The notes under the pieces: model-generated
Seen by the model: only the letters and a program-made list of their open reading frames with translations
Told to the model about the DNA's origin: nothing
Database searches by the model: none
Shown: positions 1 to 64,000 of the stretch, in pieces
Position numbering within the stretch: position 1 is the first letter of the stretch
How the letters are laid out: each line of letters starts with the position of its first letter
Source: an uncultured bacterium
GTDB taxonomy: Bacteria > Poribacteria > WGA-4E > PCPOR2b
Direction of reading: 5' to 3'
Assembly: GCA_964577695.1 (NCBI GenBank)
Contig: CAZOAL010000014.1
Span: forward strand, 49,250 to 113,249
Length of the DNA: 64,000 bases
Program-made: the position numbers and the translations under genes

Positions 1-914
1 CCATTTGCGCTCAAATCGAGGGCATACACTTCATCCGTCGGTTGATTGAAGGTGTACAGCCGATTACCGGAGCGGAGGTCCCAGACGATGATTGACCGGT
101 CCGCGCCCCCGGAGACGATAATCACCCCCGCTTCGCTGCCCCGTCTGCCGCAATCGACGGCGTAAACCGTCCCGAGGTGGCCGTTGTAGACGCGGACGAG
201 CGCCCCACTCGTTTCGATCTTCCCAGAACCGCCAGTGGATTCGACCACGCGCCACGAACGGACGGCATTATCCGCCGAACCCGAGACCAGCATATTCTCC
301 TCCGGCGCAAAAGCAACGGAATACACGGGGCCATCGTTCTGATCGAAGTTGACCAGAACCTCATAAGTCTGCGCATTCCAGACTTTCACCGTTTTGTCCG
401 CGCTGCCCGTCACAAAATATTTCCCGTCCGAACGATAATCAACAGCTAAGGCACGATTCACATGTTGAGTCAGCGTATGTTCGGTTTTCCCCTCCGGCAA
501 GGCGCTCACAAAAACCCGTTCATCCATGCTTGCCGTCCAGAGTAATGAGTCATTCGCGTTGGTGGCGATCGCCTCAATGGTATCATCATGCAGTTCGAGT
601 GTCTTGATAAGAGCACCGGATTCGACATCCCAAAGTTTGACTTCGCCCCCTTCCGCAGGGGTTCCCCCTCCGGCGAATAGGATTTTGCCGTCATGCGAAA
701 ATTTCAGGCACCGCACGGCATCGGCGTGCGGCTCAAAGTTGCGAACCACCGTGTGGGTTTGGACATCCCACAGTTGCACCCATTGGTATTGCCCAACGGC
801 AAGGTACTTCCCATCAGGGCTGAATTGAATCGACCAGATGGGGGAGGTTGGGGGGCCGGCGTGGACAGCAGGCGTGCAAACCAGAAAGCAAACGGATAAG
901 AAGACAATTGACAA
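1..914 (-). CDS. WD40-repeat beta-propeller protein, partial (C-terminus lies beyond the window start); probable TTG start at 914 with a signal-peptide-like N-terminus
   Basis: My own translation of the minus strand gives (M)SIVFLSVCFLVCTPAVHAGPPTSPIWSIQFSPDGKYLAVG..VQLWDV..EVKLWDV..GSADKTVKVWN..GSADNAVRSW..GGADRSIIVWD with no stop from 914 to 1. It is missing from the ORF track because it runs off the edge. The listed ORF 704..907 is in a different frame. Confidence 0.8.
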   Translation of the reverse strand, partial: MSIVFLSVCFLVCTPAVHAGPPTSPIWSIQFSPDGKYLAVGQYQWVQLWDVQTHTVVRNFEPHADAVRCLKFSHDGKILFAGGGTPAEGGEVKLWDVESGALIKTLELHDDTIEAIATNANDSLLWTASMDERVFVSALPEGKTEHTLTQHVNRALAVDYRSDGKYFVTGSADKTVKVWNAQTYEVLVNFDQNDGPVYSVAFAPEENMLVSGSADNAVRSWRVVESTGGSGKIETSGALVRVYNGHLGTVYAVDCGRRGSEAGVIIVSGGADRSIIVWDLRSGNRLYTFNQPTDEVYALDLSAN

Positions 915-921
915 TTGAAAA

Positions 922-1215
922 TTAAGCGACACGATGAAGTTCTCCTTGTTCCTCAAGGTATTTGGTAAAATCATGTCCCCAATCCAAATCGACGAGATCT
1001 ACGGAGTGCTCCAAGGTGCAAAGGAGCTCCCCCAAAAGCCCGAAAAAGGACACGCCGGAGGGACATCCTCGGATGGCAAGATCCAGATCTGAATCTGCTT
1101 TTGCTTTTCCATTAGCGACCGAGCCGAAGATATAAATCTCCCCACAGCCAGCCTCTTTCAGAATTTTAACGGCTAAATGGGGAGCGTTTTGAAAAGATTC
1201 GGGAATTTGAAGCAT
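922..1215 (-). CDS. Nucleotidyltransferase-domain protein (Pol-beta/MNT superfamily, MntA-like antitoxin type)
   Basis: Carries the motif FGSVANGKAKADSDLDLAI (GS-x-G...DxD) typical of minimal nucleotidyltransferases. 97 aa. Confidence 0.7.
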   Translation of the reverse strand: MLQIPESFQNAPHLAVKILKEAGCGEIYIFGSVANGKAKADSDLDLAIRGCPSGVSFFGLLGELLCTLEHSVDLVDLDWGHDFTKYLEEQGELHRVA

Positions 1216-1265
1216 ATTCTACCTCTGTCTTCGCGCAACATGTATCACATTTCACGCGCCACATT

Positions 1266-2447
1266 TCACTTTGGCATTCCATCAACCCGCGTCCGGATGG
1301 CTTCCCAATCCTCGGGCGGAATCCTCAAGAACGCTTCAACGACCTGCGGGTCAAAATCTGTTCCACTACACTGCACAAATTCTTCACGAATTCTGAGATA
1401 CGGCCAGGGTTCTTTGTAGGGACGGCGAGAGGCAAGCGCATCAAGGACATCGGCAGCCATAAATATACGCGCACCAAGCGGAATCTCCTCCCCCATCAAA
1501 CCCATCGGATAACCTTTACCATTGTATTTTTCGTGATGGTGCCACACGATCAGGGCCGCGTTTCCAATGAAAGGGATGTTTTTGAGAACCTCGTAGCCAT
1601 AGGTTGTATGCTTCTGCATTTCCCTATATTCTTCATCTGTTAATCGACCCGGCTTGAGTAAAATGGTATCTGAAACACCGATTTTTCCAATGTCATGCAA
1701 CGTTGCACCTAATTGGAGTGTCCGGATGTGATTGGGGTCATTGATTCCCATCTCCGCGGCAATTCGGAGGGCAAACTGGACGACCCGAATGGAGTGATTT
1801 TCCGTTTCTTGGTCTCGCAATTCAAGCAAAGAGGTCATTGCAAGAAGCGTCTGTCGATAGCTGTCTTCGAGGTCTTCATACAATTGGGCGTTTTCGATTG
1901 CAATCGCTGCATGATTTGCCAACGAGCTGAGTAGTTCTTCATCGTCTATGGAGAAGGACAACCCTTCCAGTTGGTTTAATACCTGGATGACCCCTGTCAC
2001 ACTCCCGCGCATATTTTTCATCGGAACGGTCAGGAGACTCCGTGTGCGGTAGCCTGTGGAACGATCGTGGGAAGGATCGAATCGCTCATCCTGATAGGCA
2101 TCGGGTATATTAATCGTTTTCCCGGTCATAGCAACCATGCCGGCAAGCCCTTTTCCAACGGGGACTCTCAGCCGCCGACCTGAAATACCAGTCGCCACCT
2201 TTGTCCACAACTCATTCTTCTTTTTGTCAAACGTCCAGATGCTGCTGCGCTCCGCATCAACTACCTTCAGCGCTTCAACGGCAATGCGGTCTAAGAGGGT
2301 ATCCAGGTCTGTTTCAGACCCTAACACGCGACCTGCCTCAATCACCAGGCGCTGTTTGATAAAAAACTTCAGGATTTTATCCGAGTTCATCAGCCTATCT
2401 TCATCTTCCCTATATTGACGTAAACTGGAAGCATTATTGTTTTCCAT
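1266..2447 (-). CDS. GAF-domain / HD-GYP-domain protein (putative c-di-GMP phosphodiesterase)
   Basis: Has the LHDIGKIGV and HHHEKYNGKGYP motifs (HD...GYP). The N-terminal part is GAF-like. Confidence 0.85.
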   Translation of the reverse strand: MENNNASSLRQYREDEDRLMNSDKILKFFIKQRLVIEAGRVLGSETDLDTLLDRIAVEALKVVDAERSSIWTFDKKKNELWTKVATGISGRRLRVPVGKGLAGMVAMTGKTINIPDAYQDERFDPSHDRSTGYRTRSLLTVPMKNMRGSVTGVIQVLNQLEGLSFSIDDEELLSSLANHAAIAIENAQLYEDLEDSYRQTLLAMTSLLELRDQETENHSIRVVQFALRIAAEMGINDPNHIRTLQLGATLHDIGKIGVSDTILLKPGRLTDEEYREMQKHTTYGYEVLKNIPFIGNAALIVWHHHEKYNGKGYPMGLMGEEIPLGARIFMAADVLDALASRRPYKEPWPYLRIREEFVQCSGTDFDPQVVEAFLRIPPEDWEAIRTRVDGMPK

Positions 2448-2593
2448 AGTTTTTGACTTCCCCTTTTGCTTATTCAGTCAAAAATTGGATTGACTGTACC
2501 ATGCTGGCGTAAAAGTATAATACTCGCGCGATTACGATTTGACTTCAACCTTAATAAAGTGAGTTATTGCGCTGTCTTCGGTTTTGTACAGAA

Positions 2594-3403
2594 CTAAATC
2601 TTCTCAATTGCCTCCGCCGGTAGCCAGCCTGCATTCTCATCTGGCAGATAAATTTTGACCCAATCACCGCGTTCCTCTTTCAGTTGAATCTTGGTCCCTT
2701 GATGCAGGGGGCGGGTGATTTCTACAGCGTCCGGATGGGGTTCACTCCCCACCGCCACTTCGTTCGCAGTGACGATTGCATAAGGAACGTTGAGCTCACG
2801 AATTTTTAAGCCGAGAAGCAATAGGAAAAACACCCAGGTCAAGCAACCGATTAACGCAACAGAACGACATATCTGTTTGAGCCGACGTTTCCGGCTGAAT
2901 AACAGACCGATGCCACTCACTGCCGCCATCCAGTAAGGGACAAGCCCTAGCCAAACGATTTCATCAGGGTGTAAAGCACCATATAGAAGCGAGAATCCAG
3001 AGGGTGCTTTCACGAGGTCAAATTGGTCGGGATTCAGTGCCCTGGCGATTTTGAGATTGAGAACGGTCTCTTGGTCCCTTGGCATTAGCCGCTTCGCCCG
3101 TTCGTAGTTCACAATTGCCTTCCCCCGTTCCCCCAAACGAAAATAGGCATTTCCAAGGTTATAATACACGTTGCCATTGTGAATCGAAGCCGCGATCTGT
3201 TCGTACTTTTCGATTGCCTGTTGATACTGCCCACGTTCATAGTCCGCATTGGCACTTCGATAGCTTGCTTCTAAAATCGATTGGGATTGGGCGTGGGTGG
3301 ATTGTTCCCAGCAGGCAAAACAAAGCAAGCAAACGTGAAACGTGAAACGTGAAACGTGAAACGTGAAATGAATCCATTCCTTCCTTTCCTTCCATCCTTC
3401 CAT
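2594..3403 (-). CDS. TPR plus C-terminal bacterial SH3 protein (BatE-like)
   Basis: TPR repeats (YYNLGNAYFRLGERGKAIVNYERA), two transmembrane segments, and an SH3b-like C-terminus (GDWVKIYLPDENAGWLPAEAIEKI). The N-terminus is encoded by heptamer repeats, so the start is uncertain. Confidence 0.6.
   Translation of the reverse strand: MEGWKERKEWIHFTFHVSRFTFHVCLLCFACWEQSTHAQSQSILEASYRSANADYERGQYQQAIEKYEQIAASIHNGNVYYNLGNAYFRLGERGKAIVNYERAKRLMPRDQETVLNLKIARALNPDQFDLVKAPSGFSLLYGALHPDEIVWLGLVPYWMAAVSGIGLLFSRKRRLKQICRSVALIGCLTWVFFLLLLGLKIRELNVPYAIVTANEVAVGSEPHPDAVEITRPLHQGTKIQLKEERGDWVKIYLPDENAGWLPAEAIEKI
3334..3368. repeat. Tandem heptamer (CGTGAAA) x5
   Basis: Five exact copies of cgtgaaa, read directly from the sequence. 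Confidence 0.95.
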
Positions 3404-3520
3404 TCTTCAATCCTTCCATTCTTCAATCATTTGCTCATTCGCTCATTTGCCCATTTGCCCATTCGCCCATTCGCTTCCTTCCCTTCCTTCCATCCTTCCA
3501 TCCTTCCCTTTCTTCCACTC
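3376..3520. repeat. Block of tandem octamers (CCTTCCAT/TTCTTCAA, then CATTTGCC/CATTCGCC, then CCTTCCAT again)
   Basis: Read directly: atccttccattcttcaatccttccattcttca, then catttgcccatttgcccattcgcccattcgc, then ccttccatccttccatccttcc. Confidence 0.9.
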
Positions 3521-5552
3521 ACTCACTTCTTATTTCATCGTCTTGTCTCCGCTCTTTCTCGATTTCGTGAATGGCGGCTTTCGCATCATTGAGGGCACTT
3601 GCCATATCGGTGGGACTCATCGCAGCCGGCGCAAATCGTGCATAGTCACATTGTATCAACACCTCAACAAACTGCGTGGTTGAGGCTTCAGAAATACCGC
3701 TCTCCTTGCACTGTTGGCGCACCAGTTCTGGATTGAGCCCCGTTGGTGAAATCGTGAAGATGTCTCCGATGTACTGATACAACCCACTGGCGAGGGCCGC
3801 GAAGAAGGCTGCCGACCCACTTTCAATCTTTTGCTCCGCATGTTCGATGGCTCTCAGGGCGTTCCTCGTAGCGTTCTGTCCTCGCAGTTGCACGAGGTTG
3901 CGCTTCGCTCGCTGTCGCTGATAGACATAAGCGGCCAAAAGAGCGATAACGGGCAACAGTTGCATCCCCCAAAAAGAAGGGCGCTGATAGAAATAAACGC
4001 CTCCATCCGCTAATTTGACCGTAGCGGGCTTGATATATTGAATGTCTTGTTTCAACACCCGTATATCCGACTGCGTAGGCCGAACTGTCGTTGTTCCAGT
4101 AGACCCACCCGGAAGTACATTGATGGGAATAGGGACGGTACGAGCAATCTGATAGCTCTCCTTTTGGGGGTCGAAGTACGGGTACTCAATCGCAGGAATC
4201 GTCCAATTCCCCGCCTTCGATGGAATAATGACATACGCATACGTGCGGCTCCCCTGAATGTTCGATTCCGCTTCGTCCATAGCGTCTGTAATCTTGGGTG
4301 AGTATACGGTCATATTCGGGAGCGGCGGGGTGGCTGGCTCTGCCAATGTTTCGATGTTGCCCTTCCCGGATACTTGAAGCCGCAAGGTGAACCCATTCCC
4401 CGCTTCGATGGTCCCCCGCTCCACTCCGGTAACCCGTGAGTCTTCGACTTGCGCATCGATTTGATATTGACCAACGGCACCCGTGAATTGAGCGGGTTTC
4501 CCGGTTTGGGGGAGTGGACGGACGTTAATCTCGATTGCATCCGTGACTAAAACTTTCGGTGTATCGCTACGGCTATAACCGGCAAGCGCTGAGAGGGCAA
4601 GTTGAGCGGGTTCAATCGTTGTCGCCCCCGCAGTCAGCGGGAACAGCGCAACCTTGATTTCTTCAACTTGATAGGTTGTCCCATCAATCACTTCAGGGTG
4701 CCGCCGTTTCCTCGGCAGTTCTTTTTTCCAAAAGTATGTCAGCGAAGGCGGTGTGTACTTTGGGGGCTCAAGGCTTGGAATTCGCGCACTATAGAGATAA
4801 CGAAACGTGTATGTGATTTGTTCATTGACATAAGGTCTGGGGTTATCGACAAAAGCCTCAATTTTCTGAGTGACGCCGTTAAACACATCTGTAAAAGAAT
4901 TTTGTGCCCCCCCTCGCTCCCGCGCGGGCAGGGAAGTCAGTTTCTGAGATTTGGGTACAACTTCGATGAACATAGAAGCTGTCTCGTAAGTTTGGCTACC
5001 ATAAGGAACTCGAATTTTCGGGAGCGTAAACTGACCGACCTTCTGCGCTATCAGGAGGTACGACCATGTGATTGAGACGGAAATTTGAGTCCCGATCAGG
5101 TGGTATTGACTCGACGAGCCAGCATAAGAGATGCTGAATTCTTGCAATGGCTCAAGTTTTGGTGGCTGAATATCTCTGAGCTGTGTACGACCAGAGATTG
5201 TCACCTGTAAGGTTGCGCTTTCGCCAAGACGGATGGTCTTCGGGCTGACCTCTGCTGATACAGTGATATCTTGACTATAAACAGCACCGGCGTATAGGTA
5301 AACAGAGATTACGGAAAGCCAAAAAGCGTGAAACGTGAAACGTGAAACGTGAAACAGATGCAAGATGCAAGTGAATCCTGAATCTTGAATCCTGAATCCT
5401 GTATCCTGTATCCGCCGGGTTGAGCCTGTCGAAACCTTGCATCCTGAATCCTGAATCCTGAATCCTTGTTTTGCACTACCAATCCTTCTCGGAGCGTTTG
5501 CGTCTTGCCAATCGCTTTCGTAATAGTTTTTTCTGGATGTCCTTCTCGTCAT
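3519..5552 (-). CDS. BatD-like (oxygen-tolerance family) large secreted/membrane protein; the real start is probably near 5363 (TTG)
   Basis: Sits between the BatC-like and BatE-like TPR genes. About 600 aa of beta-rich repeats, a C-terminal transmembrane segment (WGMQLLPVIALLAAYVYQ), and a helical tail. The N-terminal 60 aa of the longest ORF are translated repeats (GFRIQDSG..., FHVSRFTFH) and overlap the upstream gene. Confidence 0.55.
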   Translation of the reverse strand: MTRRTSRKNYYESDWQDANAPRRIGSAKQGFRIQDSGCKVSTGSTRRIQDTGFRIQDSGFTCILHLFHVSRFTFHAFWLSVISVYLYAGAVYSQDITVSAEVSPKTIRLGESATLQVTISGRTQLRDIQPPKLEPLQEFSISYAGSSSQYHLIGTQISVSITWSYLLIAQKVGQFTLPKIRVPYGSQTYETASMFIEVVPKSQKLTSLPARERGGAQNSFTDVFNGVTQKIEAFVDNPRPYVNEQITYTFRYLYSARIPSLEPPKYTPPSLTYFWKKELPRKRRHPEVIDGTTYQVEEIKVALFPLTAGATTIEPAQLALSALAGYSRSDTPKVLVTDAIEINVRPLPQTGKPAQFTGAVGQYQIDAQVEDSRVTGVERGTIEAGNGFTLRLQVSGKGNIETLAEPATPPLPNMTVYSPKITDAMDEAESNIQGSRTYAYVIIPSKAGNWTIPAIEYPYFDPQKESYQIARTVPIPINVLPGGSTGTTTVRPTQSDIRVLKQDIQYIKPATVKLADGGVYFYQRPSFWGMQLLPVIALLAAYVYQRQRAKRNLVQLRGQNATRNALRAIEHAEQKIESGSAAFFAALASGLYQYIGDIFTISPTGLNPELVRQQCKESGISEASTTQFVEVLIQCDYARFAPAAMSPTDMASALNDAKAAIHEIEKERRQDDEIRSE
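5327..5466. repeat. Composite heptamer block: (CGTGAAA)x4, (GATGCAA)x2, (CTGAATC/TTGAATC/CTGTATC)n
   Basis: Read directly from the sequence. It lies between the BatC-like stop (5476) and the probable BatD-like start. Confidence 0.9.
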
Positions 5553-6321
5553 CGTTCATCGCCTCCAGGATGCGGATTGCGTCCTCTTTTGACATACCAT
5601 CCGGCTGCTGAATCGAATTTTGTCCCGGTTTTGAAGCGGATTCCTCCGGTTGCGGTGCAGTGGATGCGCGTTTAGTTTGATTGTCAGTTGGCTGTTGTTG
5701 ATGCTCCTGGCCTTTAGAATCTGCACCGTGATGATTCGATTGATTCTGTCGCTGTGATTGCTTTTCCGCTAACTTCTCAAGCGCAAGTTCCATGTTGTAT
5801 TTCGCGTCGTAATCGTCGGGATTCAGACGCAACGCACTTTTATAGGAGCGGATTGCCCCTTGCAAGTCGCCTGACTGAAATTGGGCATTCCCTAAGTTGT
5901 AATACCTCTGCGCCTGAAGCAGCGGGTCTTTTGAATCAAGCGAACGCATGAATTCATTCGCCGCTTCATCGTATCGTTTCTTTTGATATAAGGCAGTCCC
6001 CAGATTATAGTGGGAGATTGCCTCTTTGGGTCGCCGCTCCACTGCCGATTGATAGGCTTTCAGTGCAGCATCGTAGTCCGCTGCCGCATAGCGTTCATTG
6101 CCCTCTTTCATCAGGCGGGACCAGTCCCCAATCCACCCGATCAGAAAGAGGGATAGAAGGATGAGGTTCATGTTAAGAAATCGTGCGAGAAAACTGGATG
6201 GCTTAACTTGTTGGGGAAACACACCCGAACCAGTCATGTCATCCTTGAGGGAAATGAAGGATCCGGCGTCCAGCGCTTCTTTTTGACATGAGCCAAGGAT
6301 GAGAAGGCTATAATCTCGCAT
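5476..6321 (-). CDS. TPR protein (BatC-like) with a low-complexity Q/K/E-rich C-terminal tail; the start is possibly Met51 (6171)
   Basis: TPR repeats (HYNLGTALYQKKRYDEAANEF, YYNLGNAQFQSGDLQGAIRSYKSAL). A transmembrane helix (MNLILLSLFLIGWIG) precedes them. Confidence 0.55.
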   Translation of the reverse strand: MRDYSLLILGSCQKEALDAGSFISLKDDMTGSGVFPQQVKPSSFLARFLNMNLILLSLFLIGWIGDWSRLMKEGNERYAAADYDAALKAYQSAVERRPKEAISHYNLGTALYQKKRYDEAANEFMRSLDSKDPLLQAQRYYNLGNAQFQSGDLQGAIRSYKSALRLNPDDYDAKYNMELALEKLAEKQSQRQNQSNHHGADSKGQEHQQQPTDNQTKRASTAPQPEESASKPGQNSIQQPDGMSKEDAIRILEAMNDDEKDIQKKLLRKRLARRKRSEKDW

Positions 6322-6477
6322 AATACCATTTCTCCATGAATTTAAAACATGAGTTGTGCCATTCCCCTTAGAATAACAATGTAATGCGGTATCCTAAAAT
6401 CATCAAAATGGTATCCGTTGGCGTACCATACGCTGTGGTCGTTTCGCTGAAGGGCATTTTCAGATACCAATTTTTTG

Positions 6478-6506
6478 TTGACAAATCTGTGTTTTTTGAC
6501 TATAGT
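6478..6506 (+). promoter_or_regulatory. Sigma70-type promoter: TTGACA, 17 nt, TATAGT
   Basis: ttgaca (6478-6483), a 17-nt spacer, then tatagt (6501-6506). It lies about 60 nt upstream of the 6565 ATG, which is preceded by AGGAGA. Confidence 0.5.
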
Positions 6507-6564
6507 GTATTCAAGAAGCACAGGAAAGTCAAGAACTTAACGATTTGGAACAGGAGAAGACTGT

Positions 6565-6813
6565 ATGAGTCAAATCATCATTACTGGCGAACCCCGGTTT
6601 GAGGATATCAAAATGTTAGTGAACATGCTCCCCGAAAGTGATAGGCGAGCCTTGAAAAATTACCTGCTTTCGCAGGACAATGGAACCTGGGAAAAAGAGT
6701 TTGACAAACTGCTGTGCCGGTTCCGAGCGCATTCAAGAAGCGATGAAGAAATTGAGCAAAATGTCACGAATGCTATCCAAGGAGTTCGCAATGCAAAAAA
6801 TAAGGGTTTATAG
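6565..6813 (+). CDS. Small antitoxin-like protein paired with the downstream PIN gene
   Basis: 82 aa. Its end overlaps the PIN start by 23 nt, and it has a good RBS. I recognised no family. Confidence 0.45.
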   Translation: MSQIIITGEPRFEDIKMLVNMLPESDRRALKNYLLSQDNGTWEKEFDKLLCRFRAHSRSDEEIEQNVTNAIQGVRNAKNKGL

Positions 6814-7246
6814 GGTGACTCTGGACACGAATATTTTCGTCAGATCCTTGATTACGCCCAGAGGAATAAACGCAAAGGTCATCGATCTGTGGAAGCAGGA
6901 TGACTTCGTTTTAGTTCTGTCAAAAGAGATTATTGAAGAGATTATAGAGGTCCTTTCAAGACCGGAACTCATCAATCGCTACCCATATACCAGGCAGGAT
7001 GTGGAAGATCTGGCTGTCTTTATAAACAGGAAAGCTGTCATCATTACTCCTCAAATTTCCTTTGACTACTGTCGCGACCCGGATGACAATAAGTTTGTCA
7101 CCTGCGCCATCATGGGCCGGGTGCAATATCTGGTATCAGGTGATAAAGATCTGATTGATGATGAATCGCTACGAAAAATTTTACGAGAATACGGCATTCA
7201 GATTTTAGGGGCTTCTGAATTTGTCGCCGAGATACAAGCCAACTAA
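6791..7246 (+). CDS. PIN-domain putative toxin (PIN_3 / TIGR00305-like)
   Basis: MQKIRVYRVTLDTNIFVRSL... then DPDDNKFVTCAIMGRVQYLVSGDKDL, which is the acidic PIN signature. The start is trimmed to the ATG at 6791. Confidence 0.75.
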   Translation: MQKIRVYRVTLDTNIFVRSLITPRGINAKVIDLWKQDDFVLVLSKEIIEEIIEVLSRPELINRYPYTRQDVEDLAVFINRKAVIITPQISFDYCRDPDDNKFVTCAIMGRVQYLVSGDKDLIDDESLRKILREYGIQILGASEFVAEIQAN

Positions 7247-7525
7247 GCGAGGCTTGGTCATAATGATTCTGGTGGTCAATTGGCAATTGTTCACTACTGG
7301 CAGTTCTTCGCCGCTCTGCAAACCTGCCAGAATCCATACCTCAATGGCGTCAATCAAGTTCTCACGCGCACCCTCAAAAGAGGCCCCCTGGGTGAAGCAT
7401 CCGGGCAAATCAGGTGCCTCCGCCACCACAACGTCCAACACGTCGCCCTTCTCGTAAATTGCGTTTTTGAGTACCTCCGCCACATACTCCCTGAGCGCCA
7501 CTCGGCGCGGAGATTTTCTGTTCAT
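7205..7525 (-). CDS. HicB-family (UPF0150) antitoxin-like protein
   Basis: The core VVVAEAPDLPGCFTQGASFEGARENLIDAIEVWI is typical of HicB/UPF0150. The ATG at 7525 is preceded by GAGGAGGAGG. Its 3' end overlaps the convergent PIN gene by 42 nt. Confidence 0.65.
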   Translation of the reverse strand: MNRKSPRRVALREYVAEVLKNAIYEKGDVLDVVVAEAPDLPGCFTQGASFEGARENLIDAIEVWILAGLQSGEELPVVNNCQLTTRIIMTKPRLVGLYLGDKFRSP

Positions 7526-7850
7526 GGGACTCGCCTCCTCCTCATGGAAACTACGTTTTTCTGCCATAACGTGATTCAAATCCCGGAAAATCTTTGAGAA
7601 CTTCTGAAAGCACCTCTTCGTCGATGTGCATAATAAACTTTTCACTGGCTTCTCTGATTTGGGCTTTTAATGCCTCATCAGGCGGCCAATTCCAACCCTT
7701 CTTTTCTGGTACTTCTACTCACCGCTGATGCGGCGCACTTGAGCCATGAAATTCCCTCCTATTTGGAGTACGGAAGCTCTGCTTCCGCTGCAAAAGCAGA
7801 TCCTTCGCTCCGCTCAGAATGACAGAGCTTACCCACTCCAGAGAATTGAC

Positions 7851-9056
7851 CTAAAGCCCCCAATGCTCATCAATCTCTCGCTGGTATCCATTGACCTTGC
7901 CATCGAGCACATCAGCGAGACGCACTGCCTCGCCAGACCAGGCCGATTCGTAGATTGCGATGGAGATGGCTTTGGCTTGCAGGCCTGTCCAGCCATCCAC
8001 TTCGGGTGGACGCCGATCTTTGATTGCATTGATGAAGTCATACACTTCGAGCGTAAAACCGTCCTCAATCCCCAACGGGAAGAGCCTCTCTTTTTCGTCA
8101 GGGCTTAACGTTTCGAGGTACATATCCCGCAGTTGGTTGATTGAGCATTTGGTGCCGTCGAGCTTTTCTACCTCCCCGCGATCTTGAAAGACGAACGGGT
8201 GAAAGACATCGCCGTGGTCTCGAATCACACCCGCATTCCCATAAAAGGCGACATTCAGAAAACTGTGTACGGGCGCTGCAATTGTCCAACTCCATGTCCC
8301 GATGACGCCGCTCTTAAAGGTGATCACCGCGACCCAGGTATCCTCGTGGCAGGAGGGGACTTTTCCCCTCTCCGTGTGATTTGCAAACCGACCATCGAGC
8401 TGCCGAACTTCTGCGTAAACCCGCTCGACATCACCGAAGAAGTAGTGGATGGTATCCATCATGTGCGCTCCACTGTCCATCACCATGCCGCCGCCGCTGA
8501 AGTTTTTGTCCAATCGCCAATGCCAATTGCCAATCCTCGACGGGTCTTGCCAACCTGCCGATTGAGCAAAAAACATTCGGGGCGTTCCGATAATGTTCCC
8601 GTCGTTGAGTGCCCACCTCACCGCTCGTTGGCGCGGATACCTGCGACAGTTCTCAGCGGTGGCAGTAATCCTGCCATTTTTCGCCGCAACGTCGATCATT
8701 TTTTGGCTGGCTTTGATCGTAATGCCGAACGGCTTTTCAGTCATAATATCCACGCCGGATTCCAGGCAAGGGATGGCGGTGATGTGATGATGCGAATGCG
8801 ACGTGCAAATGTCCGCTCCGTTGAGCGCTTCCGCTTTCAACATCTCTTCGACGCTGGCATAAGCGCGGGGCGTGGTCCCTTGAAACGCCGCAATTTTTTC
8901 CGCAAACTCCTGCGCCGCTTCCTGACGCACGTCACAAGTGGCATCAATCGAAAAGGTATCAACACCTTTTCCAATTAACTCCTGGTATCCCCTCAAATGT
9001 GCATTTGCGATGCCACCACAACCGATTAAGGCTAAACGAACTGGTTTATCTGACAC
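7851..9056 (-). CDS. Gfo/Idh/MocA-family NAD(P)-dependent oxidoreductase
   Basis: Rossmann start VRLALIGCGGIANAHLRGY. The GTG at 9056 is preceded by GGAGGA. Confidence 0.85.
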   Translation of the reverse strand: MSDKPVRLALIGCGGIANAHLRGYQELIGKGVDTFSIDATCDVRQEAAQEFAEKIAAFQGTTPRAYASVEEMLKAEALNGADICTSHSHHHITAIPCLESGVDIMTEKPFGITIKASQKMIDVAAKNGRITATAENCRRYPRQRAVRWALNDGNIIGTPRMFFAQSAGWQDPSRIGNWHWRLDKNFSGGGMVMDSGAHMMDTIHYFFGDVERVYAEVRQLDGRFANHTERGKVPSCHEDTWVAVITFKSGVIGTWSWTIAAPVHSFLNVAFYGNAGVIRDHGDVFHPFVFQDRGEVEKLDGTKCSINQLRDMYLETLSPDEKERLFPLGIEDGFTLEVYDFINAIKDRRPPEVDGWTGLQAKAISIAIYESAWSGEAVRLADVLDGKVNGYQREIDEHWGL

Positions 9057-9165
9057 GATTTTCCTCCAAAGAATTTTCGCTTGACTCGGCAATAAAATCT
9101 TGACTTTTTGCTAACTTCAGTTTACTATACCATTGTCGTTTTGTCAAGAGATTAAGGTGTTGGGT

Positions 9166-9297
9166 AGGGTCATTTAATTATCAGTTAAGCGAACGTCGGT
9201 TGAGTAGCGATAGCGTATCGAAACCTAGTGAGCGTTGGTCTCGATACGGCTTCGCCTACTCGACCAACACTCAAAAAATCGATAATTAAATGACCCT
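9166..9297. mobile_element. MITE-like element with a 17-bp perfect TIR (AGGGTCATTTAATTATC) and a long imperfect internal hairpin
   Basis: The left end agggtcatttaattatc (9166-9182) is the exact reverse complement of the right end gataattaaatgaccct (9281-9297). Both sides are flanked by the direct repeat GGTGTTGGGT. Confidence 0.6.
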
Positions 9298-9342
9298 AGG
9301 TGTTGGGTGTTAGTAATCCCTAAAAGGACAGAGGTTTTTCGC

Positions 9343-9630
9343 ATGACGCTCGGAAAAGTTGTGGGGACGATTGTTGCCACACAAAAAGATGAAAAATTGA
9401 TCGGCAGTAAGTTGATGATTGTTCAAGATGTCGATCTGGATGGAAATCTGGTCAGCCGATACACGGTCGCTGTCGATGCTGTTGGAGCTGGCGTCGGTGA
9501 ACTGGTGCTAACTGCGGGCGGGAGTTCAGCACGTTATACCAACGTCACCAAGAACAAGCCTGTTGATGCCGTCATTATGGCTATCGTCGATGTTGTTGAA
9601 GTGCACGGTGAAATTCGGTATCAGAAGTGA
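9343..9630 (+). CDS. EutN/CcmL/PduN-family bacterial microcompartment vertex (BMC-P) protein
   Basis: MTLGKVVGTIVATQKDEKLIGSKLMIVQ...VAVDAVGAGVGELVLTAGGSSAR...PVDAVIMAIVD matches the EutN/CcmL pattern. The start is trimmed to the ATG at 9343. Confidence 0.8.
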   Translation: MTLGKVVGTIVATQKDEKLIGSKLMIVQDVDLDGNLVSRYTVAVDAVGAGVGELVLTAGGSSARYTNVTKNKPVDAVIMAIVDVVEVHGEIRYQK

Positions 9631-9645
9631 TGTACAACGTTTTAT

Positions 9646-9678
9646 AACCTTGAAAAGGTTCAGAACCTTTTCAAGGTT
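9646..9678 (+). promoter_or_regulatory. Perfect 15-bp-stem hairpin between the EutN-like and FGE-like genes
   Basis: aaccttgaaaaggtt, loop cag, aaccttttcaaggtt. No T-run follows. The FGE RBS (AAGGAGGA) lies directly downstream. Confidence 0.5.
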
Positions 9679-9696
9679 GCTAAAGGAGGAAAACCA

Positions 9697-10674
9697 ATGC
9701 AAAAATCAAAATTCACAATCTTTATTATTCTGCTCTGCGCCGGACTTTTAGCGACCTGCGCCCCGGTGCAACGAGAACCTCAAGAGAAACCGCAGCTCCG
9801 TTCCGAGAGTCCGCAAGGCGGACCGGGTCAGGCGACGGAACAGGTCAGCCCCACAGACGGCGCGAAGATGGTCCTTATCCCCGCCGGTGAGTTCTGGATG
9901 GGGACGGACGCCAACGAAATTCCACAGCTTGTCGAGTGGGCAAAGAAGCATTACAGCGATACCCAAGCCAGTTGGTTTGAAGATGAGGCCCCTCGTCATA
10001 AGGTCTATGTCGATGCGTTTTATATTGACAAATACGAGGTGACGAATGCACAATATCAGAAGTTCATGAGAGCAACTGGACATCCAATGGTTGCAACCGC
10101 ACGGGACTCAAGATTCAATGCCCCAACTCAACCGGTCGTGGGTGTAACGTGGTACGATGCCATGGCTTACGCGAAGTGGGCAGGGAAACGCCTGCCGACG
10201 GAAGCGGAGTGGGAGAAGGCGGCGCGTGGAGGGTTGGAAGGAAAGAAGTATCCGTGGGGCAATCAGGACCCAGATGGTTCTCAGTGCAACTTTGCGGATA
10301 AAAACGCGCCAAGCTATTGCAGTTGGGCGGATAGGAATGCCAACGATGGTTATCAATACACCGCCCCTGTTGGGAAGTATCCACCAAACGGCTACGGCTT
10401 GTATGACATGGCTGGGAATGTCTGGGAGTGGTGCCTGGACGAACACGATAGCGGTTTTTATGCCAAAAGCGCTGGTCGAAATCCAGTGGGTGGAGCTACG
10501 AACATAACGGATATTATATCTGATTTCACGAATGTTACAGAGTTCCGCGTCCTTCGCGGCGGTAGCTGGAACGGCACTTCGGACGGCGTGTGCGTGGCGG
10601 GCCGCGACGGCGGCGCCCCGACGAACGCGCACGACAGCCTCGGTTTTCGTTGCGCAGGATCGGTTACCCCTTAA
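9697..10674 (+). CDS. Formylglycine-generating-enzyme (FGE/SUMF1) family lipoprotein
   Basis: Lipoprotein signal (LLCAGLLATC). Motifs GVTWYDAMAYAKWAGKRLPTEAEWEKAARGG, NVWEW, RVLRGGSW and GFRC. Confidence 0.85.
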   Translation: MQKSKFTIFIILLCAGLLATCAPVQREPQEKPQLRSESPQGGPGQATEQVSPTDGAKMVLIPAGEFWMGTDANEIPQLVEWAKKHYSDTQASWFEDEAPRHKVYVDAFYIDKYEVTNAQYQKFMRATGHPMVATARDSRFNAPTQPVVGVTWYDAMAYAKWAGKRLPTEAEWEKAARGGLEGKKYPWGNQDPDGSQCNFADKNAPSYCSWADRNANDGYQYTAPVGKYPPNGYGLYDMAGNVWEWCLDEHDSGFYAKSAGRNPVGGATNITDIISDFTNVTEFRVLRGGSWNGTSDGVCVAGRDGGAPTNAHDSLGFRCAGSVTP

Positions 10675-10699
10675 TCCCTTTACCCCTTTACCCCTTTCC
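10667..10699. repeat. Tandem octamer (CCCTTTAC-like) overlapping the FGE stop codon
   Basis: ccccttaatccctttacccctttacccctttcc, read directly. Confidence 0.8.
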
Positions 10700-10781
10700 G
10701 GTTCGGCGTTTACGAATTCATGAGTTTAAGCCCGCGAAGCGGGATCTGGTTTTTTTTTGGAAATTCCCTTTTGTATTAGTT

Positions 10782-10924
10782 CGCCAATGTCACATTAGAA
10801 ATGAGATCCAGTCGTAGCCCAACTTTCTAAGTTGGCCAACCGAGGACATCAGCCGCGGGGGCCAAGATAGAATCTTGGGCTACAGAGCCTGCCCCGCTCT
10901 ATCGGGGGAAATGTGACATTGGCA
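10782..10924. mobile_element. MITE family A, copy 1 (TIR CGCCAATGTCACATT)
   Basis: Left end cgccaatgtcacatt, right end aatgtgacattggca. Flanking TTAGT on both sides looks like a TSD. The interior carries the GTAGCCCAA...CCAAGATAGAATCTTGGGCTAC module. Confidence 0.65.
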
Positions 10925-10957
10925 AGTTAGTCAAGATGATGATCGGCACCCCCGCTC

Positions 10958-11013
10958 GGCTTGGATTTGCCAATCCAAGCCATGACCGATGGTCTGGATT
11001 TGGCAATCCAGAC
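10958..11013. repeat. Two hairpins of the NNNGGATT-TGSC-AATCCNNN family
   Basis: ggcttggatttgccaatccaagcc and gtctggatttggcaatccagac. Relatives occur at 41354-41404. Confidence 0.7.
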
Positions 11014-11115
11014 TGAGCGCAATCCATCGGGAGCAGTGTCAACCATCTTCCTGACCATTACATTTTTGCATGAAATGGTATAACAAAGTCAAGTTCCCCG
11101 TGAAAGGAAAACCAT

Positions 11116-12027
11116 TTGAAGGGAAAGAGAGTTGAATATCAAAAGTCCTTGAGAACGAAGCTGGAGCATCCGGTTTATCGAGAGCTCTTTGGACTCTCAG
11201 AGAATATTGAGCTGGAAGCTGAAGAAGATTTCGTCTTACAGCGGGAATTTCGGATTGACTTCGTTTTTCGGAAGATCGAGAAGAAACTGCCTCTTAGCGG
11301 AATCTTCTCGCACTTCAAAACGCATAACCTTTTCGAGTTCAAATCGGTCAATGACGCCTTTGACCTTGTCCAGTTAAGGAAGTATTTGGGCGAGTTGTTC
11401 TGGTGGTTATACCTCAAGGATGAGGGGCAGCTTGAAGGCAAGGAAGTTACCCTGACCATCATGACCGTCAGGAGACCGAGCAACGTGCTGAAGTATTTAC
11501 AACAACTGCACTCACAAATTGGCTTAAGGAACGAAAGCCCTGGCCATTACCAGTGGTCGGTGATGGAGATTGAGGTGCATCTTTTAGTAATCAACGAACT
11601 TGATGTCCTCCGCAAGCATTACGCCTGGCTGTTGTTTGCCGAAGGAAGGAAGTTTGAAGCCTACCGAGAACAGTTGTCACAAGACATCTCTGGCGATGAA
11701 ACTTCCCAAACCTACCTTGATATGATGAGTGAATTAGAACAGGAGGGAAAAGAAAGAATGGCGGATGAAATTCTCCAAAGAGTCATTAGTCGGATGTCCC
11801 CTGAACGTGCTGAGAAGCTAATTCTTGGCCTACCAGCAGCGGTGACGCAGCAGTTGCAGGTGAACGCAATGAAGAAGATGTTATCCCAACTATTGCAAGC
11901 GAAATTCGGCGCGTTGCCAGAGGAAGTTGTAGGTCGCATCCAAAAAGCAGAATCAGAAGATGAGTTATCTAACCTGGCCAAAAAGCTAATCACCGCTTCT
12001 TCTTGGGCTGAACTTGGATTGAGTTGA
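11116..12027 (+). CDS. Rpn/YhgA-like PD-(D/E)XK protein with a DUF4351-like C-terminus (transposase-like)
   Basis: The core REFRIDFVFRK...NLFEFKSVND is PD-(D/E)XK-like (D...E.K). The C-terminus LLQAKFGALPEEVVGRIQKAESEDELSNLAKKLITASSWAEL resembles DUF4351. TTG start. Confidence 0.45.
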   Translation: MKGKRVEYQKSLRTKLEHPVYRELFGLSENIELEAEEDFVLQREFRIDFVFRKIEKKLPLSGIFSHFKTHNLFEFKSVNDAFDLVQLRKYLGELFWWLYLKDEGQLEGKEVTLTIMTVRRPSNVLKYLQQLHSQIGLRNESPGHYQWSVMEIEVHLLVINELDVLRKHYAWLLFAEGRKFEAYREQLSQDISGDETSQTYLDMMSELEQEGKERMADEILQRVISRMSPERAEKLILGLPAAVTQQLQVNAMKKMLSQLLQAKFGALPEEVVGRIQKAESEDELSNLAKKLITASSWAELGLS

Positions 12028-12194
12028 GTGACCCTTGAAAAGGTTCTGAACCCTTCGTTGTACTCAGGGCAGGCTCTTTTCAAGGGTGTGGCGGTAAGTA
12101 GGCGAGTTGCATTGAGCGGGCATACTGAAGGGTCCACGGCGTGTGACCTGTGTTGGTTTATTTGAAGCCAGCCTAAGATAAAAACCGCGGGGCA

Positions 12195-14138
12195 ATGACT
12201 GGTAAGCGAAATGCTGAACGTCATCGCCCCATTTTTATCGCGCAAGTCGCCCGACTTGTACTTGGGTGGCACAGATTGATGGATTTACGCGATATGGATG
12301 AGAAATTGTCACTCAAAATCGAGCTTATCAAGCAGATTGGCTGGCTAGTCAAGTTGCGTTGGATCGCAATCACGGGTGTATTTGTCACCGTTGGTGTTGC
12401 GAGCTGGGGACTCCATATCATTGAGCAGCCATTGCCGCTGTTCGCGATCGCCACGCTGATGGTGCTCTACAATTTTGAGCCACAGATTTATCCCAAACAT
12501 ATCACAGAGAAACCCCTCGCATCGATTAAGCGGCACGCTGGAGCGCATATCATACTGGATGTGCTGTCGCTAACGGCGCTGATCCATTTTAGCGGCGGCG
12601 TCGAAAACCCGTTTATTTTCTACTTCATCTTCCACTTGATCATTGCCAGCATTATTCTCTCTAAAAGAGTGAGCTACATTCTCGCCACATTCAACACTGC
12701 CCTTCTGAGCTCCCTTATTTTCCTGGAGTATTATCACATCCTGCCTCACTATCATCTTGAAAATTTCTTGCCTGAAACGCTCTGGCGGGATGGACTCTAC
12801 ATTTCAAGCGTGCTGTTTGTGTTCACAAGTACCTTGTTTTTTTCTGTCTATCTGGCAACATCAATTATGGACACGGCAAGAGCCCGTGAAGCGGAAACGC
12901 GCGAGTTGAAGGAGAGCCTGGAGGAAAAGGTCGTTGAACTGGAAAAAACAAGGAAAGAGGTGCTCTTCGAGCGCAATAAACTCAAATCAATCATTGAGTG
13001 TATGCAGGAAGGGGTTGTCTTTGTCGATGACAAACACCGGGTGTCCCTATTCAATAAAGCCGCGCAGCAGATCAGAACAGAGAAATTAGGATTGGATGTC
13101 GAATACAGCCCCCACGCTCCGATTGGAGATTTTCCCCCGACAGCGCCTGCCTCGCGCCATCGGGGTTCGCGAGTTGCGCGCGGCGAAATCCCACAAAGCG
13201 GAAGCTTTGCTTCGCTCGAGCTATGTCCTGAAACTTACGGACCTCTGTTGCAAATTGCGGAAGAATTATCGAAGGGACACGCTGTGATTGAACACCAGAG
13301 CCTCCAACTCAAGGACAAGTTTTTTGAAAACACTTACTCTGCGGTGCGCGATGACACCGGTCACTATTTAGGGACGGTGCTGGTTTGCCGGGAGGTGACA
13401 GATCGGAAGCGAATGGAACAGCAGATGATTCAATCTGAAAAGATGGCTGCGATTGGAGAGTTGGCGGCAGGCGTTGCACATGAGATCAATAACCCACTGG
13501 ATGGCTTGCTCAATTGTATCCTGCGAATCAAGCGCAACCCAAAGAACGAAGAGCAGACCCAAGAATACTTGGATCTCATGGAAGAAGCCATTCGGCGGAT
13601 TGAATCGACGGTGGGACAACTCCTTAACTTTTCGCGTAAACATGAACTTGCGCTCACGTTGATTCCCTTGAATGAGGTTGTCGATGAGGTTGCGGTTTTG
13701 ATTGCATACAGCGCGGACGAAAAAGGCATCCGAATCGAGGAGCAGTTTCAAGCAGACCTCACTCCCATCCTTGGGGATAAACATCTTTTAGAGCAGGTGG
13801 TCCTGAATCTGGGACTCAACGCGATTGCCGCCATGCCCGATGGCGGTGTGCTGACTTTTAAGACCGGGAAGATCGAATTTGATTCCCTGCTCGGCGAGGC
13901 GGCTGTCTATGTCCAGATCACAGATACAGGAATTGGCATTCCGAAATCGGTTCAAGATCGAATTTTCGATCCGTTTTATACAACAAAGCTCACAGAGAAC
14001 GGCACAGGGCTTGGACTTTCCGTATCCAATCGAATCGTTAGACAACATGAGGGAGTGATTGAATTTGAAAGTGAGGTGGGCCGAGGTTCCACATTTACCG
14101 TTAAATTACCCATAAGGAGGATTCGAGAAGACACATGA
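12195..14138 (+). CDS. Membrane sensor histidine kinase (multi-TM, PAS-like, HisKA, HATPase_c)
   Basis: H-box AAGVAHEINNPL, an N-box, and the G-box TGIGIP...GTGLGLSV. The N-terminus has about 6 hydrophobic segments. The true start may be a downstream Met (about 12279). Confidence 0.85.
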   Translation: MTGKRNAERHRPIFIAQVARLVLGWHRLMDLRDMDEKLSLKIELIKQIGWLVKLRWIAITGVFVTVGVASWGLHIIEQPLPLFAIATLMVLYNFEPQIYPKHITEKPLASIKRHAGAHIILDVLSLTALIHFSGGVENPFIFYFIFHLIIASIILSKRVSYILATFNTALLSSLIFLEYYHILPHYHLENFLPETLWRDGLYISSVLFVFTSTLFFSVYLATSIMDTARAREAETRELKESLEEKVVELEKTRKEVLFERNKLKSIIECMQEGVVFVDDKHRVSLFNKAAQQIRTEKLGLDVEYSPHAPIGDFPPTAPASRHRGSRVARGEIPQSGSFASLELCPETYGPLLQIAEELSKGHAVIEHQSLQLKDKFFENTYSAVRDDTGHYLGTVLVCREVTDRKRMEQQMIQSEKMAAIGELAAGVAHEINNPLDGLLNCILRIKRNPKNEEQTQEYLDLMEEAIRRIESTVGQLLNFSRKHELALTLIPLNEVVDEVAVLIAYSADEKGIRIEEQFQADLTPILGDKHLLEQVVLNLGLNAIAAMPDGGVLTFKTGKIEFDSLLGEAAVYVQITDTGIGIPKSVQDRIFDPFYTTKLTENGTGLGLSVSNRIVRQHEGVIEFESEVGRGSTFTVKLPIRRIREDT

Positions 14139-15532
14139 AGGTACTGGTTGTTGACGATGAAAAGATTAAACGGATTACCCTGCGCGATGACCTGCGCGAG
14201 GCAAATTATGAGACCATTGCGGTTGAGTCTCCCACCATTGCGCTACAACTTTTGCAGAATGAATATTTTGATGTCCTTGTGACTGACCTGCGAATGCCTA
14301 AGATGCACGGAATTGAGTTTCTCAAGCGTGTCAAAAAAGAGTATCCACAGATGACCGTGATTATTATGACCGCTTATGCCAGCGTCGAAACGGCTGTGGA
14401 AGCGATGAAATTTGGGGCTTATAACTACATCAAAAAGCCCTTTTCGAGCCATGAACTGATTGTCATGTTGGATAAACTGAAGGGACTCCGTGGCGGGGAG
14501 GGGTTTGAAACCCGCGCGTATCCAGTTCACATGGAGCAGCGGTATCCGTATCACGATATCATTGGGAAAAGTCAGTCGATGAAAGAGATCTTTAACTTGC
14601 TTGAAACGATCTCCGATTCGAGCAGTAACGTGCTGATTTACGGTGAAAGAGGCACAGGAAAAGCGCTGCTTGCAAAATCCATCCATCTCAATAGCTTGCG
14701 CCGGCATCAGCCCTTTGTGGCTGTCAACTGTGCTGGCATATCGAAAGAGGGATTAGAGAGCGAAATCTTTGGACAAGAGAAGCCCCCCCTCCTCAATTCA
14801 CCCCCAACATTGGCAGAGGAAGGCGAGGGGGCAGATACCCCCGATCGGAAATCGGGGTTCAAGTTAGCGCATAAAGGCACGCTTTTTCTCAAAGAAGTGA
14901 ATCACACTCCCGCTGAGTTTCAAGCCAAGCTACTCCGCATCCTCGAAGAACTGGCGTTTGAGCGAGTGCGAGGAAGCCGGACAATTCACGGAGACGTTCG
15001 GGTGATTGCCTCAACGACGGAAAATTTGCGAAATAAAGTTCAAAGCGGTGCCTTTCGGGATGACTTATTCTATCGGCTGAATGTGGTCCCAATCTTTCTA
15101 CCCCCCCTGCGTGAACGGGCGGAGGATATTCCCCTCTTAATCAACCATTTTCTAGAGCTATTCTCTCCCAATCGTCCCATCCACAGTGCCCCCCAGGCGG
15201 TCGAGCTGCTGATGGGATACCCATGGCCGGGAAATGTACGCGAATTAGAAAATGCTATTGAAAGACTTGTAACGGTTGGCGGGGGTCGAGATATCACCGT
15301 TGAAGATATTCCACTCGAATTCAAACTGCCGACCTCTATCGGCCTTCATGATACATTAGGCGAGACTTCGTTTCAGGAGATTATCCAATCGACGGAACGC
15401 GAACTCATTGCCTGGGCAATGCAGAAGACAAAAGGGAACAAAACCCAGGCGGCAAAGCTGCTTAAAATGAAGCCTTCCACCTTCCGTGACGCCCTCTCCA
15501 AATACATCAACGAGATTGAGTGGGAAAGATGA
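14135..15532 (+). CDS. NtrC-family response regulator (REC, AAA+ sigma54-interaction domain, Fis HTH) lacking the GAFTGA motif
   Basis: REC (VLVVDDE...DVLVTDLRMP), Walker A GERGTGK, GAFRDDLFYRLNV, RERAEDI, and a C-terminal HTH (NKTQAAKLLKMKPSTFR). It overlaps the kinase stop by 4 nt. Confidence 0.85.
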   Translation: MKVLVVDDEKIKRITLRDDLREANYETIAVESPTIALQLLQNEYFDVLVTDLRMPKMHGIEFLKRVKKEYPQMTVIIMTAYASVETAVEAMKFGAYNYIKKPFSSHELIVMLDKLKGLRGGEGFETRAYPVHMEQRYPYHDIIGKSQSMKEIFNLLETISDSSSNVLIYGERGTGKALLAKSIHLNSLRRHQPFVAVNCAGISKEGLESEIFGQEKPPLLNSPPTLAEEGEGADTPDRKSGFKLAHKGTLFLKEVNHTPAEFQAKLLRILEELAFERVRGSRTIHGDVRVIASTTENLRNKVQSGAFRDDLFYRLNVVPIFLPPLRERAEDIPLLINHFLELFSPNRPIHSAPQAVELLMGYPWPGNVRELENAIERLVTVGGGRDITVEDIPLEFKLPTSIGLHDTLGETSFQEIIQSTERELIAWAMQKTKGNKTQAAKLLKMKPSTFRDALSKYINEIEWER

Positions 15533-15595
15533 GGGGGGCGGAAATAGAGGGGGAAGGATGGAAGCAAGGAAAGGGAGGGAGAAAACGAGGAAATG
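15531..15595. repeat. Purine-rich degenerate GGAAGG-type repeat block
   Basis: gaggggggcggaaatagagggggaaggatggaagcaaggaaagggagggagaaaacgagg. Confidence 0.7.
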
Positions 15596-15773
15596 AGCAT
15601 GTCTCACGGGATACGCATTACATATTACGCATGACGCCTTTATAGCACATGCAGGTGAGCGCAACCTAACGGTTCAGGGTTCAACTCCCCGCGCCTGAGA
15701 CACTGGAAAACACAAAGCATTGGTTGGTGTGGGGCGGCTGCAATGGGTATTAGGCAACAATTTACAATGTGAT

Positions 15774-16268
15774 TTATTTGCCTGTGTTCGGAATTTCTTT
15801 AATTCTTATTGTCGCGTTTTTTTGATTGTAATCAATTTCTTCTATGACCATGAAAAACTTACGCCCCTGATATTGAAAGTCAACCCTGTGGCCTACGAGC
15901 CATCTATTTATTCCTATAATACTCCTCGTCCTGTCTGGCAAGGTATATCTGCTAAGAACACCTCTCGTTCCCAGGAAATTTGTAATCTCATCAACGGCAA
16001 AAACAAATCCTGTTTCTTGATCCACATAAGCTTTCTGTTCCCCAACAACTTTTACTACTTCATATAGTTTATACGAGGTAGTATAGTCATTACTTTGCTC
16101 CACTGACTTAGGATTGTCCACTTGTTGTTCAGTGCCTGTAGCTGATTTACTGGACTGTTTATCCTTCGGTTCATTTGAACCTGTTCCTGAAATCTGATAA
16201 AATCGAAAGCACGGCGACGAAACCACAGCAGAACCCTTCCAAATCCTTCTTGTCACCTTAAAACTCAA
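15774..16268 (-). CDS. Hypothetical protein (no recognisable family), co-oriented with and overlapping the upstream retropepsin-like gene
   Basis: 164-aa ORF with a TTG start and an 11-nt overlap with 16258..16644. The region is visibly AT-richer than its surroundings. Confidence 0.35.
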   Translation of the reverse strand: MSFKVTRRIWKGSAVVSSPCFRFYQISGTGSNEPKDKQSSKSATGTEQQVDNPKSVEQSNDYTTSYKLYEVVKVVGEQKAYVDQETGFVFAVDEITNFLGTRGVLSRYTLPDRTRSIIGINRWLVGHRVDFQYQGRKFFMVIEEIDYNQKNATIRIKEIPNTGK

Positions 16269-16644
16269 TAAACTCTTTTGGATAATGGCTCAGATCCAAC
16301 TTTTCTTCTTCCATATTGAGCCTAATTCCCCACTCTTGCATCGTCAGGGCACCCATTAAAACTTCAATTCTTTTTCCGTCCTCGTCTGCTCCGATTTCTT
16401 CAAGGACTCTGGCGTGAGCTAAGATGGGAAATCCATCGATCGTACATTCGAGCCTACAATCATTGAGAATATGATGTGACTGACCCCCTAAGCTGACGAA
16501 TTGAGGCGCTTTTAGCGTAAACATGGGTAAGTCAATGGCTATATCCTTGACAATGTAAGTATTTCTTGCCCCGCTATCAAATAAAGTCCAACCCTGGCGA
16601 CCCGCTATGTCTATATCTCTTCTGATTCTTCCCATAATAACCAC
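16258..16644 (-). CDS. Retropepsin-like (clan AA) aspartic protease, divergent copy
   Basis: Has TLFDSGARNTYI (D-S/T-G-A catalytic motif) in a roughly 125-aa single-lobe protein. Confidence 0.6.
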   Translation of the reverse strand: MVIMGRIRRDIDIAGRQGWTLFDSGARNTYIVKDIAIDLPMFTLKAPQFVSLGGQSHHILNDCRLECTIDGFPILAHARVLEEIGADEDGKRIEVLMGALTMQEWGIRLNMEEEKLDLSHYPKEFIEF

Positions 16645-16934
16645 CTATAGTCAGGAGTCGATAGCCCCCCTCTTAAGTGTTGCTAAATTCTAAAAACCAC
16701 AAAGACACGAAGCGTCTCAAGCTGACGGTGCAAATGTAACATCAGTATATCATAGATTCAGTTCCTCGTCAATTGAAAAAATATCGGTTCCTGTTTGATG
16801 TTGACAGCATACCACCGGCGTGTTATCTTATCCTGTGCGAAGGGATTCGTGAGGATTGCCTGAAGATGCGGAACATAAATGGATAAGGACAAAGGCGAAA
16901 AGCCTATTGCCAATGTGCATGAAAGGAGAAATCG

Positions 16935-17789
16935 ATGGTTCAAGTGGTTCCGTTGAGATACGACACGGCGTTTAAGAAAGCCTTCAGCCAACCGACAATC
17001 TTTTGTCAGTTCGTCCACGATGTGTTGGGGGTAGACATCCAGATTGAGAAAGTCCATCAGGGATATCGATACCTCAAACCGGTGGGACAGGTGGATATTG
17101 AGTACGATCTGTTTGCCGAGGATGAGGCGACCCGAATGGTTGTGGAGATCCAGCATGTGAAGGAGCGAGACTTCTTTGATCGCCCCGATGGATCGGGATC
17201 TCGCTTCGCTAGAGACTTTCTCTACTATCACCTCGTCAGTTTGGTCGAGCAGGTGAAAAGCAGTCGGAATTATCAAATCGATAAGACCGTCTATACAGTC
17301 GTGGTGCTGACCAGCCCGTCTCTTGACACGGGAATCGATTGCAGTGTGCTAATGGGGGATATCAGTTTTGTCAATGAGTTCAGACGGAAAGTGGAGATAT
17401 ATCCGCATCAATTGGTGTTCTTGGTGCCGCGCCTGGTCAATGAGGAAACTCCCGAAGGCATCAAGGCGTGGCTGGAGTTGATTGCGGACTCGTTGGACGA
17501 TGAGATTGATGAATCACGATATGTTTCCCCGATCTTCCAACAGGTGATTGAAGCCATCGAGATGGACAACCTTTCCCCAGAGGAACGTCGTAAACTGAAG
17601 GACGAAGCCGTTTGGGAGGATGCATTGAAAGCGGATTATGAGAAAGGGCGCGAAGATGGACTCCGGGAAGGAAAAGAGCAGATCGCCCGTTCCCTCCTGA
17701 GAGAAGGAGTGGACATTGACGTGATTACAAGGACAACCGGACTCGATCGGAAAACGGTCGAGAAACTCGAAACCCAACGAATAACATAA
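16935..17789 (+). CDS. PD-(D/E)XK nuclease-family transposase-like protein (Rpn family / TIGR01784-like)
   Basis: N-terminal YDTAFKKAFSQP...FVHDVLG, then VDIEYDLFAEDEATRMVVEIQHVKERDFFDR, which matches the family pattern (D...E.Q). Confidence 0.65.
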   Translation: MVQVVPLRYDTAFKKAFSQPTIFCQFVHDVLGVDIQIEKVHQGYRYLKPVGQVDIEYDLFAEDEATRMVVEIQHVKERDFFDRPDGSGSRFARDFLYYHLVSLVEQVKSSRNYQIDKTVYTVVVLTSPSLDTGIDCSVLMGDISFVNEFRRKVEIYPHQLVFLVPRLVNEETPEGIKAWLELIADSLDDEIDESRYVSPIFQQVIEAIEMDNLSPEERRKLKDEAVWEDALKADYEKGREDGLREGKEQIARSLLREGVDIDVITRTTGLDRKTVEKLETQRIT

Positions 17790-17875
17790 CGAAGGTTGCC
17801 GATCGGGGGAAATCCATGGTTCAAGGAGGAAGCGGTCTGCCACCGTCTTTCTCCTTTCTGCTGGCGCATCACGTC

Positions 17876-18658
17876 CTACACCTCAATCGCCCCACCAAAC
17901 TCCCGATCAATCGTAATCATCCCTTTGGCGGCGAAATTTCGGACAACGCCGGTGATCGCTTGTCGTGCGGTCTCAGCAATCTGCAACTGTTTCGGCGTGA
18001 GTTGACTCATCTCGGTTTCCACATCGTGGGCGGATTCCTCCGATAGGTTGCGAAGGAATTTTTCCCGGATAATCGGCGGGGCATTGTAAAGGGCAAGCGC
18101 GATTGTACTTGCATCCAGTACCTGCAAGATGGTTTGTATCGCGGAATCATCCAAAATTGCGAGGTCTTGGAAGGTAAAGAGTTGCTCATTGATGCTATTG
18201 ACGAGCTCCGGCTGCTTCGCCTCCAAAGATTCCAACAAACGGTTCTGGTCGCCTGTTTTCATGCGCAACAGCAGTTTGACCAGGTTTGATGCCCCATCGC
18301 CAAAAACGGTTGTCTGCTCGGCGGCAGTTTGAATCCCGTTCACCAGGCGCGTATAGATATCTTTGACTTTCTCTGACTCAACGATTTCTATGGTCGCAAT
18401 GTGTTCAGCGACGGCAATCTGTTTAGCGGTCGGAAGTTTAGCGAGAATTTGCGAGGCGTGTTTGGCAAGTTTGTGGGAAGCGTTTTCGAGCATCAGCAAA
18501 AAAATAGCGATGTCCGCATCCGCCTCATCTTTGATGGCACGGAGGACAACTCGCGCATCGGTTTGTTCGAGGAGCGCTGTCAACTCCTGTACAGACGTCC
18601 CTTCTAAAATCACTTCAGACAATTCGGACCCCCCTTTCTCCAGAGACAATTTCCCCAA
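17876..18658 (-). CDS. FliG-like protein (middle and C-terminal domains only)
   Basis: LFTFQDLAILDDSAIQTILQVLDASTIALALYNAPPIIREKFLRNLSEESAHDV resembles the FliG C-terminal domain (compare E. coli ...DDRSIQRLLQEVD...REKFLRNMSQRAA). 260 aa, so the FliF-binding N-domain is absent. Confidence 0.55.
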   Translation of the reverse strand: MGKLSLEKGGSELSEVILEGTSVQELTALLEQTDARVVLRAIKDEADADIAIFLLMLENASHKLAKHASQILAKLPTAKQIAVAEHIATIEIVESEKVKDIYTRLVNGIQTAAEQTTVFGDGASNLVKLLLRMKTGDQNRLLESLEAKQPELVNSINEQLFTFQDLAILDDSAIQTILQVLDASTIALALYNAPPIIREKFLRNLSEESAHDVETEMSQLTPKQLQIAETARQAITGVVRNFAAKGMITIDREFGGAIEV

Positions 18659-19646
18659 TCAGGAGCGGCGTTTCACCCGCCCCCTTGAGGACATCAACTG
18701 CCGTGTCGAGCCTGTCCGGCGAGATAACCAATACCAATCCGATTCCCATATTGAAGACGCGGTACATCTCCCCTTCCGCTACGTTCCCTTTTTTCTGCAA
18801 GAAAGGAAAGATGGGAGGCATCTCCCATGCCCCTTTTCGGATGACCGCGCAGCAATTTAGCGGCAAAATGCGAACCACGTTATCCGGCAATCCGCCGCCG
18901 GTAATATGCGCGATGCCTTTGAGTTCGCAGCTTTTCCGCAGATTCAGAACCGTCCTTACATAACTCTTATGCGTTTTGAGCAGTTCTTCACCAATCGTCA
19001 GGCCAAGTTCAGGAATGTATTCATCCACCGGATAACGACAGGTATCAAACACAATTCGACGGGCTAATGAAAAACCGTTTGTGTGCAATCCGAATGACCC
19101 TAACCCGATTAACCCATCCCCGGGCTGAATCCCGTTTCCCGTAATCAACTGGGAACGCTCTACCACACCGACAATCGTGCCGACCAGGTCATATTCACCG
19201 TCCGCATAGAATCCCGGCAACTCCGCTGTTTCCCCGCCGATCAACGCGCACCCAATTTCTCGGCACCCTGCCGCCAATCCGTTCATAATCTGCTCTGCAA
19301 CTTCAGGTTGCAGTTTACTCGTACCGATATAGTCCAGAAAAAAGAGCGGTTCCGCCCCTTGCACGAGGATGTCATTGCCGCAGTGCGCCACAATATCAAA
19401 CCCGATTGAATCGTGCCGCCCCGTCATAAAAGCAATTTTGAGCTTGGTGCCAACGCTATCCGTACTTGACACGAGAACCGGTTGTTCGTATTCGCCAAGT
19501 GCAAACAGCCCACCGAAACTGCCGACATCGCTCAAGACCTCGGGGCGATACGTCGATCGGATGAGGGGTTTCAGGCGTTTCATCGTTTCCGCTTTTGCCT
19601 CAAAGGAAACACCCGCATTGGCATAAGTCAATCCCTGTTCCGCCAT
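18615..19646 (-). CDS. purM: Phosphoribosylformylglycinamidine cyclo-ligase (AIR synthetase)
   Basis: Full-length PurM-like sequence: GVSFEAKAETMKR..., SSTDSVGTKLKIA, DYIGTSKL, IAHITGGGL. Confidence 0.9.
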   Translation of the reverse strand: MAEQGLTYANAGVSFEAKAETMKRLKPLIRSTYRPEVLSDVGSFGGLFALGEYEQPVLVSSTDSVGTKLKIAFMTGRHDSIGFDIVAHCGNDILVQGAEPLFFLDYIGTSKLQPEVAEQIMNGLAAGCREIGCALIGGETAELPGFYADGEYDLVGTIVGVVERSQLITGNGIQPGDGLIGLGSFGLHTNGFSLARRIVFDTCRYPVDEYIPELGLTIGEELLKTHKSYVRTVLNLRKSCELKGIAHITGGGLPDNVVRILPLNCCAVIRKGAWEMPPIFPFLQKKGNVAEGEMYRVFNMGIGLVLVISPDRLDTAVDVLKGAGETPLLIGEIVSGERGVRIV

Positions 19647-19990
19647 ATGGATTCCTTTCGATTTTTCATGCGTTCATTGAAGGTGGATAGACGGCGGTTT
19701 TCAATCGCGGACATGATGGATTGCATTTTTAGCATCAAAACAACCGCTAACACCGCACAGATTCCAATTACAATCATCAGTGCTAAATCTGTCGCATCTT
19801 GTGGGGCGGTTGTGGGGTTGATGCTTTGAATGATGAAAGTCACAGGTTTCAGCAGGATGGCTCCAATCAGGCCGCAAATCAGAACTGCGTAAACCGTGTA
19901 CTTGCCCTCCGGGGTGTGTACATCTTTCGTGACATTTTGGAAAGGTAGCAAAATTCCCATTCGGTTTCCTCTTCTCGATCTGTTTAGCAT
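19628..19990 (-). CDS. Small two-TM membrane protein, hypothetical
   Basis: Two hydrophobic helices (VYAVLICGLIGAILL; ALMIVIGICAVLAVVLML). Overlaps the purM start by 19 nt. Confidence 0.4.
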   Translation of the reverse strand: MLNRSRRGNRMGILLPFQNVTKDVHTPEGKYTVYAVLICGLIGAILLKPVTFIIQSINPTTAPQDATDLALMIVIGICAVLAVVLMLKMQSIMSAIENRRLSTFNERMKNRKESIWRNRD

Positions 19991-20074
19991 GGAATCCCTC
20001 CTATATTTATCAGGTGTTAGGCAATTACATAGAAATTGTAATCAAACAAATGAGCCAATAGACTGCTCCCACCA

Positions 20075-20620
20075 TTACTTCATCGCTTTCAGAGATTTCA
20101 GGAACTTCTCTGCCTGATCAGGGCTGTGGAACTCAAGCAACGACACATTTGAGAATACGCCCGCGTCGAACAAAGCTCGGAATTCCCGTCGGCGGCGAGA
20201 GTATGTCGTGATTACCCACCAAAGAAGTGACTCTCGACTCAGAAACGTTAGGCGAAAGGATTCCCGGTTCCCAGCGAAGAGCACCTCCCGCCGGATGAGC
20301 CGCTTGAGGGTTCGACTCAGGACCCGCCAGAAGACGATGAGGAACGGATAATTGAGCCAAACGATTGTCGTCGCGCGTGGCCAGACAATATCTCGGACTA
20401 CATGATAATTTCCATCGACGACCCATAGCTCTTGCAAGGTTGCTTTCTCGGTTAGTTCCCGAAACGCATCACGATGTCTCGGTGTCCAATTTGGCCCCCA
20501 GTGAATTGCATCAAGTTCAACATGCGGGGATGCCAAGATACTGGCAAGCGTTCGTGCAAATGTCGTCTTACCTGCACCGCTGGTGCCGATGACCACCACA
20601 CGCCCTAAATCATGGTTCAC
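20075..20620 (-). CDS. P-loop NTPase / adenylate-kinase-like (topology-modulation FlaR-like) protein
   Basis: Walker A VIGTSGAGKTTFARTLA. About 180 aa. Confidence 0.65.
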   Translation of the reverse strand: MNHDLGRVVVIGTSGAGKTTFARTLASILASPHVELDAIHWGPNWTPRHRDAFRELTEKATLQELWVVDGNYHVVRDIVWPRATTIVWLNYPFLIVFWRVLSRTLKRLIRREVLFAGNRESFRLTFLSRESLLWWVITTYSRRRREFRALFDAGVFSNVSLLEFHSPDQAEKFLKSLKAMK

Positions 20621-20641
20621 GATGCTCCCTCATAACATACC

Positions 20642-20827
20642 TCAAACCGCCTGAATGCAAGCACGAATGTCCTCTAATTGCAGGTCTGGATAGTAATCCT
20701 GAATGATTTCTTGAAAGGACAGCCCCCCGCTCACTAACTCAAGGATACTCTGCACCGGAATTCGGGTGCCAACAACGCAAGGTTTGCCAAAATGAATGTT
20801 GGGGTTGACTGCAATTCTTTCCCTCAT
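20642..20827 (-). CDS. DUF433-family small protein (antitoxin-like)
   Basis: VNPNIHFGKPCVVGTRIPVQSILELVSGGLSFQEIIQDYYPDLQLEDI fits the DUF433 pattern. Confidence 0.7.
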   Translation of the reverse strand: MRERIAVNPNIHFGKPCVVGTRIPVQSILELVSGGLSFQEIIQDYYPDLQLEDIRACIQAV

Positions 20828-20845
20828 TTTTCCACCTCATGCTTG

Positions 20846-21085
20846 TTAATCCCTAAACTTTTGACTGAAATTGGTAATCGTAATCCCGACCACTTTTTTG
20901 CCGCGCAGCCTCACAAACACACCATCTTCAAGTATATCTGTATCTGTTGCATTTTGAGGTCGCTCCAAACTGATATACAACACATCGGCTTCCTCATCAA
21001 AATCAAACCATAACTGCTTGGCACCAATTTTTTTAATATAAGGCAAGGCTTTAAAGATCTCCTGGACTATGGGTGCTTCTGCCAT
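20846..21085 (-). CDS. DUF2283-family small protein
   Basis: DEEADVLYISLERP...GVFVRLRGKKVVGITITNF fits the DUF2283 pattern. Confidence 0.65.
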   Translation of the reverse strand: MAEAPIVQEIFKALPYIKKIGAKQLWFDFDEEADVLYISLERPQNATDTDILEDGVFVRLRGKKVVGITITNFSQKFRD

Positions 21086-21195
21086 ACAATTCTCCTTTCG
21101 AGCAACCTTTTAATTCGGGTTGTGAAAAAAGCCGTTAGCCCTGTTGGATAGTTTTCGGGAGCACTTGATAAAATCACCCGTCAAATCGGTGCTTC

Positions 21196-21453
21196 TCAAT
21201 TATCCTCCTGATGCTCCGAATACCTGGCGAACAACACCTTGAGCACCTCTTCCCCATCTATCTCTCCATTGCTGATAAATCTTTCGACCTCTACCGACCC
21301 ATCATCCAAGAATTCAATCTCCCACCGTTCCCCAGGCACAGCAACACTGACCATCATCGCTTCATCACGCGGGCGAGCCAGACTATAGCTGATGCCCCTT
21401 TGCTCCAGGTAATCTAAAAACCGCATCAATTTATTAAACACGTTATCGCTCAT
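21196..21453 (-). CDS. Hypothetical small acidic protein
   Basis: 85-aa ORF with an ATG start. I recognised no family. Confidence 0.35.
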   Translation of the reverse strand: MSDNVFNKLMRFLDYLEQRGISYSLARPRDEAMMVSVAVPGERWEIEFLDDGSVEVERFISNGEIDGEEVLKVLFARYSEHQEDN

Positions 21454-21530
21454 CGATCAAACCTCTTATACCATTTTTAGTTTGAAATGCGACGATTTGT
21501 CGGGAACCCAATCCCCCTCACTCACATCTA

Positions 21531-21574
21531 ATGCTAAATGCTAAATTTAGCATTTAGCATTTAGCATTTAGCAT
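21531..21574. repeat. (ATGCTAA)x2 abutting (TTAGCAT)x4; includes a perfect 30-nt palindrome
   Basis: 21531-21560 atgctaaatgctaaatttagcatttagcat is its own reverse complement. Two more TTAGCAT units follow. Confidence 0.95.
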
Positions 21575-21890
21575 TGTCATAGAATAGTCGCATCTGGAAG
21601 TCCAAATGGTATTATCTGTTAATAACTTCCGAACGACCTTAAAGCCGGGTTTGTTTGCTCTGGCCCCGGCTTCAATCTGCTCCCATGTCATCTGACTAAA
21701 CTCAGCCCAACTCTGTGAGCCTTTTGGAAGTTGAGCCTGTTTAACGCTTCCTTGCTTTTGCTTGAGTATATCAGCAACTTTTTGCCCCGAGAACTTATGT
21801 ACAATTTTCTTTGCCTCCCTTTTAATTCTTGAGGTGGGTGTGTGCCGCGCTCCTTCACCCTTCTACTGTAACCTGAACGTGCTTTGACGC

Positions 21891-22118
21891 TCAGACTGCC
21901 AATCGTTCTTCTAGGTGCTTGTGTAAAATCACTAACTCATCTCGGTTGAGGTTATCCAGCGCCAATAAAAAGGCTGACAATGGAATTTGTAGCCGTACCA
22001 CCGGTTCAGCCTTCAGTAAATTTTGTCGCAACACCGTAGCGATTTGTTGAGCGTCGTCCCATACCTCTGTTGCACTCATGACTTTGGCCTCAGGCTCATG
22101 TGCTGATTTGCGTTTCAT
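21891..22118 (-). CDS. Hypothetical small protein
   Basis: 75-aa ORF. I recognised no family. Confidence 0.3.
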   Translation of the reverse strand: MKRKSAHEPEAKVMSATEVWDDAQQIATVLRQNLLKAEPVVRLQIPLSAFLLALDNLNRDELVILHKHLEERLAV

Positions 22119-22165
22119 TGTTACCTCCGGGCTTGTTTTGACATTGATAGCAGCGGCAATAATCC

Positions 22166-22435
22166 CTAAATAAGTGCTTGCTTGGGTCGCCGAGCAGGAA
22201 CACCGTATAGCATCCCTTCAGCGCTAATGTCTTCGTCTATGTCTGGCCAGTGTACACCTTGGCCGTCCCCAATCATCTCAAAGTGATTCCGCTGTTCTAG
22301 GGTGGCATCGGATAACCGCCACGACCAGGCAAGTGGTACGCTGATGGTGCGGCCATCAGTCAGATCGGCTGTAATTGTTTCCTCAGTCACCTGGACGTTC
22401 TTGATGCGGGGTTCAATGTTAATCACAGTGCTCAT
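22166..22435 (-). CDS. DUF2442-family protein
   Basis: MSTVINIEPRIKNVQVTEETITADLTDGRTISVPLAWSWRLSDAT...GQGVHWPDIDEDIS fits DUF2442. The start is trimmed to Met22 of the listed ORF. Confidence 0.7.
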   Translation of the reverse strand: MSTVINIEPRIKNVQVTEETITADLTDGRTISVPLAWSWRLSDATLEQRNHFEMIGDGQGVHWPDIDEDISAEGMLYGVPARRPKQALI

Positions 22436-22655
22436 GCCATGCCTCCATAATCTTGCGTAGGTTAGACTGAATAATTTGGCGAATACGATTAAGTTCACGC
22501 GGTGAAAAGCCCTGATTTTTACTCAAGGCGATAGGATTAAGCCAGAACTTGCATCCCCTGTTTTCCTGTTTGACATGTACATGTTCGGGTTCGTTGCAAT
22601 CAAAGCTATAAAAGAAGAAACGGTATGGACCGGGAATGTTCTGAATGGTCGGCAT
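22419..22655 (-). CDS. DUF4160-family protein
   Basis: YRFFFYSFDCNEPEHVHVKQENRGCKFWL fits DUF4160. Its start codon directly abuts the purF stop codon. Confidence 0.7.
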   Translation of the reverse strand: MPTIQNIPGPYRFFFYSFDCNEPEHVHVKQENRGCKFWLNPIALSKNQGFSPRELNRIRQIIQSNLRKIMEAWHEHCD

Positions 22656-24122
22656 CTATCCCTCCTCATCTTCGGCGAACTCAGCCTCAATGAAAGACCT
22701 CGCATCGAAATCAATCGGGAGCTGTTTGGTGGGTTGCCCGCTAAATTCGACAGGATAGTTGCCATTGAAGCAAGCCGTGCAAAAATTTTGGCGTGACTTC
22801 ACGCACTTGAGCATCCCTTCGATGCTGAGGTATCCCAAACTATCGGCACGGATATATTTACAGATCTCGTCAATGGTGTGGGAGCTGGCAATCAGTTCTT
22901 TGCGGGTCGGCGTATCCACGCCGTAAAAGCAGGGCCATTTATTCGGTGGGGAGGACACACGGAAATGGACCTCTTTTGCGCCCCCGAGGCGGATGAGCTT
23001 CACCAATTGGCGGCAATTCGTTCCCCTCATAATCGAATCATCAACCACGACGATACGCTTGCCTTCAAGCACATCTCGGATGGGATTCAGTTTCACCTTG
23101 ACCATGAGGTCGCGCATCTCCTGGGAGGGATTCATGAAAGTGCGCCCAACATACGGATTTCGATGGAGCCCGATGTCAAATGGAATACCAGATTCCTCCG
23201 AATACCCCAATGCCGCGATGGTTGCCGAATCCGGGACGGGAATCACGATGTCCGCATCAGTAGGGCATTCGCGCGCCAGTTGTCTCCCAAACTCCCGTCG
23301 CGGGCGATTGACCAGCTCACCGAAAACAACGCTGTCTGGTCGCGAAAGATAGATGTACTCGAAAATACATTGCGACAAATGCGGCAGCATCTGCCCAAAC
23401 ATAAACGATCGCGGCTCTTGATCGGTTGAGGTAATTGTAACTATCTCGCCGGGGATAATCTCGCGGATCGGTTCAGCTTGGATGACATCGAACGCACAGG
23501 TTTCAGAAGCGAGAACATACGCATCGCCTGCGCGTCCCAACCAGAGCGGACGAAAACCGTACACATCCCGAGCGCCGATCAGGATAGACTTTCCCATGAA
23601 GATGAGGGAGTAGGCACCCCGAACCTCTTGCAGGGCATCCAGAATCCGATCTTCCAGGTAAGTCTGCGGAGACCTTGCAATCAGATGGGCAATCACTTCT
23701 GTATCAGAAGTGCACCTGAAAATCGCGCCACTATCTTCTAGGTCGCTACGAATACGCCGTGCGTTGACAAGATTCCCGTTATGGGCAATTGCGAGAGGGC
23801 CACGCTTATATTCCAGAATGAGGGGTTGGGCGTTCTTGAGGTAGCTTCCACCCGCTGTTGAGTAACGGTTGTGGCCGATAGCGATAGGTCCGGTTAGCTT
23901 TGCCAATATCTCCGAGTCAAAAACATTCGCGACAAGCCCCATCCCGTGATGATGAGAAAATGACCGACCATCTGAAGCGGCGATTCCCGAACTTTCTTGA
24001 CCGCGATGTTGAAGTGCACGTAATCCCAGGTAGGTCAATTCAGCCGCCTTGGGGTGTCCAAAAATTCCAAAAACACCACACTCATCTCTTGGCTTATCGT
24101 CAAACGCGTCGAAGTCTTGCAT
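22656..24122 (-). CDS. purF: Amidophosphoribosyltransferase
   Basis: N-terminal CGVFGIFGH (Ntn Cys), GLRALQHRGQESSGIA, and a PRTase loop VVVDDSIMRGTN. Confidence 0.9.
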   Translation of the reverse strand: MQDFDAFDDKPRDECGVFGIFGHPKAAELTYLGLRALQHRGQESSGIAASDGRSFSHHHGMGLVANVFDSEILAKLTGPIAIGHNRYSTAGGSYLKNAQPLILEYKRGPLAIAHNGNLVNARRIRSDLEDSGAIFRCTSDTEVIAHLIARSPQTYLEDRILDALQEVRGAYSLIFMGKSILIGARDVYGFRPLWLGRAGDAYVLASETCAFDVIQAEPIREIIPGEIVTITSTDQEPRSFMFGQMLPHLSQCIFEYIYLSRPDSVVFGELVNRPRREFGRQLARECPTDADIVIPVPDSATIAALGYSEESGIPFDIGLHRNPYVGRTFMNPSQEMRDLMVKVKLNPIRDVLEGKRIVVVDDSIMRGTNCRQLVKLIRLGGAKEVHFRVSSPPNKWPCFYGVDTPTRKELIASSHTIDEICKYIRADSLGYLSIEGMLKCVKSRQNFCTACFNGNYPVEFSGQPTKQLPIDFDARSFIEAEFAEDEEG

Positions 24123-24213
24123 GATGTGCTCACTTTCTGAATGAAGCGTGAAACGTCAGACGAAGGGTTTCACGTTTCATCCGTTAATATATTCAGGAAG
24201 TGTTGATTTAACT

Positions 24214-24816
24214 TTAACTGTGTTCCGTGAGAAGGACGTCTTTGGTTCTGGTGCGTGTCAAATTGAGCCTGTACCCAAGGATTGCCCCAATTGGCGCGGC
24301 AATGATGTACAACAACTCCGGGGGACAATGCAACCGTAAAAGTAGGCGAATCGGTAGGGACACCAGATAAGCCAGAAGTCGCGCCACAGCAAAAATGAAG
24401 GAAATCATCAAGTTAGGAGGCATTAACCCTTCCCAGTGAATATCAAGCAACGACATCAGTGCAACGATCGCTGGCGCTCCAAGGAACGCCCCTTGATAGG
24501 CGTCCTTGCGCTCTATGTCAACTCCAAACCAGCGTCCGGCGAATCTGACGCCCTCACCGACGCCGGCAATAGCACTCCCATAAGTAACCCCAAAGGAAAT
24601 GAGTAGAAATAAACCAACCCAAAAACCGTGCTGCATCTGATCGCCGATGAGGCCTCTCCAAACAAGCTTCTCCACAATGAAGAAGCAAAGCCAACCGGCA
24701 GCCAAACCGATGGAACCACCTAAAGCAATCTGACTTGCTGTTAGAGCAATTGCGTTTCTTCGACGCATACGATCCTCCTTAAAAATCTGTTTTGAGCGAA
24801 TACCAGATTCGCCCAC
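24214..24816 (-). CDS. Multi-pass membrane protein, hypothetical
   Basis: Four to five hydrophobic segments. No family assigned. Confidence 0.45.
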   Translation of the reverse strand: MGESGIRSKQIFKEDRMRRRNAIALTASQIALGGSIGLAAGWLCFFIVEKLVWRGLIGDQMQHGFWVGLFLLISFGVTYGSAIAGVGEGVRFAGRWFGVDIERKDAYQGAFLGAPAIVALMSLLDIHWEGLMPPNLMISFIFAVARLLAYLVSLPIRLLLRLHCPPELLYIIAAPIGAILGYRLNLTRTRTKDVLLTEHS

Positions 24817-24887
24817 TGTATGCGGAGATTATATCACGGCATTGTATCTCTGTCAACCTGAAGTGAAAATGACAGTTGGAACGGGAT

Positions 24888-24910
24888 GCGTAAAACGTAA
24901 AACGTGATTG
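24888..24910. repeat. Heptamer repeat, GTAAAAC variant
   Basis: gcgtaaaacgtaaaacgtgattg. Confidence 0.8.
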
Positions 24911-25126
24911 ACAGTATTGAATCGAGAATGTTATCATTGCGGCATGTACCGTTATCTTCCACGTTCACCATCAAGATTTGGAGGGGCATGAAGCCATTTC
25001 TACGAAAATCGGTCCCATATTAGGAACGAATTTTCAGGACTTGTTGAACGATTGGCGAGATTATTGTCGCCGTGAAGGAGAGCGCGCATTGGTCTGATGA
25101 CCATGTCCTCCTTGCACCGTGCGCAA

Positions 25127-26881
25127 TCATTGAGCCGCGCTCCCTTCAATGACTTCGATGACACGATTCACCTCGAGGTCGGCGTACCGATCGCTCCGTC
25201 CAGATGGCCAAATCACCTCTAGCGATTCAACCCTTTTGCTTTGCCCTAACCCGAAAGTGAGCACCGTTTCACTCTGAGAGCAATAGCTACTTCCCGTCCG
25301 AACTATCCGTCGTTGCGTCACGCCCCCCGCTTTGATGATCATTTTTGCACCGATGCCGTCTCGATTACTCCCCCCCCCGCCCGCGGGGGGGACCAAAGGG
25401 GAAATGCCCCTGACCCCCCCGTGGACGGGGGGGGTGCCAATCGTTTTGACACGCAGATAGTTGTTCCGATTCCCGCCATCATTTCGTAATAGCCACGCCT
25501 TCCCATAATCTGGATGGACGCCGTTGTTGGAGACCAGCACATCGACATCCCCATCGTTATCATAGTCACCGTAGGCTGCGCCGCGTCCGACGCCCAGCTT
25601 CCCAAGCCCAACCTGGGAAGCGATCTCCTCAAAGGTGCCGTCATGCCGATTCCAAAAGAGTGACGGCAGTTGTGTGTAGCTCACATTCTGCTGATATCGA
25701 CCCACATCCGGCTCAATGTGGCCGTTCACGCAGAACAGGTCCAGGTAGCCGTCCAGATCGAAATCGAAGAAGAACAGACCGAATGTCAACGTGAGCAGGC
25801 TTGCGTTTCCAATCTTCACTCGCGTTGCCAGATCGGAGAAGTAATCCCCCGGGCGGGCATAGAAAAACGCTGTCATTTCGTTGCTGAAATTCCCGATTGA
25901 GATTGCAAGCCCGCCATCGTTATGCACATCCGCCGCGTCGATTCCCATGCCGCCTCGTGCGCTTCCGCTCTCATCGAACGCAACGCCCATCAGGATGGCT
26001 TCATCAGTGAATGTACCATCACCGTTGTTGTGATACAGGAAATTCGGCTCGGTATCATTCGCAACGGCGAGGTCCAGCCAACCGTCGTCGTCATAGTCCA
26101 GCAACGTCACGCCGAGCGACTTGCCGTTGGGGTTGTAGACGCCGGACGATGTGGTTACATCTTCAAAAGTCCCATTCCCACGGTTATGGTAGAGGCGACA
26201 GGATTGGCCCGGATAAACGCTCGGTGTGCAGTAAGATGGGTGCCGGTGATCGACTGTGCAGGGGATATCCGTTTCGATCGTCCATTGCACATAGTTGCAC
26301 ACGAATAAATCCAGCCAGCCGTCTCGATCATAATCGAAAAACGCGGCGCTCGTAGACCAGCTTGGGTCCCCAACCTTTGCTATCTCGGTCACATCGGTGA
26401 ACGTGCCATCCCCGTTGTTGCGGAAAAGTCGATTAGGACCCAGATTGGTGAAGTAGAGGTCGGCATCTCCGTCGTTGTCATAATCGGCGATGGCGACGCC
26501 CATGCCGTACATCGACACGTCTAACTTTGCCGCACGGGTGACATCGGAAAACCTGCCATCCCCCAGATTGCGATAGAGTTTGGGCGTCTGATTGGACTTG
26601 CCATCACTCCAACTTTTCCCATTGACGAGGAGGATGTCCAAATTTCCATCGTTGTCGAAGTCAAGGAAGGCGCAACCTGCCCCCATCGTTTCAGGCATAT
26701 ATCGCTTCCCGGCCGCTCCGGTGAAATGTCTGAAATCAATCCCCGCCTGATTGGTGACATCAACGAACTTCACAGCGGGGGGGGTAGCATAACTGGTTCC
26801 GATGCAGAGGGTGAGCGCGAAACATAAAACGTGAAACGTGAGGGGTGAAACGTGAAACGTAAAACGTGAGGGGTGAGGCAT
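25127..26881 (-). CDS. CRTAC1-family secreted protein (FG-GAP/VCBS repeats plus ASPIC/UnbV C-terminal domain)
   Basis: Repeated D-x-D-x-DG-x-x-D motifs (DFDNDGNLDIL, DYDNDGDADLY, DYDRDGWLDLF, DYDDDGWLDLA, DFDLDGYLDLF, DYDNDGDVDVL) and an UnbV-like tail (NRDGIGAKMIIK...RTGSSYCSQSE). Confidence 0.8.
   Translation of the reverse strand: MPHPSRFTFHVSPLTFHVLCFALTLCIGTSYATPPAVKFVDVTNQAGIDFRHFTGAAGKRYMPETMGAGCAFLDFDNDGNLDILLVNGKSWSDGKSNQTPKLYRNLGDGRFSDVTRAAKLDVSMYGMGVAIADYDNDGDADLYFTNLGPNRLFRNNGDGTFTDVTEIAKVGDPSWSTSAAFFDYDRDGWLDLFVCNYVQWTIETDIPCTVDHRHPSYCTPSVYPGQSCRLYHNRGNGTFEDVTTSSGVYNPNGKSLGVTLLDYDDDGWLDLAVANDTEPNFLYHNNGDGTFTDEAILMGVAFDESGSARGGMGIDAADVHNDGGLAISIGNFSNEMTAFFYARPGDYFSDLATRVKIGNASLLTLTFGLFFFDFDLDGYLDLFCVNGHIEPDVGRYQQNVSYTQLPSLFWNRHDGTFEEIASQVGLGKLGVGRGAAYGDYDNDGDVDVLVSNNGVHPDYGKAWLLRNDGGNRNNYLRVKTIGTPPVHGGVRGISPLVPPAGGGGSNRDGIGAKMIIKAGGVTQRRIVRTGSSYCSQSETVLTFGLGQSKRVESLEVIWPSGRSDRYADLEVNRVIEVIEGSAAQ
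26818..26878. repeat. Heptamer repeat block (GTGAAAC/GTAAAAC/GTGAGGG) inside the 5' end of the CRTAC1 ORF
   Basis: cgaaacataaaacgtgaaacgtgaggggtgaaacgtgaaacgtaaaacgtgaggggtgagg. Confidence 0.9.
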
Positions 26882-26962
26882 GAGAATTGGTAATTTCCTT
26901 CCTATTCAGGACTTGAGATTCTTCGCTTCACTGTTCCTTGCAAAAATCCATCACCAGACATG

Positions 26963-27017
26963 AAAAAGCCGGACAGCCACAAAATCTGCATCTTTGGCAA
27001 TCCGGCTTTTTCTTTTT
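26963..27017. terminator. Possible bidirectional intrinsic terminator
   Basis: aaaaaGCCGGAcaGCC...GGCaaTCCGGCtttttcttttt: the stem is flanked by an A-run and a T-run. It lies downstream of the tandem retropepsin genes. Confidence 0.4.
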
Positions 27018-27084
27018 CAAAATGATTTCCACAGTCCTTAAGGGTTAGCGGGTGGCCAGGAGAAACAGCGTTTCTTTGCACGAC

Positions 27085-27516
27085 TTAGCACACGCCCACA
27101 GCATAATATTGTTCCTCAATCCATTCATTTCCATGCGCAGGATTGTAAATCAGACCTCGTTTCACATCAAGACACAAATCCAGATGTTCCATCACCAGAT
27201 GTCCGACCAGCACAGGCGCATCATCGGGTAAATCCGTGACCTTCATAGAATCTGCTCGCCCTAAAATCGTGAATTCCACTTCTGAATAAATGGTTTTGTC
27301 GACCTCCCCATTGGCTGTCTTCGATCTGGTTTTGCCAACCGGCGTGAGTCCCAACTGTTGGATGAGCGAACGGGGCAATGACAGCCGTGATGCACCGGTG
27401 TCGACTAACGCCTCTTTCACGATGACTTGACGCACGCCTTCAGGTTTAATCACGCCATCTTCCGCCCGTATCATATCTTCTCGATTGACTAATTTGATTT
27501 CGGTTGTGTACCTCAT
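27085..27516 (-). CDS. Retropepsin-like (clan AA) aspartic protease, paralog A
   Basis: EALVDTGASRLSLPR (DTGA motif) in a 143-aa protein. About four-fifths identical by eye to the 34008 copy. Confidence 0.7.
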   Translation of the reverse strand: MRYTTEIKLVNREDMIRAEDGVIKPEGVRQVIVKEALVDTGASRLSLPRSLIQQLGLTPVGKTRSKTANGEVDKTIYSEVEFTILGRADSMKVTDLPDDAPVLVGHLVMEHLDLCLDVKRGLIYNPAHGNEWIEEQYYAVGVC

Positions 27517-27537
27517 TTATGGTCTCCTTTCTGTTTT

Positions 27538-27954
27538 TCAAAGTTGATTCTCAATCCATTCACCGTCATGCGCCGGATTGTAAATGAGACCGCGTTTAAT
27601 GTCCAGACACAAATCCAGAAGTTCCATCACAATATGGCCGACTAGCACGGGCACGTCATCGGGCAGGTCTGTGACTTCTAGTGCCCCTCTCCGTCCCAGA
27701 ACAGTGAACTCCACTGTTGAATATATCGTTCTTTCGACGACGCCGTTTGTGGTCCGCGACTTGGCTTTGCCAACCGGCGTTAAGCCCAACTGTTGAATGA
27801 GCAAACGGGGCAATGACAACCGCGATGCGCCCGTGTCAACGATCGCCTCTTTCACAATAACCTGACGTACTTCTTCAGGTTTGATTACACCATCCTCAAC
27901 TCGAATCATATCTTTCAGATTGACTAACTTGATTTCCGTGGTATGCTTCATCAT
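27538..27954 (-). CDS. Retropepsin-like (clan AA) aspartic protease, paralog B (tandem to A)
   Basis: EAIVDTGASRLSLPR. The start is trimmed to MMKHTTEIKLVN. The upstream RBS context (aaacagaGGGGAGacc) parallels that of copy A. Confidence 0.7.
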   Translation of the reverse strand: MMKHTTEIKLVNLKDMIRVEDGVIKPEEVRQVIVKEAIVDTGASRLSLPRLLIQQLGLTPVGKAKSRTTNGVVERTIYSTVEFTVLGRRGALEVTDLPDDVPVLVGHIVMELLDLCLDIKRGLIYNPAHDGEWIENQL

Positions 27955-28100
27955 GGTCTCCCCTCTGTTTTTCAAAGCTGAGATTCTATCCGTTACTACC
28001 CTTCCCCTTAATCTCTTTCCTAAATAGGATAGCACTATCCACGGCTTCTGTCAATCTCAATTTCTGTTGCATCTGTCTGGAGATGTGGTATAATACAAAA

Positions 28101-28186
28101 TTCAAGATTCACTTGCCTCCTGCATCTTGTATCCTGCATCATGAATCCTGCATCTTGTATCTTGAATCCTGTATCTTGAATCTTGT
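28101..28186. repeat. Heptamer block (TGCATCT/TGTATCC/TGAATCC variants)
   Basis: ttcaagattcacttgcctcctgcatcttgtatcctgcatcatgaatcctgcatcttgtatcttgaatcctgtatcttgaatcttg. Confidence 0.9.
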
Positions 28187-28189
28187 TCT

Positions 28190-29185
28190 ATGACCAGACG
28201 ATTTCTCATCTCCAGGGTACTATTCCCGACAGCGATTGCCGTTGTCGTGAGCTATTTCCTACTGTCGCAGATTTCCATCCGAAGCATCCCGGAGACGCTC
28301 GGACGTTTGCCACTCCGGTCTCTGGTAGTCGGATTTGGTTTATATTGCCTGTTTGTATGGACGAAGGCACTGCGCTTCCGTGAATTGCTCCGGCTGGAGC
28401 GACCCATCCGGCAACTGCTCCCCATCCTCGCACTGCACACGTTTTGGGGGAATATCCTGCCAATGCGAGGCGGGGATGTCTCTTATATCTACTTGATGAA
28501 GCGTCGTGAACAGGTGGATGGGGCCAAAAGCGTCGCGTCGCTCATGCTGGCAAGCCTTATCGATCTCGCCCTGCTGATTGCGCTGATGGTCGGCACAGGC
28601 TGGCTGCTCCGCTCTCACCTCGAAGGGCAATTGTCATACATCGTCCTTTACCTCATGCCAATCCTGATCGGCATTTTGCTGATTGGCCTGATGACGATGG
28701 CGAGCCTTGCCCCCCAAGCCTGCATGGGGCTTGCGGAAAGTTGTGTGCGTCCTTTGCTGCGTTGTAACCAACCGCTCGTTTTATGGTTGACGCACAAATG
28801 CCTTGAAGTGGTCCGTGAGCTCACCCATCTTCGTTTGGATCGACGATTCTTCACCGTGTGGGGATATTCAATCGTCAGCTTGGGTATGCGCTTTGGATTT
28901 CAGTGTTATCTGGTGCGCGAGATGGGAGTTGCCGTTTCAGTGGTGAGTTTGCTCTTCGCTTTGGCATTTACCAACCTCTTTAATCTGCTACCGATTCAAA
29001 GCGTCGGGAACTTTGGGACGATTGAAGCCCCTTTCGCGTGGGCTTTAATGCGTTTCAGTACGCCGAAAGAGGTTGCCCTGGTTTCGGGGTTTAGCTTGCA
29101 TCTGATTATTTTGCTTTACTGTTTACCACTGGGAGTTTACGGATTTCTCAGGAAGAAGCAGGTGCGTGGGAACGAAATGAAATGA
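28190..29185 (+). CDS. UPF0104 / lysylphosphatidylglycerol-synthase-TM-region-like (flippase-like) membrane protein
   Basis: About 8 transmembrane segments and the typical ...R.GDV.Y.. region (LPMRGGDVSYIYLMKR). Paralogous in architecture to 49086..50126. Confidence 0.6.
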   Translation: MTRRFLISRVLFPTAIAVVVSYFLLSQISIRSIPETLGRLPLRSLVVGFGLYCLFVWTKALRFRELLRLERPIRQLLPILALHTFWGNILPMRGGDVSYIYLMKRREQVDGAKSVASLMLASLIDLALLIALMVGTGWLLRSHLEGQLSYIVLYLMPILIGILLIGLMTMASLAPQACMGLAESCVRPLLRCNQPLVLWLTHKCLEVVRELTHLRLDRRFFTVWGYSIVSLGMRFGFQCYLVREMGVAVSVVSLLFALAFTNLFNLLPIQSVGNFGTIEAPFAWALMRFSTPKEVALVSGFSLHLIILLYCLPLGVYGFLRKKQVRGNEMK

Positions 29186-29195
29186 AGTCTATTTT

Positions 29196-29228
29196 AGACT
29201 TCCGAAGTCTCACAGACTTCGGAAGTCT
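29196..29228. terminator. AGACTTCCGAAGTCT-family double hairpin between convergent genes
   Basis: agacttccgaagtct, cacag, acttcggaagtct. It lies between the stop at 29185 (+) and the stop at 29257 (-). Confidence 0.5.
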
Positions 29229-29256
29229 GGAGGACTGCCTATACAAGTTCATCCAC

Positions 29257-30330
29257 TTAACTTTTCCGTGCCTCCATCAGGCAGCGGATATACTGTTCCG
29301 AAACCTCAAGGTCTTTGATTGCATCGGCTGCCGGAGAGATCGTCGGGCTACCCGTTTTCAGGCACTGCACAAAGTGTCGGGCTTGCTCAAGGAACGCCCA
29401 CCGTTGCGGGATAAGGGGGCGGATTTCTTGCGGGTTGTTGGCATCGCCAAATCCAGAGCTGTTATAGATGACCACATCGCCGGCGCGTTGCCGCGCCATC
29501 GGGGCGGGGAGTTGCAGGTCGATTCGCCCTTTCTCAAAGCAGACGCGGTAAGACTCCTCCCACCGATTCCGCATCCCACACGCTGCCATTTCCAGCGTAC
29601 ACGGCACACCGCTATCAGAGATCGCGACGAGAAGCTGGGAGCGCGGATCGACGTAAGTGACCCGATAATCTTCGCCAATGAGATAGCGCAACAGGTTGAC
29701 CTGATGGATATAGAAGTTGATGAAACCGTTATACTGCCCGCCCAGAGCACCCATCCACTCCGGCGGTGATTCTCCGGTTTGCCCTTCATAAGCGGTGGGC
29801 GAATCGCCCTTATTGATGGGACACTCATGCTCATAGATCCAATCCCCGGCTGGCATTGCAATCCGCACGTAAGTCATCCCCCCCATTTCGCCGGATGCCT
29901 TCCAATCCTGCACCGTCTTGTGAACAAGCTTCGACGCCGGATCGTGACGCTTCATGTAGCCCACCTGATAGAGTATCTCTTTCTCTTTCGCCTGCCCAAC
30001 CAGCTTCCGCGCTGAATCGGATCGGATGCAGATCGGCTTTTCCGTCGCCACCGGCTTTCCAGCAGCGAGGATGTCGGCGACCAGGGCACGATACAGGTGA
30101 AATCCCATAATCGCAACAACGCCATCGATTTCCGCATGCTCCAGCATCTCGTGGTGATTCGGATACACTTCGCGGATACCGTAGCGTTGGGCAACCGCTT
30201 GTGCAGTTTTCGCTCTCCCTTCCGCCAGCGCGACCAATTCGCAATCGTCAATCGTCGCGTAGTTTGCAATATGTGCCAGTTGTCCCATATAACCACATCC
30301 AACAAAACCGAGACGTACCTTTTCACTCAT
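29257..30330 (-). CDS. Gfo/Idh/MocA-family oxidoreductase
   Basis: MSEKVRLGFVGCGYMGQLAHI follows AAGGAG. The longer listed ORF (to 30438) is translated repeat. Confidence 0.85.
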   Translation of the reverse strand: MSEKVRLGFVGCGYMGQLAHIANYATIDDCELVALAEGRAKTAQAVAQRYGIREVYPNHHEMLEHAEIDGVVAIMGFHLYRALVADILAAGKPVATEKPICIRSDSARKLVGQAKEKEILYQVGYMKRHDPASKLVHKTVQDWKASGEMGGMTYVRIAMPAGDWIYEHECPINKGDSPTAYEGQTGESPPEWMGALGGQYNGFINFYIHQVNLLRYLIGEDYRVTYVDPRSQLLVAISDSGVPCTLEMAACGMRNRWEESYRVCFEKGRIDLQLPAPMARQRAGDVVIYNSSGFGDANNPQEIRPLIPQRWAFLEQARHFVQCLKTGSPTISPAADAIKDLEVSEQYIRCLMEARKS

Positions 30331-30351
30331 AATAATGATTCTCCTTATAAT

Positions 30352-30420
30352 GTGAAACGTGAAACGTGAAACGTGAAGCGTGAAACGTAATGCGTAATGC
30401 GTAAAACGTGATACGTGATT
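30352..30420. repeat. Heptamer block (GTGAAAC x4, GTAATGC x2, GTAAAAC, GTGATAC)
   Basis: gtgaaacgtgaaacgtgaaacgtgaagcgtgaaacgtaatgcgtaatgcgtaaaacgtgatacgtgatt. Confidence 0.95.
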
Positions 30421-30430
30421 GGGAAGCGGG

Positions 30431-31126
30431 CTATTCATCTTTGGTGGCGAATGTAATGTCGATCTTTATGGTATTCCCCACTTCATCCTTAGCCAGACCT
30501 TCGATGATATAGGTTGCATGATGAACAAGCCCTTTTCCTTCCGGCGGCTTAATGGTCACGGAATCTTCTCCCCAACTCGGCATCCAACCGAGTGCATCTT
30601 CGCCTTTAGGCCTGATGTCAATCGTGCCTTGGCGGACACATATATTAAACCGAATCGTGATACCTTCGGCATTCAACAACTCTGGGGCAACGTCCTCATC
30701 TCCATTTTTCACACTCGCCCATACAATGCTCGGCGGTCCGATGTCCACATACCCCTTCACCACACGCAAGGTAATTTTAGCACCGGGGCCGCTAGAACCG
30801 TCCCTGTTTGTCCATGCGATAGTAAATGTTGCTGATGTCCCAATGGCAAAGAAACATTTCGTTTGACCACCGATGAGGTATAAATCGTGGCTGTCCAAAA
30901 GTATAGTTGCCCCCTCAACATAGACATCGTGTCCATTGACGGTAACAGACAGCGGTGGCTGATCAAAGTTTAACTTCAATTCCCCATAGAAAGGTATTTC
31001 GCCCCCATCTGGAGGCTCACTGCCGATGAAGTTCACTATTTCCCCATCGCCTCCACAACTACAAACTATCAGGCAGATTAGACTTAAAAACACAATGCAA
31101 AGCGTCTTTTCGTTCTTCAGTCTCAC
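30431..31126 (-). CDS. Putative lipoprotein, beta-rich (Ig-like), hypothetical
   Basis: Signal plus lipobox (CIVFLSLICLIVCSCGG). Confidence 0.5.
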   Translation of the reverse strand: MRLKNEKTLCIVFLSLICLIVCSCGGDGEIVNFIGSEPPDGGEIPFYGELKLNFDQPPLSVTVNGHDVYVEGATILLDSHDLYLIGGQTKCFFAIGTSATFTIAWTNRDGSSGPGAKITLRVVKGYVDIGPPSIVWASVKNGDEDVAPELLNAEGITIRFNICVRQGTIDIRPKGEDALGWMPSWGEDSVTIKPPEGKGLVHHATYIIEGLAKDEVGNTIKIDITFATKDE

Positions 31127-31204
31127 CTTCTTTCCAGCCCCTTTTTACCGCCCTTCTATCAACGTTTCTTTCTATTTTCCATTCCTTCCAATCTGCCTGT
31201 CTAA

Positions 31205-31639
31205 CTACCCAATCTCCACCAACTCCAGCGTGATGCCATCCGGGTCAAGGAAATACACCGATTTCACAATGGCCCCACCTTCGCGCCCTGTGACAACCGG
31301 TTCAGACTTAAACGGAACCCCTTTTCGCCGAAGCTCACGATAGGCTGCGTCCATGTCATCAACGATGAAGGCGATATGAGCGCTCCCTGTATCGCATGTC
31401 TGGGTATCAAGCGGCTTCCCAATTGGCGACAGGTATTGAATCAACTCAATGACGTCCCCATAAGCACTCAGATGGACAATACGCAACATGGCGTCAGGAA
31501 TTTGTGTTACACTATGGTCTGGAGATTCCTGGACGATAACCTCTGAGTGGACACGCATACCAAGGCACCCTGTATAGAAAGCCAGGGATGTGTCCATGTC
31601 ACGCACCGTGAAACTGAAATGGTGGAGGCCTTTGAGCAT
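31205..31639 (-). CDS. VOC-family (glyoxalase/bleomycin-resistance/dioxygenase) protein
   Basis: LHHFSFTVRDMDTSLAFYTGCLGM...GSAHIAFIVDDMD...FLDPDGITLELVE. Confidence 0.8.
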   Translation of the reverse strand: MLKGLHHFSFTVRDMDTSLAFYTGCLGMRVHSEVIVQESPDHSVTQIPDAMLRIVHLSAYGDVIELIQYLSPIGKPLDTQTCDTGSAHIAFIVDDMDAAYRELRRKGVPFKSEPVVTGREGGAIVKSVYFLDPDGITLELVEIG

Positions 31640-31856
31640 CGAAGAAAAATCCTTTCATTTCAAATCTTCAGAAGGTTCCGAACCTTCCGAAGGTTAAAAC
31701 CGTCGTCGTTCTCAAATTCTAACCGAAAAGCGGAAGATTGTCAATTCTGTTGTTAAGTTTCTGGGCACCAATTTTCGCAGGTTAGTTCAAACGGGAAGAA
31801 GAAACCGGGGGCAGTAAGAAACCGAGTTTTTTGGTTATAGCCGGTGATGTTCAGAC

Positions 31857-31939
31857 CTAACCCCCCGGCCCCCTTCCCTCTAGGGAAGGGGAGTCTTCTC
31901 CCCTCTCCGTGTCGGGGAGGGGCGGGGGGAGGGGTTTAG
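31857..31939. repeat. GC-rich compound palindromic element (intergenic copy)
   Basis: ctaaCCCCCCGGCCCCCTTCCCTCTAGGGAAGGGGAG...TCCCCTCTCCgtgtcGGGGAGGGGCGGGGGGAGGGGtttag. Related palindromes lie inside three genes (14782, 25371, 63245). Confidence 0.7.
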
Positions 31940-32175
31940 AAAACCCTCATAACTGTCAGGAGACGCCGGCTCTGGCCGCCTGACTGATGCACAATATTCG
32001 TGAAAGGTTATTTAGCGCACCATAAGTAAAGTTACGTTTCAGAAGGGGTTTCTGTCTTTAGAACCTAAGACGGAGTTGTAACCCTTCTGGTTGACGTGCT
32101 GAGGTACAACCCCAGTTGCTTTGAATCCCGTGAAACGGGGCAGAACAGAATGTGAAGTTTGTTTTTGAAAATTAG

Positions 32176-32355
32176 TTATACCTTTCCACAGAATTTCTTC
32201 CTGTAGGTCGGGTTTCCAAACCCGACGCTCTGGGTGTCGAGATTGGAATCTCGACTGACTTGATGGAGGAGTTTCGCTCCGTCATCGTCGATGGGGCTGA
32301 CCGTCTGGCGGCCGCGAAGGCGAAAAAAAAGATTGACAACGTGACCCAATTATGA
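32176..32355 (+). pseudogene. Probable cas1 remnant (short open frame containing a Cas1-like DLMEEFR-x-V-I-V-D motif)
   Basis: My own translation gives ...TEFLPVGRVSKPDALGVEIGISTDLMEEFRSVIVDGADRLAAAKAKKKIDNVTQL*. DLMEEFRSVIVD (32257-32292) resembles the conserved Cas1 segment, recalled as ...SLALDLMEEFRPvvvDr.... Two 20-nt hairpins (32207-32226, 32236-32255) sit inside the frame. Confidence 0.35.
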
Positions 32356-32597
32356 GATAATCACTCCATCCCAAACGACGGGAGGCACCATCGCCACACG
32401 GAAGCGAAAATCGGCTTCAAACCCAGATGTCACGCGGGATGCAGCCCTCTTTATTGAAAAATTCTCGTTTGGGTCAGTCGTGATGCGGGTTTGAGCCATT
32501 TTGGGGTTCATTTCCCCCCCAAAACAGGGGATGGCAAATCACTCGTTTGGAAATGGCAATTTTAGCCCGCACCACGACTGCCTCCGGGATGGGTACT

Positions 32598-32685
32598 CTC
32601 GAAACACTAGACCCGGCTAATAGGGGATTGAAACAAGATCCAGCTTGCCGCGCGATTTACGCCAGCGCCCGACTCGAAACACTAG
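32598..32685 (+). CRISPR. Degenerate CRISPR remnant: one 37-nt repeat, a 38-nt spacer-like segment, and the first 13 nt of a second repeat
   Basis: CTCGAAACACTAGACCCGGCTAATAGGGGATTGAAAC (32598-32634) ends in the ATTGAAAC tag typical of Cas6-processed repeats. ctcgaaacactag recurs at 32673-32685 and then diverges. It lies about 240 nt downstream of the cas1-like remnant. Confidence 0.3.
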
Positions 32686-32907
32686 CTCCATGTGAGTGCT
32701 ATTGATGCCGTCTTGCGGGATGCCTAGTGGGGCGGTTTTGAACACGTCACCACGCTGGTCAGCAACGTCACTCCCGATGAGCGGGATGACCCCACCGATT
32801 GGAATATCATAAAGGGGCTCAAGGATTTGGTAGAGAAGACGGAGGCGGATGACCTCGTGGTGCTCTACTTCTCCGGTCACGGTTGGCAGAGCGGAGATGA
32901 AGCTTAT

Positions 32908-33018
32908 ACCGATTCCGAATTGAAATATGACATCCCCGTAGTGGCGACTTCAGTCGCTTAAAGGGCGATTGAAATCGCCACTACCGTTTCATGATGGAAT
33001 TGAATCTGGAATTGGTAT
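32908..33018. mobile_element. MITE family B inserted in the caspase gene (TIR ATACCRATTCC...)
   Basis: ataccgattccgaattgaa...gtagtggcga // tcgccactac...ttgaatctggaattggtat. The 111-nt segment keeps the reading frame but carries a TAA. Confidence 0.5.
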
Positions 33019-33100
33019 TACCTCCTGCCGCAGAATTTCGACATTGAATTTCCAGAACGCACCGGCCTCCGAAGCAGCGATCTGAACCAGTGGATTAGCA

Positions 33101-33250
33101 CTACAATGTCACGTTTCCTGTAGCCCAAGATTCTATCTTGGTTCCTGGCAATCATCCGTTTCATTTTCCAACTTAGGTTGTCTTTTAGAAACCTAAGACA
33201 ACGTTAAAGTTGGGCTACAAGCGTATCCTCATCCGAACGTGACATTGTAG
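33101..33250. mobile_element. MITE family A, variant copy, inserted in the caspase gene (TIR CTACAATGTCACGTT)
   Basis: Ends ctacaatgtcacgtt and aacgtgacattgtag. Flanked by ATTAGC on both sides (TSD). Removing the element plus one TSD restores ...NQWISQMKARKVVTILDSCHSGG. Confidence 0.65.
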
Positions 33251-33922
33251 AATTAGCCAGATGAAAGCCAGAAAGGTCGTAACAATCTTGGACTCGTGCC
33301 ACTCCGGCGGTATCGAAGTTCGACCGAAAGGGAAGGCGGGCGGGTCAAAGCTGACGCTCAACAAACAGTATCTGGAAGCGTTCAAGACATCTGCTGGCAA
33401 GGTCGTCCTCCACTCCCGCGACGCGGAGGAGAAGTCGTGGGAGATGCCTGACGGCAGTCAAGGGGTGTTCAGCAAGTACCTCGTCGATGGCTTGCGCGGC
33501 GCAGCCGATGCCCAAGGCGACAACGACGAGGTGATTACGATTCGTGAGGCTTACGATTACGCCTACAAACAAGTTATGACGTATATGAAGCAGGACGGTC
33601 GTGGTCAGCAAACGCCGGTTTGGAGTGGCAAGGAGAGCGGTAACATCCCTCTGACAATCAATCCACAACGCAAGGCGGAGCGCCAACTGGAAAAACAGAT
33701 TGACAGGGTTTACGCGCTTATCACGGATACCGTTGTAACAGAGCGCGCAATCTCCCTGCTCAAGAAGCGAGCGAATCAAGAAGCGCTCACGCAAAACGAG
33801 CAACGCCTGATTAACTACCTCGATAATCTCCTCGCCGGACAAATCACCCTTGAAACCTATCTCGGCGCAGACCAGCGATTCGGGCCGTGAACAGAAGTAA
33901 CTTTAAAAAATCAACTTTACCT

Positions 33923-33957
33923 CAGACTTCCGAAGTCTTGGAGACTTCGGAAGTCTG
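33923..33957 (+). terminator. AGACTTCCGAAGTCT-family double hairpin after the caspase remnant
   Basis: cagacttccgaagtcttggagacttcggaagtctg. Confidence 0.5.
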
Positions 33958-34007
33958 CGAAGCCCCCATATAAATTTTAAGCTATTGAACAAAGAAAGGA
34001 TAATATC

Positions 34008-34421
34008 ATGAGATACACAACGGAAATCAAATTGGTCAATCAAGAAGATGTAACTTTAGCTGAGAGAGGTGTTATCAAACTTGACGATGTCCGTCAGGTA
34101 GTCGTCAAAGAGGCGTTAGTTGACACAGGCACATCACGGCTGTCAGTCCCCAGATTTCTCATTCAACAGTTGGGGTTAAAACCTGTTGGCAAAGCCAAGT
34201 CAATGACCGCAAACGGAGTCGTAGAACGAACGATTTATTCGGTAGTAGACTTCACGGTCTTAGGGCGGACAGATTCTATGAGGGTGACAGATCTATCCGA
34301 TGATGCGCCTGTGCTGGTCGGACATCTGGTGATGGAACATCTGGATTTGTGTCTTGATGTGAAGCGAGGTCTGATTTACAACCCTGCGCACGGAAATGAA
34401 TGGATTGAGAAGCAGTTGTGA
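34008..34421 (+). CDS. Retropepsin-like (clan AA) aspartic protease, paralog C
   Basis: EALVDTGTSRLSVPR. 137 aa. Collinear with paralogs A and B. Confidence 0.7.
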   Translation: MRYTTEIKLVNQEDVTLAERGVIKLDDVRQVVVKEALVDTGTSRLSVPRFLIQQLGLKPVGKAKSMTANGVVERTIYSVVDFTVLGRTDSMRVTDLSDDAPVLVGHLVMEHLDLCLDVKRGLIYNPAHGNEWIEKQL

Positions 34422-34498
34422 AGGAAGAAGTATTGAATCTGAAAGGAAAAGTAAAACGTGGATAATACTGGAAAAATAAAAATAAAACGAGGTATACA

Positions 34499-37168
34499 AT
34501 GGCAAAAGGACCGCAACTTTCCCCGTTAATGGAACAATATAAACGCTTGAAAGCGCAAAATCCTGATGCCATCCTGCTCTGTCGCGTCGGAGATTTCTAC
34601 GAGTCTTACTACGAAGATGCGGAGCTCATCGCTCGCGTGTTGGAGATTGTGCTGACTGCCAGAGATAAGACGAGCGAGTGGGGGCCTGTCCCCATGGCGG
34701 GAATACCGTATCACGCCCTTGATTCGTATCTCTACAAGCTGGTGAAGGCGGGCTATAAAGTTGCGATTTCTGAACAGATGGAAGACCCGAAACAGGCGAA
34801 AGGGCTTGTCAAGCGCGATGTCATCCGAATCGTGACGCCCGGTACGCTGACGGATGCGAAAGTGCTGGATGGGAAGGCGAACAACTACCTTGTCGCAATC
34901 TATCTCCTCAACAGCAGGTATGGGTTAGCGTCCGTGGATCTTTCGACAGGGGAATTTGCCGTCACAGAGTTGGAGAATCTGCCGAATCTCTGGGGGGAGC
35001 TCCATCGACTCGGGCCGAAAGAGTGCCTCTTCTCCGAAGGGTTCGATGACCCGGAGATGTTGGAGCGCATCCGGGTCGAGCTGAAGGCGATGGTGAATTA
35101 CCTCCCCGACTGGCGTTTCGCGCTGGATACCGCGAGGACTGAACTCCTCGAACACTTCAAAACCCTCTCGCTCGACGGCTTTGGGTGCGAACACCTGCCT
35201 GCCGCGATTTGTGCGGCGGGGGCGTTGATCTACTATTTGCAGGAGACCCAAAAACAGGAGGTCGAGCATATCCTCTCCATGCACACCTACACGATCTCTG
35301 AGTTCATGGTCCTGGATGCCGACTCACAACGGAATTTGGAGTTGGCAACATCGATCCGCGATGGCTCATCGAAAGGTACGCTATTGGAGATTTTGGATGA
35401 AACGATAACGCCGATGGGGGGGCGTAAACTGCGCCAATGCCTCTTACAGCCACTCCTGCGTGTGGATGAAATCAACGCCCGGTTGAACGCGGTTGAAGAA
35501 TTGAAGGACCGGATTGGTTTGCAAGAAGAACTGCGTGAGTCGCTGAACAAGATGTACGACATGGAACGGTTGATTTCGAGAATCAGTTTAGGGTCGGCGA
35601 ACGCCCGCGATCTCCTCGCCCTCAAAGACTCCATCCGTTTGATTCCCGCAATTAAGGAGCAGTTGAAGGATTGCGAAACGTCGTTATTGCAAACCTTGAA
35701 TGAAACCCTTGACCCCCTGGCCGAGTTAGCCGACCGGATCGATGCCGCCATCCACCCGGAGCCACCGGTGACGGTACGAGAGGGTGGACTCATCCGCGAT
35801 GGCTATAGCGAGCCGTTGGATGAACTTCGCGCTATCACCAGTAAGGGGAAAAACTGGATTGCCGAACTTCAGCAGAGGGAACGAGAGAGAACGGGCATCA
35901 CCTCATTGAAGATCGGGTTCAATCAGGTCTTCGGCTACTACATCGAGGTCACTACACCAAACAGCCATCTTGTTCCCGATGATTATACCCGCAAGCAGAC
36001 GTTGACAAATGCCGAGCGATTTATTACGCAAGAACTCAAGGAACGGGAATCGCAGATTTTGAACGCTCAAGACCAGATCCAAACACTGGAATATGATCTG
36101 TTCTGTGAGATTCGCGCAAAGGTCGCTACGGAAACTGAACAGGTTCAGCGAGCGGCCTCGGTGATTGCCATGATTGACGTGATCGCTAACCTCGGTTATG
36201 TCGCTTCCAAATACGACTACGCGAAACCGATCATCGACGAGAGCGACGAGATTATCATCCGCAATGGGCGGCACCCTGTCGTTGAACGCCTGTTTACGCG
36301 AGAGGGGTTTGTCCCCAACGACACGGAGTTGAACTGCCGTGAGCAGCAGATGCACATTATTACCGGCCCGAATATGAGTGGCAAAAGCACGTATCTGCGT
36401 CAAACCGCGCTCATCACCCTGATGGCGCAGATGGGGGGCTTTGTTCCTGCATCCGCGGTGAAGGTCGGCATCGTGGATCGGATCTTCACCCGCGTCGGCG
36501 CGTCGGACAACCTTGTGATGGGGCAGAGCACCTTCCTCGTCGAGATGAACGAAACCGCCAATATCCTGAACAATGCCACGCGAAAGAGCCTGATTATTCT
36601 CGACGAGATCGGCCGCGGCACCAGCACATTCGATGGGTTGAGTATCGCGTGGGCGGTGGCGGAGTACATTCTGGACGAGAAGAGGATTGGGGCGAAGACC
36701 CTGTTCGCCACCCACTATCATGAACTCATCGAACTCGCTGGCAAGTATAAGCGGGTTCAAAATTACAACGTCGCTGTCCACGAAGATGGGGAAAAGATTA
36801 CCTTCCTGAGAAAGGTCGTGGAGGGGGGAACGGATCAGAGCTACGGCATTCACGTTGCACGCCTCGCGGGATTGCCGCAGATTGTGATTGACCGCGCCAA
36901 CCAAATTTTAGAGATTCTTGAGCAGCACAATTTGAGCGTTGAAGGAGAGACCGCCGCTCCACCGGATGCGAAGTTCCCTCCGAAAATCCCCCGTCCGCGT
37001 CGTCGAATTTCGAGGTCTACCTTTCAAGGAGATTCCCTACAACTGGCGCTGTTCACGCCGAAAACGCACCCCATTGTTGAGCAACTTCGTCATCTCGACC
37101 TCAACCAGATGACGCCCCTTGATGCGCTGAACGTTCTCTATCAGTTGAAAGCCAAAGCGGATGCGTGA
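34499..37168 (+). CDS. mutS: DNA mismatch repair protein MutS
   Basis: TPLMEQYKRLKAQNPDAILLCRVGDFYE at the N-terminus, Walker A GPNMSGKSTYLRQ, DEIGRGTSTFDG, and TLFATHYHEL. Confidence 0.95.
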   Translation: MAKGPQLSPLMEQYKRLKAQNPDAILLCRVGDFYESYYEDAELIARVLEIVLTARDKTSEWGPVPMAGIPYHALDSYLYKLVKAGYKVAISEQMEDPKQAKGLVKRDVIRIVTPGTLTDAKVLDGKANNYLVAIYLLNSRYGLASVDLSTGEFAVTELENLPNLWGELHRLGPKECLFSEGFDDPEMLERIRVELKAMVNYLPDWRFALDTARTELLEHFKTLSLDGFGCEHLPAAICAAGALIYYLQETQKQEVEHILSMHTYTISEFMVLDADSQRNLELATSIRDGSSKGTLLEILDETITPMGGRKLRQCLLQPLLRVDEINARLNAVEELKDRIGLQEELRESLNKMYDMERLISRISLGSANARDLLALKDSIRLIPAIKEQLKDCETSLLQTLNETLDPLAELADRIDAAIHPEPPVTVREGGLIRDGYSEPLDELRAITSKGKNWIAELQQRERERTGITSLKIGFNQVFGYYIEVTTPNSHLVPDDYTRKQTLTNAERFITQELKERESQILNAQDQIQTLEYDLFCEIRAKVATETEQVQRAASVIAMIDVIANLGYVASKYDYAKPIIDESDEIIIRNGRHPVVERLFTREGFVPNDTELNCREQQMHIITGPNMSGKSTYLRQTALITLMAQMGGFVPASAVKVGIVDRIFTRVGASDNLVMGQSTFLVEMNETANILNNATRKSLIILDEIGRGTSTFDGLSIAWAVAEYILDEKRIGAKTLFATHYHELIELAGKYKRVQNYNVAVHEDGEKITFLRKVVEGGTDQSYGIHVARLAGLPQIVIDRANQILEILEQHNLSVEGETAAPPDAKFPPKIPRPRRRISRSTFQGDSLQLALFTPKTHPIVEQLRHLDLNQMTPLDALNVLYQLKAKADA

Positions 37169-37311
37169 GGCGTGAAACGTGAAATGAAGGGAAGGAAAGG
37201 AAGAATGGAAGGATGGAAGGATGGGGGGAAAGCAATCTTCCATTCTTCCAATCTTCCAGCCTGCTAATTTCTCAACCCTCCAGTCTCTTCACGTTTCACG
37301 CATCACGCAAC
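37169..37311. repeat. Inverted short-tandem-repeat block filling the convergent mutS / isomerase spacer
   Basis: gcgtgaggcgtgaaacgtgaaatg + ggaaggaaaggaagaatggaaggatggaagg ... ccattcttccaatcttcc ... ttcacgtttcacgcatcacgc. The outer and inner arms are mutually complementary. Confidence 0.85.
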
Positions 37312-38175
37312 TTATCTGACGTACCGTGCGAGATGCTCCCGCGAACGACGGAGCCCGTCCGCCTGCGCGTCCCAATCCTTCCAGTAACGATAATCTTCCA
37401 GTTCTACGCTGACAATCCCATTGAAGCCTTCATCTTCGAGTCGCTGGACGACCTTGCACCAATCGACTACGCCATCTCCGGGGATGCAGTAACGCCACCA
37501 CTCCTCACCGAAACCGCGTGGACGGCGGAAACTCGGTCCCAAATTGCCGTGCAGATAGAGCGCTTCCTGGTCAAAGACGGTATCCTTACCGTGAACGTGC
37601 CGGACGTAAGGGGCAAACTCGTTGAGCGCACGCAGGTAGTCTACGCCAATTCGGACCAGATGCGACGGGTCGTAGTTCAAGCCGAGCCCTTTGGAGGGGC
37701 ACACGTCGAACATCGCTCGCCACATTTCAGGTGTGCAACCGAGTGAGGGATACGCGGGCCCAGGACCCGGCCAGCCTTCAACTGCAATGGAGACGCCTCT
37801 GGAGGCCGCGAATTCGGCAATCGGCGGGAAGGTCTCTTTCCACATGTCAAAGTTTTTCGCACGCCCCAGGCTCGCATCTTCTGGCACAAACACGCAGAAC
37901 ATAATATGGACATCAACATCGGCAGCCGCCTGGATTGCCACCTTTGCGGCTTCTGCTCCCGCGCGCTGCTTGGATGTATCGACGCTTAACAGGTCATGGA
38001 CGCCCGGCAGGTCTGCGCTGCCGATGACCAGTCCAGCATTCCTCGCCGTCTTCACAATGTCAGGCGTGACTTCACCGACATCGACAGCTTCAAAACCGTT
38101 GTCTGCGCACCAGCGGCAGAACGTCTCAAAGGGCATCTGCCGCCCTGCGCCAGGAATTCGTAAACCGATTTTCAT
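37312..38175 (-). CDS. Sugar phosphate isomerase/epimerase (xylose-isomerase-like TIM barrel)
   Basis: About 287 aa with the typical ...GFEAVDV..., ...VHGKD..., ...VSVELED... pattern. Confidence 0.8.
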   Translation of the reverse strand: MKIGLRIPGAGRQMPFETFCRWCADNGFEAVDVGEVTPDIVKTARNAGLVIGSADLPGVHDLLSVDTSKQRAGAEAAKVAIQAAADVDVHIMFCVFVPEDASLGRAKNFDMWKETFPPIAEFAASRGVSIAVEGWPGPGPAYPSLGCTPEMWRAMFDVCPSKGLGLNYDPSHLVRIGVDYLRALNEFAPYVRHVHGKDTVFDQEALYLHGNLGPSFRRPRGFGEEWWRYCIPGDGVVDWCKVVQRLEDEGFNGIVSVELEDYRYWKDWDAQADGLRRSREHLARYVR

Positions 38176-38201
38176 ACGTTGTGTTCTCCTTTGTTTGGTC
38201 C

Positions 38202-38298
38202 AGACTTCCGAAGTTTTAACACGCGAGCGAATCTAAAAGGATGCTAACCCTTGAGGGAACTGAAAAAGCACAGGTCTTGTACTAAACTTCGGAAGTCT
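38202..38298. repeat. Split AGACTTCCGAAGTTT / AAACTTCGGAAGTCT arms separated by a 67-nt insert
   Basis: agacttccgaagttt (38202-38216) and aaacttcggaagtct (38284-38298). Confidence 0.7.
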
Positions 38299-38314
38299 CA
38301 GCGAAAAACTCGTA

Positions 38315-38539
38315 TCATCCAAGATTTACTTCAGATGCCTGGCTTCGATCCGCGTGGAAGCCATATTGACAACTTCCGCATATAAACCAAACCCCACGTC
38401 CGTGACTGGTCAACGCAACATACATCTGCGACTTCAAACAACGTGGGCATTGGTAACCGATCTTGTGTCCGGTGTTTTCATACTCCGCAATGAGCGCAAT
38501 TTGTTGTTGAATCTGTTGTGTGTGTAAGGTGTTCGCCAT
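38315..38539 (-). CDS. Small double zinc-ribbon protein
   Basis: Two CxxC pairs (CPRC...CGSC). 74 aa. Its ATG overlaps the upstream stop as TAATG. Confidence 0.45.
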   Translation of the reverse strand: MANTLHTQQIQQQIALIAEYENTGHKIGYQCPRCLKSQMYVALTSHGRGVWFICGSCQYGFHADRSQASEVNLG

Positions 38540-38886
38540 TAATATTCAACTCCTTTCCAACACCTCTTAAAACTGTGCAACTCAGCCCAATCATCTTCGA
38601 CATGATAGGCTTCGCTCTCCAGTAATTGCATTTTCCCTGTATTGATCGCCCAGGTGAATGTGCTATTACGGTGTTGACGTACATGTGTTAATTCATGGAT
38701 GAGCGTCCGCACAAGCTGTTCTTCATTCACGAAAGCACTTCGGCCCAGATGTATACTGTTTTCTCCACTCATGCCATAATACCCATCTGGCAAACCAGGT
38801 TCGTAAAATATTTCGCACCCTTCGAGGTCTATCTTGTATTTTTGTACGACCTGCCAAACAGTATCCAGATTGAGGGTAAGTGACAT
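38539..38886 (-). CDS. Small HExxH zinc-metallopeptidase-like protein (DUF4157-like core)
   Basis: LVRTLIHELTHVRQH resembles the DUF4157 HELxHVxQ motif. The start is trimmed to MSLTLNLD. Confidence 0.5.
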   Translation of the reverse strand: MSLTLNLDTVWQVVQKYKIDLEGCEIFYEPGLPDGYYGMSGENSIHLGRSAFVNEEQLVRTLIHELTHVRQHRNSTFTWAINTGKMQLLESEAYHVEDDWAELHSFKRCWKGVEY

Positions 38887-39166
38887 AAAATCTTCCCCAT
38901 AAAAAATAGAATAGGAAAAGGGCCAGGGCAAACCTTAATATTTCACGCCCTTGCTCACCTGTAAGCAGAGGGGCTTATCGTCCCTGAATCGCCTCAATAA
39001 AATTCCGGGTGGATCCGATGAATCCCTCTCCATGTCTTCATGACAAAAAAGATGAACAATGACCAAATTCAGTCGTTCACAATGTGGAATGCAAGACTTG
39101 CCTTGCCAAAATGCCACGCAAAACAAGTTTTGCACTCCACAGCAGAAATGTGAGGTACTGAAATTT

Positions 39167-40018
39167 CTACCGAATATCCTTAATCGCTCCCCACGTTGTG
39201 GAGAGTTTGCCACGCGCATCGACGGCTAGGCCTTTTGGATCCCCTTTCAAAATCTCATCCGCCAGGGTATCCGCCTCTTTTTCCCCGCCGACACCGAAGG
39301 CAACCCAATAAACGATCGGATTGCTCACATCGCCCTTCTTCAATTGTTTACCGAGTGCATCATGGGCGAGTTGCATCCGACCGGCCCCGAGCCCGTTTGC
39401 CCAGGCGTTTTCAGCCGAAGCCGTGACGGCTGGATCTGTCGCATACAGTGCAGAAAACGCATCGCTGGTCCAGAAGGCATTGTGAGCAAAGGGGCCGCTG
39501 TTTCCTTTGCTGGCCCACATTTTCATGCCTTTGCTGGGGCCGCGGATTTCGTATTGAGGCTCGTGACCATCGGAGAAGGACACCACATCGTTTTTGGCTT
39601 TGACGGTCACTTCATGCTTGACAAGGGGAGAGCCGTCCCAGAATGTGGCAATGCAGGTGTATTCCTTTCGATCTCCATCGTCCGAGACGAATTTAACCTT
39701 TGCGATTCCACCTTTTTGTTCGACGATCGCGAAGTCGATGAGAGCCCCCCAATCTTTCCAACTGTTGTAGTTGGCAGAATGGTAAAACCGACGTCCTTCA
39801 CCATCTCCATTGATGATTTGAAGTTCATCTTTTCCCTTTTTGGCAAAGGCGGTCACGTATCCCATCTGCGCTGCGGTTTTCCAGTGGACTCTGTACATAT
39901 CCGTTTCAATCTTAATAACCGCATCACCTTTCTTCCCTGTCACTGTGACGGCAGGGCTAGAACCGATCCAAACCGCTAAGAGCAGAAAACCGAGTGCGAG
40001 AATGAATAACTTTCTCAT
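39167..40018 (-). CDS. Secreted hypothetical protein
   Basis: Signal peptide MRKLFILALGFLLLAVWIGSSPA. RBS AGGAGGAAC. Confidence 0.5.
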   Translation of the reverse strand: MRKLFILALGFLLLAVWIGSSPAVTVTGKKGDAVIKIETDMYRVHWKTAAQMGYVTAFAKKGKDELQIINGDGEGRRFYHSANYNSWKDWGALIDFAIVEQKGGIAKVKFVSDDGDRKEYTCIATFWDGSPLVKHEVTVKAKNDVVSFSDGHEPQYEIRGPSKGMKMWASKGNSGPFAHNAFWTSDAFSALYATDPAVTASAENAWANGLGAGRMQLAHDALGKQLKKGDVSNPIVYWVAFGVGGEKEADTLADEILKGDPKGLAVDARGKLSTTWGAIKDIR

Positions 40019-40037
40019 TATATGTTCCTCCTAATAG

Positions 40038-40152
40038 CTTGACTTTGTTAAATTCAAAACGGATGCCCCTGTAGCCTAAGATTCTATCTTGGCCCCGTAG
40101 CCCATGAACCAAGATAGAATCTTGGGCTACGGGTAAATCTAACAAAGTCAAG
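40038..40152. mobile_element. MITE family C (TIR CTTGACTTTGTTARATT) carrying two inverted GTAGCCyAAGATTCTATCTTGG modules
   Basis: cttgactttgttaaatt (40038-40054) against aatctaacaaagtcaag (40136-40152), with one mismatch. ATAG flanks both ends. Confidence 0.55.
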
Positions 40153-40179
40153 ATAGTATTGGCATTTTGAAACGTGCCA

Positions 40180-41154
40180 TTATTTTGGTGTTTTAGCACA
40201 TCGAAATCCAAATGACATGTTGGTCAGGTGTGGCATCAGCCGATTGCGGTAGGTGGTGCGGCTATATTCTGGGCCTATATCCATTGCGCCCCCACGCAGG
40301 ACCTTGTAAGTTCCCGTCGCAGGGCCCTTTGGATTCACCTTCGGGCTGATGGCATAATAATTTTCATCCTGCCAATCAGCGACCCATTCCAGCGCATTAC
40401 CCCCCATATCGCAAACGCCGTAAGGGCTGACATCCGTCGAGAAATGACCGACCGGAGAACTCCCCATAAATCCGTCAAGGTGTCCATCTTCGAGAGCGTC
40501 ATCACTGAAGTTGCCGTACTTCCAATCGAAGTGGTTTCCCCACGGATAGGCGCGTTCATCAGTTCCCCGAGCGGCTTTTTCCCATTCTGCCTCACTCGGC
40601 AGGCGTTTGCCAGCCCATTCGGCGTAGGCTTTTGCTTGATACCATGTCACACCGACAACAGGTTGATCCGGTTGATTCAGCATCGCGTCTGTCCAGAAAT
40701 CTGGCGGGGGTGTCCCCGTTTCCTCCATGAAGCGTTGATACTGCGCATTGGTCACCTCGTACTTATCGATATAAAACGCATCAAGGTAGACACGGTGCGC
40801 AGGGGATTCGCCAAGTTCAGGTGGCATATCGTTTCTTCCCATCACAAACTCGCCGGCAGGAATCAAAACCATCGTGGATTGATCGGCGGCATGGACAATT
40901 TCACGGGTGGGAATCTCAGCGTTGTTGGCAGGAGTGAGGATGATAGAGGTGTCCATGTCTGGCTCATCCGTCTCGCTACACCCCCAAAATGCTCCGAAAA
41001 GCACTAAAATGAGAAGGCAGGCGCTCCATAAATCTCCTGAATGACGACGGTTGAGGCATCTTGATTTGCGATTGAGAATTCCGTTTGCCATCTGAATCTT
41101 CTCCATTGAGTGGCAAGAAACCGAGTTTTTCGGAAAAAACTCGGTTTCGTCCAA
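40180..41154 (-). CDS. FGE/SUMF1-family lipoprotein (second copy); the start is more likely 41091-41106
   Basis: GVTWYQAKAYAEWAGKRLPSEAEWEKAARG, NALEWV, KVLRGGAM, GFRC. The N-terminus of the longest ORF spans a hairpin element. Confidence 0.85.
   Translation of the reverse strand: MDETEFFPKNSVSCHSMEKIQMANGILNRKSRCLNRRHSGDLWSACLLILVLFGAFWGCSETDEPDMDTSIILTPANNAEIPTREIVHAADQSTMVLIPAGEFVMGRNDMPPELGESPAHRVYLDAFYIDKYEVTNAQYQRFMEETGTPPPDFWTDAMLNQPDQPVVGVTWYQAKAYAEWAGKRLPSEAEWEKAARGTDERAYPWGNHFDWKYGNFSDDALEDGHLDGFMGSSPVGHFSTDVSPYGVCDMGGNALEWVADWQDENYYAISPKVNPKGPATGTYKVLRGGAMDIGPEYSRTTYRNRLMPHLTNMSFGFRCAKTPK
41117..41148. repeat. GAAACCGAGTTTTT-family perfect hairpin
   Basis: gaaaccgagttttt cgg aaaaaactcggtttc. 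Confidence 0.85.
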
Positions 41155-41175
41155 TGGAACAGTACGCTAAAATGC

Positions 41176-41204
41176 TTGACAATCTTTCTCCAGATCGTTT
41201 ATAT
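41176..41204 (+). promoter_or_regulatory. Sigma70-type promoter: TTGACA, 17 nt, TTATAT
   Basis: It forms one arm of the palindrome AAATGCTTGACA...TGTCAAGCATTT. It faces the TPP-enzyme gene. Confidence 0.45.
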
Positions 41205-41232
41205 TGTATGCTAATTCAATATAATGTGTCAA
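41203..41232 (-). promoter_or_regulatory. Sigma70-type promoter: TTGACA, 18 nt, TACAAT (minus strand)
   Basis: It forms the other arm of the same palindrome. It faces the FGE gene. Confidence 0.4.
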
Positions 41233-41353
41233 GCATTTTGTTATAGTATTTTGGGGCGTGGTCGTAAAGCTCATCCCGAGCTTGGTTCGGGGCTATTGAA
41301 GATTGCCAATTTTCAATCTTCAATCTTCTAATAATCAGTACGCCGTGATGCTC

Positions 41354-41404
41354 CCGTTGGATTGCCACATCCAACGGCTTAATCGGGATTTGGCAATCCC
41401 GATT
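41354..41404. repeat. Two hairpins of the GGATT-TGSC-AATCC family in the 5' leader of the TPP-enzyme gene
   Basis: ccgttggattgccacatccaacgg and aatcgggatttggcaatcccgatt. Confidence 0.7.
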
Positions 41405-41458
41405 GAGCGTGTTTGCGGACTACTAATAATCAATCAAATAAGTACAAGGAGATCTATT

Positions 41459-43096
41459 GTGAAAGGTGTTGACGCAGTTGCAAAGGTTTTGAAGATAGAA
41501 GGTGTTGAGTATCTCTTCTGCTTTCCGGCGAATAGTCTCATTGACGCCGCGGCGAAGATCGGCATCAGACCCATCATGGCTCGCACAGAGCGGACGCTGA
41601 TCAATATGGCAGACGGCTTCAGCCGCATCTCCAATGGCGAACGGTTAGGTGTCGCTGTGGTACAATCGGGTCCCGGAAGCGAGAACGCCTTTTCAGGCGT
41701 GGCACAAGCGTTCTCGGATTCCGTTCCGATCTTGCTATTACCGGGCGGGGTTTCCCGTCGGAATCAGGATAACCCACCCCATTTCGAGGCAGTCAAAAAC
41801 TACAAAGGTGTCACGAAATGGGTCGCCCAGATCAACTTCGCAGACCGCATCCCGGACATGATGCGCCGTGCGTTTAGCCTGCTCCGAATGGGGCACCCTG
41901 CGCCGGTGATGTTGGAAATTCCGACAGATGTCTGTGCCGAGGAGATTGACGACAATTTCGAGTACAAATCGCCCAAACGGACCCAATCCATTGGCAATCC
42001 ACGGGATATTGAAGCGTCGGTGAAGGCCCTACTTGCGGCAGAAAATCCGATCCTTCATGTCGGGCAGGGCGTCCTCTATGCTGGTGCAACGGAGGAGCTC
42101 ATTGAGTTTGCCGAGTTGCTGCAAACCCCTGTCATGACGACGATGCCCGGTAAAAGCGCGTTTCCTGAAAACCATCCGCTATCGCTTGGATCCAGTGGAT
42201 ACACCGGCACCGGGATGGTCAAGCATTTCCTGAAGAAAGCGGACCTCGTTTTCGGACTTGGGTGCGGTTTTTCAAAGTCGATCATGTGTACGAAAATTCC
42301 GAGTGGCCTGATCATGATTCAGAACACCATCGACGAGCTCGACATCAACAAGGATTACGCGATTGATTACGCGATTATCGGCGATTCCAAATTGGTCTTG
42401 GGGCAATTGATCGATGAAGTGAAAAACCAAATCGGAGATGAAGGCAGGCGAGATAACAACGCCGTAGCGCAAGAGATCAAAGTTGTGAAGGAGCGTTGGC
42501 TTGCAGAGTGGATGCCGAAACTCACATCGGACGAAATCCCGATCAATCCCTATCGGGTGATTTGGGACTTGATGCACGCCGTGGATCGGACGCAAACGAT
42601 TGCCACCCACGACTCCGGGAATCCGCGAGATCAGATGCTCCCCTTCTACGAAGCAATTATCCCACATGGCTATATTGGGTGGGGCAAGTCCACACAGTTG
42701 GGATATGGACTAGGGTTGACGATGGGTGCGAAACTGGCTGCGCCGGAGAAGTTGACGGTCAACGTTATGGGCGATGCCGCCTTCGGTATGGCGGGGATGG
42801 ATTTTGAAACAGCCGCCCGGGAACGCATCCCCATCCTGACGATTATTCTCAACAACTCCGCGCTCGGTGGCTATGAGCACCACATGCCGGTGGCAACAGA
42901 ACGCTACAGGACAAAGTTCCTCTCAGGGAACTACGCGAAGGTTGCAGAGGGCTTGGGTGGCTACAGCGAGCGGATTGAGAGCCCCACAGATATTATCCCC
43001 GGCATCCACCGCGCCCAGAAAGCAATTGCATCCGGCAAGCCCGCACTCCTCGAAATTATTACACGGGAGGAGGGCGCGTTCTCAAGGGGATACTAA
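41459..43096 (+). CDS. Thiamine-pyrophosphate-dependent enzyme (acetolactate synthase / sulfoacetaldehyde acetyltransferase-like)
   Basis: The GTG at 41459 follows AAGGAG. VKGVDAVAKVLKIEGVEYLFCFP at the N-terminus and the TPP motif GDAAFGMAGMDFETAARERIPILTIILNN. Confidence 0.85.
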   Translation: MKGVDAVAKVLKIEGVEYLFCFPANSLIDAAAKIGIRPIMARTERTLINMADGFSRISNGERLGVAVVQSGPGSENAFSGVAQAFSDSVPILLLPGGVSRRNQDNPPHFEAVKNYKGVTKWVAQINFADRIPDMMRRAFSLLRMGHPAPVMLEIPTDVCAEEIDDNFEYKSPKRTQSIGNPRDIEASVKALLAAENPILHVGQGVLYAGATEELIEFAELLQTPVMTTMPGKSAFPENHPLSLGSSGYTGTGMVKHFLKKADLVFGLGCGFSKSIMCTKIPSGLIMIQNTIDELDINKDYAIDYAIIGDSKLVLGQLIDEVKNQIGDEGRRDNNAVAQEIKVVKERWLAEWMPKLTSDEIPINPYRVIWDLMHAVDRTQTIATHDSGNPRDQMLPFYEAIIPHGYIGWGKSTQLGYGLGLTMGAKLAAPEKLTVNVMGDAAFGMAGMDFETAARERIPILTIILNNSALGGYEHHMPVATERYRTKFLSGNYAKVAEGLGGYSERIESPTDIIPGIHRAQKAIASGKPALLEIITREEGAFSRGY

Positions 43097-43140
43097 AAGA
43101 GGCATGTTTCAAATTCCTGAAAAAATGAGTTGACACTTGA

Positions 43141-43206
43141 CGTAATGCGTAAAACGTAAAACGTAAAGCGGGCTGAATGACGTTTTACGGGTTACGTTTT
43201 ACGGGT
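43141..43206. repeat. Inverted heptamer block (CGTAAAA)n / (TTTTACG)n
   Basis: cgtaatgcgtaaaacgtaaaacgtaaagcgggctgaatgacgttttacgggttacgttttacggg. Confidence 0.9.
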
Positions 43207-43283
43207 TCCGCCGGATTGAGTTTACCGAAATCTCGAAATGTACACAATTTTCTGAAACATGCCCGATAACGGAGGAAACTCTC

Positions 43284-43508
43284 ATGTCAAAATTGCGAGT
43301 CGCTGTCCTCGGCTGCGGTGGACGTGGCCGGGGACATATTGGGATTCTCAAAGGGTTTGAGGATGTAGAACTGGTTGCCGTCTGCGATGGACAACGCCAC
43401 GAACTGAGCGGCGCGGGCACCAGCGGCACGCGGGAACAGATCGGGTATCAAGACTTCCGAAGTTTTGGAAACTTCGGAAGTCTGACCCTACACGGACTTA
43501 TGAAGTGA
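43284..43508 (+). pseudogene. N-terminal fragment of a Gfo/Idh/MocA oxidoreductase
   Basis: MSKLRVAVLGCGGRGRGHIGILKGFEDVELVAVCD is a Rossmann start. The ORF then runs into the hairpin element at 43451-43483 and stops after 74 aa. Confidence 0.55.
43451..43483. repeat. AGACTTCCGAAGT-family double hairpin
   Basis: agacttccgaagttttggaaacttcggaagtct. Confidence 0.85.
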
Positions 43509-43568
43509 ACCACTTAGTTAAACCGAATGACAGTTCTTTTGGGTGAGTGCCACTCGGGGGTCGATTTC

Positions 43569-46178
43569 TTAAATTCGGCTACGGACAACCCCAGATTGAT
43601 TCACCGAATCAACAACCGCTATGGTAAAATAGGGGGCTGGATGGGAGGCGTGATAGAGCCCCGGATAGAGCAGCGGCTGTCCCTTTCCATCCATCCCTGC
43701 GAAGTAAACCATCAAATCCCATTCAGGAACAATGTACGCTCCCGGAATGACTCCCCGATACCCTCGTTCTGTCTTTCCCATGGGGGACACCCTGAAGGGG
43801 CCTTCGAGCTGGTTCGTGTGGCGGTAATGAAGGTTGAAGGGCTTTGAAAGGGGGGGCAACTCACCGATAACCACATCGATCACGAGGTCTTCACCCGCCG
43901 TGCAAACTGTGGGAACGTTTGTCTCAAAAGAAGGTAGGTTCACATCGGATGGCATGGATTCCTGGCCTCGGTCCTCCCCTTCTGCTTTCGTTGCGCTCTG
44001 TCCCGCTGCCTCCACCAGTTCCAGCATCCTGTGAACATCCTTCTCCAGCTCCGGCTGGTGCTCTTTCCAGTTGCCAGTCCGGGCGTAGCCGGCACCAGCG
44101 CTGAAATTGAGGTCATCATGGAAATAGGTCTCTCCCCGGGACGCCAAAGTCGCCCAAAACTCCAGCGCCTTTTGGGCGGAGGTATGCGCTTCGCGGAGAT
44201 GCGCTGAATCATGGGTCAGATGAAAAAATTCCAGTTCGATGGCTGCCAGAATCTTCCACCGATGATAGTCCGCCAGGTCAGCCAGCATGAGAAAATCAAT
44301 CCGGCTCGCCTCGTACTCTCTGTTCTCTTTGAGCGAATCCACGCAGTCGGCTTTTTCCAATGCCTCGCGGACATCCGAAGAAAACAGGCGGAGCCAATCC
44401 CTGACCTGTAGGGGGGTATATTTCCCCTGGAGCCGGTTTGCAATCACGTCCCGCACATATTCATTGATGCGATAGAAAAGCCCCGGGTCGCTAGGTTCCG
44501 TGTTGATGTACGTGATGTTCCCTCGCTGTTTATGATGATTGTTCTCGGCAAAGAGCGGTCCCCCAGTATCCAGCTCGGTCCAGTAACAGAGCAACGGATG
44601 AACCGGCATGTGGAAGGCAGTGACCAGCGGAAGGATTTTGCTGGCGGAGCGATACGCACGCTCCAACAGCGGCGCTGCCTCCCGACCGAAGCGGGAGCGG
44701 AACGCTCTCCCCCAAACGTCCGGATGGGTAACGCCGGAGTAGCCGATTCGACCAAACAGCAGATACCAGAGCCAGTATCGCTCATCCTCTCGCGCATAGT
44801 GGCGAAGATCTGGTTTTTTATGGAGGCACCAGGGGGCACGCTGGGTCAATTCATGTCCCCCCTTGAGACTCAGTGGGGCTGCAATCTCATACCCCACCGC
44901 GTCTCCGAGCCGGCAGCTCTGAGAAAACCGCCGGACATAATCGGGGTCGCCCCACAGAAATATACAGCTTGAGCCCATATTCCAGAGACGGAAAAGCATA
45001 GAATAGGCGTGCGGTTTTCGGAGCAGGTCTGAATAGCTATACCGTCGGCTGTGATTCAGGTTGTCGAGTTGCCTCAGTTCTTCTTCCCGCATCTGGGTCA
45101 GGTGGTAAGGCAGCCCCGCATGTTCACACCAGTATTTTGTCGGGACGGTCACATCCAGCCCGGCTTCCAGGGCGAATTGAATCATCCCATCAGTGAGCCC
45201 CTTCGCACGCAGGTCCAGCTTCAACTTCCTTCCGGCCTCCGCGACCGCGCGGATACATTCCTTCCAGAATGCCTCATTGGTATTCCGGTCCCCAATTCCC
45301 GCCTCATGGTTCACCCGGAAGTGAATCCCATCAATCTCCTGACACTGAGACAGCAAGGCTTTCAGCCCCGCCGCACAGTAATGGGCGAGATGACCTTCCC
45401 CCTCTGGAAGCCCCTCAACGAGCATCTGTTGCTGCTTGGTCCATGGCGTCTGTTGCCAGGTGCCGAGGATAAATTCAAGCCCGTATGCCCGACACATCTG
45501 CCCGATTCGGCTCAAGCGACTGAGGTTCTCTTTCCGCCTGCTATCATCAACGCCTTCGGCTCGAACCTGGGGATAGCCCGGCACCTCGACAAAGAACGGG
45601 TATGGTGGGGAGAAATATGCCGTATCAAACCCCATAACGAGGACGAACCGGTTAAAGCGGCAACTGGCGATACGCCTCAGATAATAGTGCCAAAAATCCT
45701 CAGAATGGAACCATTCATCATCAAGATGCCCCATAATGAAACGGTCCACGCCTCTGATGCCGGTGTCCGGAAACTCCATGAGGTTCTCTATGTCCTCAAG
45801 CGCTCGGCGTCCATCCGCATTCAGGCGCTCTGCCAACTCAAGCAGTGCATACATCAGCCCGCGCCCATCCGTCCCCGCGACCACCAGCGCGCTTCCATTT
45901 CCTGTGGAACACCACTGGTAGATAACGCCCTCCGGTCGCATCTCAACCTCAATCCGGTTCAACTGAAGGAGACGTTGAACCCGTCCATCAGTGATTTCGC
46001 CGACCACCAGGACGGTCTCTCCTTCCGACTGGGTCCAGTGGTTAATCTGCCGGATAGCCATCTTTTGAGTCTCAAAAGCGGACAGCCACTCTTGTTTCGC
46101 CCACGCCGCAGGTCCTCCATCTGGACAGCGATCAATAACCCATATCTGTTCTCCAAACCGAGATTTCTTCTGCATCAC
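43569..46178 (-). CDS. Large hypothetical protein, possibly a glycoside-hydrolase-like enzyme
   Basis: 869-aa uninterrupted ORF. An N-terminal GTDGRGLMYALLELAERL-type segment followed by a TIM-barrel-like region recalls GH20/67/115-type architectures. The assignment is weak. Confidence 0.45.
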   Translation of the reverse strand: MMQKKSRFGEQIWVIDRCPDGGPAAWAKQEWLSAFETQKMAIRQINHWTQSEGETVLVVGEITDGRVQRLLQLNRIEVEMRPEGVIYQWCSTGNGSALVVAGTDGRGLMYALLELAERLNADGRRALEDIENLMEFPDTGIRGVDRFIMGHLDDEWFHSEDFWHYYLRRIASCRFNRFVLVMGFDTAYFSPPYPFFVEVPGYPQVRAEGVDDSRRKENLSRLSRIGQMCRAYGLEFILGTWQQTPWTKQQQMLVEGLPEGEGHLAHYCAAGLKALLSQCQEIDGIHFRVNHEAGIGDRNTNEAFWKECIRAVAEAGRKLKLDLRAKGLTDGMIQFALEAGLDVTVPTKYWCEHAGLPYHLTQMREEELRQLDNLNHSRRYSYSDLLRKPHAYSMLFRLWNMGSSCIFLWGDPDYVRRFSQSCRLGDAVGYEIAAPLSLKGGHELTQRAPWCLHKKPDLRHYAREDERYWLWYLLFGRIGYSGVTHPDVWGRAFRSRFGREAAPLLERAYRSASKILPLVTAFHMPVHPLLCYWTELDTGGPLFAENNHHKQRGNITYINTEPSDPGLFYRINEYVRDVIANRLQGKYTPLQVRDWLRLFSSDVREALEKADCVDSLKENREYEASRIDFLMLADLADYHRWKILAAIELEFFHLTHDSAHLREAHTSAQKALEFWATLASRGETYFHDDLNFSAGAGYARTGNWKEHQPELEKDVHRMLELVEAAGQSATKAEGEDRGQESMPSDVNLPSFETNVPTVCTAGEDLVIDVVIGELPPLSKPFNLHYRHTNQLEGPFRVSPMGKTERGYRGVIPGAYIVPEWDLMVYFAGMDGKGQPLLYPGLYHASHPAPYFTIAVVDSVNQSGVVRSRI

Positions 46179-46216
46179 AAAAGCCCCCTTCGACTTATGC
46201 TTCTTTGCTCTTATCT

Positions 46217-46358
46217 CGCCAATGTCACATTTAAACTGAGATCCACTTGTAGAGCATGCGGCTCGCTTGTTCCAAACGCCGGTGAACCAGCCAGTCCGAT
46301 TCTCGGACGAGCACGGCAGGCTCTACGAGGCGATCTTTCCCCCAATGTGACATTGGCG
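46217..46358. mobile_element. MITE family A, copy 2
   Basis: Ends cgccaatgtcacatt and aatgtgacattggcg. Flanked by TTAT. Confidence 0.7.
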
Positions 46359-46370
46359 AATTATGCTTGA

Positions 46371-47450
46371 TTACAAATTTATAGGATACCTTCCAAACGC
46401 TTGACAAGCCGCATAAAATGCCAGAATATTTTCAAGCGGGGTGGCGGGTACGATCTCGCTGGATGAGCCAATGAAGAACCCACCCGCCGGCGCGGCAACC
46501 CGCATGGCTTCTTTGACAGCCTTCCGAATCCCATCCGGCGTCCCCAATGGCAAAAGTTGAGAACAGTCGATGCCACCGACCAGGATGAGACGTTTCCCGT
46601 AACGCCGCCTGAGCACGCCAAGCTCCATCCCCGCCAGAGGCTCAATCGGATTCAGCCCGTCAATGCCGATGTCCAGCAGGTCGTCCATAATTTCCATCAG
46701 ATTCCCGTCGCTGTGATAGATGACTTTGACGCCCGCGTCCTTGAGGGGAACGATCATCCGCTTGAGCATCGGGATGAAGGTTTCCCGCAGAAACTGTGGC
46801 GAAAACATCAGCTTGTCCTTGTAAGCAATGTCATCTCCGATGAAAAACAGCGGGGCAAGTTGCGCTTGGGCAGCAACGGTGGCAATCCGCACGGCTGTCT
46901 CAGAGAGCCCCTCCATGATGCGACCTATCTCCCGACGGGCATCGTAGATTGCGTAGCAGAAGAATTCCTGTCCCATGAGCCCGTAGGTCGCGTGAAATCC
47001 ACAGCCGTGCCCGGGGACATAGAACGTGTGAGGCGCAAATCGAGTCTGTTGATGGTGAATACTCGGCACCCAATGCGTCCGAATCCACTCAAAGCTAACC
47101 GGTTCAGGGCAGTAGGCTTTCAGTTCCGCAATGCTTTTGATCTCGTAATGCACTTTCCATGATGTGCGCCCTGAGATCTTATTAGAGCCGCTTTCTACCC
47201 CTTCTTGCTCTTCTGCAAAGGAGCTACCGTACCCTCGGCACAGATCGATTCCCAAACTGTGATAGACACGTATCATCGTCGTATGATAATCGTCCCCTTC
47301 GCGGGCAAAGTGATCAACGACTGCGCGGTTATCTAGGTAATCCCAGATCGGGACTCGGTCGCCTTCTTCAAAATTCATGGAGGCACGGATGCGTTCCCAT
47401 ACGGCAGATTCTAATTCTGCACCATATCCCTTCGTTGGACGTTGTGTCAT
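46371..47450 (-). CDS. Uroporphyrinogen-decarboxylase (URO-D) family protein
   Basis: ...FFIGDDIAYKDKLMFSP...VIYHSDGNLMEIMDDLLDIGIDGLNPIEP... The ATG at 47450 follows AGGAGA. The listed extension to 47519 is translated repeat. Confidence 0.7.
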   Translation of the reverse strand: MTQRPTKGYGAELESAVWERIRASMNFEEGDRVPIWDYLDNRAVVDHFAREGDDYHTTMIRVYHSLGIDLCRGYGSSFAEEQEGVESGSNKISGRTSWKVHYEIKSIAELKAYCPEPVSFEWIRTHWVPSIHHQQTRFAPHTFYVPGHGCGFHATYGLMGQEFFCYAIYDARREIGRIMEGLSETAVRIATVAAQAQLAPLFFIGDDIAYKDKLMFSPQFLRETFIPMLKRMIVPLKDAGVKVIYHSDGNLMEIMDDLLDIGIDGLNPIEPLAGMELGVLRRRYGKRLILVGGIDCSQLLPLGTPDGIRKAVKEAMRVAAPAGGFFIGSSSEIVPATPLENILAFYAACQAFGRYPINL

Positions 47451-47470
47451 TGGTTTTTCTCCTATGTCTA

Positions 47471-47580
47471 AACGTGATGCGTGAAACGTGATGCGTGAAG
47501 CGTGAAACGTGATTAACACCTAACACCTAATACCTACCATCCTTCCATCCTTCCACTTCTTCCCTCCTTCCTTTCCTTCC
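47471..47580. repeat. Heptamer/octamer block (GTGATGC/GTGAAAC, AACACCT, CCTTCCAT)
   Basis: aacgtgatgcgtgaaacgtgatgcgtgaagcgtgaaacgtgattaacacctaacacctaatacctaccatccttccatccttcc.... Confidence 0.9.
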
Positions 47581-47776
47581 ATTGAGTCCTTCGCCCCACC
47601 ATCTGGCACGTACCAGGGGAATGCGGACAGGAAACTTCCGTTCGACAGCCTTAATCACCTCCGCGCGTGGGAGAGGCTGCCATAGTTCTGTTGTCATACG
47701 GTTATAGGGTAGACTCAAAAGCAACAAGAGAAAATCGCCTTGAGTCCACCTCCTCCTTTCGTTGTGTAATTAACTT

Positions 47777-47915
47777 GCCAATGTCACATTCAAATCGGGA
47801 TGCTTTTGTAGAACATGCGGCTCGCTGGTTCCAACTCCCCATCGAACGAGCGAGCCGTGCTCGTCCGAGAATCGGACACGTTCTACGGGGCCGTCCCCCG
47901 AATGTGACATTGGCG
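47777..47915. mobile_element. MITE family A, copy 3
   Basis: Ends gccaatgtcacatt and aatgtgacattggcg. Flanked by ATTAA. The core resembles copy 2, except that a 24-bp segment is inverted. Confidence 0.7.
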
Positions 47916-47978
47916 AATTAAAATAATCACTCACCACTCTACCACTCACTTGTCGAACCGGGTATCCAATTTTTAATT

Positions 47979-48977
47979 CTAAAGCCACCTGTTTTCCCGA
48001 TACCACTTCGCTGTTTCTTGAATTCCCTTTTCGAGCGTGTATGTTGGACGATAGCCGAACTGCTCTTGAGCCTTCGTACTATCACACATCCAGAACCGCT
48101 GCTTGAGCTCCAGCATTTTTTGGCGATTTAAGGTAGGTGTGCGGTGAGTTACCTTTGCTGATGCTTCTGTAAAAATCGAAATAAAATCCAAAAGAAAAAG
48201 TGGCACCTTCAGTTTGAGGGGATGCTTTTCCAACGAACGAGCGATTGACTGCGCGATTTCTCTCCATGAGTGAACAGCCCCATCCGTCAGGAAATAGGCT
48301 TCGCCGATAGCGCGCGGGGAAACCGCAGCAGCGTGAATGCCCGCCACGAGATCTTTGGCATGTACCAGACTCAGTAGCCGATTCTCATCACCGAGGATTG
48401 GCATCAGCCCTTTGTTGACCAACTGGAAATAGAGAAAGATAGCCCGGTCTCTCGGTCCGTAGACAGCCGGAGGGCGAATGATCGTTATCGGTAGGCGCTC
48501 CGCAGACTCGCGCGTGATTTGCTCGCCTTTAAGCTTGCTCCTGCCGTAGTCCGTCAACGGATGTGGGACAGCGTTTTCAGTGATCGGCGTGGGGGTGGGG
48601 CTCGGGCCAATCGCGGCAAGGCTACTGCAATAAACAAATCGACTCAAGCGAGCATTCGCGCGTAGACATGCCTCAATCAGGCGCTTTGTTCCAAGCGCAT
48701 TGACCCAATCATAAGTTGCCGCGTCAGGCGCTGTGGTCACACCGGCGAGATGAAAAACCAAATCGGCGTCTTGGAGAGATTGGGCCAGGGCATCTGAATC
48801 GTGCATATCCCCGGTCACCAGTTGAATGGGTGAGGATTTGTCAGCGCACAGGTGATTGAGCCACCGTAAGTGGCTTGTTTTTCGTACAAGGCAGGTCACT
48901 TGATAGCCTTGAGCCACAAGTAATTCAACAAGGTGACTGCCGATAAAACCTGTGCCACCGGTCACATAAGCTTTCAT
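47979..48977 (-). CDS. NAD-dependent epimerase/dehydratase (extended SDR)
   Basis: MKAYVTGGTGFIGSHLV, plus YCSS and YGRSK (YxxxK). Confidence 0.85.
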   Translation of the reverse strand: MKAYVTGGTGFIGSHLVELLVAQGYQVTCLVRKTSHLRWLNHLCADKSSPIQLVTGDMHDSDALAQSLQDADLVFHLAGVTTAPDAATYDWVNALGTKRLIEACLRANARLSRFVYCSSLAAIGPSPTPTPITENAVPHPLTDYGRSKLKGEQITRESAERLPITIIRPPAVYGPRDRAIFLYFQLVNKGLMPILGDENRLLSLVHAKDLVAGIHAAAVSPRAIGEAYFLTDGAVHSWREIAQSIARSLEKHPLKLKVPLFLLDFISIFTEASAKVTHRTPTLNRQKMLELKQRFWMCDSTKAQEQFGYRPTYTLEKGIQETAKWYRENRWL

Positions 48978-49030
48978 AGAGCAATGATGTGATGTGTATC
49001 GCGTAATATGTGAAATGTGAAAGGAAGGAA

Positions 49031-49063
49031 AGAAACCGAGTTTCTCCAAGAAACTCGGTTTCT
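49031..49063. repeat. GAAACCGAGTTT-family hairpin
   Basis: agaaaccgagtttct ccaag aaactcggtttct. Confidence 0.85.
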
Positions 49064-49085
49064 TGGGTTCTCCTGTCTCCATGTC

Positions 49086-50126
49086 CTAATTGTCACCCTT
49101 GAGATCTTGTGCCAATTGCGACACCAGGACGAGTCCTCCGAGTCCAACGCCACAATAGGTTGTGAAGAAGCGCGTCAACAAGGCATATAGCCCAATCGCT
49201 ACTGGAGCGAGCAGGTTCCGCATCAGAACGATAGATAAAAATTCTGCGATTCCACTCGCCCCCGGACTCGGCGCAAATAACGTCGCGAAGTTCAGGATGA
49301 CCTGGGCGGCAACCACATGCCAAAACAGAGCGTGCCCACCCAACGCGCGTACAACGACATACCCACCGACAAATCGACTCATATAGATACCACCCGTCAA
49401 CACAAAACTCAAGACACAAACCATCTTGTGGTCTGTGATGAACATACGGGTGAACGCTTTGTGCCCCAGGATGAGTTTCTCGAGGGTATGGAGCAGGCGA
49501 TCTAAGCCTTTTGCTATAGGGCGGAACCTCCGCCCTCTGGGAAGTCGAATACGATTCAAGAAGATTAAAAGCACGTCCGGCTTGATCGCTAACAGGAGAA
49601 AAAAGAGTAATACGAGGAGAAACATTAACAGGCTGTATTGGCTGACAAACGTGATGCCTTTGGGCAGGGAATCGGGAGCGCGCCAGACGACATACCCTGT
49701 CGAAAGAATCAGAAATGTCAACGTGCCAATGAAGGAGATGATGCCTGAAGTCACACCTCCCGACACGGGCACTCCGACCCGGTTGAAAATATAGATATGT
49801 CCAACACCGCCCGTTTGAAATGGCGTAATGCCTCCGACACAGAGAGTCGCCAAATTTGCACGAATGCTGTCAAGGTATGTGACTTGGGGTGACATCTTTC
49901 GAGCAAAGACATGGAAGCGCCCAGCGCCACATAGCCAATCGGCAATCATGCAAAGCGTTGCGAGAAGTAAGAGTTTCCCATTTATCGAATATAAGACACG
50001 ACCTATATTCTCCGTACCACTCCATAAAAAGCTAACCGATAATCCAAGAATCGTACAGAGAACAAAAAACAGATAACCACGAATCAGATTTTTCCGATTC
50101 AGTGACTGACTAAAGAATTCTTGCAT
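49086..50126 (-). CDS. UPF0104 / flippase-like membrane protein (second copy)
   Basis: About 8 transmembrane segments with the GGITPFQTGGVGHIY motif region. The stop lies 4 nt upstream of the longest epimerase ORF. Confidence 0.6.
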   Translation of the reverse strand: MQEFFSQSLNRKNLIRGYLFFVLCTILGLSVSFLWSGTENIGRVLYSINGKLLLLATLCMIADWLCGAGRFHVFARKMSPQVTYLDSIRANLATLCVGGITPFQTGGVGHIYIFNRVGVPVSGGVTSGIISFIGTLTFLILSTGYVVWRAPDSLPKGITFVSQYSLLMFLLVLLFFLLLAIKPDVLLIFLNRIRLPRGRRFRPIAKGLDRLLHTLEKLILGHKAFTRMFITDHKMVCVLSFVLTGGIYMSRFVGGYVVVRALGGHALFWHVVAAQVILNFATLFAPSPGASGIAEFLSIVLMRNLLAPVAIGLYALLTRFFTTYCGVGLGGLVLVSQLAQDLKGDN

Positions 50127-50207
50127 GAGATGTTTATGGAACTGACCTTTCGTATAATTTTCAGTGTATCTTTTCTATTTTCCTGAAACCCAGATGGGCT
50201 TGGGAGC

Positions 50208-50280
50208 GATGCAGGATTCAAGATACAGGATTCAGAGATTCGCTGGCATCTTGCATCTTGTATCTTGCATCTTGTATCTG
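50208..50280. repeat. Inverted heptamer block (GATGCAG/GATTCAA...ATCTTGC/ATCTTGT)
   Basis: gatgcaggattcaagatacaggattcagagattcgctggcatcttgcatcttgtatcttgcatcttgtatct. Confidence 0.9.
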
Positions 50281-50298
50281 GTCTCTTGGATTAAAGTG

Positions 50299-51150
50299 TC
50301 AGCTATTTTCTGAAACATGCCCCAAATCCAAGCTAATATCCAACGGCATCGCTGAATGCGTCAACGCCCCGACGGAGATCAGCTCCACCCCTGTCGCCGC
50401 AACGGCTTCCACGTTTTCCAATGTAACCCCCCCCGATGCTTCAGTGACGGCTTCCCTCGCAATCTTTTCGACAGCGGCTCTCATGAGCGCAACGGACATG
50501 TTGTCAAGCAGTAGAATGTCAGCGCCGGCACGCAAGGCTTCCTTGACCTGATCGAGCGTCTCCACTTCGATTTCAATTTTCATGGTGTGGGGGACAGCCG
50601 CTCTTGCCATCTCTACGGCTTGCGCAATCCCTCCGGCGGCGATGATGTGGTTATCCTTGATCAGGACGCCATCGTAAAGCCCAAAGCGGTGATTATATCC
50701 TCCCCCGACGCGGACGGCATATTTTTGGATTGCCCGCCAACCGGCGGTGGTTTTGCGCGTGTCGATAATCTTGACGTTGTATTTAGCCGTAGCAGCGACA
50801 AACTGCGCAGTCAGCGTTGCCGTTCCCGACAGGCGTTGGAGGAAGTTGAGGGCGGTGCGCTCCCCCGTAAGGATGGATGCCGCGTTCCCTGTCACTGTCG
50901 CGATCTGGGTCATGGCCTCAACGCGCTCCCCATCGGCGACAAGCGTCCGAAAATCGAGCGTTGGGTCGATCTTTTCAAAAACCCGTTGAGCGATCGGTAA
51001 TCCGGCAATCACCCCCCCTGTCTTAGCGATGATGGTGCCCATCCCCCGCCGCGAGGGTGAAACGGTGGATTCGGTCGTTATATCGCCGATGCCGATGTCT
51101 TCTGCAAGGGCGAGTTCTATGAGTGGGTCTATCGAACGAAAATTTAACAT
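50299..51150 (-). CDS. nadC: Nicotinate-nucleotide pyrophosphorylase (quinolinate phosphoribosyltransferase)
   Basis: LAEDIGIGDITT, ERTALNFLQRLSGTAT, DTRKTTAGWR, KDNHI, LLDNM. Confidence 0.9.
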   Translation of the reverse strand: MLNFRSIDPLIELALAEDIGIGDITTESTVSPSRRGMGTIIAKTGGVIAGLPIAQRVFEKIDPTLDFRTLVADGERVEAMTQIATVTGNAASILTGERTALNFLQRLSGTATLTAQFVAATAKYNVKIIDTRKTTAGWRAIQKYAVRVGGGYNHRFGLYDGVLIKDNHIIAAGGIAQAVEMARAAVPHTMKIEIEVETLDQVKEALRAGADILLLDNMSVALMRAAVEKIAREAVTEASGGVTLENVEAVAATGVELISVGALTHSAMPLDISLDLGHVSENS

Positions 51151-51152
51151 TT

Positions 51153-51193
51153 GAGGTGTCAGGTGTTAGGTGTTAGGTGTTGGGTGTTAGGTA
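51153..51193. repeat. Tandem heptamer (GGTGTTA/GGTGTTG) about x5
   Basis: gaggtgtcaggtgttaggtgttaggtgttgggtgttaggta. Confidence 0.9.
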
Positions 51194-51448
51194 TTATAAC
51201 TCCTTTTGGGGGCGTATCCATTCCGAAGGTTGGGGCTTGACCAGCCGCATCCCTTCAGGGGGTTGGACTTCAATGACGTGATTGCCCGTCATAAATTGAG
51301 GCGGTTCTGAACGGGTTAGCTCCAGGGGTTCGGGCACAACAAACTCGGGTGGCATAGGCTTCATTGTCCCCTTGAGTTTCTTAGATAAGTCATGGGTTGT
51401 TAATTTCGTGTTCATTGCTCTCATCACCTTCCAGTTTAGGTTGTTCAA
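51194..51448 (-). CDS. Hypothetical small protein
   Basis: 84-aa ORF. No family. Confidence 0.3.
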   Translation of the reverse strand: MNNLNWKVMRAMNTKLTTHDLSKKLKGTMKPMPPEFVVPEPLELTRSEPPQFMTGNHVIEVQPPEGMRLVKPQPSEWIRPQKEL

Positions 51449-51467
51449 AGAGTTTGACCTTGGTCAA

Positions 51468-52349
51468 TTATTTTTCCATTCTGCTCTTGATGTCCCCCCA
51501 GGTGAGGACGATTTTGGTTCTTGGATGAACGGCCTGAGGGGGTGTCAGTTTGCCTTTTCCGCGGACAATTCGCGCCCCGTTATGTCCGGTGAGCGTATTT
51601 CCATTCCCTGAAGCATCAGCGAACACAGTGGCGTCGGCTCGCTCGTCAAAGTGCCACAGCGCCATCGTGTGTTTATCTGGTTCGAGCGGTTCGTAGGGAG
51701 GCTGGAAATTGGAACGGTAACGAGCGATGTTAGAAATGCGAGCCTCTTCCACGGCCATATCAATACCTGTTCCACCCATGAAATAGAATTTTGACCGGGA
51801 CGGCCTGATTGGAAGCGCATGAAATCGCGTTTCTGCTTTTCCATCAAGAAACAGAATGCCGCCATCTTCCCTTCCTGGTTCGACGATGACAAACGCCACA
51901 TGGTGCCATTCGTTCAAGCTGGGCTTGGTTTCGCCGAAGTAAGCCGCAGGAGCCAACTCCTCCCCCGGACCTTTTGAGCCGCTCATAAAAAAGTACCACG
52001 CAAAGCGTCGACCCGTCGCCACCTCTGTGACAATAAAATCCCACTGCTTAAATTGGTAACTTCCTTCTACACCAAAGTCTCCGTCTTTACCAAAAATTAA
52101 ACTGTTAATGCCCGACATGCTTCGGACATAGAACCACATCTCAAAGGTTGCCTCTCCCTGGAGTTCTACGTCTAAGGTTCTATTCGATGGAGCCGATGCA
52201 AACGTCAGGAAGTCAGGAGTTTGGAGATATAACCAGCCGCCCCCCGTCGGTGATGCCTCCTGGGTGCTTGCGGTTGAAATCAGATTAACAAGAACAGATA
52301 AAAAGAGCCAAATGAATGACTGAGAGAGATAAGTGGCTTTGATTTGCAT
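51468..52349 (-). CDS. Secreted LamG/concanavalin-A-like lectin-domain protein
   Basis: Signal peptide. LALWHFDERADATVFADASGNGNTLTGHNGA is typical of LamG-type proteins. Confidence 0.55.
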   Translation of the reverse strand: MQIKATYLSQSFIWLFLSVLVNLISTASTQEASPTGGGWLYLQTPDFLTFASAPSNRTLDVELQGEATFEMWFYVRSMSGINSLIFGKDGDFGVEGSYQFKQWDFIVTEVATGRRFAWYFFMSGSKGPGEELAPAAYFGETKPSLNEWHHVAFVIVEPGREDGGILFLDGKAETRFHALPIRPSRSKFYFMGGTGIDMAVEEARISNIARYRSNFQPPYEPLEPDKHTMALWHFDERADATVFADASGNGNTLTGHNGARIVRGKGKLTPPQAVHPRTKIVLTWGDIKSRMEK

Positions 52350-52421
52350 AAGTGTCCTCTATATCGGTTATCATTGATACAAGTTATTCAAATTAGTTTG
52401 AGAACTAAAATCAAATTTGCC

Positions 52422-53585
52422 TCAATCGTCTAACCGCTTGCCGAACAGCGTGACCCAAAATGCGTCGTGCCATTCTTGAAACTTTGGCACCGCATAGTTC
52501 GCCTCACGGCAACGGCGAATCATACGGGGGATGCCTGTCCCAACTCGCTCACCATAGCCGAGGGCTTCGATTAACAAAAATAAGAGGGGATTGCGGGGGT
52601 GGTGGTCTCCAAACGGTAACAATTCAAGTGATGCTGCATTGGGCAAACCGCCGGGACTTCGGATTTCCAAGCGATCATCGAAGATAAAAACACTGATGTA
52701 CGCTGTCCGGATGCTGTAATCTCGATGAACGACCGCGTTGACAATTCCTTCGCGGACCACTTCGGGGAGATACTCAGGCACGTCCATCCGCTTGAGCCCC
52801 GATATCGTCGCACCTTGATTGGTATGCCGTTGGATAAAACCAATCGCTTGTTCAATCCCATCTGTCAGCGTGCCGATAGCTTCTTTCCGATCGATAAAAT
52901 CACACCCCGGATCGTTGCCTTTGAAACGCACAAGCTTGATTGCGCTTTGTGGTAGAAATCGTTGGGGTTCGTTACCAAACAGCAGTATCCCCGCCACTGT
53001 AACTGCCATGTCTTCAGTCAGTAGCCCTTTGTTCACAAAAAGACGGACGCGATCGATCTCAAATTCTTCGACTCGCTTTCCGGTCGTGCGTTGAAAATAG
53101 CGGTCAAGTTGTTCAGTATTGAGTTCTGCGATGCTGGTTCCATGAATCGGTGATTGATCAAATGCGAACAATCCCCCCTCCTGGAATAATCGACGTTCCT
53201 CCTCACGAGTTGCCTGACGTTTGGTTGTTCCACGCCGAATATATCGGGGTGAATAAGGTTTTGCGTAGCCTTGCGGAACTTCGATTACGATGACCTTTAC
53301 CCCATCAACCTCAATCACTTCAAATCGCAAATCGACAGGAGGGTAAATCAAATCCGAGGCGATATTCATCAGTCGCTCCTCGAGCTGGGCGCTCGACTGG
53401 ACGCCTATGATGTGGCCATCATCCCGCACGCCGATGATGAGAGAGCCACCCTGTGAATTTGCGAAGGCGGCAATCTCACAGGCAATATCGCGATTCGCTG
53501 ATTTTGTTTCCGCAAGTTCCTGCTTAAACTCAACGATCTCGCTTTCCCCTTGCGAGATGATTTTTAGTAGGTCTGACTGGTTCAT
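52422..53585 (-). CDS. AlbA_2 (Schlafen-like DNA-binding) plus HATPase_c_4 protein
   Basis: ESEIVEFKQEL...IAAFANSQGGSLIIGVRDDG (AlbA_2) and ...EGIVNAVVHRDY...RSPGGLP... (HATPase_c_4-like). Confidence 0.7.
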   Translation of the reverse strand: MNQSDLLKIISQGESEIVEFKQELAETKSANRDIACEIAAFANSQGGSLIIGVRDDGHIIGVQSSAQLEERLMNIASDLIYPPVDLRFEVIEVDGVKVIVIEVPQGYAKPYSPRYIRRGTTKRQATREEERRLFQEGGLFAFDQSPIHGTSIAELNTEQLDRYFQRTTGKRVEEFEIDRVRLFVNKGLLTEDMAVTVAGILLFGNEPQRFLPQSAIKLVRFKGNDPGCDFIDRKEAIGTLTDGIEQAIGFIQRHTNQGATISGLKRMDVPEYLPEVVREGIVNAVVHRDYSIRTAYISVFIFDDRLEIRSPGGLPNAASLELLPFGDHHPRNPLLFLLIEALGYGERVGTGIPRMIRRCREANYAVPKFQEWHDAFWVTLFGKRLDD

Positions 53586-53610
53586 CTGGCTGTCTCCTTC
53601 TGGTTGGCAA

Positions 53611-54408
53611 TCATGAAGTCATCCCGAGCGCGTATCGTGCCATAGCGATGCACTCACCCGCTGAAAAGACCAGATCGATTCCTAAATCGGCTAATTCGTC
53701 TCGGATTTCTCCGTAATCGAAATGCTCCTGGTCAAGCGTGAGCAAAATCACATATTCGTAAGCCTCAATCTGAGCCCGGGCAAATTTAAGGATGGATTCG
53801 TAGAGCTCACAATCGGTTTGTATACAAGGAGGTTCTCCTGCGAGATACCGCAAACGCGCTTTCGCCATTGCTTCTGGAATGTATGGAATCATCAGGCAAT
53901 GCTGTGACAAATCATTGAGGAGCTGATCAATCATTTCATCCCTTGCCTCGAGTTGATTAATCACTTCTGTCAATGCTGTTCGGGCATTTTGTACTGCTTC
54001 GCGAACATATTCACTTCGCCCGACTTGACGCAGCATACCTCGTGTTTTCTCCAATGCGTGTCGTGTCTGGACAAGATTGAGGTCTAATGTGGAGCGCGCT
54101 TCCTTAAAGCCAAATTCCGGAATTGCCAGCGTCATCGCACGATTTGCAGAAACGAAATCTATAATGGATTGAAAGTCACTTCCCTGTTCCAGAGCATAAC
54201 CGACCAAGAAGTTAGTTTCTGCGATAAGCAGAAGTTTTGACGAAGGCTTTGCGGAGCGAAGTTGGCTCGCCACTCTACCTTCTTGTGGTACTCGATTACT
54301 TCTCCTCATTAACATCTCCACTGAGTACGCTTGCTCTCGCTTGTTTACGGTCTTTCCAAGTTTCAAGGGCACGCTGTCCTTTGGGATCGCTTTGGCGACG
54401 TTGCTCAA
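53611..54408 (-). CDS. Hypothetical protein, possibly PIN-like with a long helical insert
   Basis: KLLLIAETNFLVG..., ...DCELYESILKFAR..., ...VILLTLDQEHFD resemble PIN strand/acidic positions. Weak. The real start is probably near 54309. Confidence 0.35.
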   Translation of the reverse strand: MSNVAKAIPKDSVPLKLGKTVNKREQAYSVEMLMRRSNRVPQEGRVASQLRSAKPSSKLLLIAETNFLVGYALEQGSDFQSIIDFVSANRAMTLAIPEFGFKEARSTLDLNLVQTRHALEKTRGMLRQVGRSEYVREAVQNARTALTEVINQLEARDEMIDQLLNDLSQHCLMIPYIPEAMAKARLRYLAGEPPCIQTDCELYESILKFARAQIEAYEYVILLTLDQEHFDYGEIRDELADLGIDLVFSAGECIAMARYALGMTS

Positions 54409-54607
54409 GGTACAGACGATACATTTCGTCTTTGATTCCTTGAGGAATTTCTGCTAATAATTTTATATGCCTTTTGACAAGTTCGCTCTGCGGTTCCCAA
54501 TCATCAGGCACTTGATACGGTGGAATATCATAATCCCTTAGCAATTTGCGCTTGCGTTTCTTCGGTTCTTCGCTCATGTTGCTCCCCTTTATGAATGCCC
54601 CCTGCAC
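54296..54607 (-). CDS. Small basic hypothetical protein (antitoxin-like position)
   Basis: About 90-100-aa ORF overlapping the downstream gene. Confidence 0.3.
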   Translation of the reverse strand: MQGAFIKGSNMSEEPKKRKRKLLRDYDIPPYQVPDDWEPQSELVKRHIKLLAEIPQGIKDEMYRLYLEQRRQSDPKGQRALETWKDRKQARASVLSGDVNEEK

Positions 54608-54616
54608 CTGTGGACT

Positions 54617-55624
54617 TTACCAATCAAAGGTGGTTTTCAGTTGAACCCGCTTCCCTGTTTTCTCTGATTCGTGTTCTGCCAACAAGATTTCAACAACATG
54701 TCTGCCATGTTCAGGGGTTCCTTTGGGGGGCAGGTCTTCCAATATGCACTGGACAAAATGACGGTGCGGGGCATTCGGCATGCCGGGTGGAAGTTCAGGG
54801 GCATACCACCCTTTATCGCGCTGGTCGTTGAGATGAACCAAAATGCTATGCCCTGCCCAACCGAGATAGATCGTTCCCTTCGTGCCGTAGATCGCCGTTC
54901 CCTCCTGGGCGGCTTGTTGCGTCCAACTCGTTTCGGCGGAGCCGATTGCGCCGCTGGCAAATTCAAGCTGGACGATCGCATTATCGTCGATCCGCACACC
55001 AGGTTCCAACGACTTCACCAGTCCGACGGCACTGACAGCGGGGCCCAGCAACCCCGTGATTGCGCTGACGGAGTAAACCCCCATATCGAACGAAGCGCCC
55101 ACTTTGGCGATGTCGGGGTTATAGAACCAGGATTGCCGACCTGGGCCACCATGGGCGACCCGACACCGTCCCTGACAGATTTGACCGAGGTCGCCGTTTT
55201 TGATCAGCTCCAACGCCTTCTCATAAGGGGGATTCCAGTTGTACGGAAAACAATAGGTCTTCAATCCATGCTTTCGCCCCTCAACCGCTGCATCGACGAG
55301 CGTGTTTGCATCTTCGATGGAGAGCGTCATCGGTTTTTGGACGAGCACATGTTTCCCCGCCTTGAGGACATCGGCCCCGATTGCCGCATGGGTTTCATGC
55401 CATGTACACACAATGACAGCATCAATATCATCGCGTGCGAGCAGTTGATGATAGTCTTCATAATAGGCTTTTGCCTTATATTCTGCTGCCATCGCTTTGG
55501 CTTTTTCAACAGTGATATCCGCGCAGGCGATCAGCTCTGCTTCCGCAATTGCTGTCATGTCGCGCAAATGAAAGCCGCGCGCAATTCCACCACAACCGAT
55601 AATTCCATAACGGACTGTGTCCAT
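54617..55624 (-). CDS. Gfo/Idh/MocA-family oxidoreductase
   Basis: MDTVRYGIIGCGGIARGFH. Confidence 0.85.
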   Translation of the reverse strand: MDTVRYGIIGCGGIARGFHLRDMTAIAEAELIACADITVEKAKAMAAEYKAKAYYEDYHQLLARDDIDAVIVCTWHETHAAIGADVLKAGKHVLVQKPMTLSIEDANTLVDAAVEGRKHGLKTYCFPYNWNPPYEKALELIKNGDLGQICQGRCRVAHGGPGRQSWFYNPDIAKVGASFDMGVYSVSAITGLLGPAVSAVGLVKSLEPGVRIDDNAIVQLEFASGAIGSAETSWTQQAAQEGTAIYGTKGTIYLGWAGHSILVHLNDQRDKGWYAPELPPGMPNAPHRHFVQCILEDLPPKGTPEHGRHVVEILLAEHESEKTGKRVQLKTTFDW

Positions 55625-55782
55625 CTCATCCTCCTCGTTTGCCAACCCCGATCACAGATCGGGGGTAAAAGCGGATTTGTAACGATTGGTGACATGAAAC
55701 GGTATCATTTGTCTCAATCTCTGCTTTCACCAACCTTCCGAAGGTTTCGTTGAACTTCTCACACACCCTCTAAGTCAGTAAC

Positions 55783-56022
55783 TCATAGTGAGTAAACTGG
55801 CACAAGAACTTCTCGCTCTGCCTTTCGGCGGCCACAAACGGTATCTTCGATAGTCTTGAGGACGTTAGCCGCATAATAGCGTGTCCCACACGCTTTACAA
55901 ACACCTGCGGGGACATTCTCAATAATGATATATCTCCCTTCGATTTTTCGGGGGAGCTCAACTCTCCTCTCGACAATAGGTCCATTACAGTATTCACAAC
56001 GTTCCCCTTCCCAAAATCCCAT
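55783..56022 (-). CDS. YgiT-type (MqsA N-terminal-like) zinc-finger protein
   Basis: CEYCNG...IIIENVPAGVCKACGTRYY. Confidence 0.6.
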   Translation of the reverse strand: MGFWEGERCEYCNGPIVERRVELPRKIEGRYIIIENVPAGVCKACGTRYYAANVLKTIEDTVCGRRKAEREVLVPVYSL

Positions 56023-56127
56023 GACTGTTTCGCCTCCTCTCATTTCTTTGGTCTATCTTCATAGACCGTTAGGCATGTTTCAGAAACTGCACACACTTTT
56101 TGTGATTGAGAGCAGGAAACCTACACG

Positions 56128-56189
56128 GATGGAAGGATGGAAGAATGGAAGGTTGCCTACTTCCATCCTTCCATTCTTCCATCCTTCCA
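56128..56189. repeat. Inverted octamer block (GGAAGGAT/GGAAGAAT)n // (ATCCTTCC/ATTCTTCC)n
   Basis: ggatggaaggatggaagaatggaagg ttgcctac ttccatccttccattcttccatccttcc. Confidence 0.9.
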
Positions 56190-56303
56190 AAGAGTCAAGT
56201 CATTTTCGGGGGAATTTGAAACATGCCATCTTGCTCAATAAGAGTCTCCATCAATGTCACCGTGGATTCCGATCGTTCGTCAACTAAATAATGACATGAG
56301 AAG

Positions 56304-56525
56304 TTACGCTTTGACTACAACCTCATCTGCAAGTCCACGCCGTATGGCGTGCATGAGCGGCTTGTCCACCAAAGTCTCCGCAGTCGCCTTCCACTCCTCC
56401 AACTCTGTCCAACTCAGGTAACTTGCCAACTCCAACCGCTCACGGTCGGTCATACGACGGATAAGTTCGGCAACAGCGACCGGCAACGGAGAGGGTTGTT
56501 TTGTCTTGACAGTGGTTCTTGCCAT
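56304..56525 (-). CDS. Hypothetical small protein
   Basis: ORF trimmed to MARTTVKTK. No family. Confidence 0.3.
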   Translation of the reverse strand: MARTTVKTKQPSPLPVAVAELIRRMTDRERLELASYLSWTELEEWKATAETLVDKPLMHAIRRGLADEVVVKA

Positions 56526-56552
56526 GCAATTCACCTCCACAAGAACGCCAAT

Positions 56553-56918
56553 TCAAAGGTACATCCCCTTACGAACAATAATCGATTTCTCCTGGGGTTT
56601 GCGAATATAGGTGAGTGACTGCTTGAAGATTAAGACTTCAGCAGGGGACTCTTCGTCGGACGTTGTAACGCTGATGAGGTAAGGGGTGATCCAATTCACC
56701 TTGCCTTTGATTGGGTCATTGCCGAATGTCCCAAATTCGAGAACGTCCTCTTTACTGAACAGCGATTCAAACTCATCTGGTTCTGTTGATGATAAGCCGA
56801 GCTCGGCGCGTAACTGCTCAATCTCTTTTTTGAGCAGCTCAATTCCTTTTTGATTTTGTTGGACCTGCTCCTTCAGCGCCTGAATCACATCTGTGGCAAC
56901 CTTTGTTTCGTTAGGCAT
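56553..56918 (-). CDS. Hypothetical protein with an N-terminal coiled coil
   Basis: 121-aa ORF. IQALKEQVQQNQKGIELLKKEIEQLRAEL. Confidence 0.35.
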   Translation of the reverse strand: MPNETKVATDVIQALKEQVQQNQKGIELLKKEIEQLRAELGLSSTEPDEFESLFSKEDVLEFGTFGNDPIKGKVNWITPYLISVTTSDEESPAEVLIFKQSLTYIRKPQEKSIIVRKGMYL

Positions 56919-56965
56919 CGCTTGTTAGTGCCCTCCTGCGAGTCGTAACATAAGTGAATAGAGAT

Positions 56966-57312
56966 GAGCGTGAAACGTAAAACGTGATGCGTGGGACGAA
57001 TCCTTCCTTTTATACTTAGAGCCGCCATAAATTGCGCTTTTGTATTCTGCATCTTGCATCTTGAATCCTGAATGATTGCTTGTAGGAAAAGCGCAATTTG
57101 ATGCAGTATTGAGTATATTTCTTTCCTTCCCTTTCTTCCTTTCCTTCCTCTTGAACGGGCGAGCCGCCCGCTCTACTTCCTTCCTTTCCCCACTGCTCCC
57201 TTTCTCCCCCTCTCCTTCCCTTCCATCCATTCTTCCATCCTTCCTTTACTTCCATTCCCTCCGATTGCTCTATCGTCCTATCACCCCATCGTCCCATCGT
57301 TCTGTTGTCCTA
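56966..57312. repeat. Long composite short-tandem-repeat tract (GTGAAAC/GTAAAAC; TGCATCT/TGAATCC; CT-rich CCTTCC units; ATCGTCCT octamers)
   Basis: Read directly from the sequence. The listed ORFs 56925..57230, 57016..57297 and 57076..57639 are translations of it. Confidence 0.85.
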
Positions 57313-58928
57313 TCGTCCAGCACAGCATTCTCAAGGCTTTCTTCCATCATTCTGATGATGAAAGGGTGCTCATCCAATGGAGTGATAGATTGCTTACCAA
57401 GGTGTAACGCCGCGGCTAAAGCGATCTCTGCTTCCACCGTTTTATCCTCCTCGATTTCATCGGGATCCAAAGCCACTTGTCGAAACAGGCAATCGGCAGC
57501 ATACTCCAGGTCTCGACGAATGCGCTCCCGTTGCGGCTCAAAAACGTCGCGAGCGTATCGCTTGAGTAACCGGTCAATTTCCCTTTCCAGACGCCTGCCA
57601 TGGTATCTGTCCATGAGGGCTTCGAGTTGTTCTGCGTAATGATACGTTTCAGGGGATTGATCTAACCAGTTCATAAATTCATCGCATTCGTGAAGTTCAT
57701 AAGATTCCTCGAGCAGATCGAGATTAGAGCGAATGGCCTCAAAATTCGGGACCAACTCCGCCCATCGCAGGATATACGGTTCGGGTGAAATATCTGCATC
57801 TCGAAAGAACGATTTCCACAGAACAAAAGTGGGAGGAACCGGCTGGGCGTTTTCCCGATTTTGCCACAATGCATCTTTGAGCAGAAGGAGTCCGTACTCA
57901 TAGCGAATCTCGCTCCCCCCGACCTCTTCTTGTAAGGCTTCGACAGCTTCATCGAATTCCACCCCGGAGAGGGACTTTGAACCGTAACAGTCAGCCAGGC
58001 CGATGCCAGATTTCAGCATCAGATTGACCGATTCGACATGCGATTTATCGGTTCCCACATAGCGTGAAAACGCAAGGATGCGACTGCCTGTACCGTCGAA
58101 AAATGACAAAATAATCTTGTAGATTTCACCATCCGGTGGATTCTCGGTCAAACGGGGCGGCTGAACCTCCATCAGTCTGAGTCGCCGCGCTGATTTCTCG
58201 GCTGCCTGCTTGAGTGCTGCATCCTGTATTTCCGCTATGATTTCGCTTAATGCTGCCAACGCCAGTGGGCTCTTAATCTTTCCGAGATAGGAGATCGCAG
58301 CTTCGGCAATTTGCGGCTCCCCTAGAACGGCTAATACTTTCAGCAACGAAACCGCTCGCGCATCTTTCCTCTCGCCAAACTGTGTGACCAGTTCCATTTT
58401 CGCCTGTGGGGGAAATTCTTGGTAATTCTCCAACAAAAAGGTGATGGCTTCATCGCTGTTTTGCATCGCGACGAGCATCTCTTCTGTGCTTTGCGCCATG
58501 ACTGCCTCGATGTCGTCGAACGCTTCCTCGAAAATCTCCGCAAATTCGGGGTCTCTCGTGTCAATGCCGTAGCTGGCGAGGGTCGATAACAGACGGAGCT
58601 TGACCTTCTCACTGGTTTCTGCATCCACGAAAATGTCAATGAGGGGCTCAACAATCTCTTCATCTCCAAGGTACTCCAGAGCGTAAGTGATAATCTCGAT
58701 CGTTTCATCGTCGTCGCAACGATGCAGTAAATCTAACAGGACAGAAGGGACATGGGGACCCATCTGTATCAGTTCTTCCATTTTTTCATCCGCTTCAAAG
58801 GGAGTGAGATCTGGCATCTGTTTAATCGCTTCGAGAAAATCTATAACCTGACGGCGCCTCATCAGCGTGTAATCGATTTTAGAGGTTCGCCTATTCTGGT
58901 TTTTGTTCATTATTTTTGAGACCTCCAT
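57270..58928 (-). CDS. Large helical-repeat (HEAT-like) hypothetical protein
   Basis: Acidic helical repeats (VLLDLLHRCDDDETIEIITYALEYLGDEEIVEPL...). The start is trimmed below the hairpin at 58946-58978. Confidence 0.45.
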   Translation of the reverse strand: MEVSKIMNKNQNRRTSKIDYTLMRRRQVIDFLEAIKQMPDLTPFEADEKMEELIQMGPHVPSVLLDLLHRCDDDETIEIITYALEYLGDEEIVEPLIDIFVDAETSEKVKLRLLSTLASYGIDTRDPEFAEIFEEAFDDIEAVMAQSTEEMLVAMQNSDEAITFLLENYQEFPPQAKMELVTQFGERKDARAVSLLKVLAVLGEPQIAEAAISYLGKIKSPLALAALSEIIAEIQDAALKQAAEKSARRLRLMEVQPPRLTENPPDGEIYKIILSFFDGTGSRILAFSRYVGTDKSHVESVNLMLKSGIGLADCYGSKSLSGVEFDEAVEALQEEVGGSEIRYEYGLLLLKDALWQNRENAQPVPPTFVLWKSFFRDADISPEPYILRWAELVPNFEAIRSNLDLLEESYELHECDEFMNWLDQSPETYHYAEQLEALMDRYHGRRLEREIDRLLKRYARDVFEPQRERIRRDLEYAADCLFRQVALDPDEIEEDKTVEAEIALAAALHLGKQSITPLDEHPFIIRMMEESLENAVLDDRTTERWDDGVIGR

Positions 58929-58945
58929 GAAACGTCGCGGGGAAA

Positions 58946-58978
58946 AGAAACCGAGTTTTTTGGAAAAACTCGGTTTCT
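58946..58978. repeat. GAAACCGAGTTTTT-family perfect hairpin
   Basis: agaaaccgagttttt tgg aaaaactcggtttct. Confidence 0.85.
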
Positions 58979-59126
58979 TCATCTCCACACATGCAAAAAC
59001 TTTTGGGCAGGTACTTAGCTTGACTTTGTTAAATTAGAATCGGTATGAAATACCCCAGCGCGCACGGTTGCGAGCAGTTCGCGCTCCAAATCTGTATCTT
59101 TAGTCAACAAGGTGTTCACCTCCACA

Positions 59127-60911
59127 TTAAAACTTCCACACCCACGGGATGATTGCCACAGCGGTCACCCAGATGAGCAGGTCTAACGGCACACCTATCC
59201 GCAGGTAATCGCTGAAGCGATAGCCGCCCGGGCCGTAGACCATCATGTGCGTTTGGTAGCCAAGGGGGGTCGCGAAGCCACATGAGGCGGCTATCATGAC
59301 GGCGACCCCAAACGGCATGAAGTTCACCTGAAGGTTTTCGGCCGTTGCGATGGCGATCGGGAAAACCAGCACTGCCGCGGCGTTGTTCGTCAGCAATTCC
59401 GTCATCACCAGTGTCACACCATACACCACAGCCAGCACGACCCATGGGTTCTGGCCAGCCAGACCGATTAACGTTTGGGCGATTGCTTCCGCCACACCGC
59501 TCACCTGCAAAGCCCTCCCAATCCCGAAAGACGCGGCAATGACCAGCAGCACCTGCAAATCAACGCTACGTCTGGCTGTAGTTCCTGAACAGCATCGGGT
59601 GAGGAGCATCAAGCCCGCAGCCAACGACGCGGCTTTGAGCATGCTCATCCAATTCATCGCTGCCACAACAACCATCCCCATCAGAATGGCAAGCGCCACC
59701 CAAGCCCGGTCATAACGCGGCGGCGTCGAATTCTCTACCGGGCTGACCAGGAAAAAGTCGCGTGAGTTCCGCTGCTGTTCTACAAAAGATGGGTAGGTTT
59801 CCAACAGAAGCGTGTCGCCGGCCTGCAAGACAATGTCGCCGATTTTCTTGCGGATGCGTTCGCCGTTGCGAGCCACCGCGACCACGACCGCGTTGTACAC
59901 CGTGCGGAATCGCCCATCGCGGATGGATTTCCCGATGAGTGAACAGGTGTTGGAGACGACCGCCTCAATCAGGCAACGTTCTGACCGCGGGGTGTCAAGT
60001 TTGAAAATCTGATCGGGCGCGGGCGTCAAACCATGGATTTTTTGCAAGTCCACCACGGATTCCACGATGCCTACAAAGATGAGGCGGTCGTTCACCTGTA
60101 ATCGTTCCAGGGGGGAGACAGCTACTAACACCTCATCCTCCCGGTCAATCTCCATCAGGTATAGCCCCGGCAGGTGACGCAGCCCAGCACCCTCAATGGT
60201 CTGGCCCACCAACGTGCTGTATGGCTCCACGAGCATCTCTACCGTGTATTCTCTTGAGTCATCATCCGTTGGGCTGATCGCCGGGCGTCGATCTGGGAGC
60301 AGCCGCCGACCCAACAGCAGGACATAAACCAGACCCACTACGGCGCACGGCAACCCCACCCATGTGATGTCGAACATCTTCAAGCTGGGCAGATGGGCTT
60401 GGACCAGTAACCCATTCACCACCAGGTTCGTGCTTGTGCCAATCATCGTGCATATCCCGCCGAGAATCGCCGCGTAGCTGAGCGGAATCATCAGTTTGGA
60501 CACGGGCAGGCGGTTCCGCTTCGCCCAGTCTGCGATCACCGGCATGAACATCGCCACCACCGGCGTGTTGTTTATGAACGCGCTCATGATAATAACAGGA
60601 CCCATCATCCACGCCTGGGCGGCAACCACTGACTTGGGCCGCCTCAATAGACGCTGCATCACCAAGCTCATCGCCCCAGTCTCTTCTAGCGCCGCTGCCA
60701 CCACGAAAAGCACGGCGACTGTGACCATGCCTTCGTTGGCAAAACCGGAAAGGGCTTCCTGGGGTGTCAGCACCCCCACCAATAACAACACAATCAAACC
60801 CGCTAGAACGATTAAATCCGGGCCGATGCGAGTGAACGCCAACAGCCCAACCACAAGTCCTACAACGCCTAACGTTGTCCACGCTTGCCAACCCAGTGCA
60901 GTCCAGCTCAT
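59127..60911 (-). CDS. SLC13/DASS-family permease with two central TrkA-C domains
   Basis: Multiple transmembrane segments on both sides of a roughly 200-aa soluble insert (EYTVEMLVEPYSTLVGQTIEGAGLRHLPGLYLMEIDRE...; CLIEAVVSNTCSLIGKSIRD...). Confidence 0.85.
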   Translation of the reverse strand: MSWTALGWQAWTTLGVVGLVVGLLAFTRIGPDLIVLAGLIVLLLVGVLTPQEALSGFANEGMVTVAVLFVVAAALEETGAMSLVMQRLLRRPKSVVAAQAWMMGPVIIMSAFINNTPVVAMFMPVIADWAKRNRLPVSKLMIPLSYAAILGGICTMIGTSTNLVVNGLLVQAHLPSLKMFDITWVGLPCAVVGLVYVLLLGRRLLPDRRPAISPTDDDSREYTVEMLVEPYSTLVGQTIEGAGLRHLPGLYLMEIDREDEVLVAVSPLERLQVNDRLIFVGIVESVVDLQKIHGLTPAPDQIFKLDTPRSERCLIEAVVSNTCSLIGKSIRDGRFRTVYNAVVVAVARNGERIRKKIGDIVLQAGDTLLLETYPSFVEQQRNSRDFFLVSPVENSTPPRYDRAWVALAILMGMVVVAAMNWMSMLKAASLAAGLMLLTRCCSGTTARRSVDLQVLLVIAASFGIGRALQVSGVAEAIAQTLIGLAGQNPWVVLAVVYGVTLVMTELLTNNAAAVLVFPIAIATAENLQVNFMPFGVAVMIAASCGFATPLGYQTHMMVYGPGGYRFSDYLRIGVPLDLLIWVTAVAIIPWVWKF

Positions 60912-61251
60912 TCACAATCCTCCCCAAGCGCCAATCAAGTTCAAATCAAATGTGTCAATAGAAGCGTTATCTGATAAGGCGAACAAAGGATAGCATTTGA
61001 ACAGATCCTTGTCAAGAGTTTTTAATTAACCATACGTCCCAACGCCCTTCAAAACAGGAGGCAAAACGATGCCATCGAAAGCAGACCTCACCCGAAATGA
61101 CCCCCTTCCACATTCACAGGACTATTCGGAAAAAACAGGCAGACAGTTCCAAGTCCTCCTTGTCGATGCAGCGGACGCGCCCGTACAACCGAATGTGCTT
61201 TCGCAATGTGGCGTTATCGCATCTGTTGGAACAAGCACCCCAAATTTTTAC

Positions 61252-61280
61252 TTGCATAATCTGAGTCATTATGATAATAT
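61252..61280 (+). promoter_or_regulatory. Sigma70-type promoter: TTGCAT, 17 nt, TAATAT
   Basis: ttgcat (61252-61257), a 17-nt spacer, then taatat (61275-61280). Confidence 0.45.
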
Positions 61281-61288
61281 TTATGTGA

Positions 61289-61336
61289 ACCGCGAAGAAT
61301 CTTTCCACCAGTGGAAAGGCGCATCGCGGTTTTTTA
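61289..61336 (+). terminator. Intrinsic terminator/attenuator hairpin immediately after the promoter
   Basis: ACCGCGAagaatCTTTCCAccagTGGAAAGgcgcaTCGCGGTtttttat. Confidence 0.55.
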
Positions 61337-61542
61337 TATGTCATAAATCCAGTCTTATGGATTTTCGGAAGCCGTTGTATGAATTATTTTGTGTGACAAT
61401 GAAGGTTAAAAAATGCCATCGCCCATGCCTATTGATCGGGAGCGGTGAGACGCTCGCTACCGGAATTGGGGCGCGTCGAGGTGCAACGTGAAATCGCATC
61501 TTTAGCGCACGGTTGCTATTTTCTTAATCTGCCTGCCGAAGA

Positions 61543-61570
61543 GTGGGATTCAGTGTCCCGCTTTTTTATT
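61543..61570 (+). terminator. Second intrinsic-terminator-like hairpin, about 30 nt upstream of rimP
   Basis: GTGGGAttcagtgTCCCGCttttttatt. Confidence 0.45.
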
Positions 61571-61601
61571 ATTTTATGTAAGCACCGAGTGATTTCGCTT
61601 T

Positions 61602-62063
61602 ATGCCATCTGCATTGAAAGTATCCGTCTTTGATCTGTTATCACCTGTTCTGGCAGATGAAGGAATTGAGTTAGTTGATGTCGAACATGAAGGCAAAGGT
61701 AACCGCCAGGTGTTAAGACTTTTAATCTATAAACCCGGCGGCGTCAAGATTGAGGATTGCCAACAGGTGAGCCGAATCGTCAGCCCGATTCTAGGCGTTC
61801 ATGAAGTGATAAAAGACAAATGGACTTTAGAAGTCGCCTCCCCGGGAGTAGACCGCCCCCTTGTGACGGAAGCGGACTTCCGCAGGAACCTAGGTCGACA
61901 GATTCAAATCGAAGCGTTATCTTCAACGGGGCATTCCTTAAAACTACGCGGCATTCTGAAAGCGGTGAACGAGGGGGCGGTTTTGCTGAATCAACCGTCG
62001 GGGGAAACAACTCAAGTTGGCATTTCAGAGATTACGAAAGCCCAAATCCAACTGATGTGGTAA
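61602..62063 (+). CDS. rimP: Ribosome maturation factor RimP
   Basis: ...GIELVDVEHEGKGNRQVLRLLIYKPGGVKIEDCQQVSR...LEVASPGVDRPL.... Confidence 0.85.
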   Translation: MPSALKVSVFDLLSPVLADEGIELVDVEHEGKGNRQVLRLLIYKPGGVKIEDCQQVSRIVSPILGVHEVIKDKWTLEVASPGVDRPLVTEADFRRNLGRQIQIEALSSTGHSLKLRGILKAVNEGAVLLNQPSGETTQVGISEITKAQIQLMW

Positions 62064-62092
62064 TATCTTGGGTGGATGATGGAGAAAAAACA

Positions 62093-63547
62093 ATGAATAA
62101 TGATCTGCTCATGATCATTCGCCAAATCATGGATCAGACAGAACTACCACGGGAGACCTTCCTGGAAGCGATTGAAGCTGCCTTATATTCAGCAGCGAAG
62201 AGACGTTATGGCTCAACTCGCGGGGTATCCATTCAAATCGATCCTGAGATGGGTGACATTAAATGTTATGTGCCGAAAAAAGTGGTTGAGATCATGCGCC
62301 ACTATGCAAAGGAAATTCCGATTGAGGAAGCCTTAAAAATAAAGCCTGATGTCCAATTAAATGACATTATTACAGTGGAAGTGGATCCAAGAGAGTTTGG
62401 AAGGGTTGAAGCCCAAACCGCCCGTCAAATCCTGGTTCAAAAAATTAAAGAAGCAGAACGTGAACAGGTCTATCAGGAATATAAAGCGCGTGAAGGAGAA
62501 ATTGTTACGGGTCATCTGCAACGCATTGAACGCGGCAATCTCATCCTTGATTTGGAGCGAGCGGAAGGGCTATTGCCCTATAGTGAGATTCCCCACCCGC
62601 ACAATTACCAACGTGGGGATATGCTCAAGTGTCTGGTCCTGGAGGTCCAACGTGATGCCAAGGGGGCACAGATTATTCTTTCTCGAACGCATCCCGGTTT
62701 GATTGCTCGCTTATTTGAAATGGAAGTTCCTGAAATCTATGAAGGATTGGTTCGCATTATGGCGATCGCCCGGGACCCGGGCGATCGAGCCAAGGTTGCG
62801 GTTGCCGCAACCACTGAAAATATTGATGCCGTTGGGACTTGCGTTGGAGTGAAGGGGTCACGGGTTCAGATGGTTGTGCGGGAACTGGAAGGCGAGAAAA
62901 TTGATCTCCTCGAATGGAATCCAGATTCCGCCATTTTTATCGCTAACGCATTGCAGCCTGCCATTGTGGTTCACGTCAATACGAACGAGGAAAACGAAAG
63001 TGCAGAAGTTGTTGTACCGGATAGCCAATTATCCTTAGCGATTGGCAGGCGTGGGCAGAACGCTCGTCTTGCAGCACGTTTGACAGGTTGGAAAATTGAT
63101 ATCAAAAGTGAATCTGAAGTCGAAGCCCAATTGAAGGAAAGCATCACGGGTGAGTTATTCAAACAGGGAGAGATTAAATCCAAATTGGAGAACCGCAGGG
63201 GCGCCGAATCACTCCATCACCCGTCAACTCCTTCTCCTCTCCCCACCTCTCCCCTCCCCTCTAGGGGAGGGGAAGGGGGAGAGGTGGAGGCGAATGGAGT
63301 GATGGGTGAGTCTGGTGCCGGAGTGCCGCAGGAGCCATCTCTCAATGATACTGAAATTGATATTACGGATTTGGAGGGTGTGGGGGCTAAGACTGCAACG
63401 ATTCTCAGGGAGTTTGGGTTTTCAACCGTTGCGTTAATCGCAAACGCAACGCTAGAAGCCCTTTCAGCCGTGCCGGGAATTGGCACTAAAACAGCGGAGA
63501 AAATTCGCCACTCCGCATTGAAGACGCTTTCGACCTCTGAAATCTGA
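62093..63547 (+). CDS. nusA: Transcription termination/antitermination factor NusA
   Basis: MNNDLLMIIRQIMDQTELPRETFLEAIEAAL..., S1 (GEIVTGHLQRIERGNLILDL), KH domains (AVGTCVGVKGSRVQMVV; LAIGRRGQNARLAARLTGWKIDI), and a C-terminal HhH (LEGVGAKTATIL...VPGIGTKTAEKI). Confidence 0.9.
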   Translation: MNNDLLMIIRQIMDQTELPRETFLEAIEAALYSAAKRRYGSTRGVSIQIDPEMGDIKCYVPKKVVEIMRHYAKEIPIEEALKIKPDVQLNDIITVEVDPREFGRVEAQTARQILVQKIKEAEREQVYQEYKAREGEIVTGHLQRIERGNLILDLERAEGLLPYSEIPHPHNYQRGDMLKCLVLEVQRDAKGAQIILSRTHPGLIARLFEMEVPEIYEGLVRIMAIARDPGDRAKVAVAATTENIDAVGTCVGVKGSRVQMVVRELEGEKIDLLEWNPDSAIFIANALQPAIVVHVNTNEENESAEVVVPDSQLSLAIGRRGQNARLAARLTGWKIDIKSESEVEAQLKESITGELFKQGEIKSKLENRRGAESLHHPSTPSPLPTSPLPSRGGEGGEVEANGVMGESGAGVPQEPSLNDTEIDITDLEGVGAKTATILREFGFSTVALIANATLEALSAVPGIGTKTAEKIRHSALKTLSTSEI

Positions 63548-63560
63548 AACGAATTTTAAG

Positions 63561-63848
63561 GTGGTTGGCATGATGGGGTTGCCTATCCGAACCTGTATTG
63601 GATGCCGTAGTAAATTTCCTAAGAAAGATTTGCTTCGATTTGTTTGCAATTCGACCGGAAACCTCCGAGCAGATCCAACAGGTAAGTTACCGGGACGCGG
63701 TGCTTATGTTTGCCTCTCTCAAGCGTGCATTAACGCCGCTTTTAAGTCGCATAAAATTCCGACGCTCTTGCGAGTGAATCTCCCAAAGCACGCGGTGGAT
63801 GTGTTCAAACAGGAGCTCCTTGACCTGGTGAATTCCGAGAAACGCTAA
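63561..63848 (+). CDS. ylxR: YlxR/RnpM-family (DUF448) RNA-binding protein
   Basis: RTCIGCRSKFPKKDLLRFV...GKLPGRGAYVC. Confidence 0.8.
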   Translation: MVGMMGLPIRTCIGCRSKFPKKDLLRFVCNSTGNLRADPTGKLPGRGAYVCLSQACINAAFKSHKIPTLLRVNLPKHAVDVFKQELLDLVNSEKR

Positions 63849-63880
63849 TACCGATTTAGGCTTGGGATTGCCCTATGAGA

Positions 63881-63962
63881 AGAAGGAATGGAATGGAAGG
63901 AAGAACCGTCATTCCTTCCCTCCGTGCAGGTTTCCTGCTCTCATTCTTCCCTTTCTTCCCCC
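63881..63962. repeat. GGAAGG/CCTTCC-type inverted repeat block after ylxR
   Basis: agaaggaatggaatggaaggaagaacc...attccttccctcc...ttcttccctttcttccc. Confidence 0.75.
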
Positions 63963-64000
63963 AGAGAAACCTTTGGGGAAAAGTCAATCCTAAATCAGTA

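Follow-up and report, generated by a model that had tools for sequence, protein, structure and literature searches.

The repeat blocks found at the gene boundaries of the window, meaning the whole 64-kb stretch of DNA analyzed here, are heptameric (some octameric) SSR arrays of the STRR or bacterial heptamer-SSR kind, carried by a Poribacteria-like genome; homologues of its BatD and CRTAC1 and a purF cluster mate stand in records named Candidatus Poribacteria bacterium. The kind is already known from STRR, from GGGAATC in Xanthomonas and from TAACTGA in Beggiatoaceae, while the words are new and so is the lineage. The explanation that we favor, with some reserve, is that the arrays are made by slippage, gather at gene boundaries and are partly absorbed into reading frames.

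Abundance and Location of the Arrays

TRF revealed 29 merged blocks of period 7 or 8 (or multiples) in the window, with a total of 1,154 nt, compared with 2.6 blocks (50 nt) on average and maxima of 7 blocks and 170 nt in 30 dinucleotide-preserving shuffles; two GTGAAAC-type arrays, at 37169-37190 and 56966-56995, were called by eye beyond TRF. Core CDS, where 66% of the blocks would be expected, contains only three of the 29 (p about 8e-10), so that TRF, which an earlier note on this DNA had proposed for the whole assembly, displayed for the window both an excess over shuffles and an enrichment outside core CDS. Each position listed in that note carries a tandem or degenerate tandem 7- or 8-mer of the family given there, and its estimate of at least 18 such spacers holds, with about 20 counted. 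Its description of the spacers as consisting largely of repeats is apt for 3404-3518, 30352-30418 and 51151-51196, but not, for example, for 24817-25126 (17 of 310 nt); likewise, "intergenic" fits the scarcity in core CDS but not three blocks described as upstream, which lie inside the longest ORF and are probably coding.

Both ends of L001 and the start of L120, which are public short-read contigs, fall within arrays, as would be expected of short-read assembly artefacts or chimeric joins at low-complexity sequence. We nevertheless give this possibility practically no weight, as 9-10 arrays are base-for-base identical in contigs of two other datasets, JGI 3300010391 (L002, L119) and Logan SRR6155503 (L001), relatives have arrays at orthologous sites, some of them on multi-megabase contigs, and arrays stand in frame within conserved genes. 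Thus, the arrays are reproduced in independent assemblies.

Arrays at the 5' Ends of batD, the TPR Gene and CRTAC1

The TPR (BatE-like) ORF 2594..3403 has inside its 5' end a direct (GTTTCAC)5.4 array with 100% match (3331..3368, minus strand), which encodes ..HFTFHVSRFTFHV.. directly N-terminal of the hydrophobic core CLLCFACW; an orthologous array was found in L122, L121 and L134. Composite octamer arrays of GGAAGGAT, GGCAAATG/GCGAATGG and GGAAGG (sense) fill the batD-to-TPR spacer (3373..3516, minus strand), including a CATTTGCC-type array at 3427-3475, and provide the ATG (3403) of the TPR ORF; L134 has (GCAAATGA)4 and (GCATTAC)3 in their place. At batD (3519..), a direct (GTTTCAC)4 array (5327..5355, minus strand) abuts the BatD signal-peptide core AFWLSVISVYLYAGAVYS. 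Between it and the upstream TPR stop (5476) lie (TGCATCT)2 and (GGATTCA/GGATACA)n (5356..5466, minus strand), which are open in the batD frame (GFRIQDS..) and not present in the 92%-identical relative L134. Finally, the CRTAC1 (FG-GAP/ASPIC) ORF 25127..26881 has within its 5' end a GTTTCAC/GTTTTAC/CCCTCAC array (26819..26876, minus strand), which encodes PSRFTFHVSPLTFHV ahead of the core LCFALTLCIGTSYA.

Judged from ORF structure and orthologue comparison, the arrays at these three genes are probably translated, because orthologues keep array relics. At least seven residues of the cyclic peptide are kept in 66 of 120 BatD homologues, all 66 at 53% identity or more, while those at 52% or less begin with a short signal peptide of the canonical type (e.g., P0099, MRPFVLGAYLVSIFFYSSTAHS, where the DNA, L123, has an ordinary SD-ATG and lacks an array). 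CRTAC1 shows the same pattern (P0140 with ..SYVSHFTFHVVRFTLFLC.. versus the 20-residue MRTFVLSCVLICLCIRAEA class), the relics reaching down to about 53% identity for BatD and 64% for CRTAC1. In batD, the sole in-frame ATG, GTG or TTG from array to core is one TTG directly preceding the GTTTCAC array; the TPR gene has one in-frame TTG, inside the hydrophobic core, and otherwise no start between array and core, and CRTAC1 has no in-frame ATG, GTG or TTG in that interval. Apart from these TTG codons, the GTTTCAC array at each of the three genes separates the only in-frame start from the signal-peptide core. Furthermore, GGAGG and an ATG past the upstream stop open an ORF through the array into BatD in L122, and GAGGAG with an ATG does likewise in its TPR gene. 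Because no stop can arise in the frame across a stop-free array, and because ATG-bearing octamer arrays give an ATG in every frame, such upstream in-frame starts are weaker evidence than they may seem, above all at the TPR gene. The JGI gene caller left the array out of CRTAC1 (548 aa call, L119) and BatD (L134). In-frame arrays also occur within membrane-protein genes of Verrucomicrobia and Anaerolineae.

Variation between Relatives

At 0.05% divergence the arrays do not differ, at 5-8% they have been remodelled, and some sites keep an array across the clade. No indels were found in 9-10 arrays at 99.95% identity (L001, L002 and L119 versus the window), whereas units, copy number, families or presence of arrays differ at 92-95% identity. 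Ahead of batD, the window has four GTTTCAC units, with other arrays taking up about 110 nt more, and L134 has 12 units at the same place; the batD frame from an SD-preceded ATG is kept in both, the length difference being 51 nt.

Phase variation by slippage, raised in the earlier note, found no support here. Contingency loci, in which frequent slippage would toggle genes via frame shift (3 does not divide 7) or promoter spacing, are known from host-adapted pathogens, where promoter regions and the 5' parts of coding sequences likewise contain short-unit repeats; a unit length coprime with 3, arrays within the 5' coding sequence of three genes for surface or secreted proteins and a copy number that differs between relatives (4 against 12 units) are in line with them, and the only SD-preceded ATG past the upstream stop in the window (GGATGCAAGG, about 5440) is off the batD frame by the equivalent of one unit. 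We still consider such loci very unlikely, as near-identical assemblies 0.05% apart reveal no length difference in 9-10 arrays, variant units interrupt most arrays, many arrays precede housekeeping genes (nadC, Gfo-type oxidoreductase) and the frame is kept in orthologue length variants.

Strand Orientation

As the earlier note had recognized, (GTTTCAC)n reads as VSRFTFH in every frame and is stop-free, while the opposite strand contains TGA, and the six GTGAAAC-type blocks which it listed at gene 5' ends all have GTTTCAC on the sense strand. With a seventh case (56966-56995, before 56553..56918), the count in the window is 7/7, and GGAAGG arrays are sense in 3/3. At batD, the TPR gene and CRTAC1, this orientation would be forced, because the array is probably translated; the remaining 4/4 are not significant (p = 0.125), and the sense orientation of these four untranslated arrays is not covered by our preferred explanation. 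From the sense orientation in the window no general rule follows, because co-directional spacers among 116 foreign loci split 38:35 by orientation. All seven genes with sense arrays are on the minus strand, and a chromosome-strand effect may be involved.

Leaders, Promoters and Other Direct Arrays

The leader of the LPG-synthase-TM gene consists of a TGNATCY array of about 10 units (ATCCTGC/ATCTTGT..; 28118..28186, plus strand) that stops 3 nt before the ATG (28190), with no Shine-Dalgarno and with a putative extended -10 (TGgTATAAT, read by eye) just 5' of it. Similarly, (TAACACC)6 in sense (AGGTGTT on the other strand; 51154..51196, minus strand) forms the nadC leader up to the ATG (51150), again with no Shine-Dalgarno; this leader begins at a predicted TATAAT-type -10 (site 51220..51193), is predicted to be unstructured (-0.4 kcal/mol), and its array is identical in L001 and L002. 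Other arrays precede a Shine-Dalgarno. In the spacer from the stop of 30431..31126 to the Gfo/Idh/MocA gene, filled by 9.6 units of GTTTCAC and variants (30352..30418, minus strand), AAGGAGA and the ATG (30330) follow downstream of the array, the leader being unstructured (z -1.5). Upstream of the URO-D-like gene, 47470..47582 (minus strand) holds, in sense order, a GGAAGGAT-type part (47533-47582), (GGTGTTA)3 (TAACACC at 47514-47536) and six GTTTCAC/GCATCAC units (GTGAAAC-type, 47470-47512), ending 25 nt before AGGAGAA and the ATG (47450). A (GTTTTAC)2.4 remnant (24889..24905, minus strand), for which L120 has six intact units, lies between two divergent promoter-like sites, a perfect TTGACA-17-TATAAT (24856..24828, minus) and an 11/12 site (24908..24937, plus).

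The block 56966..57067 (minus strand), which precedes the ATG of 56553..56918 by about 50 nt, reads GTGAAAC GTAAAAC GTGATGC GTGGGAC on the plus strand, followed by TGCATCT/TGAATCC (TGNATCY part at 57048-57067). Next to it, the long block 57119..57318 (minus strand) combines TTCCTTCC-type arrays, pyrimidine-rich on the plus strand (the GGAAGGAT-type part, 57119-57260), with (CTATCGTC)6 (57270-57318), which overlaps the 3' end of ORF 57270..58988. An octamer array, (TTACCCCT)4 (10664..10697, plus strand), overlaps the FGE-sulfatase-type gene 9697..10674 at its stop codon. The spacer that separates the convergent genes 14135..15532 (+) and 15774..16268 (-) has degenerate purine repeats of the GGAAGG type and, after them, GCATTAC units in decay (15531..15650, plus strand); degenerate GGAAGGAT-type copies lie at 15531-15600. 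The GGTGTTR array 9150..9310 is interrupted by a MITE-like insertion that has 16-nt inverted ends (GGGTCATTTAATTATC) and a TA duplication. No support was found for a link of the arrays to parS.

The arrays could also be read, in line with a possibility named in the earlier note, as cis-regulatory binding sites for a sequence-specific protein. Such a protein might act on leader RNA, as one of the cold-shock, S1 or CsrA type would, or on DNA, as a transcription factor would, and by recognizing the heptamers it would coordinate translation or transcription of the array-bearing genes. Arrays stand at or next to start codons, two replace the Shine-Dalgarno (nadC, LPG synthase gene), the 24889 array lies exactly between its two promoter-like sites, word families are few, and the GGA-rich words GGAUUCA and GGAAGGAU resemble CsrA-type motifs. 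The sense counts of GTTTCAC and GGAAGG in the window point the same way, as does the array core: BatD orthologues of about 55% identity retain it with little change, and the nucleotide word itself, instead of being tolerated, could be under selection. In Nostoc, deletion of heptamer repeats changed promoter activity 1.5-2.9-fold (bioRxiv 10.1101/2022.06.06.494920). Against such a role, placement relative to promoter, Shine-Dalgarno and ATG varies among genes, TGNATCY occurs in both orientations within leaders, the 24889 array of the window has decayed next to a promoter that is 100% conserved, the same spacer carries different families in 92%-identical relatives, foreign genomes have no orientation preference, and the associated genes share no function. 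As, in addition, we know of no heptamer-array binder, we consider binding sites an unlikely, though the most serious, alternative to slippage-made arrays.

Inverted Array Pairs

The idea of the earlier note that the arrays act through RNA structure applies to inverted pairs, with strong predicted hairpins (z -3.8 to -8.4, one weaker case excepted), but not to direct arrays, which are predicted to be unstructured (z about 0). Five of the six hairpins lie behind a gene 3' end. Between convergent genes, GTGAAAC and GGAAGGAT arrays facing their complements (37169..37311; GGAAGGAT-type part 37190-37224) give a predicted composite hairpin of 147 nt (-64.9 kcal/mol, z -7.0). (GTAAAAC)4 facing (GTTTTAC..)n (43140..43207; GTGAAAC-type arm 43140-43167) lies past the 3' end of 41303..43096 (-34 kcal/mol, z -4.5), and GATACAG/GATTCAG facing GCATCTT/GTATCTT (50208..50288) directly 3' of the nadC stop (-27 kcal/mol, z -3.8; identical in L002). 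(GGATGGAA)3 facing (CTTCCATC)4 (56127..56189; GGAAGGAT-type) is found between co-directional minus-strand genes (-43.8 kcal/mol, z -8.4), while a degenerate GGAATGGAAGG array facing TTCCTTCC-type sequence (63881..63960; degenerate GGAAGGAT-type copies), past the YlxR-like ORF 63561..63848, has a weaker prediction (-30.8 kcal/mol, z -2.7). The sixth, an (AATGCTA)n/(TAGCATT)n pair (21530..21575) predicted to form a loop-free hairpin (-22.4 kcal/mol, z -5.2), lies within an insertion, a 146-bp segment not present in L120. Separate true REP-like palindromes are also present in the window.

Occurrence in Other Genomes

A search of other genomes for the same words, as the earlier note had suggested, revealed GTGAAAC arrays across phyla. 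In at least four phyla, an individual genome has several loci with (GTGAAAC)4, namely nine loci in Desulfococcaceae HSG8, five each in Anaerolinea CH3 and Chloroflexia Co_metawrap_852, and four in Verrucomicrobiota SPRUCE_325, and period 7 is dominant at the foreign loci (451 of about 1,100 TRF rows). A composition-matched control word was found in at least 120 metagenome stretches, and control words in six and two stretches of viral contigs versus two for GTGAAAC. The cross-phylum recurrence of one word is thus not established as special, because a matched control word is abundant as well and its count, too, is a lower bound.

These observations bear on the proposal that dedicated machinery writes or moves the arrays, by templated synthesis, a transposase or recombinase, or gene conversion from master copies, with words set by a system spread horizontally between phyla. 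The multi-copy occurrence and dominant period in foreign genomes speak for it, as do the many sites filled by few words, the presence or absence of a whole family at one spacer between close relatives, and one array within a MITE-like insertion. Simple in-situ slippage does not account for so few words in more than 20 spacers, nor does slippage account for a whole word family appearing in one spacer within 8% divergence. We judge dedicated machinery improbable all the same: neither flanks nor target duplications nor terminal repeats recur consistently at the arrays, which also have no common higher-order unit pattern, the matched control word is also abundant, no candidate enzyme was found, and the unique core of the window-specific segment was found only once.

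Comparison with Known Repeat Systems

Rickettsia palindromic elements (RPE) are dispersed elements of 100-150 bp inserted in frame in protein genes; as here, repeats are tolerated in coding sequence with the frame open and in permissive protein parts, but the arrays of the window are tandem heptamers. Inverted pairs resemble REP/BIME in forming stable predicted hairpins mostly behind gene 3' ends with no U-tract, and differ in having hairpin arms made of tandem short units. STRR membership is tied to cyanobacterial words. The resemblance to STRR claimed in the earlier note is one of element kind: both comprise several heptamer families in genome-dispersed tandem arrays mainly outside genes, while the phylum is another and the STRR words are not present here. 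STRR heptanucleotides were first described in Calothrix PCC 7601, and heptamer SSR over-representation in bacteria by Mrazek et al. 2007 (both as cited in PMC4692102).

Closest are the SSR arrays GGGAATC of Xanthomonas and GGGGAYT of Nostoc (Rehm et al. 2015, PMC4692102), which share tandem heptamers of one or few word families with single-base variants, a strong non-coding bias with hundreds per genome, typically about four units near ORF starts or ends, inverted pairs able to form stem-loops, and neighboring genes of all functional classes. In comparison, the words of the window are not G-rich and thus have no G-quadruplex potential, octamer families are mixed in, the lineage is Poribacteria, and several arrays lie within N-terminal coding sequence and persist in orthologues. 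The TAACTGA direct repeats of marine Beggiatoaceae, for which MacGregor proposed a coordinating regulatory binding role (MacGregor 2015, PMC4679880), form arrays of 2-6 units mostly a few nt upstream of start codons, often with canonical ribosome-binding sites missing and without RNA structure, and, like GTGAAAC, the word occurs in distant phyla. Strand-dependent coding (stops versus a 7-residue cyclic peptide) was already recognized there as governing placement (PMC4679880): TAACTGA in sense has stops in all frames and is not absorbable into ORFs, whereas the sense words of the window are stop-free and absorbed. The window also has many word families instead of one, and inverted pairs are common.

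Proposed Origin and Fate of the Arrays

According to our preferred explanation, replication slippage, local duplication and array inversion would make and remodel the arrays, which would build up at gene boundaries because they do least harm there. An array and its own reverse complement would fold into a long, REP-like hairpin. At genes for cytoplasmic proteins, arrays would remain upstream of the Shine-Dalgarno, while at nadC and the LPG synthase gene they would replace it and form an unstructured leader, with possible effects on expression. Since the commonest words, GTTTCAC, GGAAGGAT and GGATTCA, are stop-free on the sense strand, an array adjacent to a start can join the reading frame; in BatD, the BatE-like TPR protein and CRTAC1, it would then be translated within a loosely constrained, presumably cleavable signal peptide, and array-derived sequence may provide start codons as well as residues of basic or hydrophobic character; in one relative it would also supply the tail at the C-terminus and the stop codon.

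Authenticity and distribution of the arrays

The tandem 7- and 8-nt repeats described in the earlier note proved to be real, as both our reading of positions 3200-5600 and Tandem Repeats Finder (TRF) on the window revealed perfect or near-perfect heptamers or octamers at every position named for them. TRF returned 29 merged blocks with a period of 7 or 8 or multiples thereof, covering 1,154 nt, whereas 30 dinucleotide-preserving shuffles averaged 2.6 blocks and 50 nt (maximum 7 blocks). About 20 spacers are affected, some consisting almost wholly of arrays and others carrying only a short remnant. Core coding sequence makes up 66% of the window according to the curated ORF map, and only 3/29 blocks fall inside it (p about 8e-10), the batD leader being one of the three. 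The description of the arrays as intergenic is correct for most of them, but three probably belong to signal-peptide coding sequence. The proteins of the window are encoded on an NCBI contig of 156,378 bp. The window has a GC content of 50.4%, and the purF 90%-cluster mate as well as the BatD and CRTAC1 homologues are annotated as Candidatus Poribacteria bacterium. Public gene calls place a gene at 54617..55645 (-) and ruled out an ORF at 54671..55753 (+).

The possibility that the arrays are assembly artefacts was weighed against three public contigs overlapping the window without gaps, namely L001 (Logan SRR6155503; window 50249-56189, 100% identity), L002 (JGI 3300010391; 47818-52480, 99.96%), and L119 (JGI 3300010391; 15188-32464, 99.954%). 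Short-read contigs do break within heptamer or octamer arrays, as seen at both ends of L001 (window 50249 and 56189) and at the start of the relative L120 (window 26871), so the arrays break up assemblies and might give rise to chimeric joins in metagenome-assembled genomes (MAGs). Since 9-10 arrays are exactly reproduced in the public contigs, however, an artefactual origin is virtually out of the question.

Arrays at gene starts

Reading of the array-gene junctions codon by codon revealed four situations. In three genes identified by Pfam, a GTTTCAC array directly precedes the hydrophobic signal-peptide core: batD (3519..; core AFWLSVISVYLYAGAVYS followed by QD), the BatE-like TPR gene downstream of it (2594..; core CLLCFACW..), and a CRTAC1/ASPIC gene (25127..; core LCFALTLCIGTSYA followed by T). 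Between array and core, none of the three has an in-frame ATG, GTG, or TTG, except for two TTG codons, one just before the batD array and one within the TPR core, and these arrays probably lie inside coding sequence. In two cytoplasmic genes, Gfo/Idh/MocA (29257..) and URO-D-like (46371..), the array stops 22-25 nt short of the ATG, with a good Shine-Dalgarno sequence in between (AAGGAGA and AGGAGAA, respectively). In nadC (ATG 51150), a -10-like TATAAT is followed by an array at 51154-51196 reaching to a few bases before the ATG, and in the LPG-synthase-TM gene (ATG 28190) an extended -10, recognized by eye, is followed by an array at 28118-28186 near the ATG; neither gene has a Shine-Dalgarno sequence, so a start-proximal array stands in its place in nadC and LPG synthase, but not in Gfo and URO-D. 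Finally, a short array at 24889 separates a perfect minus-strand TTGACA-17-TATAAT from a plus-strand site with 11/12 matches. This plus-strand promoter-like site (24908-24937) is strong and directed into the 310-nt spacer behind CRTAC1; the same spacer of L120 contains about 455 extra nt with a plus-strand ORF of 104 aa (L120 1760-2074), pointing to the loss of a gene in the lineage of the window. The neighbours of the arrays include nadC, the Gfo oxidoreductase gene, and the URO-D-like gene, and no association with surface or virulence genes was found among them.

An upstream in-frame ATG is, by itself, weak evidence of translation, because a stop-free array keeps the frame open and ATG-bearing octamers give starts in every frame. 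A stronger case may be made from three points taken jointly: the lack of a start between array and core, upstream ATGs preceded by Shine-Dalgarno sequences, and a reading frame kept through independent length variants. BatD homologues at 53-62% identity (about 84 proteins from many Poribacteria contigs of up to 6.8 Mb) nearly all display F[HY]VSRFTF[HY]ALRF or a decayed form of it directly before the hydrophobic core, corresponding to the cyclic peptide VSRFTFH read from (GTTTCAC)n in all three frames, and at least seven residues of this peptide are kept in 66/120 listed BatD proteins. The distance from the initial M to AYSQ is 51, 48, 44, 43, 41, or 35-37 residues, and even after the extensive remodelling that separates the window from the relative L134, the difference between their batD leaders is 51 nt. 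BatD homologues at 52% identity or below have short canonical signal peptides, such as P0099 (MRPFVLGAYLVSIFFYSSTAHS followed by QD), encoded by L123, a Poribacteria relative free of such arrays, in whose DNA the spacer is ordinary and contains AGAGGAG and an ATG. The same relative carries, directly after batD (11650-12451), a long tandem array of 63/103/165-nt units, each with a GGGGCATCCTGCCCC hairpin.

In L122, a Poribacteria relative represented by a 5.16-Mb contig, batD begins with GGAGG-10 nt-ATG after the upstream stop, followed by about 27 codons, the array, and then the core, and its TPR gene starts behind GAGGAG with MKGWKNGRVADKARFVSRFTFLICFLCF, the window counterpart being MEGWKERKEWIHFTFHVSRFTFHVCLLCFACW. 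As this contig has almost no other arrays across 22 kb, those of batD and the TPR gene are fixed parts of the genes. The idea that the conserved N-terminal end of BatD orthologues, MGT..AQDKAFKRSGV, is an out-of-frame shadow of the upstream gene was rejected, since in L122 it lies after the upstream stop and behind its own GGAGG. The closer CRTAC1 orthologues show ..SYVSHFTFHVVRFTLFLC.. or FHV-type relics, a class with 26 residues (MPRLSYHVFLLTFFL..) may be read as a decayed array, and a more distant class has a signal peptide of 20 residues (MRTFVLSCVLICLCIRAEA). The CRTAC1 orthologues P0141-P0146 display a 5-residue (15-nt) tandem repeat, IHKTG/IHKAG, in their N-terminal extensions, which is another repeat class absorbed into the signal-peptide region.

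Heptamer-coded in-frame inserts were also found in membrane-protein genes of one verrucomicrobial and two Anaerolineae loci, for example RMQNAECRMQNE..RFTFHVSRFT. Three paralogous verrucomicrobial GT39-like/TPR membrane-protein genes (L113, 587-6550) contain in-frame (RMQNAEC)n and (RFTFHVS)n inserts at equivalent loop positions. Searches of curated Pfam and NCBIfam models with VSRFTFH, RMQNAEC, MEGWKDGR, and GFRIQDS repeats gave no family above the cut-off, and a protein database search with (VSRFTFH)6 gave 746 candidates with eight weak matches, each a short hypothetical protein from Desulfococcaceae or Chloroflexi.

Orientation

A bias placing the stop-free strand on the sense strand of the downstream gene had been proposed, and in the window it does hold for all GTTTCAC-type arrays at gene 5' ends (7/7, two-sided p = 0.016), all seven genes being on the minus strand. 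Three of these orientations would be forced by translation, and the remaining 4/4 are not significant (p = 0.125). TGNATCY arrays occur in leaders in both orientations, and in 116 foreign loci with (GTGAAAC)4 the ratio was 38:35 for co-directional spacers and 46:40 for all 5'-proximal arrays; arrays inside ORFs of these loci were in the stop-free orientation in 41/41 cases, necessarily so. There is thus no general orientation rule beyond the absence of stops where arrays are translated, a point already made for TAACTGA arrays by MacGregor (PMC4679880). As judged from the words themselves, an additional factor might act in leaders, in that (GUGAAAC)n would offer upstream GUG starts and UGA stops, and (GUUUCAC)n neither.

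Turnover between relatives

The arrays are invariant at 0.05% divergence and remodelled at 5-8%. Slippage-driven phase variation, another suggestion of the earlier note, would make them contingency loci, for which unit-number differences between near-identical genomes are characteristic; no indel was found across 9-10 arrays in three overlapping contigs of 99.95-100% identity, unit numbers being equal, and we regard this explanation as very improbable. In related genomes the matching spacers are occupied, with variable length and sequence, as seen between the window, L120, and L134 and at the BatD site across the clade. In L120 (GCA_016178185.1, 93-95% identity to the window), the CRTAC1 array differs in unit composition, and the array at 24889 has six intact units, versus a decayed form with a 6-nt indel next to an identical promoter in the window. 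A 146-bp segment carrying the palindromic AATGCTA/TAGCATT array (window 21470-21611) is missing from the 95%-identical L120 (7090-7105). The segment has short inverted ends TACCATTT and a TA/ATAA duplication, and the difference could be due to an insertion or, equally, to a deletion by microhomology.

In L134 (92-95% identity), the TPR-to-batD spacer contains 12 GTTTCAC units, compared with 4 units and about 110 nt of GGATTCA/TGCATCT arrays in the window, and its batD-to-TPR spacer reads (GCAAATGA)4 + (GCATTAC)3 + (GTTTCAC)4. BatD of L134 ends with an array-derived tail and stop (..ERNVQMSK*), and an array also supplies the ATG of its TPR ORF (MSKWTSYALRITHYVSRF..). Some features keep two further readings alive, namely the small number of words, a whole family appearing at one spacer within 8% divergence, and the intact array core of BatD. 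One is that the arrays bind a regulator, which we consider unlikely; the other is a dedicated system writing or moving them, which has little probability. As a test for a mobile element, we examined the unique core of that part of the batD leader which is specific to the window; it occurs once and has no second copy, and no higher-order unit order common to the arrays was found in the window.

Hairpins and other repeat elements

Direct arrays are unstructured as predicted RNA, with -4.5 kcal/mol (z +0.3) for (GUUUCAC)5 and -0.4 kcal/mol (z -0.6) for (UAACACC)6. Six inverted array pairs were identified, five of which gave z values from -3.8 to -8.4: 37168-37314 (-64.9 kcal/mol, z -7.0), 56120-56195 (-43.8 kcal/mol, z -8.4), 43130-43215 (-34 kcal/mol, z -4.5), 21520-21585 within the MITE-like insertion (-22.4 kcal/mol, z -5.2), and 50200-50295 (-27 kcal/mol, z -3.8). 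The sixth, 63875-63965, is weaker (z -2.7) and is located, like four of the five strong pairs, after the 3' end of a gene or between two convergent genes. None of these hairpins has a U-tract, which places them closer to REP-type stem-loops than to canonical intrinsic terminators. The window gave no Rfam match at the gathering score and contains no tRNA. Beside the hairpin at 43140-43207, a short ORF (43285-43510, +) has a Gfo/Idh/MocA-like beginning (MSKLRVAVLGCGGRGRGH..) followed by a stop and is probably a truncated pseudogene.

The arrays are without common flanks, terminal inverted repeats with a duplication being present only around the segment 21470-21611, which carries one array. Their contiguous 7-8-nt units also differ from CRISPRs, which have repeats of about 25-40 nt and unique spacers. 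The universal parS palindrome TGTTTCACGTGAAACA has GTTTCAC as its half-site. A link to parS found no support, as the 16-bp parS palindrome TGTTNCACGTGAAACA had no match in the window at up to two mismatches and a head-to-head GTTTCACGTGAAAC junction was absent from the window and every fetched locus.

Several other repeats share the window. A GGTGTTR heptamer array is interrupted by a MITE-like element at 9160-9300 that shows 16-nt inverted ends (GGGTCATTTAATTATC) together with a TA duplication, and further MITE-like elements of about 140 bp with inverted ends CGCCAATGTCACATT / AATGTGACATTGGCG are found at 10776-10925, 46211-46275, and 47770-47935. A 35-nt perfect palindrome AAGAAACCGAGTTTTTTGGAAAAACTCGGTTTCTT, which is a separate REP-like or terminator family, lies just behind minus-strand gene stops at 31816-31845, 41114-41149, 49029-49064, and 58944-58979; one copy is terminator-like, with a 16-pair stem and a T-rich tail. 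A second palindromic family, based on GACTTCCGAAGTC / GACTTCGGAAGTC, is present at 29180-29229, 33890-33957, and 43435-43484. A 435-bp tandem duplication (27115-27981, 78% identity) forms two adjacent Asp_protease_2-like genes, with a third related copy at about 33980-34420.

Other genomes and known heptamer repeats

Searches of GTDB species representatives revealed more than 116 stretches with (GTGAAAC)4. Among the matches listed, hosts include many Anaerolineae and Chloroflexia, Verrucomicrobiota, a Desulfococcaceae isolate, Acidobacteriota, Gemmatimonadota, and Nitrospirota, as well as some Proteobacteria and Bacteroidota, and single genomes have 3-9 loci each. Period 7 dominates the tandem repeats of these loci (451 TRF rows, with many other words), and the host genomes are generally rich in heptamers. 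Viral contigs gave 2 stretches of (GTGAAAC)4, versus 6 and 2 for composition-matched permutations, and the control (GAGTACA)4 gave at least 120 stretches in metagenomes; since control words are at least as common in viral contigs and abundant in metagenomes, an over-representation of GTGAAAC is not established.

Abundant intergenic heptamer arrays are known from cyanobacteria, Xanthomonas, and giant sulfur bacteria. The cyanobacterial STRR words are CCCCART, TTKGTCA, and CAACAGT. None of these is among the TRF consensus units of the window, and the STRR hosts are (heterocystous) cyanobacteria, whereas the homologues of the window are named Candidatus Poribacteria bacterium. The proposed resemblance to STRRs with different words was upheld, and the arrays share four features of heptameric simple sequence repeats (SSRs; Mrazek 2007/Rehm 2015): 7-nt units above chance, a bias to non-coding or boundary positions, occupied spacers with variable content in relatives, and occasional inverted stem-loop pairs. 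Over-representation of such SSRs has been noted for many bacterial genomes (Mrazek 2007, as cited in PMC4692102), and polymerase slippage was proposed as their cause (PMC4692102). Xanthomonas has about 185 GGGAATC arrays per genome (Rehm et al. 2015, PMC4692102), with the same anatomy as ours and likewise conserved spacers of variable content. TAACTGA arrays adjoin start codons under coding constraints and occur in distant phyla (MacGregor 2015, PMC4679880); the nadC and LPG-synthase leaders show the same arrangement, although the word itself is absent from the TRF units of the window. Deletion of heptamer repeats in Nostoc was reported in a preprint to have modest effects on expression (bioRxiv 10.1101/2022.06.06.494920). 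Our literature search on GTGAAAC/GTTTCAC-type arrays and on repeats in Poribacteria, Chloroflexi, and Verrucomicrobia found no description of these words or of arrays in Poribacteria.

Origin and meaning of the arrays

The earlier interpretation stands in part: the arrays belong to the known heptameric-SSR kind, with words and lineage being new, but neither a general orientation rule nor phase variation was supported. We favour, with some reserve, the explanation that slippage-prone SSR arrays persist where they are harmless and, being stop-free on the sense strand, would become part of 5' leaders and of cleavable signal peptides, donating starts, stops, and hairpins along the way. The anatomy, enrichment, turnover, and folding of the arrays and their relics in orthologues are what the analysis shows, whereas translation, the process generating the arrays, and any effect on regulation are inferred. 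A more far-reaching idea, to which we give little credence, is that the words are set by a dedicated system shared horizontally, be it a writer that makes arrays by templating or recombination or a conserved factor that binds them, the arrays serving as portable start-codon and signal-peptide cassettes. If so, this system would be common to Poribacteria, Chloroflexota, Verrucomicrobiota, and Desulfobacterota, random slippage would not be the source of the words, and stop-free, frame-neutral arrays would equip the 5' ends of genes with start codons and signal peptides that they lacked before.

What is new here is an uncultivated lineage, the Poribacteria, with new words. Of most use is the observation that arrays have probably become part of signal-peptide coding sequence, with what this entails for gene calling. 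At array-bearing genes, the starts chosen by gene callers are inconsistent, and the annotation of MAGs from array-rich lineages, in which short-read contigs break at arrays, needs care. Stop-free arrays appear to have entered the region that encodes the N-terminal signal peptide of secreted proteins and to have persisted there over long divergence, which leaves the N-termini of proteins, and in some cases their C-termini, hypervariable among close relatives.

Follow-up and report, generated by a model that had tools for sequence, protein, structure and literature searches.

The response regulator encoded at positions 14135-15532 (+) of the 64-kb stretch of Poribacteria DNA analyzed here (the window) is, as judged from sequence comparison, a member of an old family of atypical enhancer-binding proteins (EBPs), like NtrX, VpsR and the NtrC proteins of Rhodobacter and Caulobacter. 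The alignments indicate that loss of the sigma-54-contacting loop is ancient and Poribacteria-wide, and not particular to this gene. We place at roughly 75% the probability of the overall reading, according to which this ancestral loss would have been accompanied by action at sigma-70-type promoters and followed, much more locally, by a tolerated insertion in the L1 loop.

Domain organization of the regulator and its operon

The features of the regulator and of the adjoining kinase gene, with the evidence that defines them, are as follows.

12195-14138 (+): cognate sensor histidine kinase, PilS-like 6TM, PAS, HisKA and HATPase_c (Pfam, orthologs)
13083-13220 (+): hypervariable loop in the kinase PAS region (strain comparison)
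14135-15532 (+): response regulator gene, with receiver (REC), sigma-54-type AAA+, lid and Fis-type HTH (ORF and Pfam)
14141-14470 (+): receiver domain, residues 3-112 (Pfam)
14642-14665 (+): Walker A P-loop GERGTGKA, residues 170-177 (family alignment)
14774-14875 (+): L1-loop segment between FG and GTLFL, residues 214-247, without GAFTGA (alignment)
About 14789-14836 (+): lineage-specific in-frame insertion of 48 nt, 16 codons, LLNSPPTLAEEGEGAD (ortholog alignment)
14879-14899 (+): degenerate Walker B TLFLKEV, residues 249-255 (family alignment)
15056-15058 (+): Arg-finger codon R308, within GAFRDDLFYRL (family alignment)
15392-15505 (+): Fis-type HTH_8 DNA-binding domain, residues 420-457 (Pfam)

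The regulator ORF encodes 465 amino acids (in part, ...ESEIFGQEKPPLLNSPPTLAEEGEGADTPDRKSGFKLAHKGTLFLKEV...), in which Pfam identifies Response_reg, Sigma54_activat (PF00158; 1.2e-48, residues 142-320), AAA_lid_14 (6e-23) and HTH_8 domains. The phospho-acceptor pocket of the receiver (D7, D8, D51, T79 and K101) is invariant among 56 aligned family members, and this intact pocket and the adjoining cognate kinase place the protein among the response regulators of the NtrC subfamily. The stop codon of the kinase gene overlaps the start codon of the regulator gene (ATGA), indicating a single operon. Ortholog matches extend over 94% of the kinase ORF, and translation probably begins some 40 codons into it. 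The operon is conserved in the order EutN/CcmL, histidine kinase, response regulator and 5-FTHF cyclo-ligase, and the adjacency of kinase and regulator is kept in other genomes.

Of the hallmarks of a canonical EBP, the regulator presents a PF00158 AAA+ domain with its lid, Walker A, the Arg finger and sensor II, and lacks both GAFTGA at the tip of L1 and the catalytic Walker B hhhhDE, with K253 occupying the position expected of the Mg-coordinating Asp and E254 retained. The initial annotation, made from the DNA sequence of the window, had described GAFTGA as absent, Walker B as LFLKEV in place of LFLDEI and the rest of the AAA+ module and the HTH as intact. All three observations hold: GAFTGA is missing from the protein, and a six-frame translation of the whole window contains no GAFTGA-like motif; the Lys falls at the Asp position; and Walker A, GAFRDDLFYRL, PLRER, sensor II (NVRELEN; R369) and the HTH are all found. 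An AAA+ domain of EBP type without a functional GAFTGA and with non-consensus ATP-hydrolysis residues (Walker B KE) is the combination that characterizes the atypical EBPs, a class that includes NtrX, VpsR, HupR, TyrR, PhhR, HsfA and Rhodobacter/Caulobacter NtrC (PMC6158489, PMC10274813).

A Poribacteria family without GAFTGA

The family set comprised 120 proteins, the window regulator and 119 orthologs, with at most 73% identity between the two; the named members among the orthologs are Candidatus Poribacteria. Walker B varies across the family at its first position (Q in 37 proteins, K in 34, A in 20, D in 15 and T in 10), and the second position is D in 107. Arg finger R308 has been replaced, by L or Q, in 22 of the 120 proteins, and sensor II R369 is gone in 30. 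The whole family falls within a single cluster at 50% identity (628 bits); matches beyond it belong to other phyla and reach at most 397 bits. The nearest relatives outside the family show no more than 48% identity, and 142 of 149 carry a GAFTGA-like motif together with DE or DD. Since all 119 orthologs are without GAFTGA and DE and almost all of the outside relatives have GAFTGA together with DE or DD, the atypical state is best read as old and family-wide. The initial annotation had suggested that this particular regulator had become sigma-54-independent or ATPase-dead, in the manner of HupR and TyrR; the suggestion is supported as an ancestral condition of the family, and not as a property of this gene, given that in the alignment GAFTGA and Walker B DE each occur in 0 of 120 proteins and Walker A G170, G173, G175 and K176 are invariant in 120 of 120.

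Family members bear the name "sigma-54-dependent" at NCBI, a name that derives from the domain alone. We also considered the nearest canonical relatives as a guide to sigma-54 in Poribacteria and rejected them, because they come from other phyla and are uninformative on this point.

A 16-codon insertion in the L1 loop

The L1 segment spans 34 residues in the window regulator, compared to 22 in a canonical EBP (GAFTGA included), and orthologs present shorter forms of 18 (40 proteins) or 11 (71 proteins) residues. The lengths found across the family (11, 13, 14, 18, 22, 23 and 34) identify the L1 loop as an indel hot spot. Alignment with orthologs, as the initial annotation had proposed, bounds the 48-nt insertion at about 14789-14836, its placement within the alignment being ambiguous by some 6 nt. 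The insert amounts to 16 residues with respect to the nearest orthologs and to 12 with respect to Aquifex NtrC1, instead of the 20 originally reported, and is not present in any of the 119 orthologs. Because these insert-free orthologs also lack GAFTGA, the insert did not replace this motif, contrary to what had been supposed. Structure prediction of L1 with AlphaFold2, likewise proposed at the outset, yields a disordered insert, with pLDDT below 50 at residues 227-236 and no secondary structure over residues 214-240.

GC-rich palindromes and the source of the insertion

Several GC-rich palindromes bear on the source of the inserted DNA (all without an assigned strand).

14782-14832: imperfect C-then-G palindrome coinciding with the insertion, GCCCCCCCTCCTC ... 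GAGGAAGGCGAGGGGGC (arm pairing, folding)
14839-14857: short hairpin CCCCGAT/ATCGGGG, 7-bp stem, outside the insertion (folding, ortholog alignment)
25367-25436: multi-copy GC-rich palindromic element, in frame in an ASPIC/UnbV-like gene (strain alleles, read depth)
31855-31935: intergenic nested-palindrome repeat of about 81 nt with sharp ends, "E82" (read depth, covariance model)
63237-63293: one-hairpin E82 relative, in frame in the NusA linker, ORF 61820-63547 (read depth, covariance model)

At 25371, 31857 and 63245 lie genuine repeats that occur in multiple copies and are related to one another. Read depth rises 20- to 100-fold at 31855-31935, at 25371-25437 and at 63247-63285, the multi-copy core of the NusA element, and a covariance model (R1) derived from eight copies of the 31855 element, taken across phyla, scores E82 at 84 bits, the NusA element at 30.8 and the ASPIC element at 19.8. 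In the source run, each genome-equivalent contains some 30 copies of E82, the core hairpin of which is found across phyla, in at least eight phylum-level groups; an Rfam scan of the 31855 element returned only sub-threshold microRNA look-alikes. The window allele of the ASPIC/UnbV-like host gene (25127-26881, -) has a net gain of 60 nt, and the site is polymorphic among strains, with X4, X6 and X7 presenting the empty site GCTTTGGACT (protein ...KTIGVQSNRDGIGA...). A search of species genomes for the ASPIC-type element by exact pattern gave no matches.

The kinase provides a further site of this kind. Its PAS-region loop measures 138 nt in the window versus 27 nt (CAAGTTGGGCTTGATACCGAAAATAAT) in a strain about 95% identical, a net in-frame gain of 111 nt, and strain L001 carries instead a near-perfect 57-nt C-then-G palindrome, so that three alleles, empty ones included, exist among strains about 95% identical. 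Insertion of GC-rich palindromes into genes with the frame preserved is demonstrable in this lineage, and strains differ in the alleles that they carry at the ASPIC and kinase sites. The window as a whole contains 10 GC-rich hairpins, compared to a mean of 2.75 in shuffles (about 3.6-fold); seven are of the C-then-G type, of which three other Poribacteria loci contain none. Rickettsia palindromic elements (RPEs) and other MITEs, mentioned in PMC1779305 and in a review of MITEs (PMC10969869), lie in frame within genes without destroying them, and the ASPIC and NusA copies resemble RPEs in this respect; the window elements differ in being GC-rich, with arms made of a C-run and then a G-run, 57-81 nt long and with a core common to many phyla; no enzyme that mobilizes them was found. 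In the literature available for searching, nothing relevant turned up on palindromic repeats of Poribacteria, on in-frame MITEs rich in GC or on the sequence strings of the element.

The initial annotation had described the insert DNA as made of hairpin-forming palindromes. The first is real, albeit imperfect: of the 12 positions in its arms (14782-14793 and 14821-14832), 10 are paired, and the insertion is almost exactly enclosed by the arms. The surrounding 91-nt region folds with a z-score of -2.2, and 3 of 200 shuffles fold equally well. Substitutions among strains break pairs of the stem, with no compensatory changes among them, which indicates that the hairpin is not under structural selection. 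The second (14839-14857) carries no weight, since it overlies codons alignable with ortholog residues and belongs to a kind of which the window has 105; a G>C change at 14854 breaks its stem in relatives. The REC-AAA+ linker (GGGTTTGAAACCC at 14500) was likewise considered as the site of a palindromic insertion and rejected, since the linker peptide is ancestral across the family.

Similarity of the insert to the three multi-copy elements, also put forward in the initial annotation, was not detected. BLAST found no second copy of the insert in the window or in loci L001-L004; read depth in X1 and X4 stays level across 14778-14858; pairwise similarity to other palindromic elements is not significant (p = 0.07-0.45; E82 family, p = 0.11); and the score under model R1 is at noise level (9.4 bits, E = 3.6). 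The insert thus has the polarity (C-run then G-run), the length (a multiple of three) and the absence from orthologs seen with a mobile element, whereas multiple copies, family homology and filled/empty alleles were not found, and it is not demonstrably an E82-type or RPE-like member. The presence of mobile in-frame GC-rich palindromes in this genome is true at other loci, and a mobile-palindrome origin of the single-copy EBP insert is plausible but unproven.

A GC-rich palindromic insertion would be the most likely source of the EBP insert, with a chance that we put somewhat short of one half. Ordinary replication slippage, or another indel in an unconstrained loop, has itself a nearly even chance; the palindromic look would then be a chance product of codons for Pro (CCN) and for Gly/Glu (GGN/GAG). 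The variable length of L1 in the family fits this account, as do a single-copy insert without homology to repeat families, a folding z-score of only -2.2 and pairing that strain substitutions do not preserve. It accounts less readily for arms that bracket the insertion almost exactly, for the C-then-G polarity that the insert shares with the proven kinase and ASPIC insertions, for the roughly 3.6-fold enrichment of the window in such hairpins and for the scarcity of shuffles (3/200) that fold equally well. The more specific proposal that the insert derives from the active C-then-G elements of the lineage, as an old copy that has since decayed, is tentative, with perhaps one chance in three; it would constitute a second, independent RPE-like case, in Poribacteria, in which loops freed from constraint (the vestigial L1 and the kinase PAS loop) are preferred targets.

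Sigma factor dependence and characterized relatives

Neither rpoN (an ORF with an RpoN box) nor other EBPs were found within the 64-kb window, and a scan of the window for -24/-12 promoters yielded a single TGGCAC-N5-TTGCW match, with one mismatch, where chance alone would give 2.4. Conservation of the P-loop suggests that the regulator binds nucleotide, presumably ATP. Characterized GAFTGA-less EBPs are all sigma-54-independent, with precedents acting at sigma-70 promoters (PMC6158489, PMC10274813), and by analogy the regulator most likely acts at sigma-70-type promoters without sigma-54 remodelling. That it should still depend on sigma-54 through a non-canonical, lineage-specific L1 loop, with the insert as part of a re-invented contact surface, is improbable: the AAA+ core, lid, Arg finger and sensor II are all there, and the NCBI name points the same way, though by domain alone, but L1 is conserved across the family in neither sequence nor length, 5 of 20 codons of the insert differ between strains, Walker B has Lys for Asp in this protein and varies at that position in the family, -24/-12 sites are not in excess in the window and the characterized precedents speak uniformly against it.

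The best structural match to the AlphaFold2 model of the regulator is Brucella NtrX, followed by NtrC1. NtrX of Brucella abortus (PDB 5M7N/5M7O/5M7P), counted among the atypical EBPs (PMC6158489), has the same arrangement of REC, EBP-type AAA+ and HTH without GAFTGA, and matches the regulator at 5e-64, yet with only about 30% identity. Its kinase partner is NtrY, whereas the window regulator is paired with a PilS-like kinase, belongs to a Poribacteria-specific family and has the extra 16-residue loop insert. VpsR of Vibrio cholerae (PDB 7V2B) also lacks GAFTGA, has ND in place of DE in Walker B and works with sigma-70 RNA polymerase (PMC6158489). The corresponding residues are KE in the window regulator and mostly xD in its family, and structural alignment gives 26% identity; VpsR has a requirement for c-di-GMP and a receiver that does not undergo conventional phosphorylation.

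In the NtrC proteins of Rhodobacter capsulatus and Caulobacter crescentus, L1 deletions remove GAFTGA, and the proteins act at sigma-70 promoters with phosphorylation still required (PMC10274813). The 11- and 18-residue L1 forms of Poribacteria are similarly shorter than the canonical 22; the window regulator differs in its re-expansion to 34 residues, and the Rhodobacter and Caulobacter proteins keep recognizable nitrogen-regulation roles and partners. Among solved structures, the best sequence matches (7.5e-74) are NtrC1 and NtrC4 of Aquifex aeolicus (PDB 1NY5, 4L4U, 3DZD), which share the three-domain order of the regulator but possess GAFTGA and Walker B DE where the regulator has 12 extra residues and Lys for Asp.

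Strain variation and selection

Contigs of the independent metagenome runs X1 and X3 are identical to the window over 14400-15200, and the insert is carried by every strain-level relative (about 95% identical) examined, namely the MAG L001 and strains X4, X6, X7, X8 and X11, which come from five other studies and several habitats. No empty allele of the regulator site was found among these relatives, and strain X7 has a 6-nt in-frame deletion inside the insert. Outside the insert, dN/dS is 0.106 with respect to a relative at dS 0.27, indicating that the insert-bearing gene is not inactivated, and the insert zone shows 5 nonsynonymous and 0 synonymous changes between strains. Since purifying selection still acts on the regulator, the insert is to be regarded as an expansion of the loop that the protein tolerates, rather than as an inactivating change. 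In L001, an 89-nt frameshifting deletion lies within the REC-AAA+ linker; the regulator may be dispensable in some strains, or the L001 MAG may be misassembled.

The initial annotation had also raised the alternative that the entry of a mobile GC-rich palindrome into a canonical EBP abolished GAFTGA and left the regulator inactive, with the frame kept open. Even though a palindrome coincides with the insert and mobile palindromes do land in frame elsewhere in the genome, this is very improbable and refuted by the ortholog alignment, as 119 of 119 insert-free orthologs are already without GAFTGA and Walker B DE, dN/dS after the insertion is 0.11 and the insert is fixed across strains of several habitats, with its sole indel in frame. 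An artefact of assembly or sequencing in a GC-rich hairpin region has a negligible probability: such palindromes are prone to error and the source is a metagenome assembly, but two runs give identical contigs, and diverged, ungapped copies occur in five other studies and an independent MAG.

Discussion

In the reading that we favor, ancestral loss of sigma-54 contact followed by a tolerated insertion, the regulator would be the response half of a conserved Poribacteria two-component pair made of a PilS-like kinase and a REC-AAA+-HTH protein, from a family that descends from canonical EBPs of the NtrC/AtoC type. GAFTGA and the Walker B DE would have been lost before the sampled Poribacteria diverged, with the P-loop, the receiver phospho-acceptor pocket and the Fis-type HTH retained, leaving a regulator that, by analogy with NtrX, VpsR and Rhodobacter/Caulobacter NtrC, would be controlled by phosphorylation, bind nucleotide and DNA, and operate at sigma-70-type promoters. 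Later, in the species-level clade of the window, 48 nt (16 codons) would have been added in frame to an L1 loop by then functionless, giving rise to a disordered, Pro/Gly-rich and acidic loop that is tolerated and evolves fast, with the gene unimpaired. The DNA may have come, with odds slightly below even, from a GC-rich palindromic insertion of the kind that enters genes in frame here.

Annotations and models should accordingly avoid treating the regulator as a sigma-54 activator. It and its roughly 120 known relatives make up a family of EBPs that extends across the phylum, has sharp boundaries and combines the lack of GAFTGA with a degenerate ATPase site. This family brings a non-proteobacterial lineage into the small set of atypical EBPs and suggests that the L1 loop, once sigma-54 contact is lost, is free to shrink (to 11 residues) or to grow (to 34). 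In-frame palindromes, for their part, can add loops rich in Pro and Gly to proteins that are conserved elsewhere in their sequence, and their insertion confounds both homology-based annotation and MAG assembly.

The regulator gene and its adjacent kinase

The regulator lies immediately downstream of a kinase gene whose stop codon overlaps the regulator start.

12195-14138: PilS-like kinase with 6TM, PAS, HisKA and HATPase regions
14135-15532, plus strand: regulator ORF (465 aa), reading ...ESEIFGQEKPPLLNSPPTLAEEGEGADTPDRKSGFKLAHKGTLFLKEV... in the region of interest
Regulator residues 3-112: receiver domain (Pfam)
Regulator residues 142-320: sigma-54 interaction AAA+ domain (Pfam, 1.2e-48)
Regulator: AAA+ lid and Fis-type HTH (Pfam)

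In the region of interest the ORF matches exactly the protein reading of the initial annotation, and both anomalies reported there were confirmed: Lys occupies the Walker B position expected for the Mg-coordinating Asp, and six-frame translation revealed no GAFTGA-like motif, the sigma-54 contact, in the regulator or elsewhere in the window. The nearest NCBIfam models are AtoC/NtrC, with scores far under every equivalog cut-off. In distant Poribacteria genomes the pair is syntenic, in the order EutN/CcmL, kinase, regulator and 5-formyltetrahydrofolate cyclo-ligase. In the window, two PDDEXK_2/Rpn-like (recombination-promoting nuclease/putative transposase) genes (11116-12027 and 16935-17789) flank the operon and interrupt this order, as present in the Poribacteria loci L003 and L004; locus L002 also shows the kinase-regulator-ligase order, minus the EutN/CcmL gene.

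Loss of GAFTGA across the regulator family

The 119 best homologs of the regulator show 59-73% identity, and those that are named belong to Candidatus Poribacteria. None of them contains GAFTGA (0/119), typical forms being FGRESPADNHRVGRFELAHKGTLFLDDV, in proteins of about 452 aa, and FGDKQTENEFGRKGTLFLQDI, in proteins of 439 aa. From FG to GTLFL, Aquifex NtrC1 has 22 residues; 40 family members have 18, 71 have 11 and a few have other lengths, and 34 residues occur only in the window protein. Across the 120 proteins the Walker A G-x2-G-x-GK is invariant and Walker B 'DE' is absent (0/120; first position Q, K, A, D or T, second mostly D); 22 of them have L or Q in place of the Arg finger, and 30 no longer have the sensor II Arg. 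When 1.8 billion cluster representatives were searched exhaustively with HMMER, the family fell into one 50%-identity cluster, scoring 628 bits, and the next representatives scored <=397 bits. GAFTGA-like motifs occur in 142 of the 149 representatives that follow, which where named are Latescibacterota, Planctomycetota and KSB1, and Walker B is DE or DD in those matched by the Walker B pattern. Together, these sequence comparisons show that GAFTGA loss and hydrolysis-site decay date back to the ancestor of a Poribacteria family with sharp boundaries. Aligned with its closest orthologs, the window protein carries one additional 16-residue block, LLNSPPTLAEEGEGAD (approximately nt 14789-14836, placement ambiguous by ~6 nt); since the insert-free orthologs also lack GAFTGA, the insert did not take out the motif, contrary to the initial proposal.

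Authenticity of the insert and integrity of the gene

Positions 14400-15200 show zero differences from contigs of two runs of one sediment study, and in other studies, metagenomes of groundwater, soil and hot springs yield contigs 93-97% identical, all of which contain the insert; length changes only once, by 6 nt deleted in frame in a single strain. The independent Candidatus Poribacteria MAG contig L001 (GCA_016178185.1) encodes ...EKPPLLNSTATLGGEDEGADTPDRKSGFKLAHKGTLFLKEV. Resequencing, raised initially as a possible route to recovering GAFTGA, therefore does not restore it.

Outside the insert, the AAA+-to-HTH part has a dN/dS of 0.106 against L001 (dS = 0.27), and the kinase one of 0.146. 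Receiver residues D7, D8, D51, T79 and K101 are invariant within the family. With the retained kinase-regulator synteny, these values speak against inactivation by a mobile palindrome and indicate that the gene is not dead. The AlphaFold2 model (mean pLDDT 77.6) has normal REC/AAA+/HTH architecture, with Brucella NtrX and then NtrC1 as best PDB matches; residues 214-240 are modeled without secondary structure and 227-236 at pLDDT <50. The 20 codons around the insert show five nonsynonymous and zero synonymous changes relative to L001. The insert is thus a fast-evolving extension, predicted to be disordered, of an L1 loop whose job was already lost.

In L001 itself, 89 nt are missing from the REC-AAA+ linker (5890-5976, equivalent to window 14484-14572), which splits the regulator into two ORFs, and a PDDEXK_2/Rpn-like gene lies between kinase and regulator. 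Similar-strain metagenome contigs (X4) span the linker without this deletion, which may thus be peculiar to the strain or stem from misassembly. The receiver part is near-identical in the two sequences (window 14135-14480, L001 5605-5950; dS 0.04 versus ~0.25-0.27 in the remaining gene and kinase), which suggests a recombination mosaic.

Mobile palindromic repeats and the origin of the insert

An imperfect palindrome coincides with the insert (arms 14782-14793 and 14821-14832, 10/12 positions paired, fold extending to 13+ pairs); the fold of the 91-nt region has z = -2.2, with equally good folds in 3/200 shuffles. Strain substitutions disrupt its stem pairs with no compensation, so selection does not act on the hairpin structure. 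A second hairpin described initially (14839-14857) covers codons aligning with ortholog residues and belongs to a type, the perfect 7-bp hairpin, that occurs 105 times in the window, so it was dropped as evidence. The elements at 25371, 31857 and 63245, to which the insert had been likened, are real mobile repeats.

31855-31935: intergenic, ~81-nt GC-rich nested palindrome with an outer stem, two hairpins and sharp ends
63237-63293: NusA-linker element in NusA ORF 61820-63547 (plus strand), related to the 31855 element but with one hairpin, in frame (…PSTPSPLPTSPLPSRGGEGGEVEA…)
25367-25436: multi-copy GC-rich palindromic element in ASPIC/UnbV-like FG-GAP ORF 25127-26881 (minus strand), in frame

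Depth over 31855-31935 is 600-670 versus 19.7 in the source run, or ~30 copies per genome-equivalent, and further copies sit on contigs at genome depth. The NusA core (63247-63285) is likewise multi-copy (~480 versus 19), as is 25371-25437 (~450 versus 15 in X4). The ASPIC site is empty in related strains X4, X6 and X7 (...KTIGVQSNRDGIGA...) and occupied in the window (...KTIGTPPVHGGVRGISPLVPPAGGGGSNRDGIGA...); the occupied site is a net 60 nt longer, stays in frame and has 'TPPVHGGVRGISPLVPPAGGGG' in place of 'VQ' just ahead of the SNRDGIGA motif. Exact copies of the 24-nt core hairpin TCCCCTCTCCGTGTCGGGGAGGGG are present at 26 loci in species genomes, spanning Bipolaricaulota/Acetothermia, Latescibacterota, Chloroflexota, Planctomycetota (Fimbriiglobus), a cyanobacterium (Tumidithrix PCC 7403), Thermotogae and a betaproteobacterial (Alcaligenaceae) MAG. 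These copies are mostly intergenic, and several contain all three stems of the element, hairpin 1 showing compensatory changes. An Rfam scan matched no family and literature searches turned up no paper on the element, which makes up, with its relatives, the most interesting by-product of this analysis.

Strains that are ~95% identical carry three alleles of a loop in the kinase PAS region (window 13083-13220; L001 3586-3646), all in frame: 27 nt (ancestral), a near-perfect 57-nt palindrome with a C-run arm followed by a G-run arm (L001) and 138 nt (window). The window contains 10 GC-rich hairpins versus a shuffle mean of 2.75; seven have this C-then-G polarity, versus none in three other Poribacteria loci.

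Genomic context, C-then-G polarity and coinciding boundaries make a palindromic-element origin of the insert plausible rather than established. About equally likely, despite these features, is a commonplace indel in a loop free of constraint: the insert is single-copy, has no significant similarity to any of the above palindromic elements, and scores 9.4 bits (E = 3.6) under a covariance model to which the 31855, NusA and ASPIC copies match at 84, 30.8 and 19.8 bits.

Long palindromes with arms of tandem heptamer-like repeats, such as (AATGCTA)n, (CGTAAAA)n and (TGGAAGG)n, lie at 21530-21575, 43141-43210, 50208-50278 and 56130-56189. Related ACGTGAA-type repeats precede several minus-strand genes, over-extended ORFs reading them as 'RFTFHVS…'. 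Two recurring perfect 15-16-nt palindromes, AGACTTCCGAAGTCT and AAGAAACCGAGTTTCT (29196-29228, 33923-33957 and 43451-43483; 49030-49064 and 58945-58979), look like REP-like or terminator-like repeats.

An atypical enhancer-binding protein

Atypical enhancer-binding proteins (NtrX, VpsR, HupR, TyrR, PhhR, HsfA, and Rhodobacter and Caulobacter NtrC) lack GAFTGA, often have a non-consensus Walker B and act at sigma-70 promoters (PMC6158489, PMC10274813). The Poribacteria family resembles them in both sequence features. By analogy, the regulator would be phosphorylated by the adjacent kinase, oligomerize in a nucleotide-dependent manner through its conserved P-loop and bind DNA via its HTH, and would perform no sigma-54 remodeling. 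Within the 64-kb window, no rpoN was found and -24/-12 sites showed no excess. The initial annotation was largely correct in what it observed and half right in its interpretation: its sigma-54-independent or ATPase-degenerate alternative holds, GAFTGA and Walker B DE being absent from all 120 proteins, and its inactivation alternative does not. With its species-specific loop expansion, the regulator joins the known atypical class as a new, phylum-specific member.

Follow-up and report, generated by a model that had tools for sequence, protein, structure and literature searches.

Positions 32257-32685 of the window (i.e., the whole stretch of 64,000 nt that was analysed) hold a piece of a decayed CRISPR-Cas locus, recognized by homology as the initial annotation had proposed: a few codons of cas1, a leader, one 37-nt repeat, one spacer and the beginning of a second repeat (Table 1). 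On its left, this relic is fused to the inside of a truncated MITE. On its right, it runs into a WD40-caspase gene, at codon ~489 of the about 800 that this gene has in relatives. It lies among housekeeping genes, including a glyoxalase gene and mutS, and is not flanked by phage or plasmid genes.

The stretch 31640-33260 had been described as devoid of any intact gene. Indeed, none of its ORFs resembles an intact gene (three frames there scanned against Pfam). Outside the relic and the caspase fragments it consists of copies of dispersed repeats (BLAST of 31600-33300 against the whole genome). Every base of these 1.6 kb is now assigned to MITE debris, to the CRISPR relic or to a WD40-caspase gene broken several times.

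Table 1. Position, strand and supporting evidence of the features found in and around the relic.
Feature	Position	Strand	Evidence or remark
Dispersed-repeat intergenic debris	31640-32176	none	Whole-genome BLAST and promoter scan
Palindromic hairpin	31658-31701		Within intergenic debris
Promoter-like site of the neighbouring glyoxalase gene	31744-31716	-	Promoter scan
G-rich MITE, dozens of genomic copies	about 31850-31940		Whole-genome BLAST
152-nt repeat	32027-32178		Within intergenic debris
Truncated MITE, TATACCTTTCCAC terminal inverted repeats	32177-32256	+	Aligned with full-length copies
cas1 remnant, 13 codons (DLMEEFRSVIVDG)	32257-32295	+	Homology to C12; Pfam Cas1 model positions ~231-244 of 283
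Internal deletion junction	32295/32296	+	Two BLAST segments and junction context
Complete CRISPR leader, ~300 nt (302)	32296-32597	+	Aligned with leaders of eight relatives
Predicted leader promoter (TTGACA, 17 nt, TG-extended GATAAT)	32333-32361	+	Promoter scan
Leader box 1 (CTCGTTTGG)	32464-32472	+	Direct repeat family D3; leader alignments
Leader box 2 (CTCGTTTGG)	32542-32550	+	Direct repeat family D3; leader alignments
CRISPR repeat 1, 37 nt, 3' end ATTGAAAC	32598-32634	+	Copies on C12 and metagenome contigs
Single spacer, 38 nt, unique to this place	32635-32672	+	
First 13 nt of repeat 2	32673-32685	+	Direct repeat family D4
WD40-caspase pseudogene, fragment 1	32692-32907	+	Residues 489-560 of the 796-aa orthologue; Peptidase_C14 positions 42-97
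In-frame TAG in fragment 1	32725-32727	+	
111-nt MITE at a TA target site in the caspase gene	32908-33018		Collinear gap in orthologue alignment; other genomic copies
WD40-caspase pseudogene, fragment 2	33019-33099	+	Residues 560-586 of the orthologue
152-nt MITE, CTACAATGTCACGTT terminal inverted repeats, ATTAGC target-site duplication	33100-33251		Inverted repeat I2
WD40-caspase pseudogene, fragment 3	33252-33890	+	Residues 585-796 of the orthologue; Peptidase_C14 positions 114-224

The truncated MITE, once aligned with full-length copies on contigs C50, C10, C61 and C26, appears to lack its final ~27 nt, right terminal repeat included. It carries two 20-nt hairpins (32209-32228 and 32237-32256) and supplies codons 1-27 of a stop-to-stop frame of 59 codons (32176-32355). 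This is the frame of about 60 codons with two 20-nt hairpins in which a Cas1 motif had initially been noticed; the motif, DLMEEFRSVIVD, is located at 32257-32292 (+ strand). MITE sequence and cas1 overlap by about 8 nt of microhomology (ACTTGATG, 32258-32265). A search of the window and C12 loci against Rfam (E up to 1) detected neither CRISPR-DR, nor group II intron, nor any other family; the only hits were chance miRNA matches.

The cas1 remnant and the sister relic on contig C12

Against the Cas1 profile (PF01867), the window fragment taken alone scores 12.7 bits (E 0.072; cut-off 22.3), i.e., below threshold, and matches model positions 231-244. The profile check suggested at the outset thus fails for the fragment itself but succeeds for its paralogue on contig C12 (E 5.8e-12, 45.8 bits, model positions 227-281), and the motif can be accepted as a Cas1 remnant. 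Its cas1 origin is shown indirectly, (i) by the 97% identical paralogue (97.4% over 39 nt with C12:95492-95530, BLAST) and (ii) by the Cas1 of relatives, one of which matches the stub at E 1.3e-4 (tblastn). Full-length Cas1 proteins of other Poribacteria share 70-76% identity with the C12 Cas1 frame. A 330-aa Cas1 (90% cluster named Candidatus Poribacteria) matches this frame with its residues 229-330, at 75% identity. In the genomes of the phylum, 47 matches (61-76% identical) were found, most of them within open frames of about 330-460 codons.

The catalytic residues of Cas1 sit upstream of the DLMEEFR helix. In the window, 13 of about 330 cas1 codons are left, model positions before ~231 and after ~244 being absent; Cas1 function is excluded for the fragment. 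A tblastn search of 31000-33300 with 19 proteins of the locus of a relative (E 20) revealed no further cas remnant.

The C12 relic contains a 103-codon Cas1 C-terminus, a leader and three repeats, and no effector genes of the type III-D kind are found around it. Window positions 32257-32635 are a partial copy of this relic, 98.5% identical; the part 32295-32635 alone is 98.5% identical over 341 nt (BLAST E 5e-169), a match that rules out chance. The window lacks 277 bp that are present in C12, i.e., the final ~85 codons of cas1, its stop codon and the nucleotides immediately beyond. A hot spot of cas1 truncation common to the phylum finds no support: the short cas1 frame of genome G108 is a frameshifted pseudogene with other lesions. 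The element of the window had been taken for the remains of the primary locus; its CRISPR-Cas origin is maintained, but it is a shorter, further-deleted copy of the C12 relic.

The five mismatches between the two copies all fall within 32306-32365, and identity is complete from 32366 onward. In other words, the two copies agree at every position of the 270 nt that run from about the predicted transcription start through repeat 1, while the preceding 70 nt hold the five mismatches. This distribution could reflect constraint or gene conversion instead of neutral decay; equally, it could reflect the collapse of a repeated segment during assembly.

It must be added that strains 99.9% identical carry different leader-proximal spacers in the C12 relic, which constitutes the remaining lead. 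Arrays without cas1, such as this one, may therefore still undergo some change. The difference is explained equally well by two independent repeat-repeat deletions.

Leader

What separates the Cas1 motif from the repeat (~300 nt) is not junk but an intact conserved leader with a promoter. The eight leaders used for comparison come from other Poribacteria, where each separates a full-length cas1 from an array. In these eight relatives the leader follows the cas1 stop and precedes arrays of 37-nt repeats ending ...GGGAATTGAAAC, and the promoter and both boxes can be aligned. The general layout in related genomes is thus: cas genes, cas1, a leader of ~300-400 nt, then 37-nt repeats ending GGGAATTGAAAC.

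The predicted promoter is of the sigma-70 type and would be strong (11 of 12 consensus matches); it aligns with a TTGACA/TATACT pair present in all leaders of the relatives. Boxes 1 and 2 are direct copies of a motif kept in all related leaders (consensus CGCGTTTGG), where it forms invariant columns of the alignments. The alignment also contains a covarying long-range stem. Promoter, two boxes and covarying stem together characterize the conserved leader of type III arrays in Poribacteria, and this definition could guide studies of spacer integration in an uncultivated phylum.

Repeats and spacer

Repeat 1 begins 243 nt past the end of the 59-codon frame. The 37-nt unit seen initially about 240 nt downstream, the 38-nt segment and the 13-nt partial unit are thus all found in place. 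The 37-nt unit is a CRISPR repeat: identical copies are present at C12:96111 and C12:96185, in the three-repeat array, and seven metagenome contigs contain either the repeat or its 3' 25 nt. One of them (L039) has a six-repeat array sharing these 3' 25 nt, which adjoins CARF, Cas6, RT-PrimPol, Cas1 and Cas2. The search for this unit in bona fide arrays, recommended initially, is thus positive. In relatives, arrays of 9-15 or more related 37-nt repeats come after the orthologous cas1. On the other side, the exact repeat (up to 3 mismatches) is absent from 28 genomes of the same family, and its 3' 20-mer is absent from a collection of genomes of 185,579 species. The hairpin of repeat 1, which precedes the ATTGAAAC handle, is weak by folding, 3 bp vs. 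5 bp in the repeats of relatives.

The array of the window is minimal: apart from one full repeat and one spacer, a second repeat is represented by 13 nt. It is considered as an array on three grounds: it has the make-up of one (direct repeats of 23-50 nt around unique spacers of about the same length), its repeat occurs in bona fide arrays beside cas genes, and a leader with a promoter is located upstream.

The spacer has no second match in its own genome, no match in 176 Poribacteria genomes (up to 3 mismatches) and, with regard to the comparison with viral sequences suggested initially, no exact match in IMG/VR. The idea of an anti-cas spacer is unsupported by the same 176 genomes at the same tolerance.

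The WD40-caspase pseudogene

The initial annotation had noticed an abrupt switch into a caspase gene deprived of its N-terminus. The truncation is real (32685/32692), but what is missing is not a short N-terminus: the gene has lost about 488 codons, including the whole WD40 propeller. Homology to the caspase starts at 32692, thus the breakpoint lies within 32686-32691; this junction is supported by the present assembly only.

The orthologue of genome G001 (796 aa) is composed of a WD40 propeller and a C14 domain. The window retains its residues 489-796 as three collinear pieces. Their identity to the last 308 residues of WD40-caspase (Peptidase_C14) proteins from two genomes of the same family is 68-71%. 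The region of the catalytic cysteine (DSCHSGG) lies in fragment 3, which is 71% identical to the orthologue, and the SGHG motif is also present. Unlike these proteins, the window gene is a pseudogene without the propeller and the first ~30 C14 residues. No complete C14 domain is found in one frame: domain positions 1-41 are missing, and a TAG codon and two MITEs break the frame. The 152-nt MITE has copies of 97% identity on C18 and C56, and a 6-nt overlap is seen at its site in the orthologue alignment.

The missing WD40 half has no ~70% copy elsewhere in the assembly, hence a deletion is favoured over an inversion or a translocation at the right edge. The neighbours of the orthologue in G001 are unrelated to those of the window, and glnE, which adjoins the C12 relic, is separated from cas1 by megabases in five relatives. 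The ancestral position of the locus can be assigned to neither site.

Other CRISPR-Cas systems of the genome

A loss of adaptive immunity had been deduced from the decayed locus. This is contradicted by a complete type I-B locus on contig C4 (cas1-cas2-cas4, 15-repeat array), which at least two type III-associated genes adjoin. It is contradicted, too, by contig C8, where a type III-A-like effector operon is accompanied by an array of six repeats and a related leader. The genome as a whole remains CRISPR-competent via these other loci, and the window stub is accordingly ordinary genomic debris in a Poribacteria genome where complete CRISPR-Cas systems persist.

The C8 array has a repeat-proximal leader that is 75%-similar and no cas1; it stands before a full csm operon and a Cas6 homologue, one of the two encoded by the genome (C8, 327 aa; C4, 289 aa). 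The type III-associated cas1 is gone from all three arrays with this leader family (window, C12 and C8). The C8 repeat ends ACTGCGAC and not ATTGAAAC, thus the handle differs at 3 of 8 positions; the C4 repeat is of a different 30-nt family.

Origin and status of the relic

One relative (G163) has its locus annotated in full: Csx7-type RAMPs, Csx19, CARF proteins, Cas6, Cas2, RT and Cas1. Judging from sequence likeness, the Cas1/leader/repeat family of the window belongs to such a type III-D-like locus with RT, Cas1 and Cas2, the Cas1 being type I-D/cyanobacterial-like and the reverse transcriptase associated with it. The resemblance concerns (i) the Cas1 C-terminus (75% identical); (ii) the leader, with its promoter, two CGCGTTTGG boxes and long-range stem; (iii) the 37-nt repeat, with a hairpin and the 3' end ATTGAAAC. 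On the contrary, the window has 13 of ~330 cas1 codons and 1.35 repeats, and no cas2, RT, cas6, RAMP or cas10. Moreover, the 5' half of its repeat is diverged and the hairpin weaker. Cas10 with RAMP effectors of the Csx7/Csx10/Csx19 type is absent from 31000-33300. Since such effectors are present in the locus of the relative and absent here, the type assignment concerns ancestry only.

Window positions 32257-32685 are best interpreted, with a probability of about 0.85, as the inert remnant of a type III-D-like CRISPR-Cas locus of Candidatus Poribacteria, of which the array-proximal end is preserved. From the homologies and the junctions, the following order of events can be proposed. A secondary, shortened copy of the slightly larger C12 relic would have arisen and then lost a further 277 bp. 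Its left side would have been joined through the ~8 nt of microhomology to the MITE interior, and its right side, by an illegitimate deletion, to codon ~489 of the WD40-caspase gene. The latter would have been further destroyed by the TAG codon and the two MITE insertions. MITE microhomology junctions, internal deletions and fragment duplication are the routes observed here by which defence loci erode in MITE-rich Poribacteria.

No cognate cas1 or cas2 survives and no effector genes are nearby, from which we infer that the relic has no present function; it is unlikely that a single spacer without a complete downstream repeat yields a proper crRNA. It must be noticed that the leader promoter and all the conserved leader blocks are intact, which goes against this interpretation. 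It is further weakened by the nature of the genome, a MAG (141 contigs) with 4.98% contamination, in which C12 and C14 may come from different cells. The type III-A-like effectors of C8 and the two Cas6 homologues might use the RNA of the relic in trans. This leads to an alternative that appears unlikely: a live orphan mini-array, whose promoter would transcribe repeat and spacer, a Cas6 from C8 or C4 leaving the 8-nt handle AUUGAAAC. The 3' end would be trimmed as in type III, and the crRNA would arm the type III machinery of C8 or C4. New spacers could come in trans from the type I-B Cas1-Cas2-Cas4. The window copy would then be a duplicated single-guide expression unit and not junk.

The near-consensus promoter with its TG extension, aligned with those of relatives, is consistent with such a unit, as are the putatively transcribed leader and repeat, identical to those of C12. 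The C8 array is likewise without cas1 and yet placed before effectors, the spacer of C12 varies between strains, and functional orphan arrays are reported in a review (PMC8616872). However, the second repeat stops at its 13th nucleotide, the repeat hairpin has just 3 bp, the handle does not agree with that of C8 and the C4 repeat is of another family. In addition, no protospacer is found in the own genome, IMG/VR or the 176 Poribacteria genomes, and the C12 spacer difference is explained as well by two deletions.

The more general proposal that units of leader and array without their own cas1 are live in this lineage, served by III-A-like effectors and supplied with spacers by the type I-B module, appears improbable. 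Heterologous spacer insertion at the leader end would be suggested by the differing leader-proximal spacer of otherwise 99.9% identical C12 relics.

An assembly artefact, i.e., a wrong join or collapse through the ~380 nt common with C12 such that at least one junction of contig C14 does not exist in cells, is very improbable. The MAG is of short-read style (141 contigs), and the 270 nt of perfect identity resemble a collapsed repeat. Moreover, the independent metagenome contig (JGI) which covers window positions 25205-32464 at 99.97% ends inside the segment common with C12. But this same contig reproduces the left copy-specific features, i.e., the MITE/cas1 junction, the 277-bp deletion and the five mismatches. 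As for the right part, it starts inside repeat 1, thus this repeat family must precede it anyway. Either way, both halves are CRISPR relics beside degraded genes.

Comparison with known systems

The piece preserved in the window is an inert relic of a known kind. It resembles the orphan array of E. coli, where a short array and its leader outlast the cognate cas genes while the genome keeps another CRISPR-Cas type. It differs from it by the cas1 piece that is kept, by an array cut within a repeat and by the presence of the relic in two copies. The spacers of the E. coli array target I-F cas genes, whereas the window spacer has no anti-cas match (176 genomes).

Mini-arrays made of one spacer with a full and a truncated repeat have been described for prokaryotic viruses (review, PMC8616872). 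The single spacer of the window, between a complete and a truncated repeat, is reminiscent of these mini-CRISPR arrays and solitary repeat units of viruses and mobile elements. Two metagenome contigs hold mini-arrays of one or two repeats with the identical repeat and a different upstream sequence, one of them adjoining a CBASS operon. Integration of such a mobile mini-array, in place of remains of a chromosomal locus, is nevertheless extremely improbable: the setting is chromosomal, with housekeeping neighbours and no flanking phage or plasmid genes, and the cas1 fragment and full chromosomal-type leader are collinear with the cas1-leader-array loci of relatives. The truncation of the second repeat in the window is explained by the fusion to the caspase pseudogene.

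Identification of the relic

All the features reported by the initial annotation are present in the sequence, where it had placed them. They are what remains of a CRISPR-Cas locus in a MITE-rich Poribacteria genome, an ordinary relic that was duplicated and underwent additional erosion. No intact gene was seen from the glyoxalase gene to an aspartyl-protease-like gene at 34008 (part of the ORFs were scanned against Pfam), and no other cas remnant was found in 31000-33300.

Features of the window relic and of its two flanks
Feature	Position	Strand	Remark
Glyoxalase gene	31205-31639	-	Pfam E 7e-23
Stop-to-stop frame, 59 codons	32176-32355	+	carries DLMEEFRSVIVD at 32257-32292
MITE, TATACCTTTCCAC family	32177 to about 32265		last ~27 nt missing
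Two 20-nt hairpins	32209-32228; 32237-32256		in the first 27 codons of the 59-codon frame
Promoter, TTGACA-17-GATAAT	32333-32361		TG extension; 11/12 positions match
Leader block: A-tract, then TTGACA, 17 nt, TATACT-like hexamer			aligned across relatives' leaders
CGCGTTTGG-type boxes, two copies	32464-32472; 32542-32550		from the leader alignment
Repeat-proximal block			shared in the leader alignment
CRISPR repeat 1, 37 nt	32598-32634		3' end ATTGAAAC
Unique spacer segment, 38 nt	32635-32672
Start of a second repeat, 13 nt	32673-32685
Caspase pieces, three, collinear	32692-32907; 33019-33099; 33252-33890		orthologue residues 489-796

Sister relic on contig C12

A BLAST search of the whole genome with 31600-33300 aligns (i) 32257-32295 with C12:95492-95530 (97.4% identity) and (ii) 32295-32635 with C12:95808-96148 (98.5% identity, E 5e-169). 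Taken alone, the Cas1 fragment of the window is below the Pfam threshold (E 0.072), but the C12 frame, 103 codons long and opening with the same motif, scores as Cas1 with E 5.8e-12 (model positions 227-281 of 283). The motif initially recognized is thus real, its cas1 identity resting on the C12 paralogue. 3' of the C12 frame are found about 320 nt of non-coding sequence, mostly leader, then repeat-spacer-repeat-spacer and a degenerate third repeat. Missing from the window copy are 277 bp present in C12, i.e., the remainder of cas1 and its stop (junction 32295/32296). At the left, C12 keeps about 4 extra cas1 codons (SLNS vs. ALAS in a relative), thus the window copy is nested inside the C12 copy.

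The five differences between the two copies are all localized at 32306-32365, 5' of the predicted transcription start, and the 270 nt from that start through repeat 1 are identical. All five would fall within the first 70 of the 341 positions with a probability of about 4e-4. This clustering may stem from constraint, from gene conversion, from assembly collapse or from mutations close to the deletion junction.

Two groundwater metagenome contigs (L038 and L035) jointly cover the C12 relic; they carry the same truncated cas1 and, array excluded, differ from C12 at 1 of ~1,100 nt. Within the array, the distal spacer and the degenerate last repeat match those of C12 exactly, but the leader-proximal spacer is wholly unlike. 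This difference can be explained equally well by recent turnover of spacers in the absence of a cognate cas1, with two acquisitions, or by two deletions that occurred independently. Possible ongoing use or turnover of arrays devoid of cas1 is the sole lead beyond the ordinary, and an improbable one.

It must be noted that the segment G000:C12:95071-96290 (L001/L005; cas1 stub, leader and three repeats) is 99.9% identical in the groundwater metagenome strain. On the same contig, a ~60-nt G/C-rich palindromic MITE-like insert (L001:2760-2835) lies in frame inside a glnE-like (glutamine synthetase adenylyltransferase) gene; five relatives lack the corresponding residues 227-246 of the query, and the reading frame remains open.

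Junctions

The MITE consensus reads ...CTCGACCTACTTGATGTCC... and cas1 reads ...GACCTGATGGAGGAG..., both being fused in the window within ACTTGATG; such a join would be a microhomology-mediated junction. An independent JGI contig matches window 25205-32464 at 99.97% and terminates within the segment shared with C12, thus confirming the left junction and the 277-bp deletion. For the right junction, support comes from this assembly alone.

Homology to a WD40-caspase begins at 32692. Its orthologues in two same-family genomes have 796-826 codons, and that of the relative G001 comprises a WD40 propeller (residues 55-335) and a Peptidase_C14 domain (459-713). A TAG at 32725 and two MITEs, of 111 nt and of 152 nt (the latter with an ATTAGC duplication), break up the remaining pieces. 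Since the missing 488 codons have no close copy in the rest of the assembly, their loss is best explained by a deletion that took the rest of the array too.

Further to the right, the retropepsin-like aspartyl protease gene at 34008-34421 has a paralogue at 27115-27541, 7 kb apart (81% nucleotide identity). At the second site, the JGI contig is annotated with two such genes in tandem.

Leader and repeat

The window leader (32296-32597) aligns block by block with the leaders of eight relatives (L007, L008, L012-L017). According to RNAalifold, GCGGG (about 32487-32491) would pair with CCCGC (32566-32570) in a long-range stem of 5 bp, with weak folding energy and with changes on both sides in several relatives (CG/UA, compensatory); this element belongs to the conserved leader rather than to a MITE. 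Promoter, CGCGTTTGG boxes and stem are candidate sites for integration host factor or Cas1-Cas2 docking. In the type III leaders of Poribacteria, the promoter is ~240 nt before repeat 1 and the CGCGTTTGG boxes are direct, ~78 nt apart.

The 37-nt unit is a CRISPR repeat, as had been proposed: the assembly contains two more copies, both on C12 and 74 nt apart, and its 3' 25 nt occur in seven contigs of a metagenome scan. Among these, L039 has six repeats adjoining CARF, Cas6, RT-PrimPol, Cas1 and Cas2, its Cas1 being only 40% identical to the C12 fragment. The repeats of the two-repeat mini-array of L034 (Ga0209515_10000325, 770-890) are the same as the window repeat at 37/37 positions, with no other nucleotide similarity to the genome outside the repeats; beside it, at 1046-4225, are a CBASS operon (SAVED-domain protein and CD-NTase) and an HTH + M78-peptidase regulator pair. 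In L037, a single repeat is followed by a spacer and 10 nt of another repeat. The exact repeat is absent from the 28 same-family genomes, and its 3' 20-mer from the species-representative genome collection. No protospacer of the window spacer was found in its own genome, the phylum or IMG/VR.

Ancestry of the system

The C12 Cas1 fragment has 47 matches in 176 genomes of the phylum (61-76% identity), mostly in open frames of ~330-460 codons; the 90% cluster of the best match is named Candidatus Poribacteria bacterium. In 8 relatives, a leader of 350-420 nt separates the cas1 stop from an array of 37-nt repeats with GGGAATTGAAAC ends. In one relative, G163, annotation of the cas genes 5' of the orthologous cas1 gave Csx7-type RAMPs, Csx19, more RAMPs, two CARF proteins, Cas6, Cas2 and a group-II-intron-like RT. 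The system is type III-D-like, and its adaptation module is RT-assisted.

Decay of cas1 beside arrays recurs in the phylum (a frameshift in the relative G108, fragments with stops in several other genomes), and erosion of this adaptation gene seems recurrent. At G108:C1:5140854-5144147 (L012), the frameshifted cas1 is next to an array of 12 or more repeats; the cas1 pseudogenes of several other Poribacteria adjoin apparently intact arrays.

CRISPR systems kept in the genome

The loss of adaptive immunity suggested in the initial annotation is wrong at the genome level, since CRISPR-Cas loci persist on contigs C4 and C8. C4 encodes Cas6, Cas8b1, Cas7, Cas5, Cas3, Cas4, Cas1b (454 bits) and Cas2, with 15 copies of a 30-nt repeat; these type I-B genes neighbour Csm5 and a TM1812-family gene. 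C8 (G000:C8:161237-169788, L032) has a type III-A-like operon, Cas10/Csm1 (match limited to model positions 190-753), Csm2, Csm3, Csm5 and Csm4, directly downstream of an array of six 37-nt repeats whose repeat-proximal leader is 75% like that of the window. Its 327-aa Cas6 homologue has no NCBIfam hit and is known only by 33% identity to the Cas6 of a relative (tblastn). An IS200/IS605 transposase is in the position held by cas1 in relatives. In the assembly, cas1 is represented solely by the type I-B gene and the C12 stub; all three arrays with this leader family have lost their type III-associated adaptation module.

A crude CRISPR finder also picked up G000:C26:77570-78240, a sequence that lacks spacers and is no CRISPR array. 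There, a ~58-nt CT-rich unit with a GC-rich palindrome is repeated in tandem over a long stretch, which is interrupted by an assembly gap (run of N).
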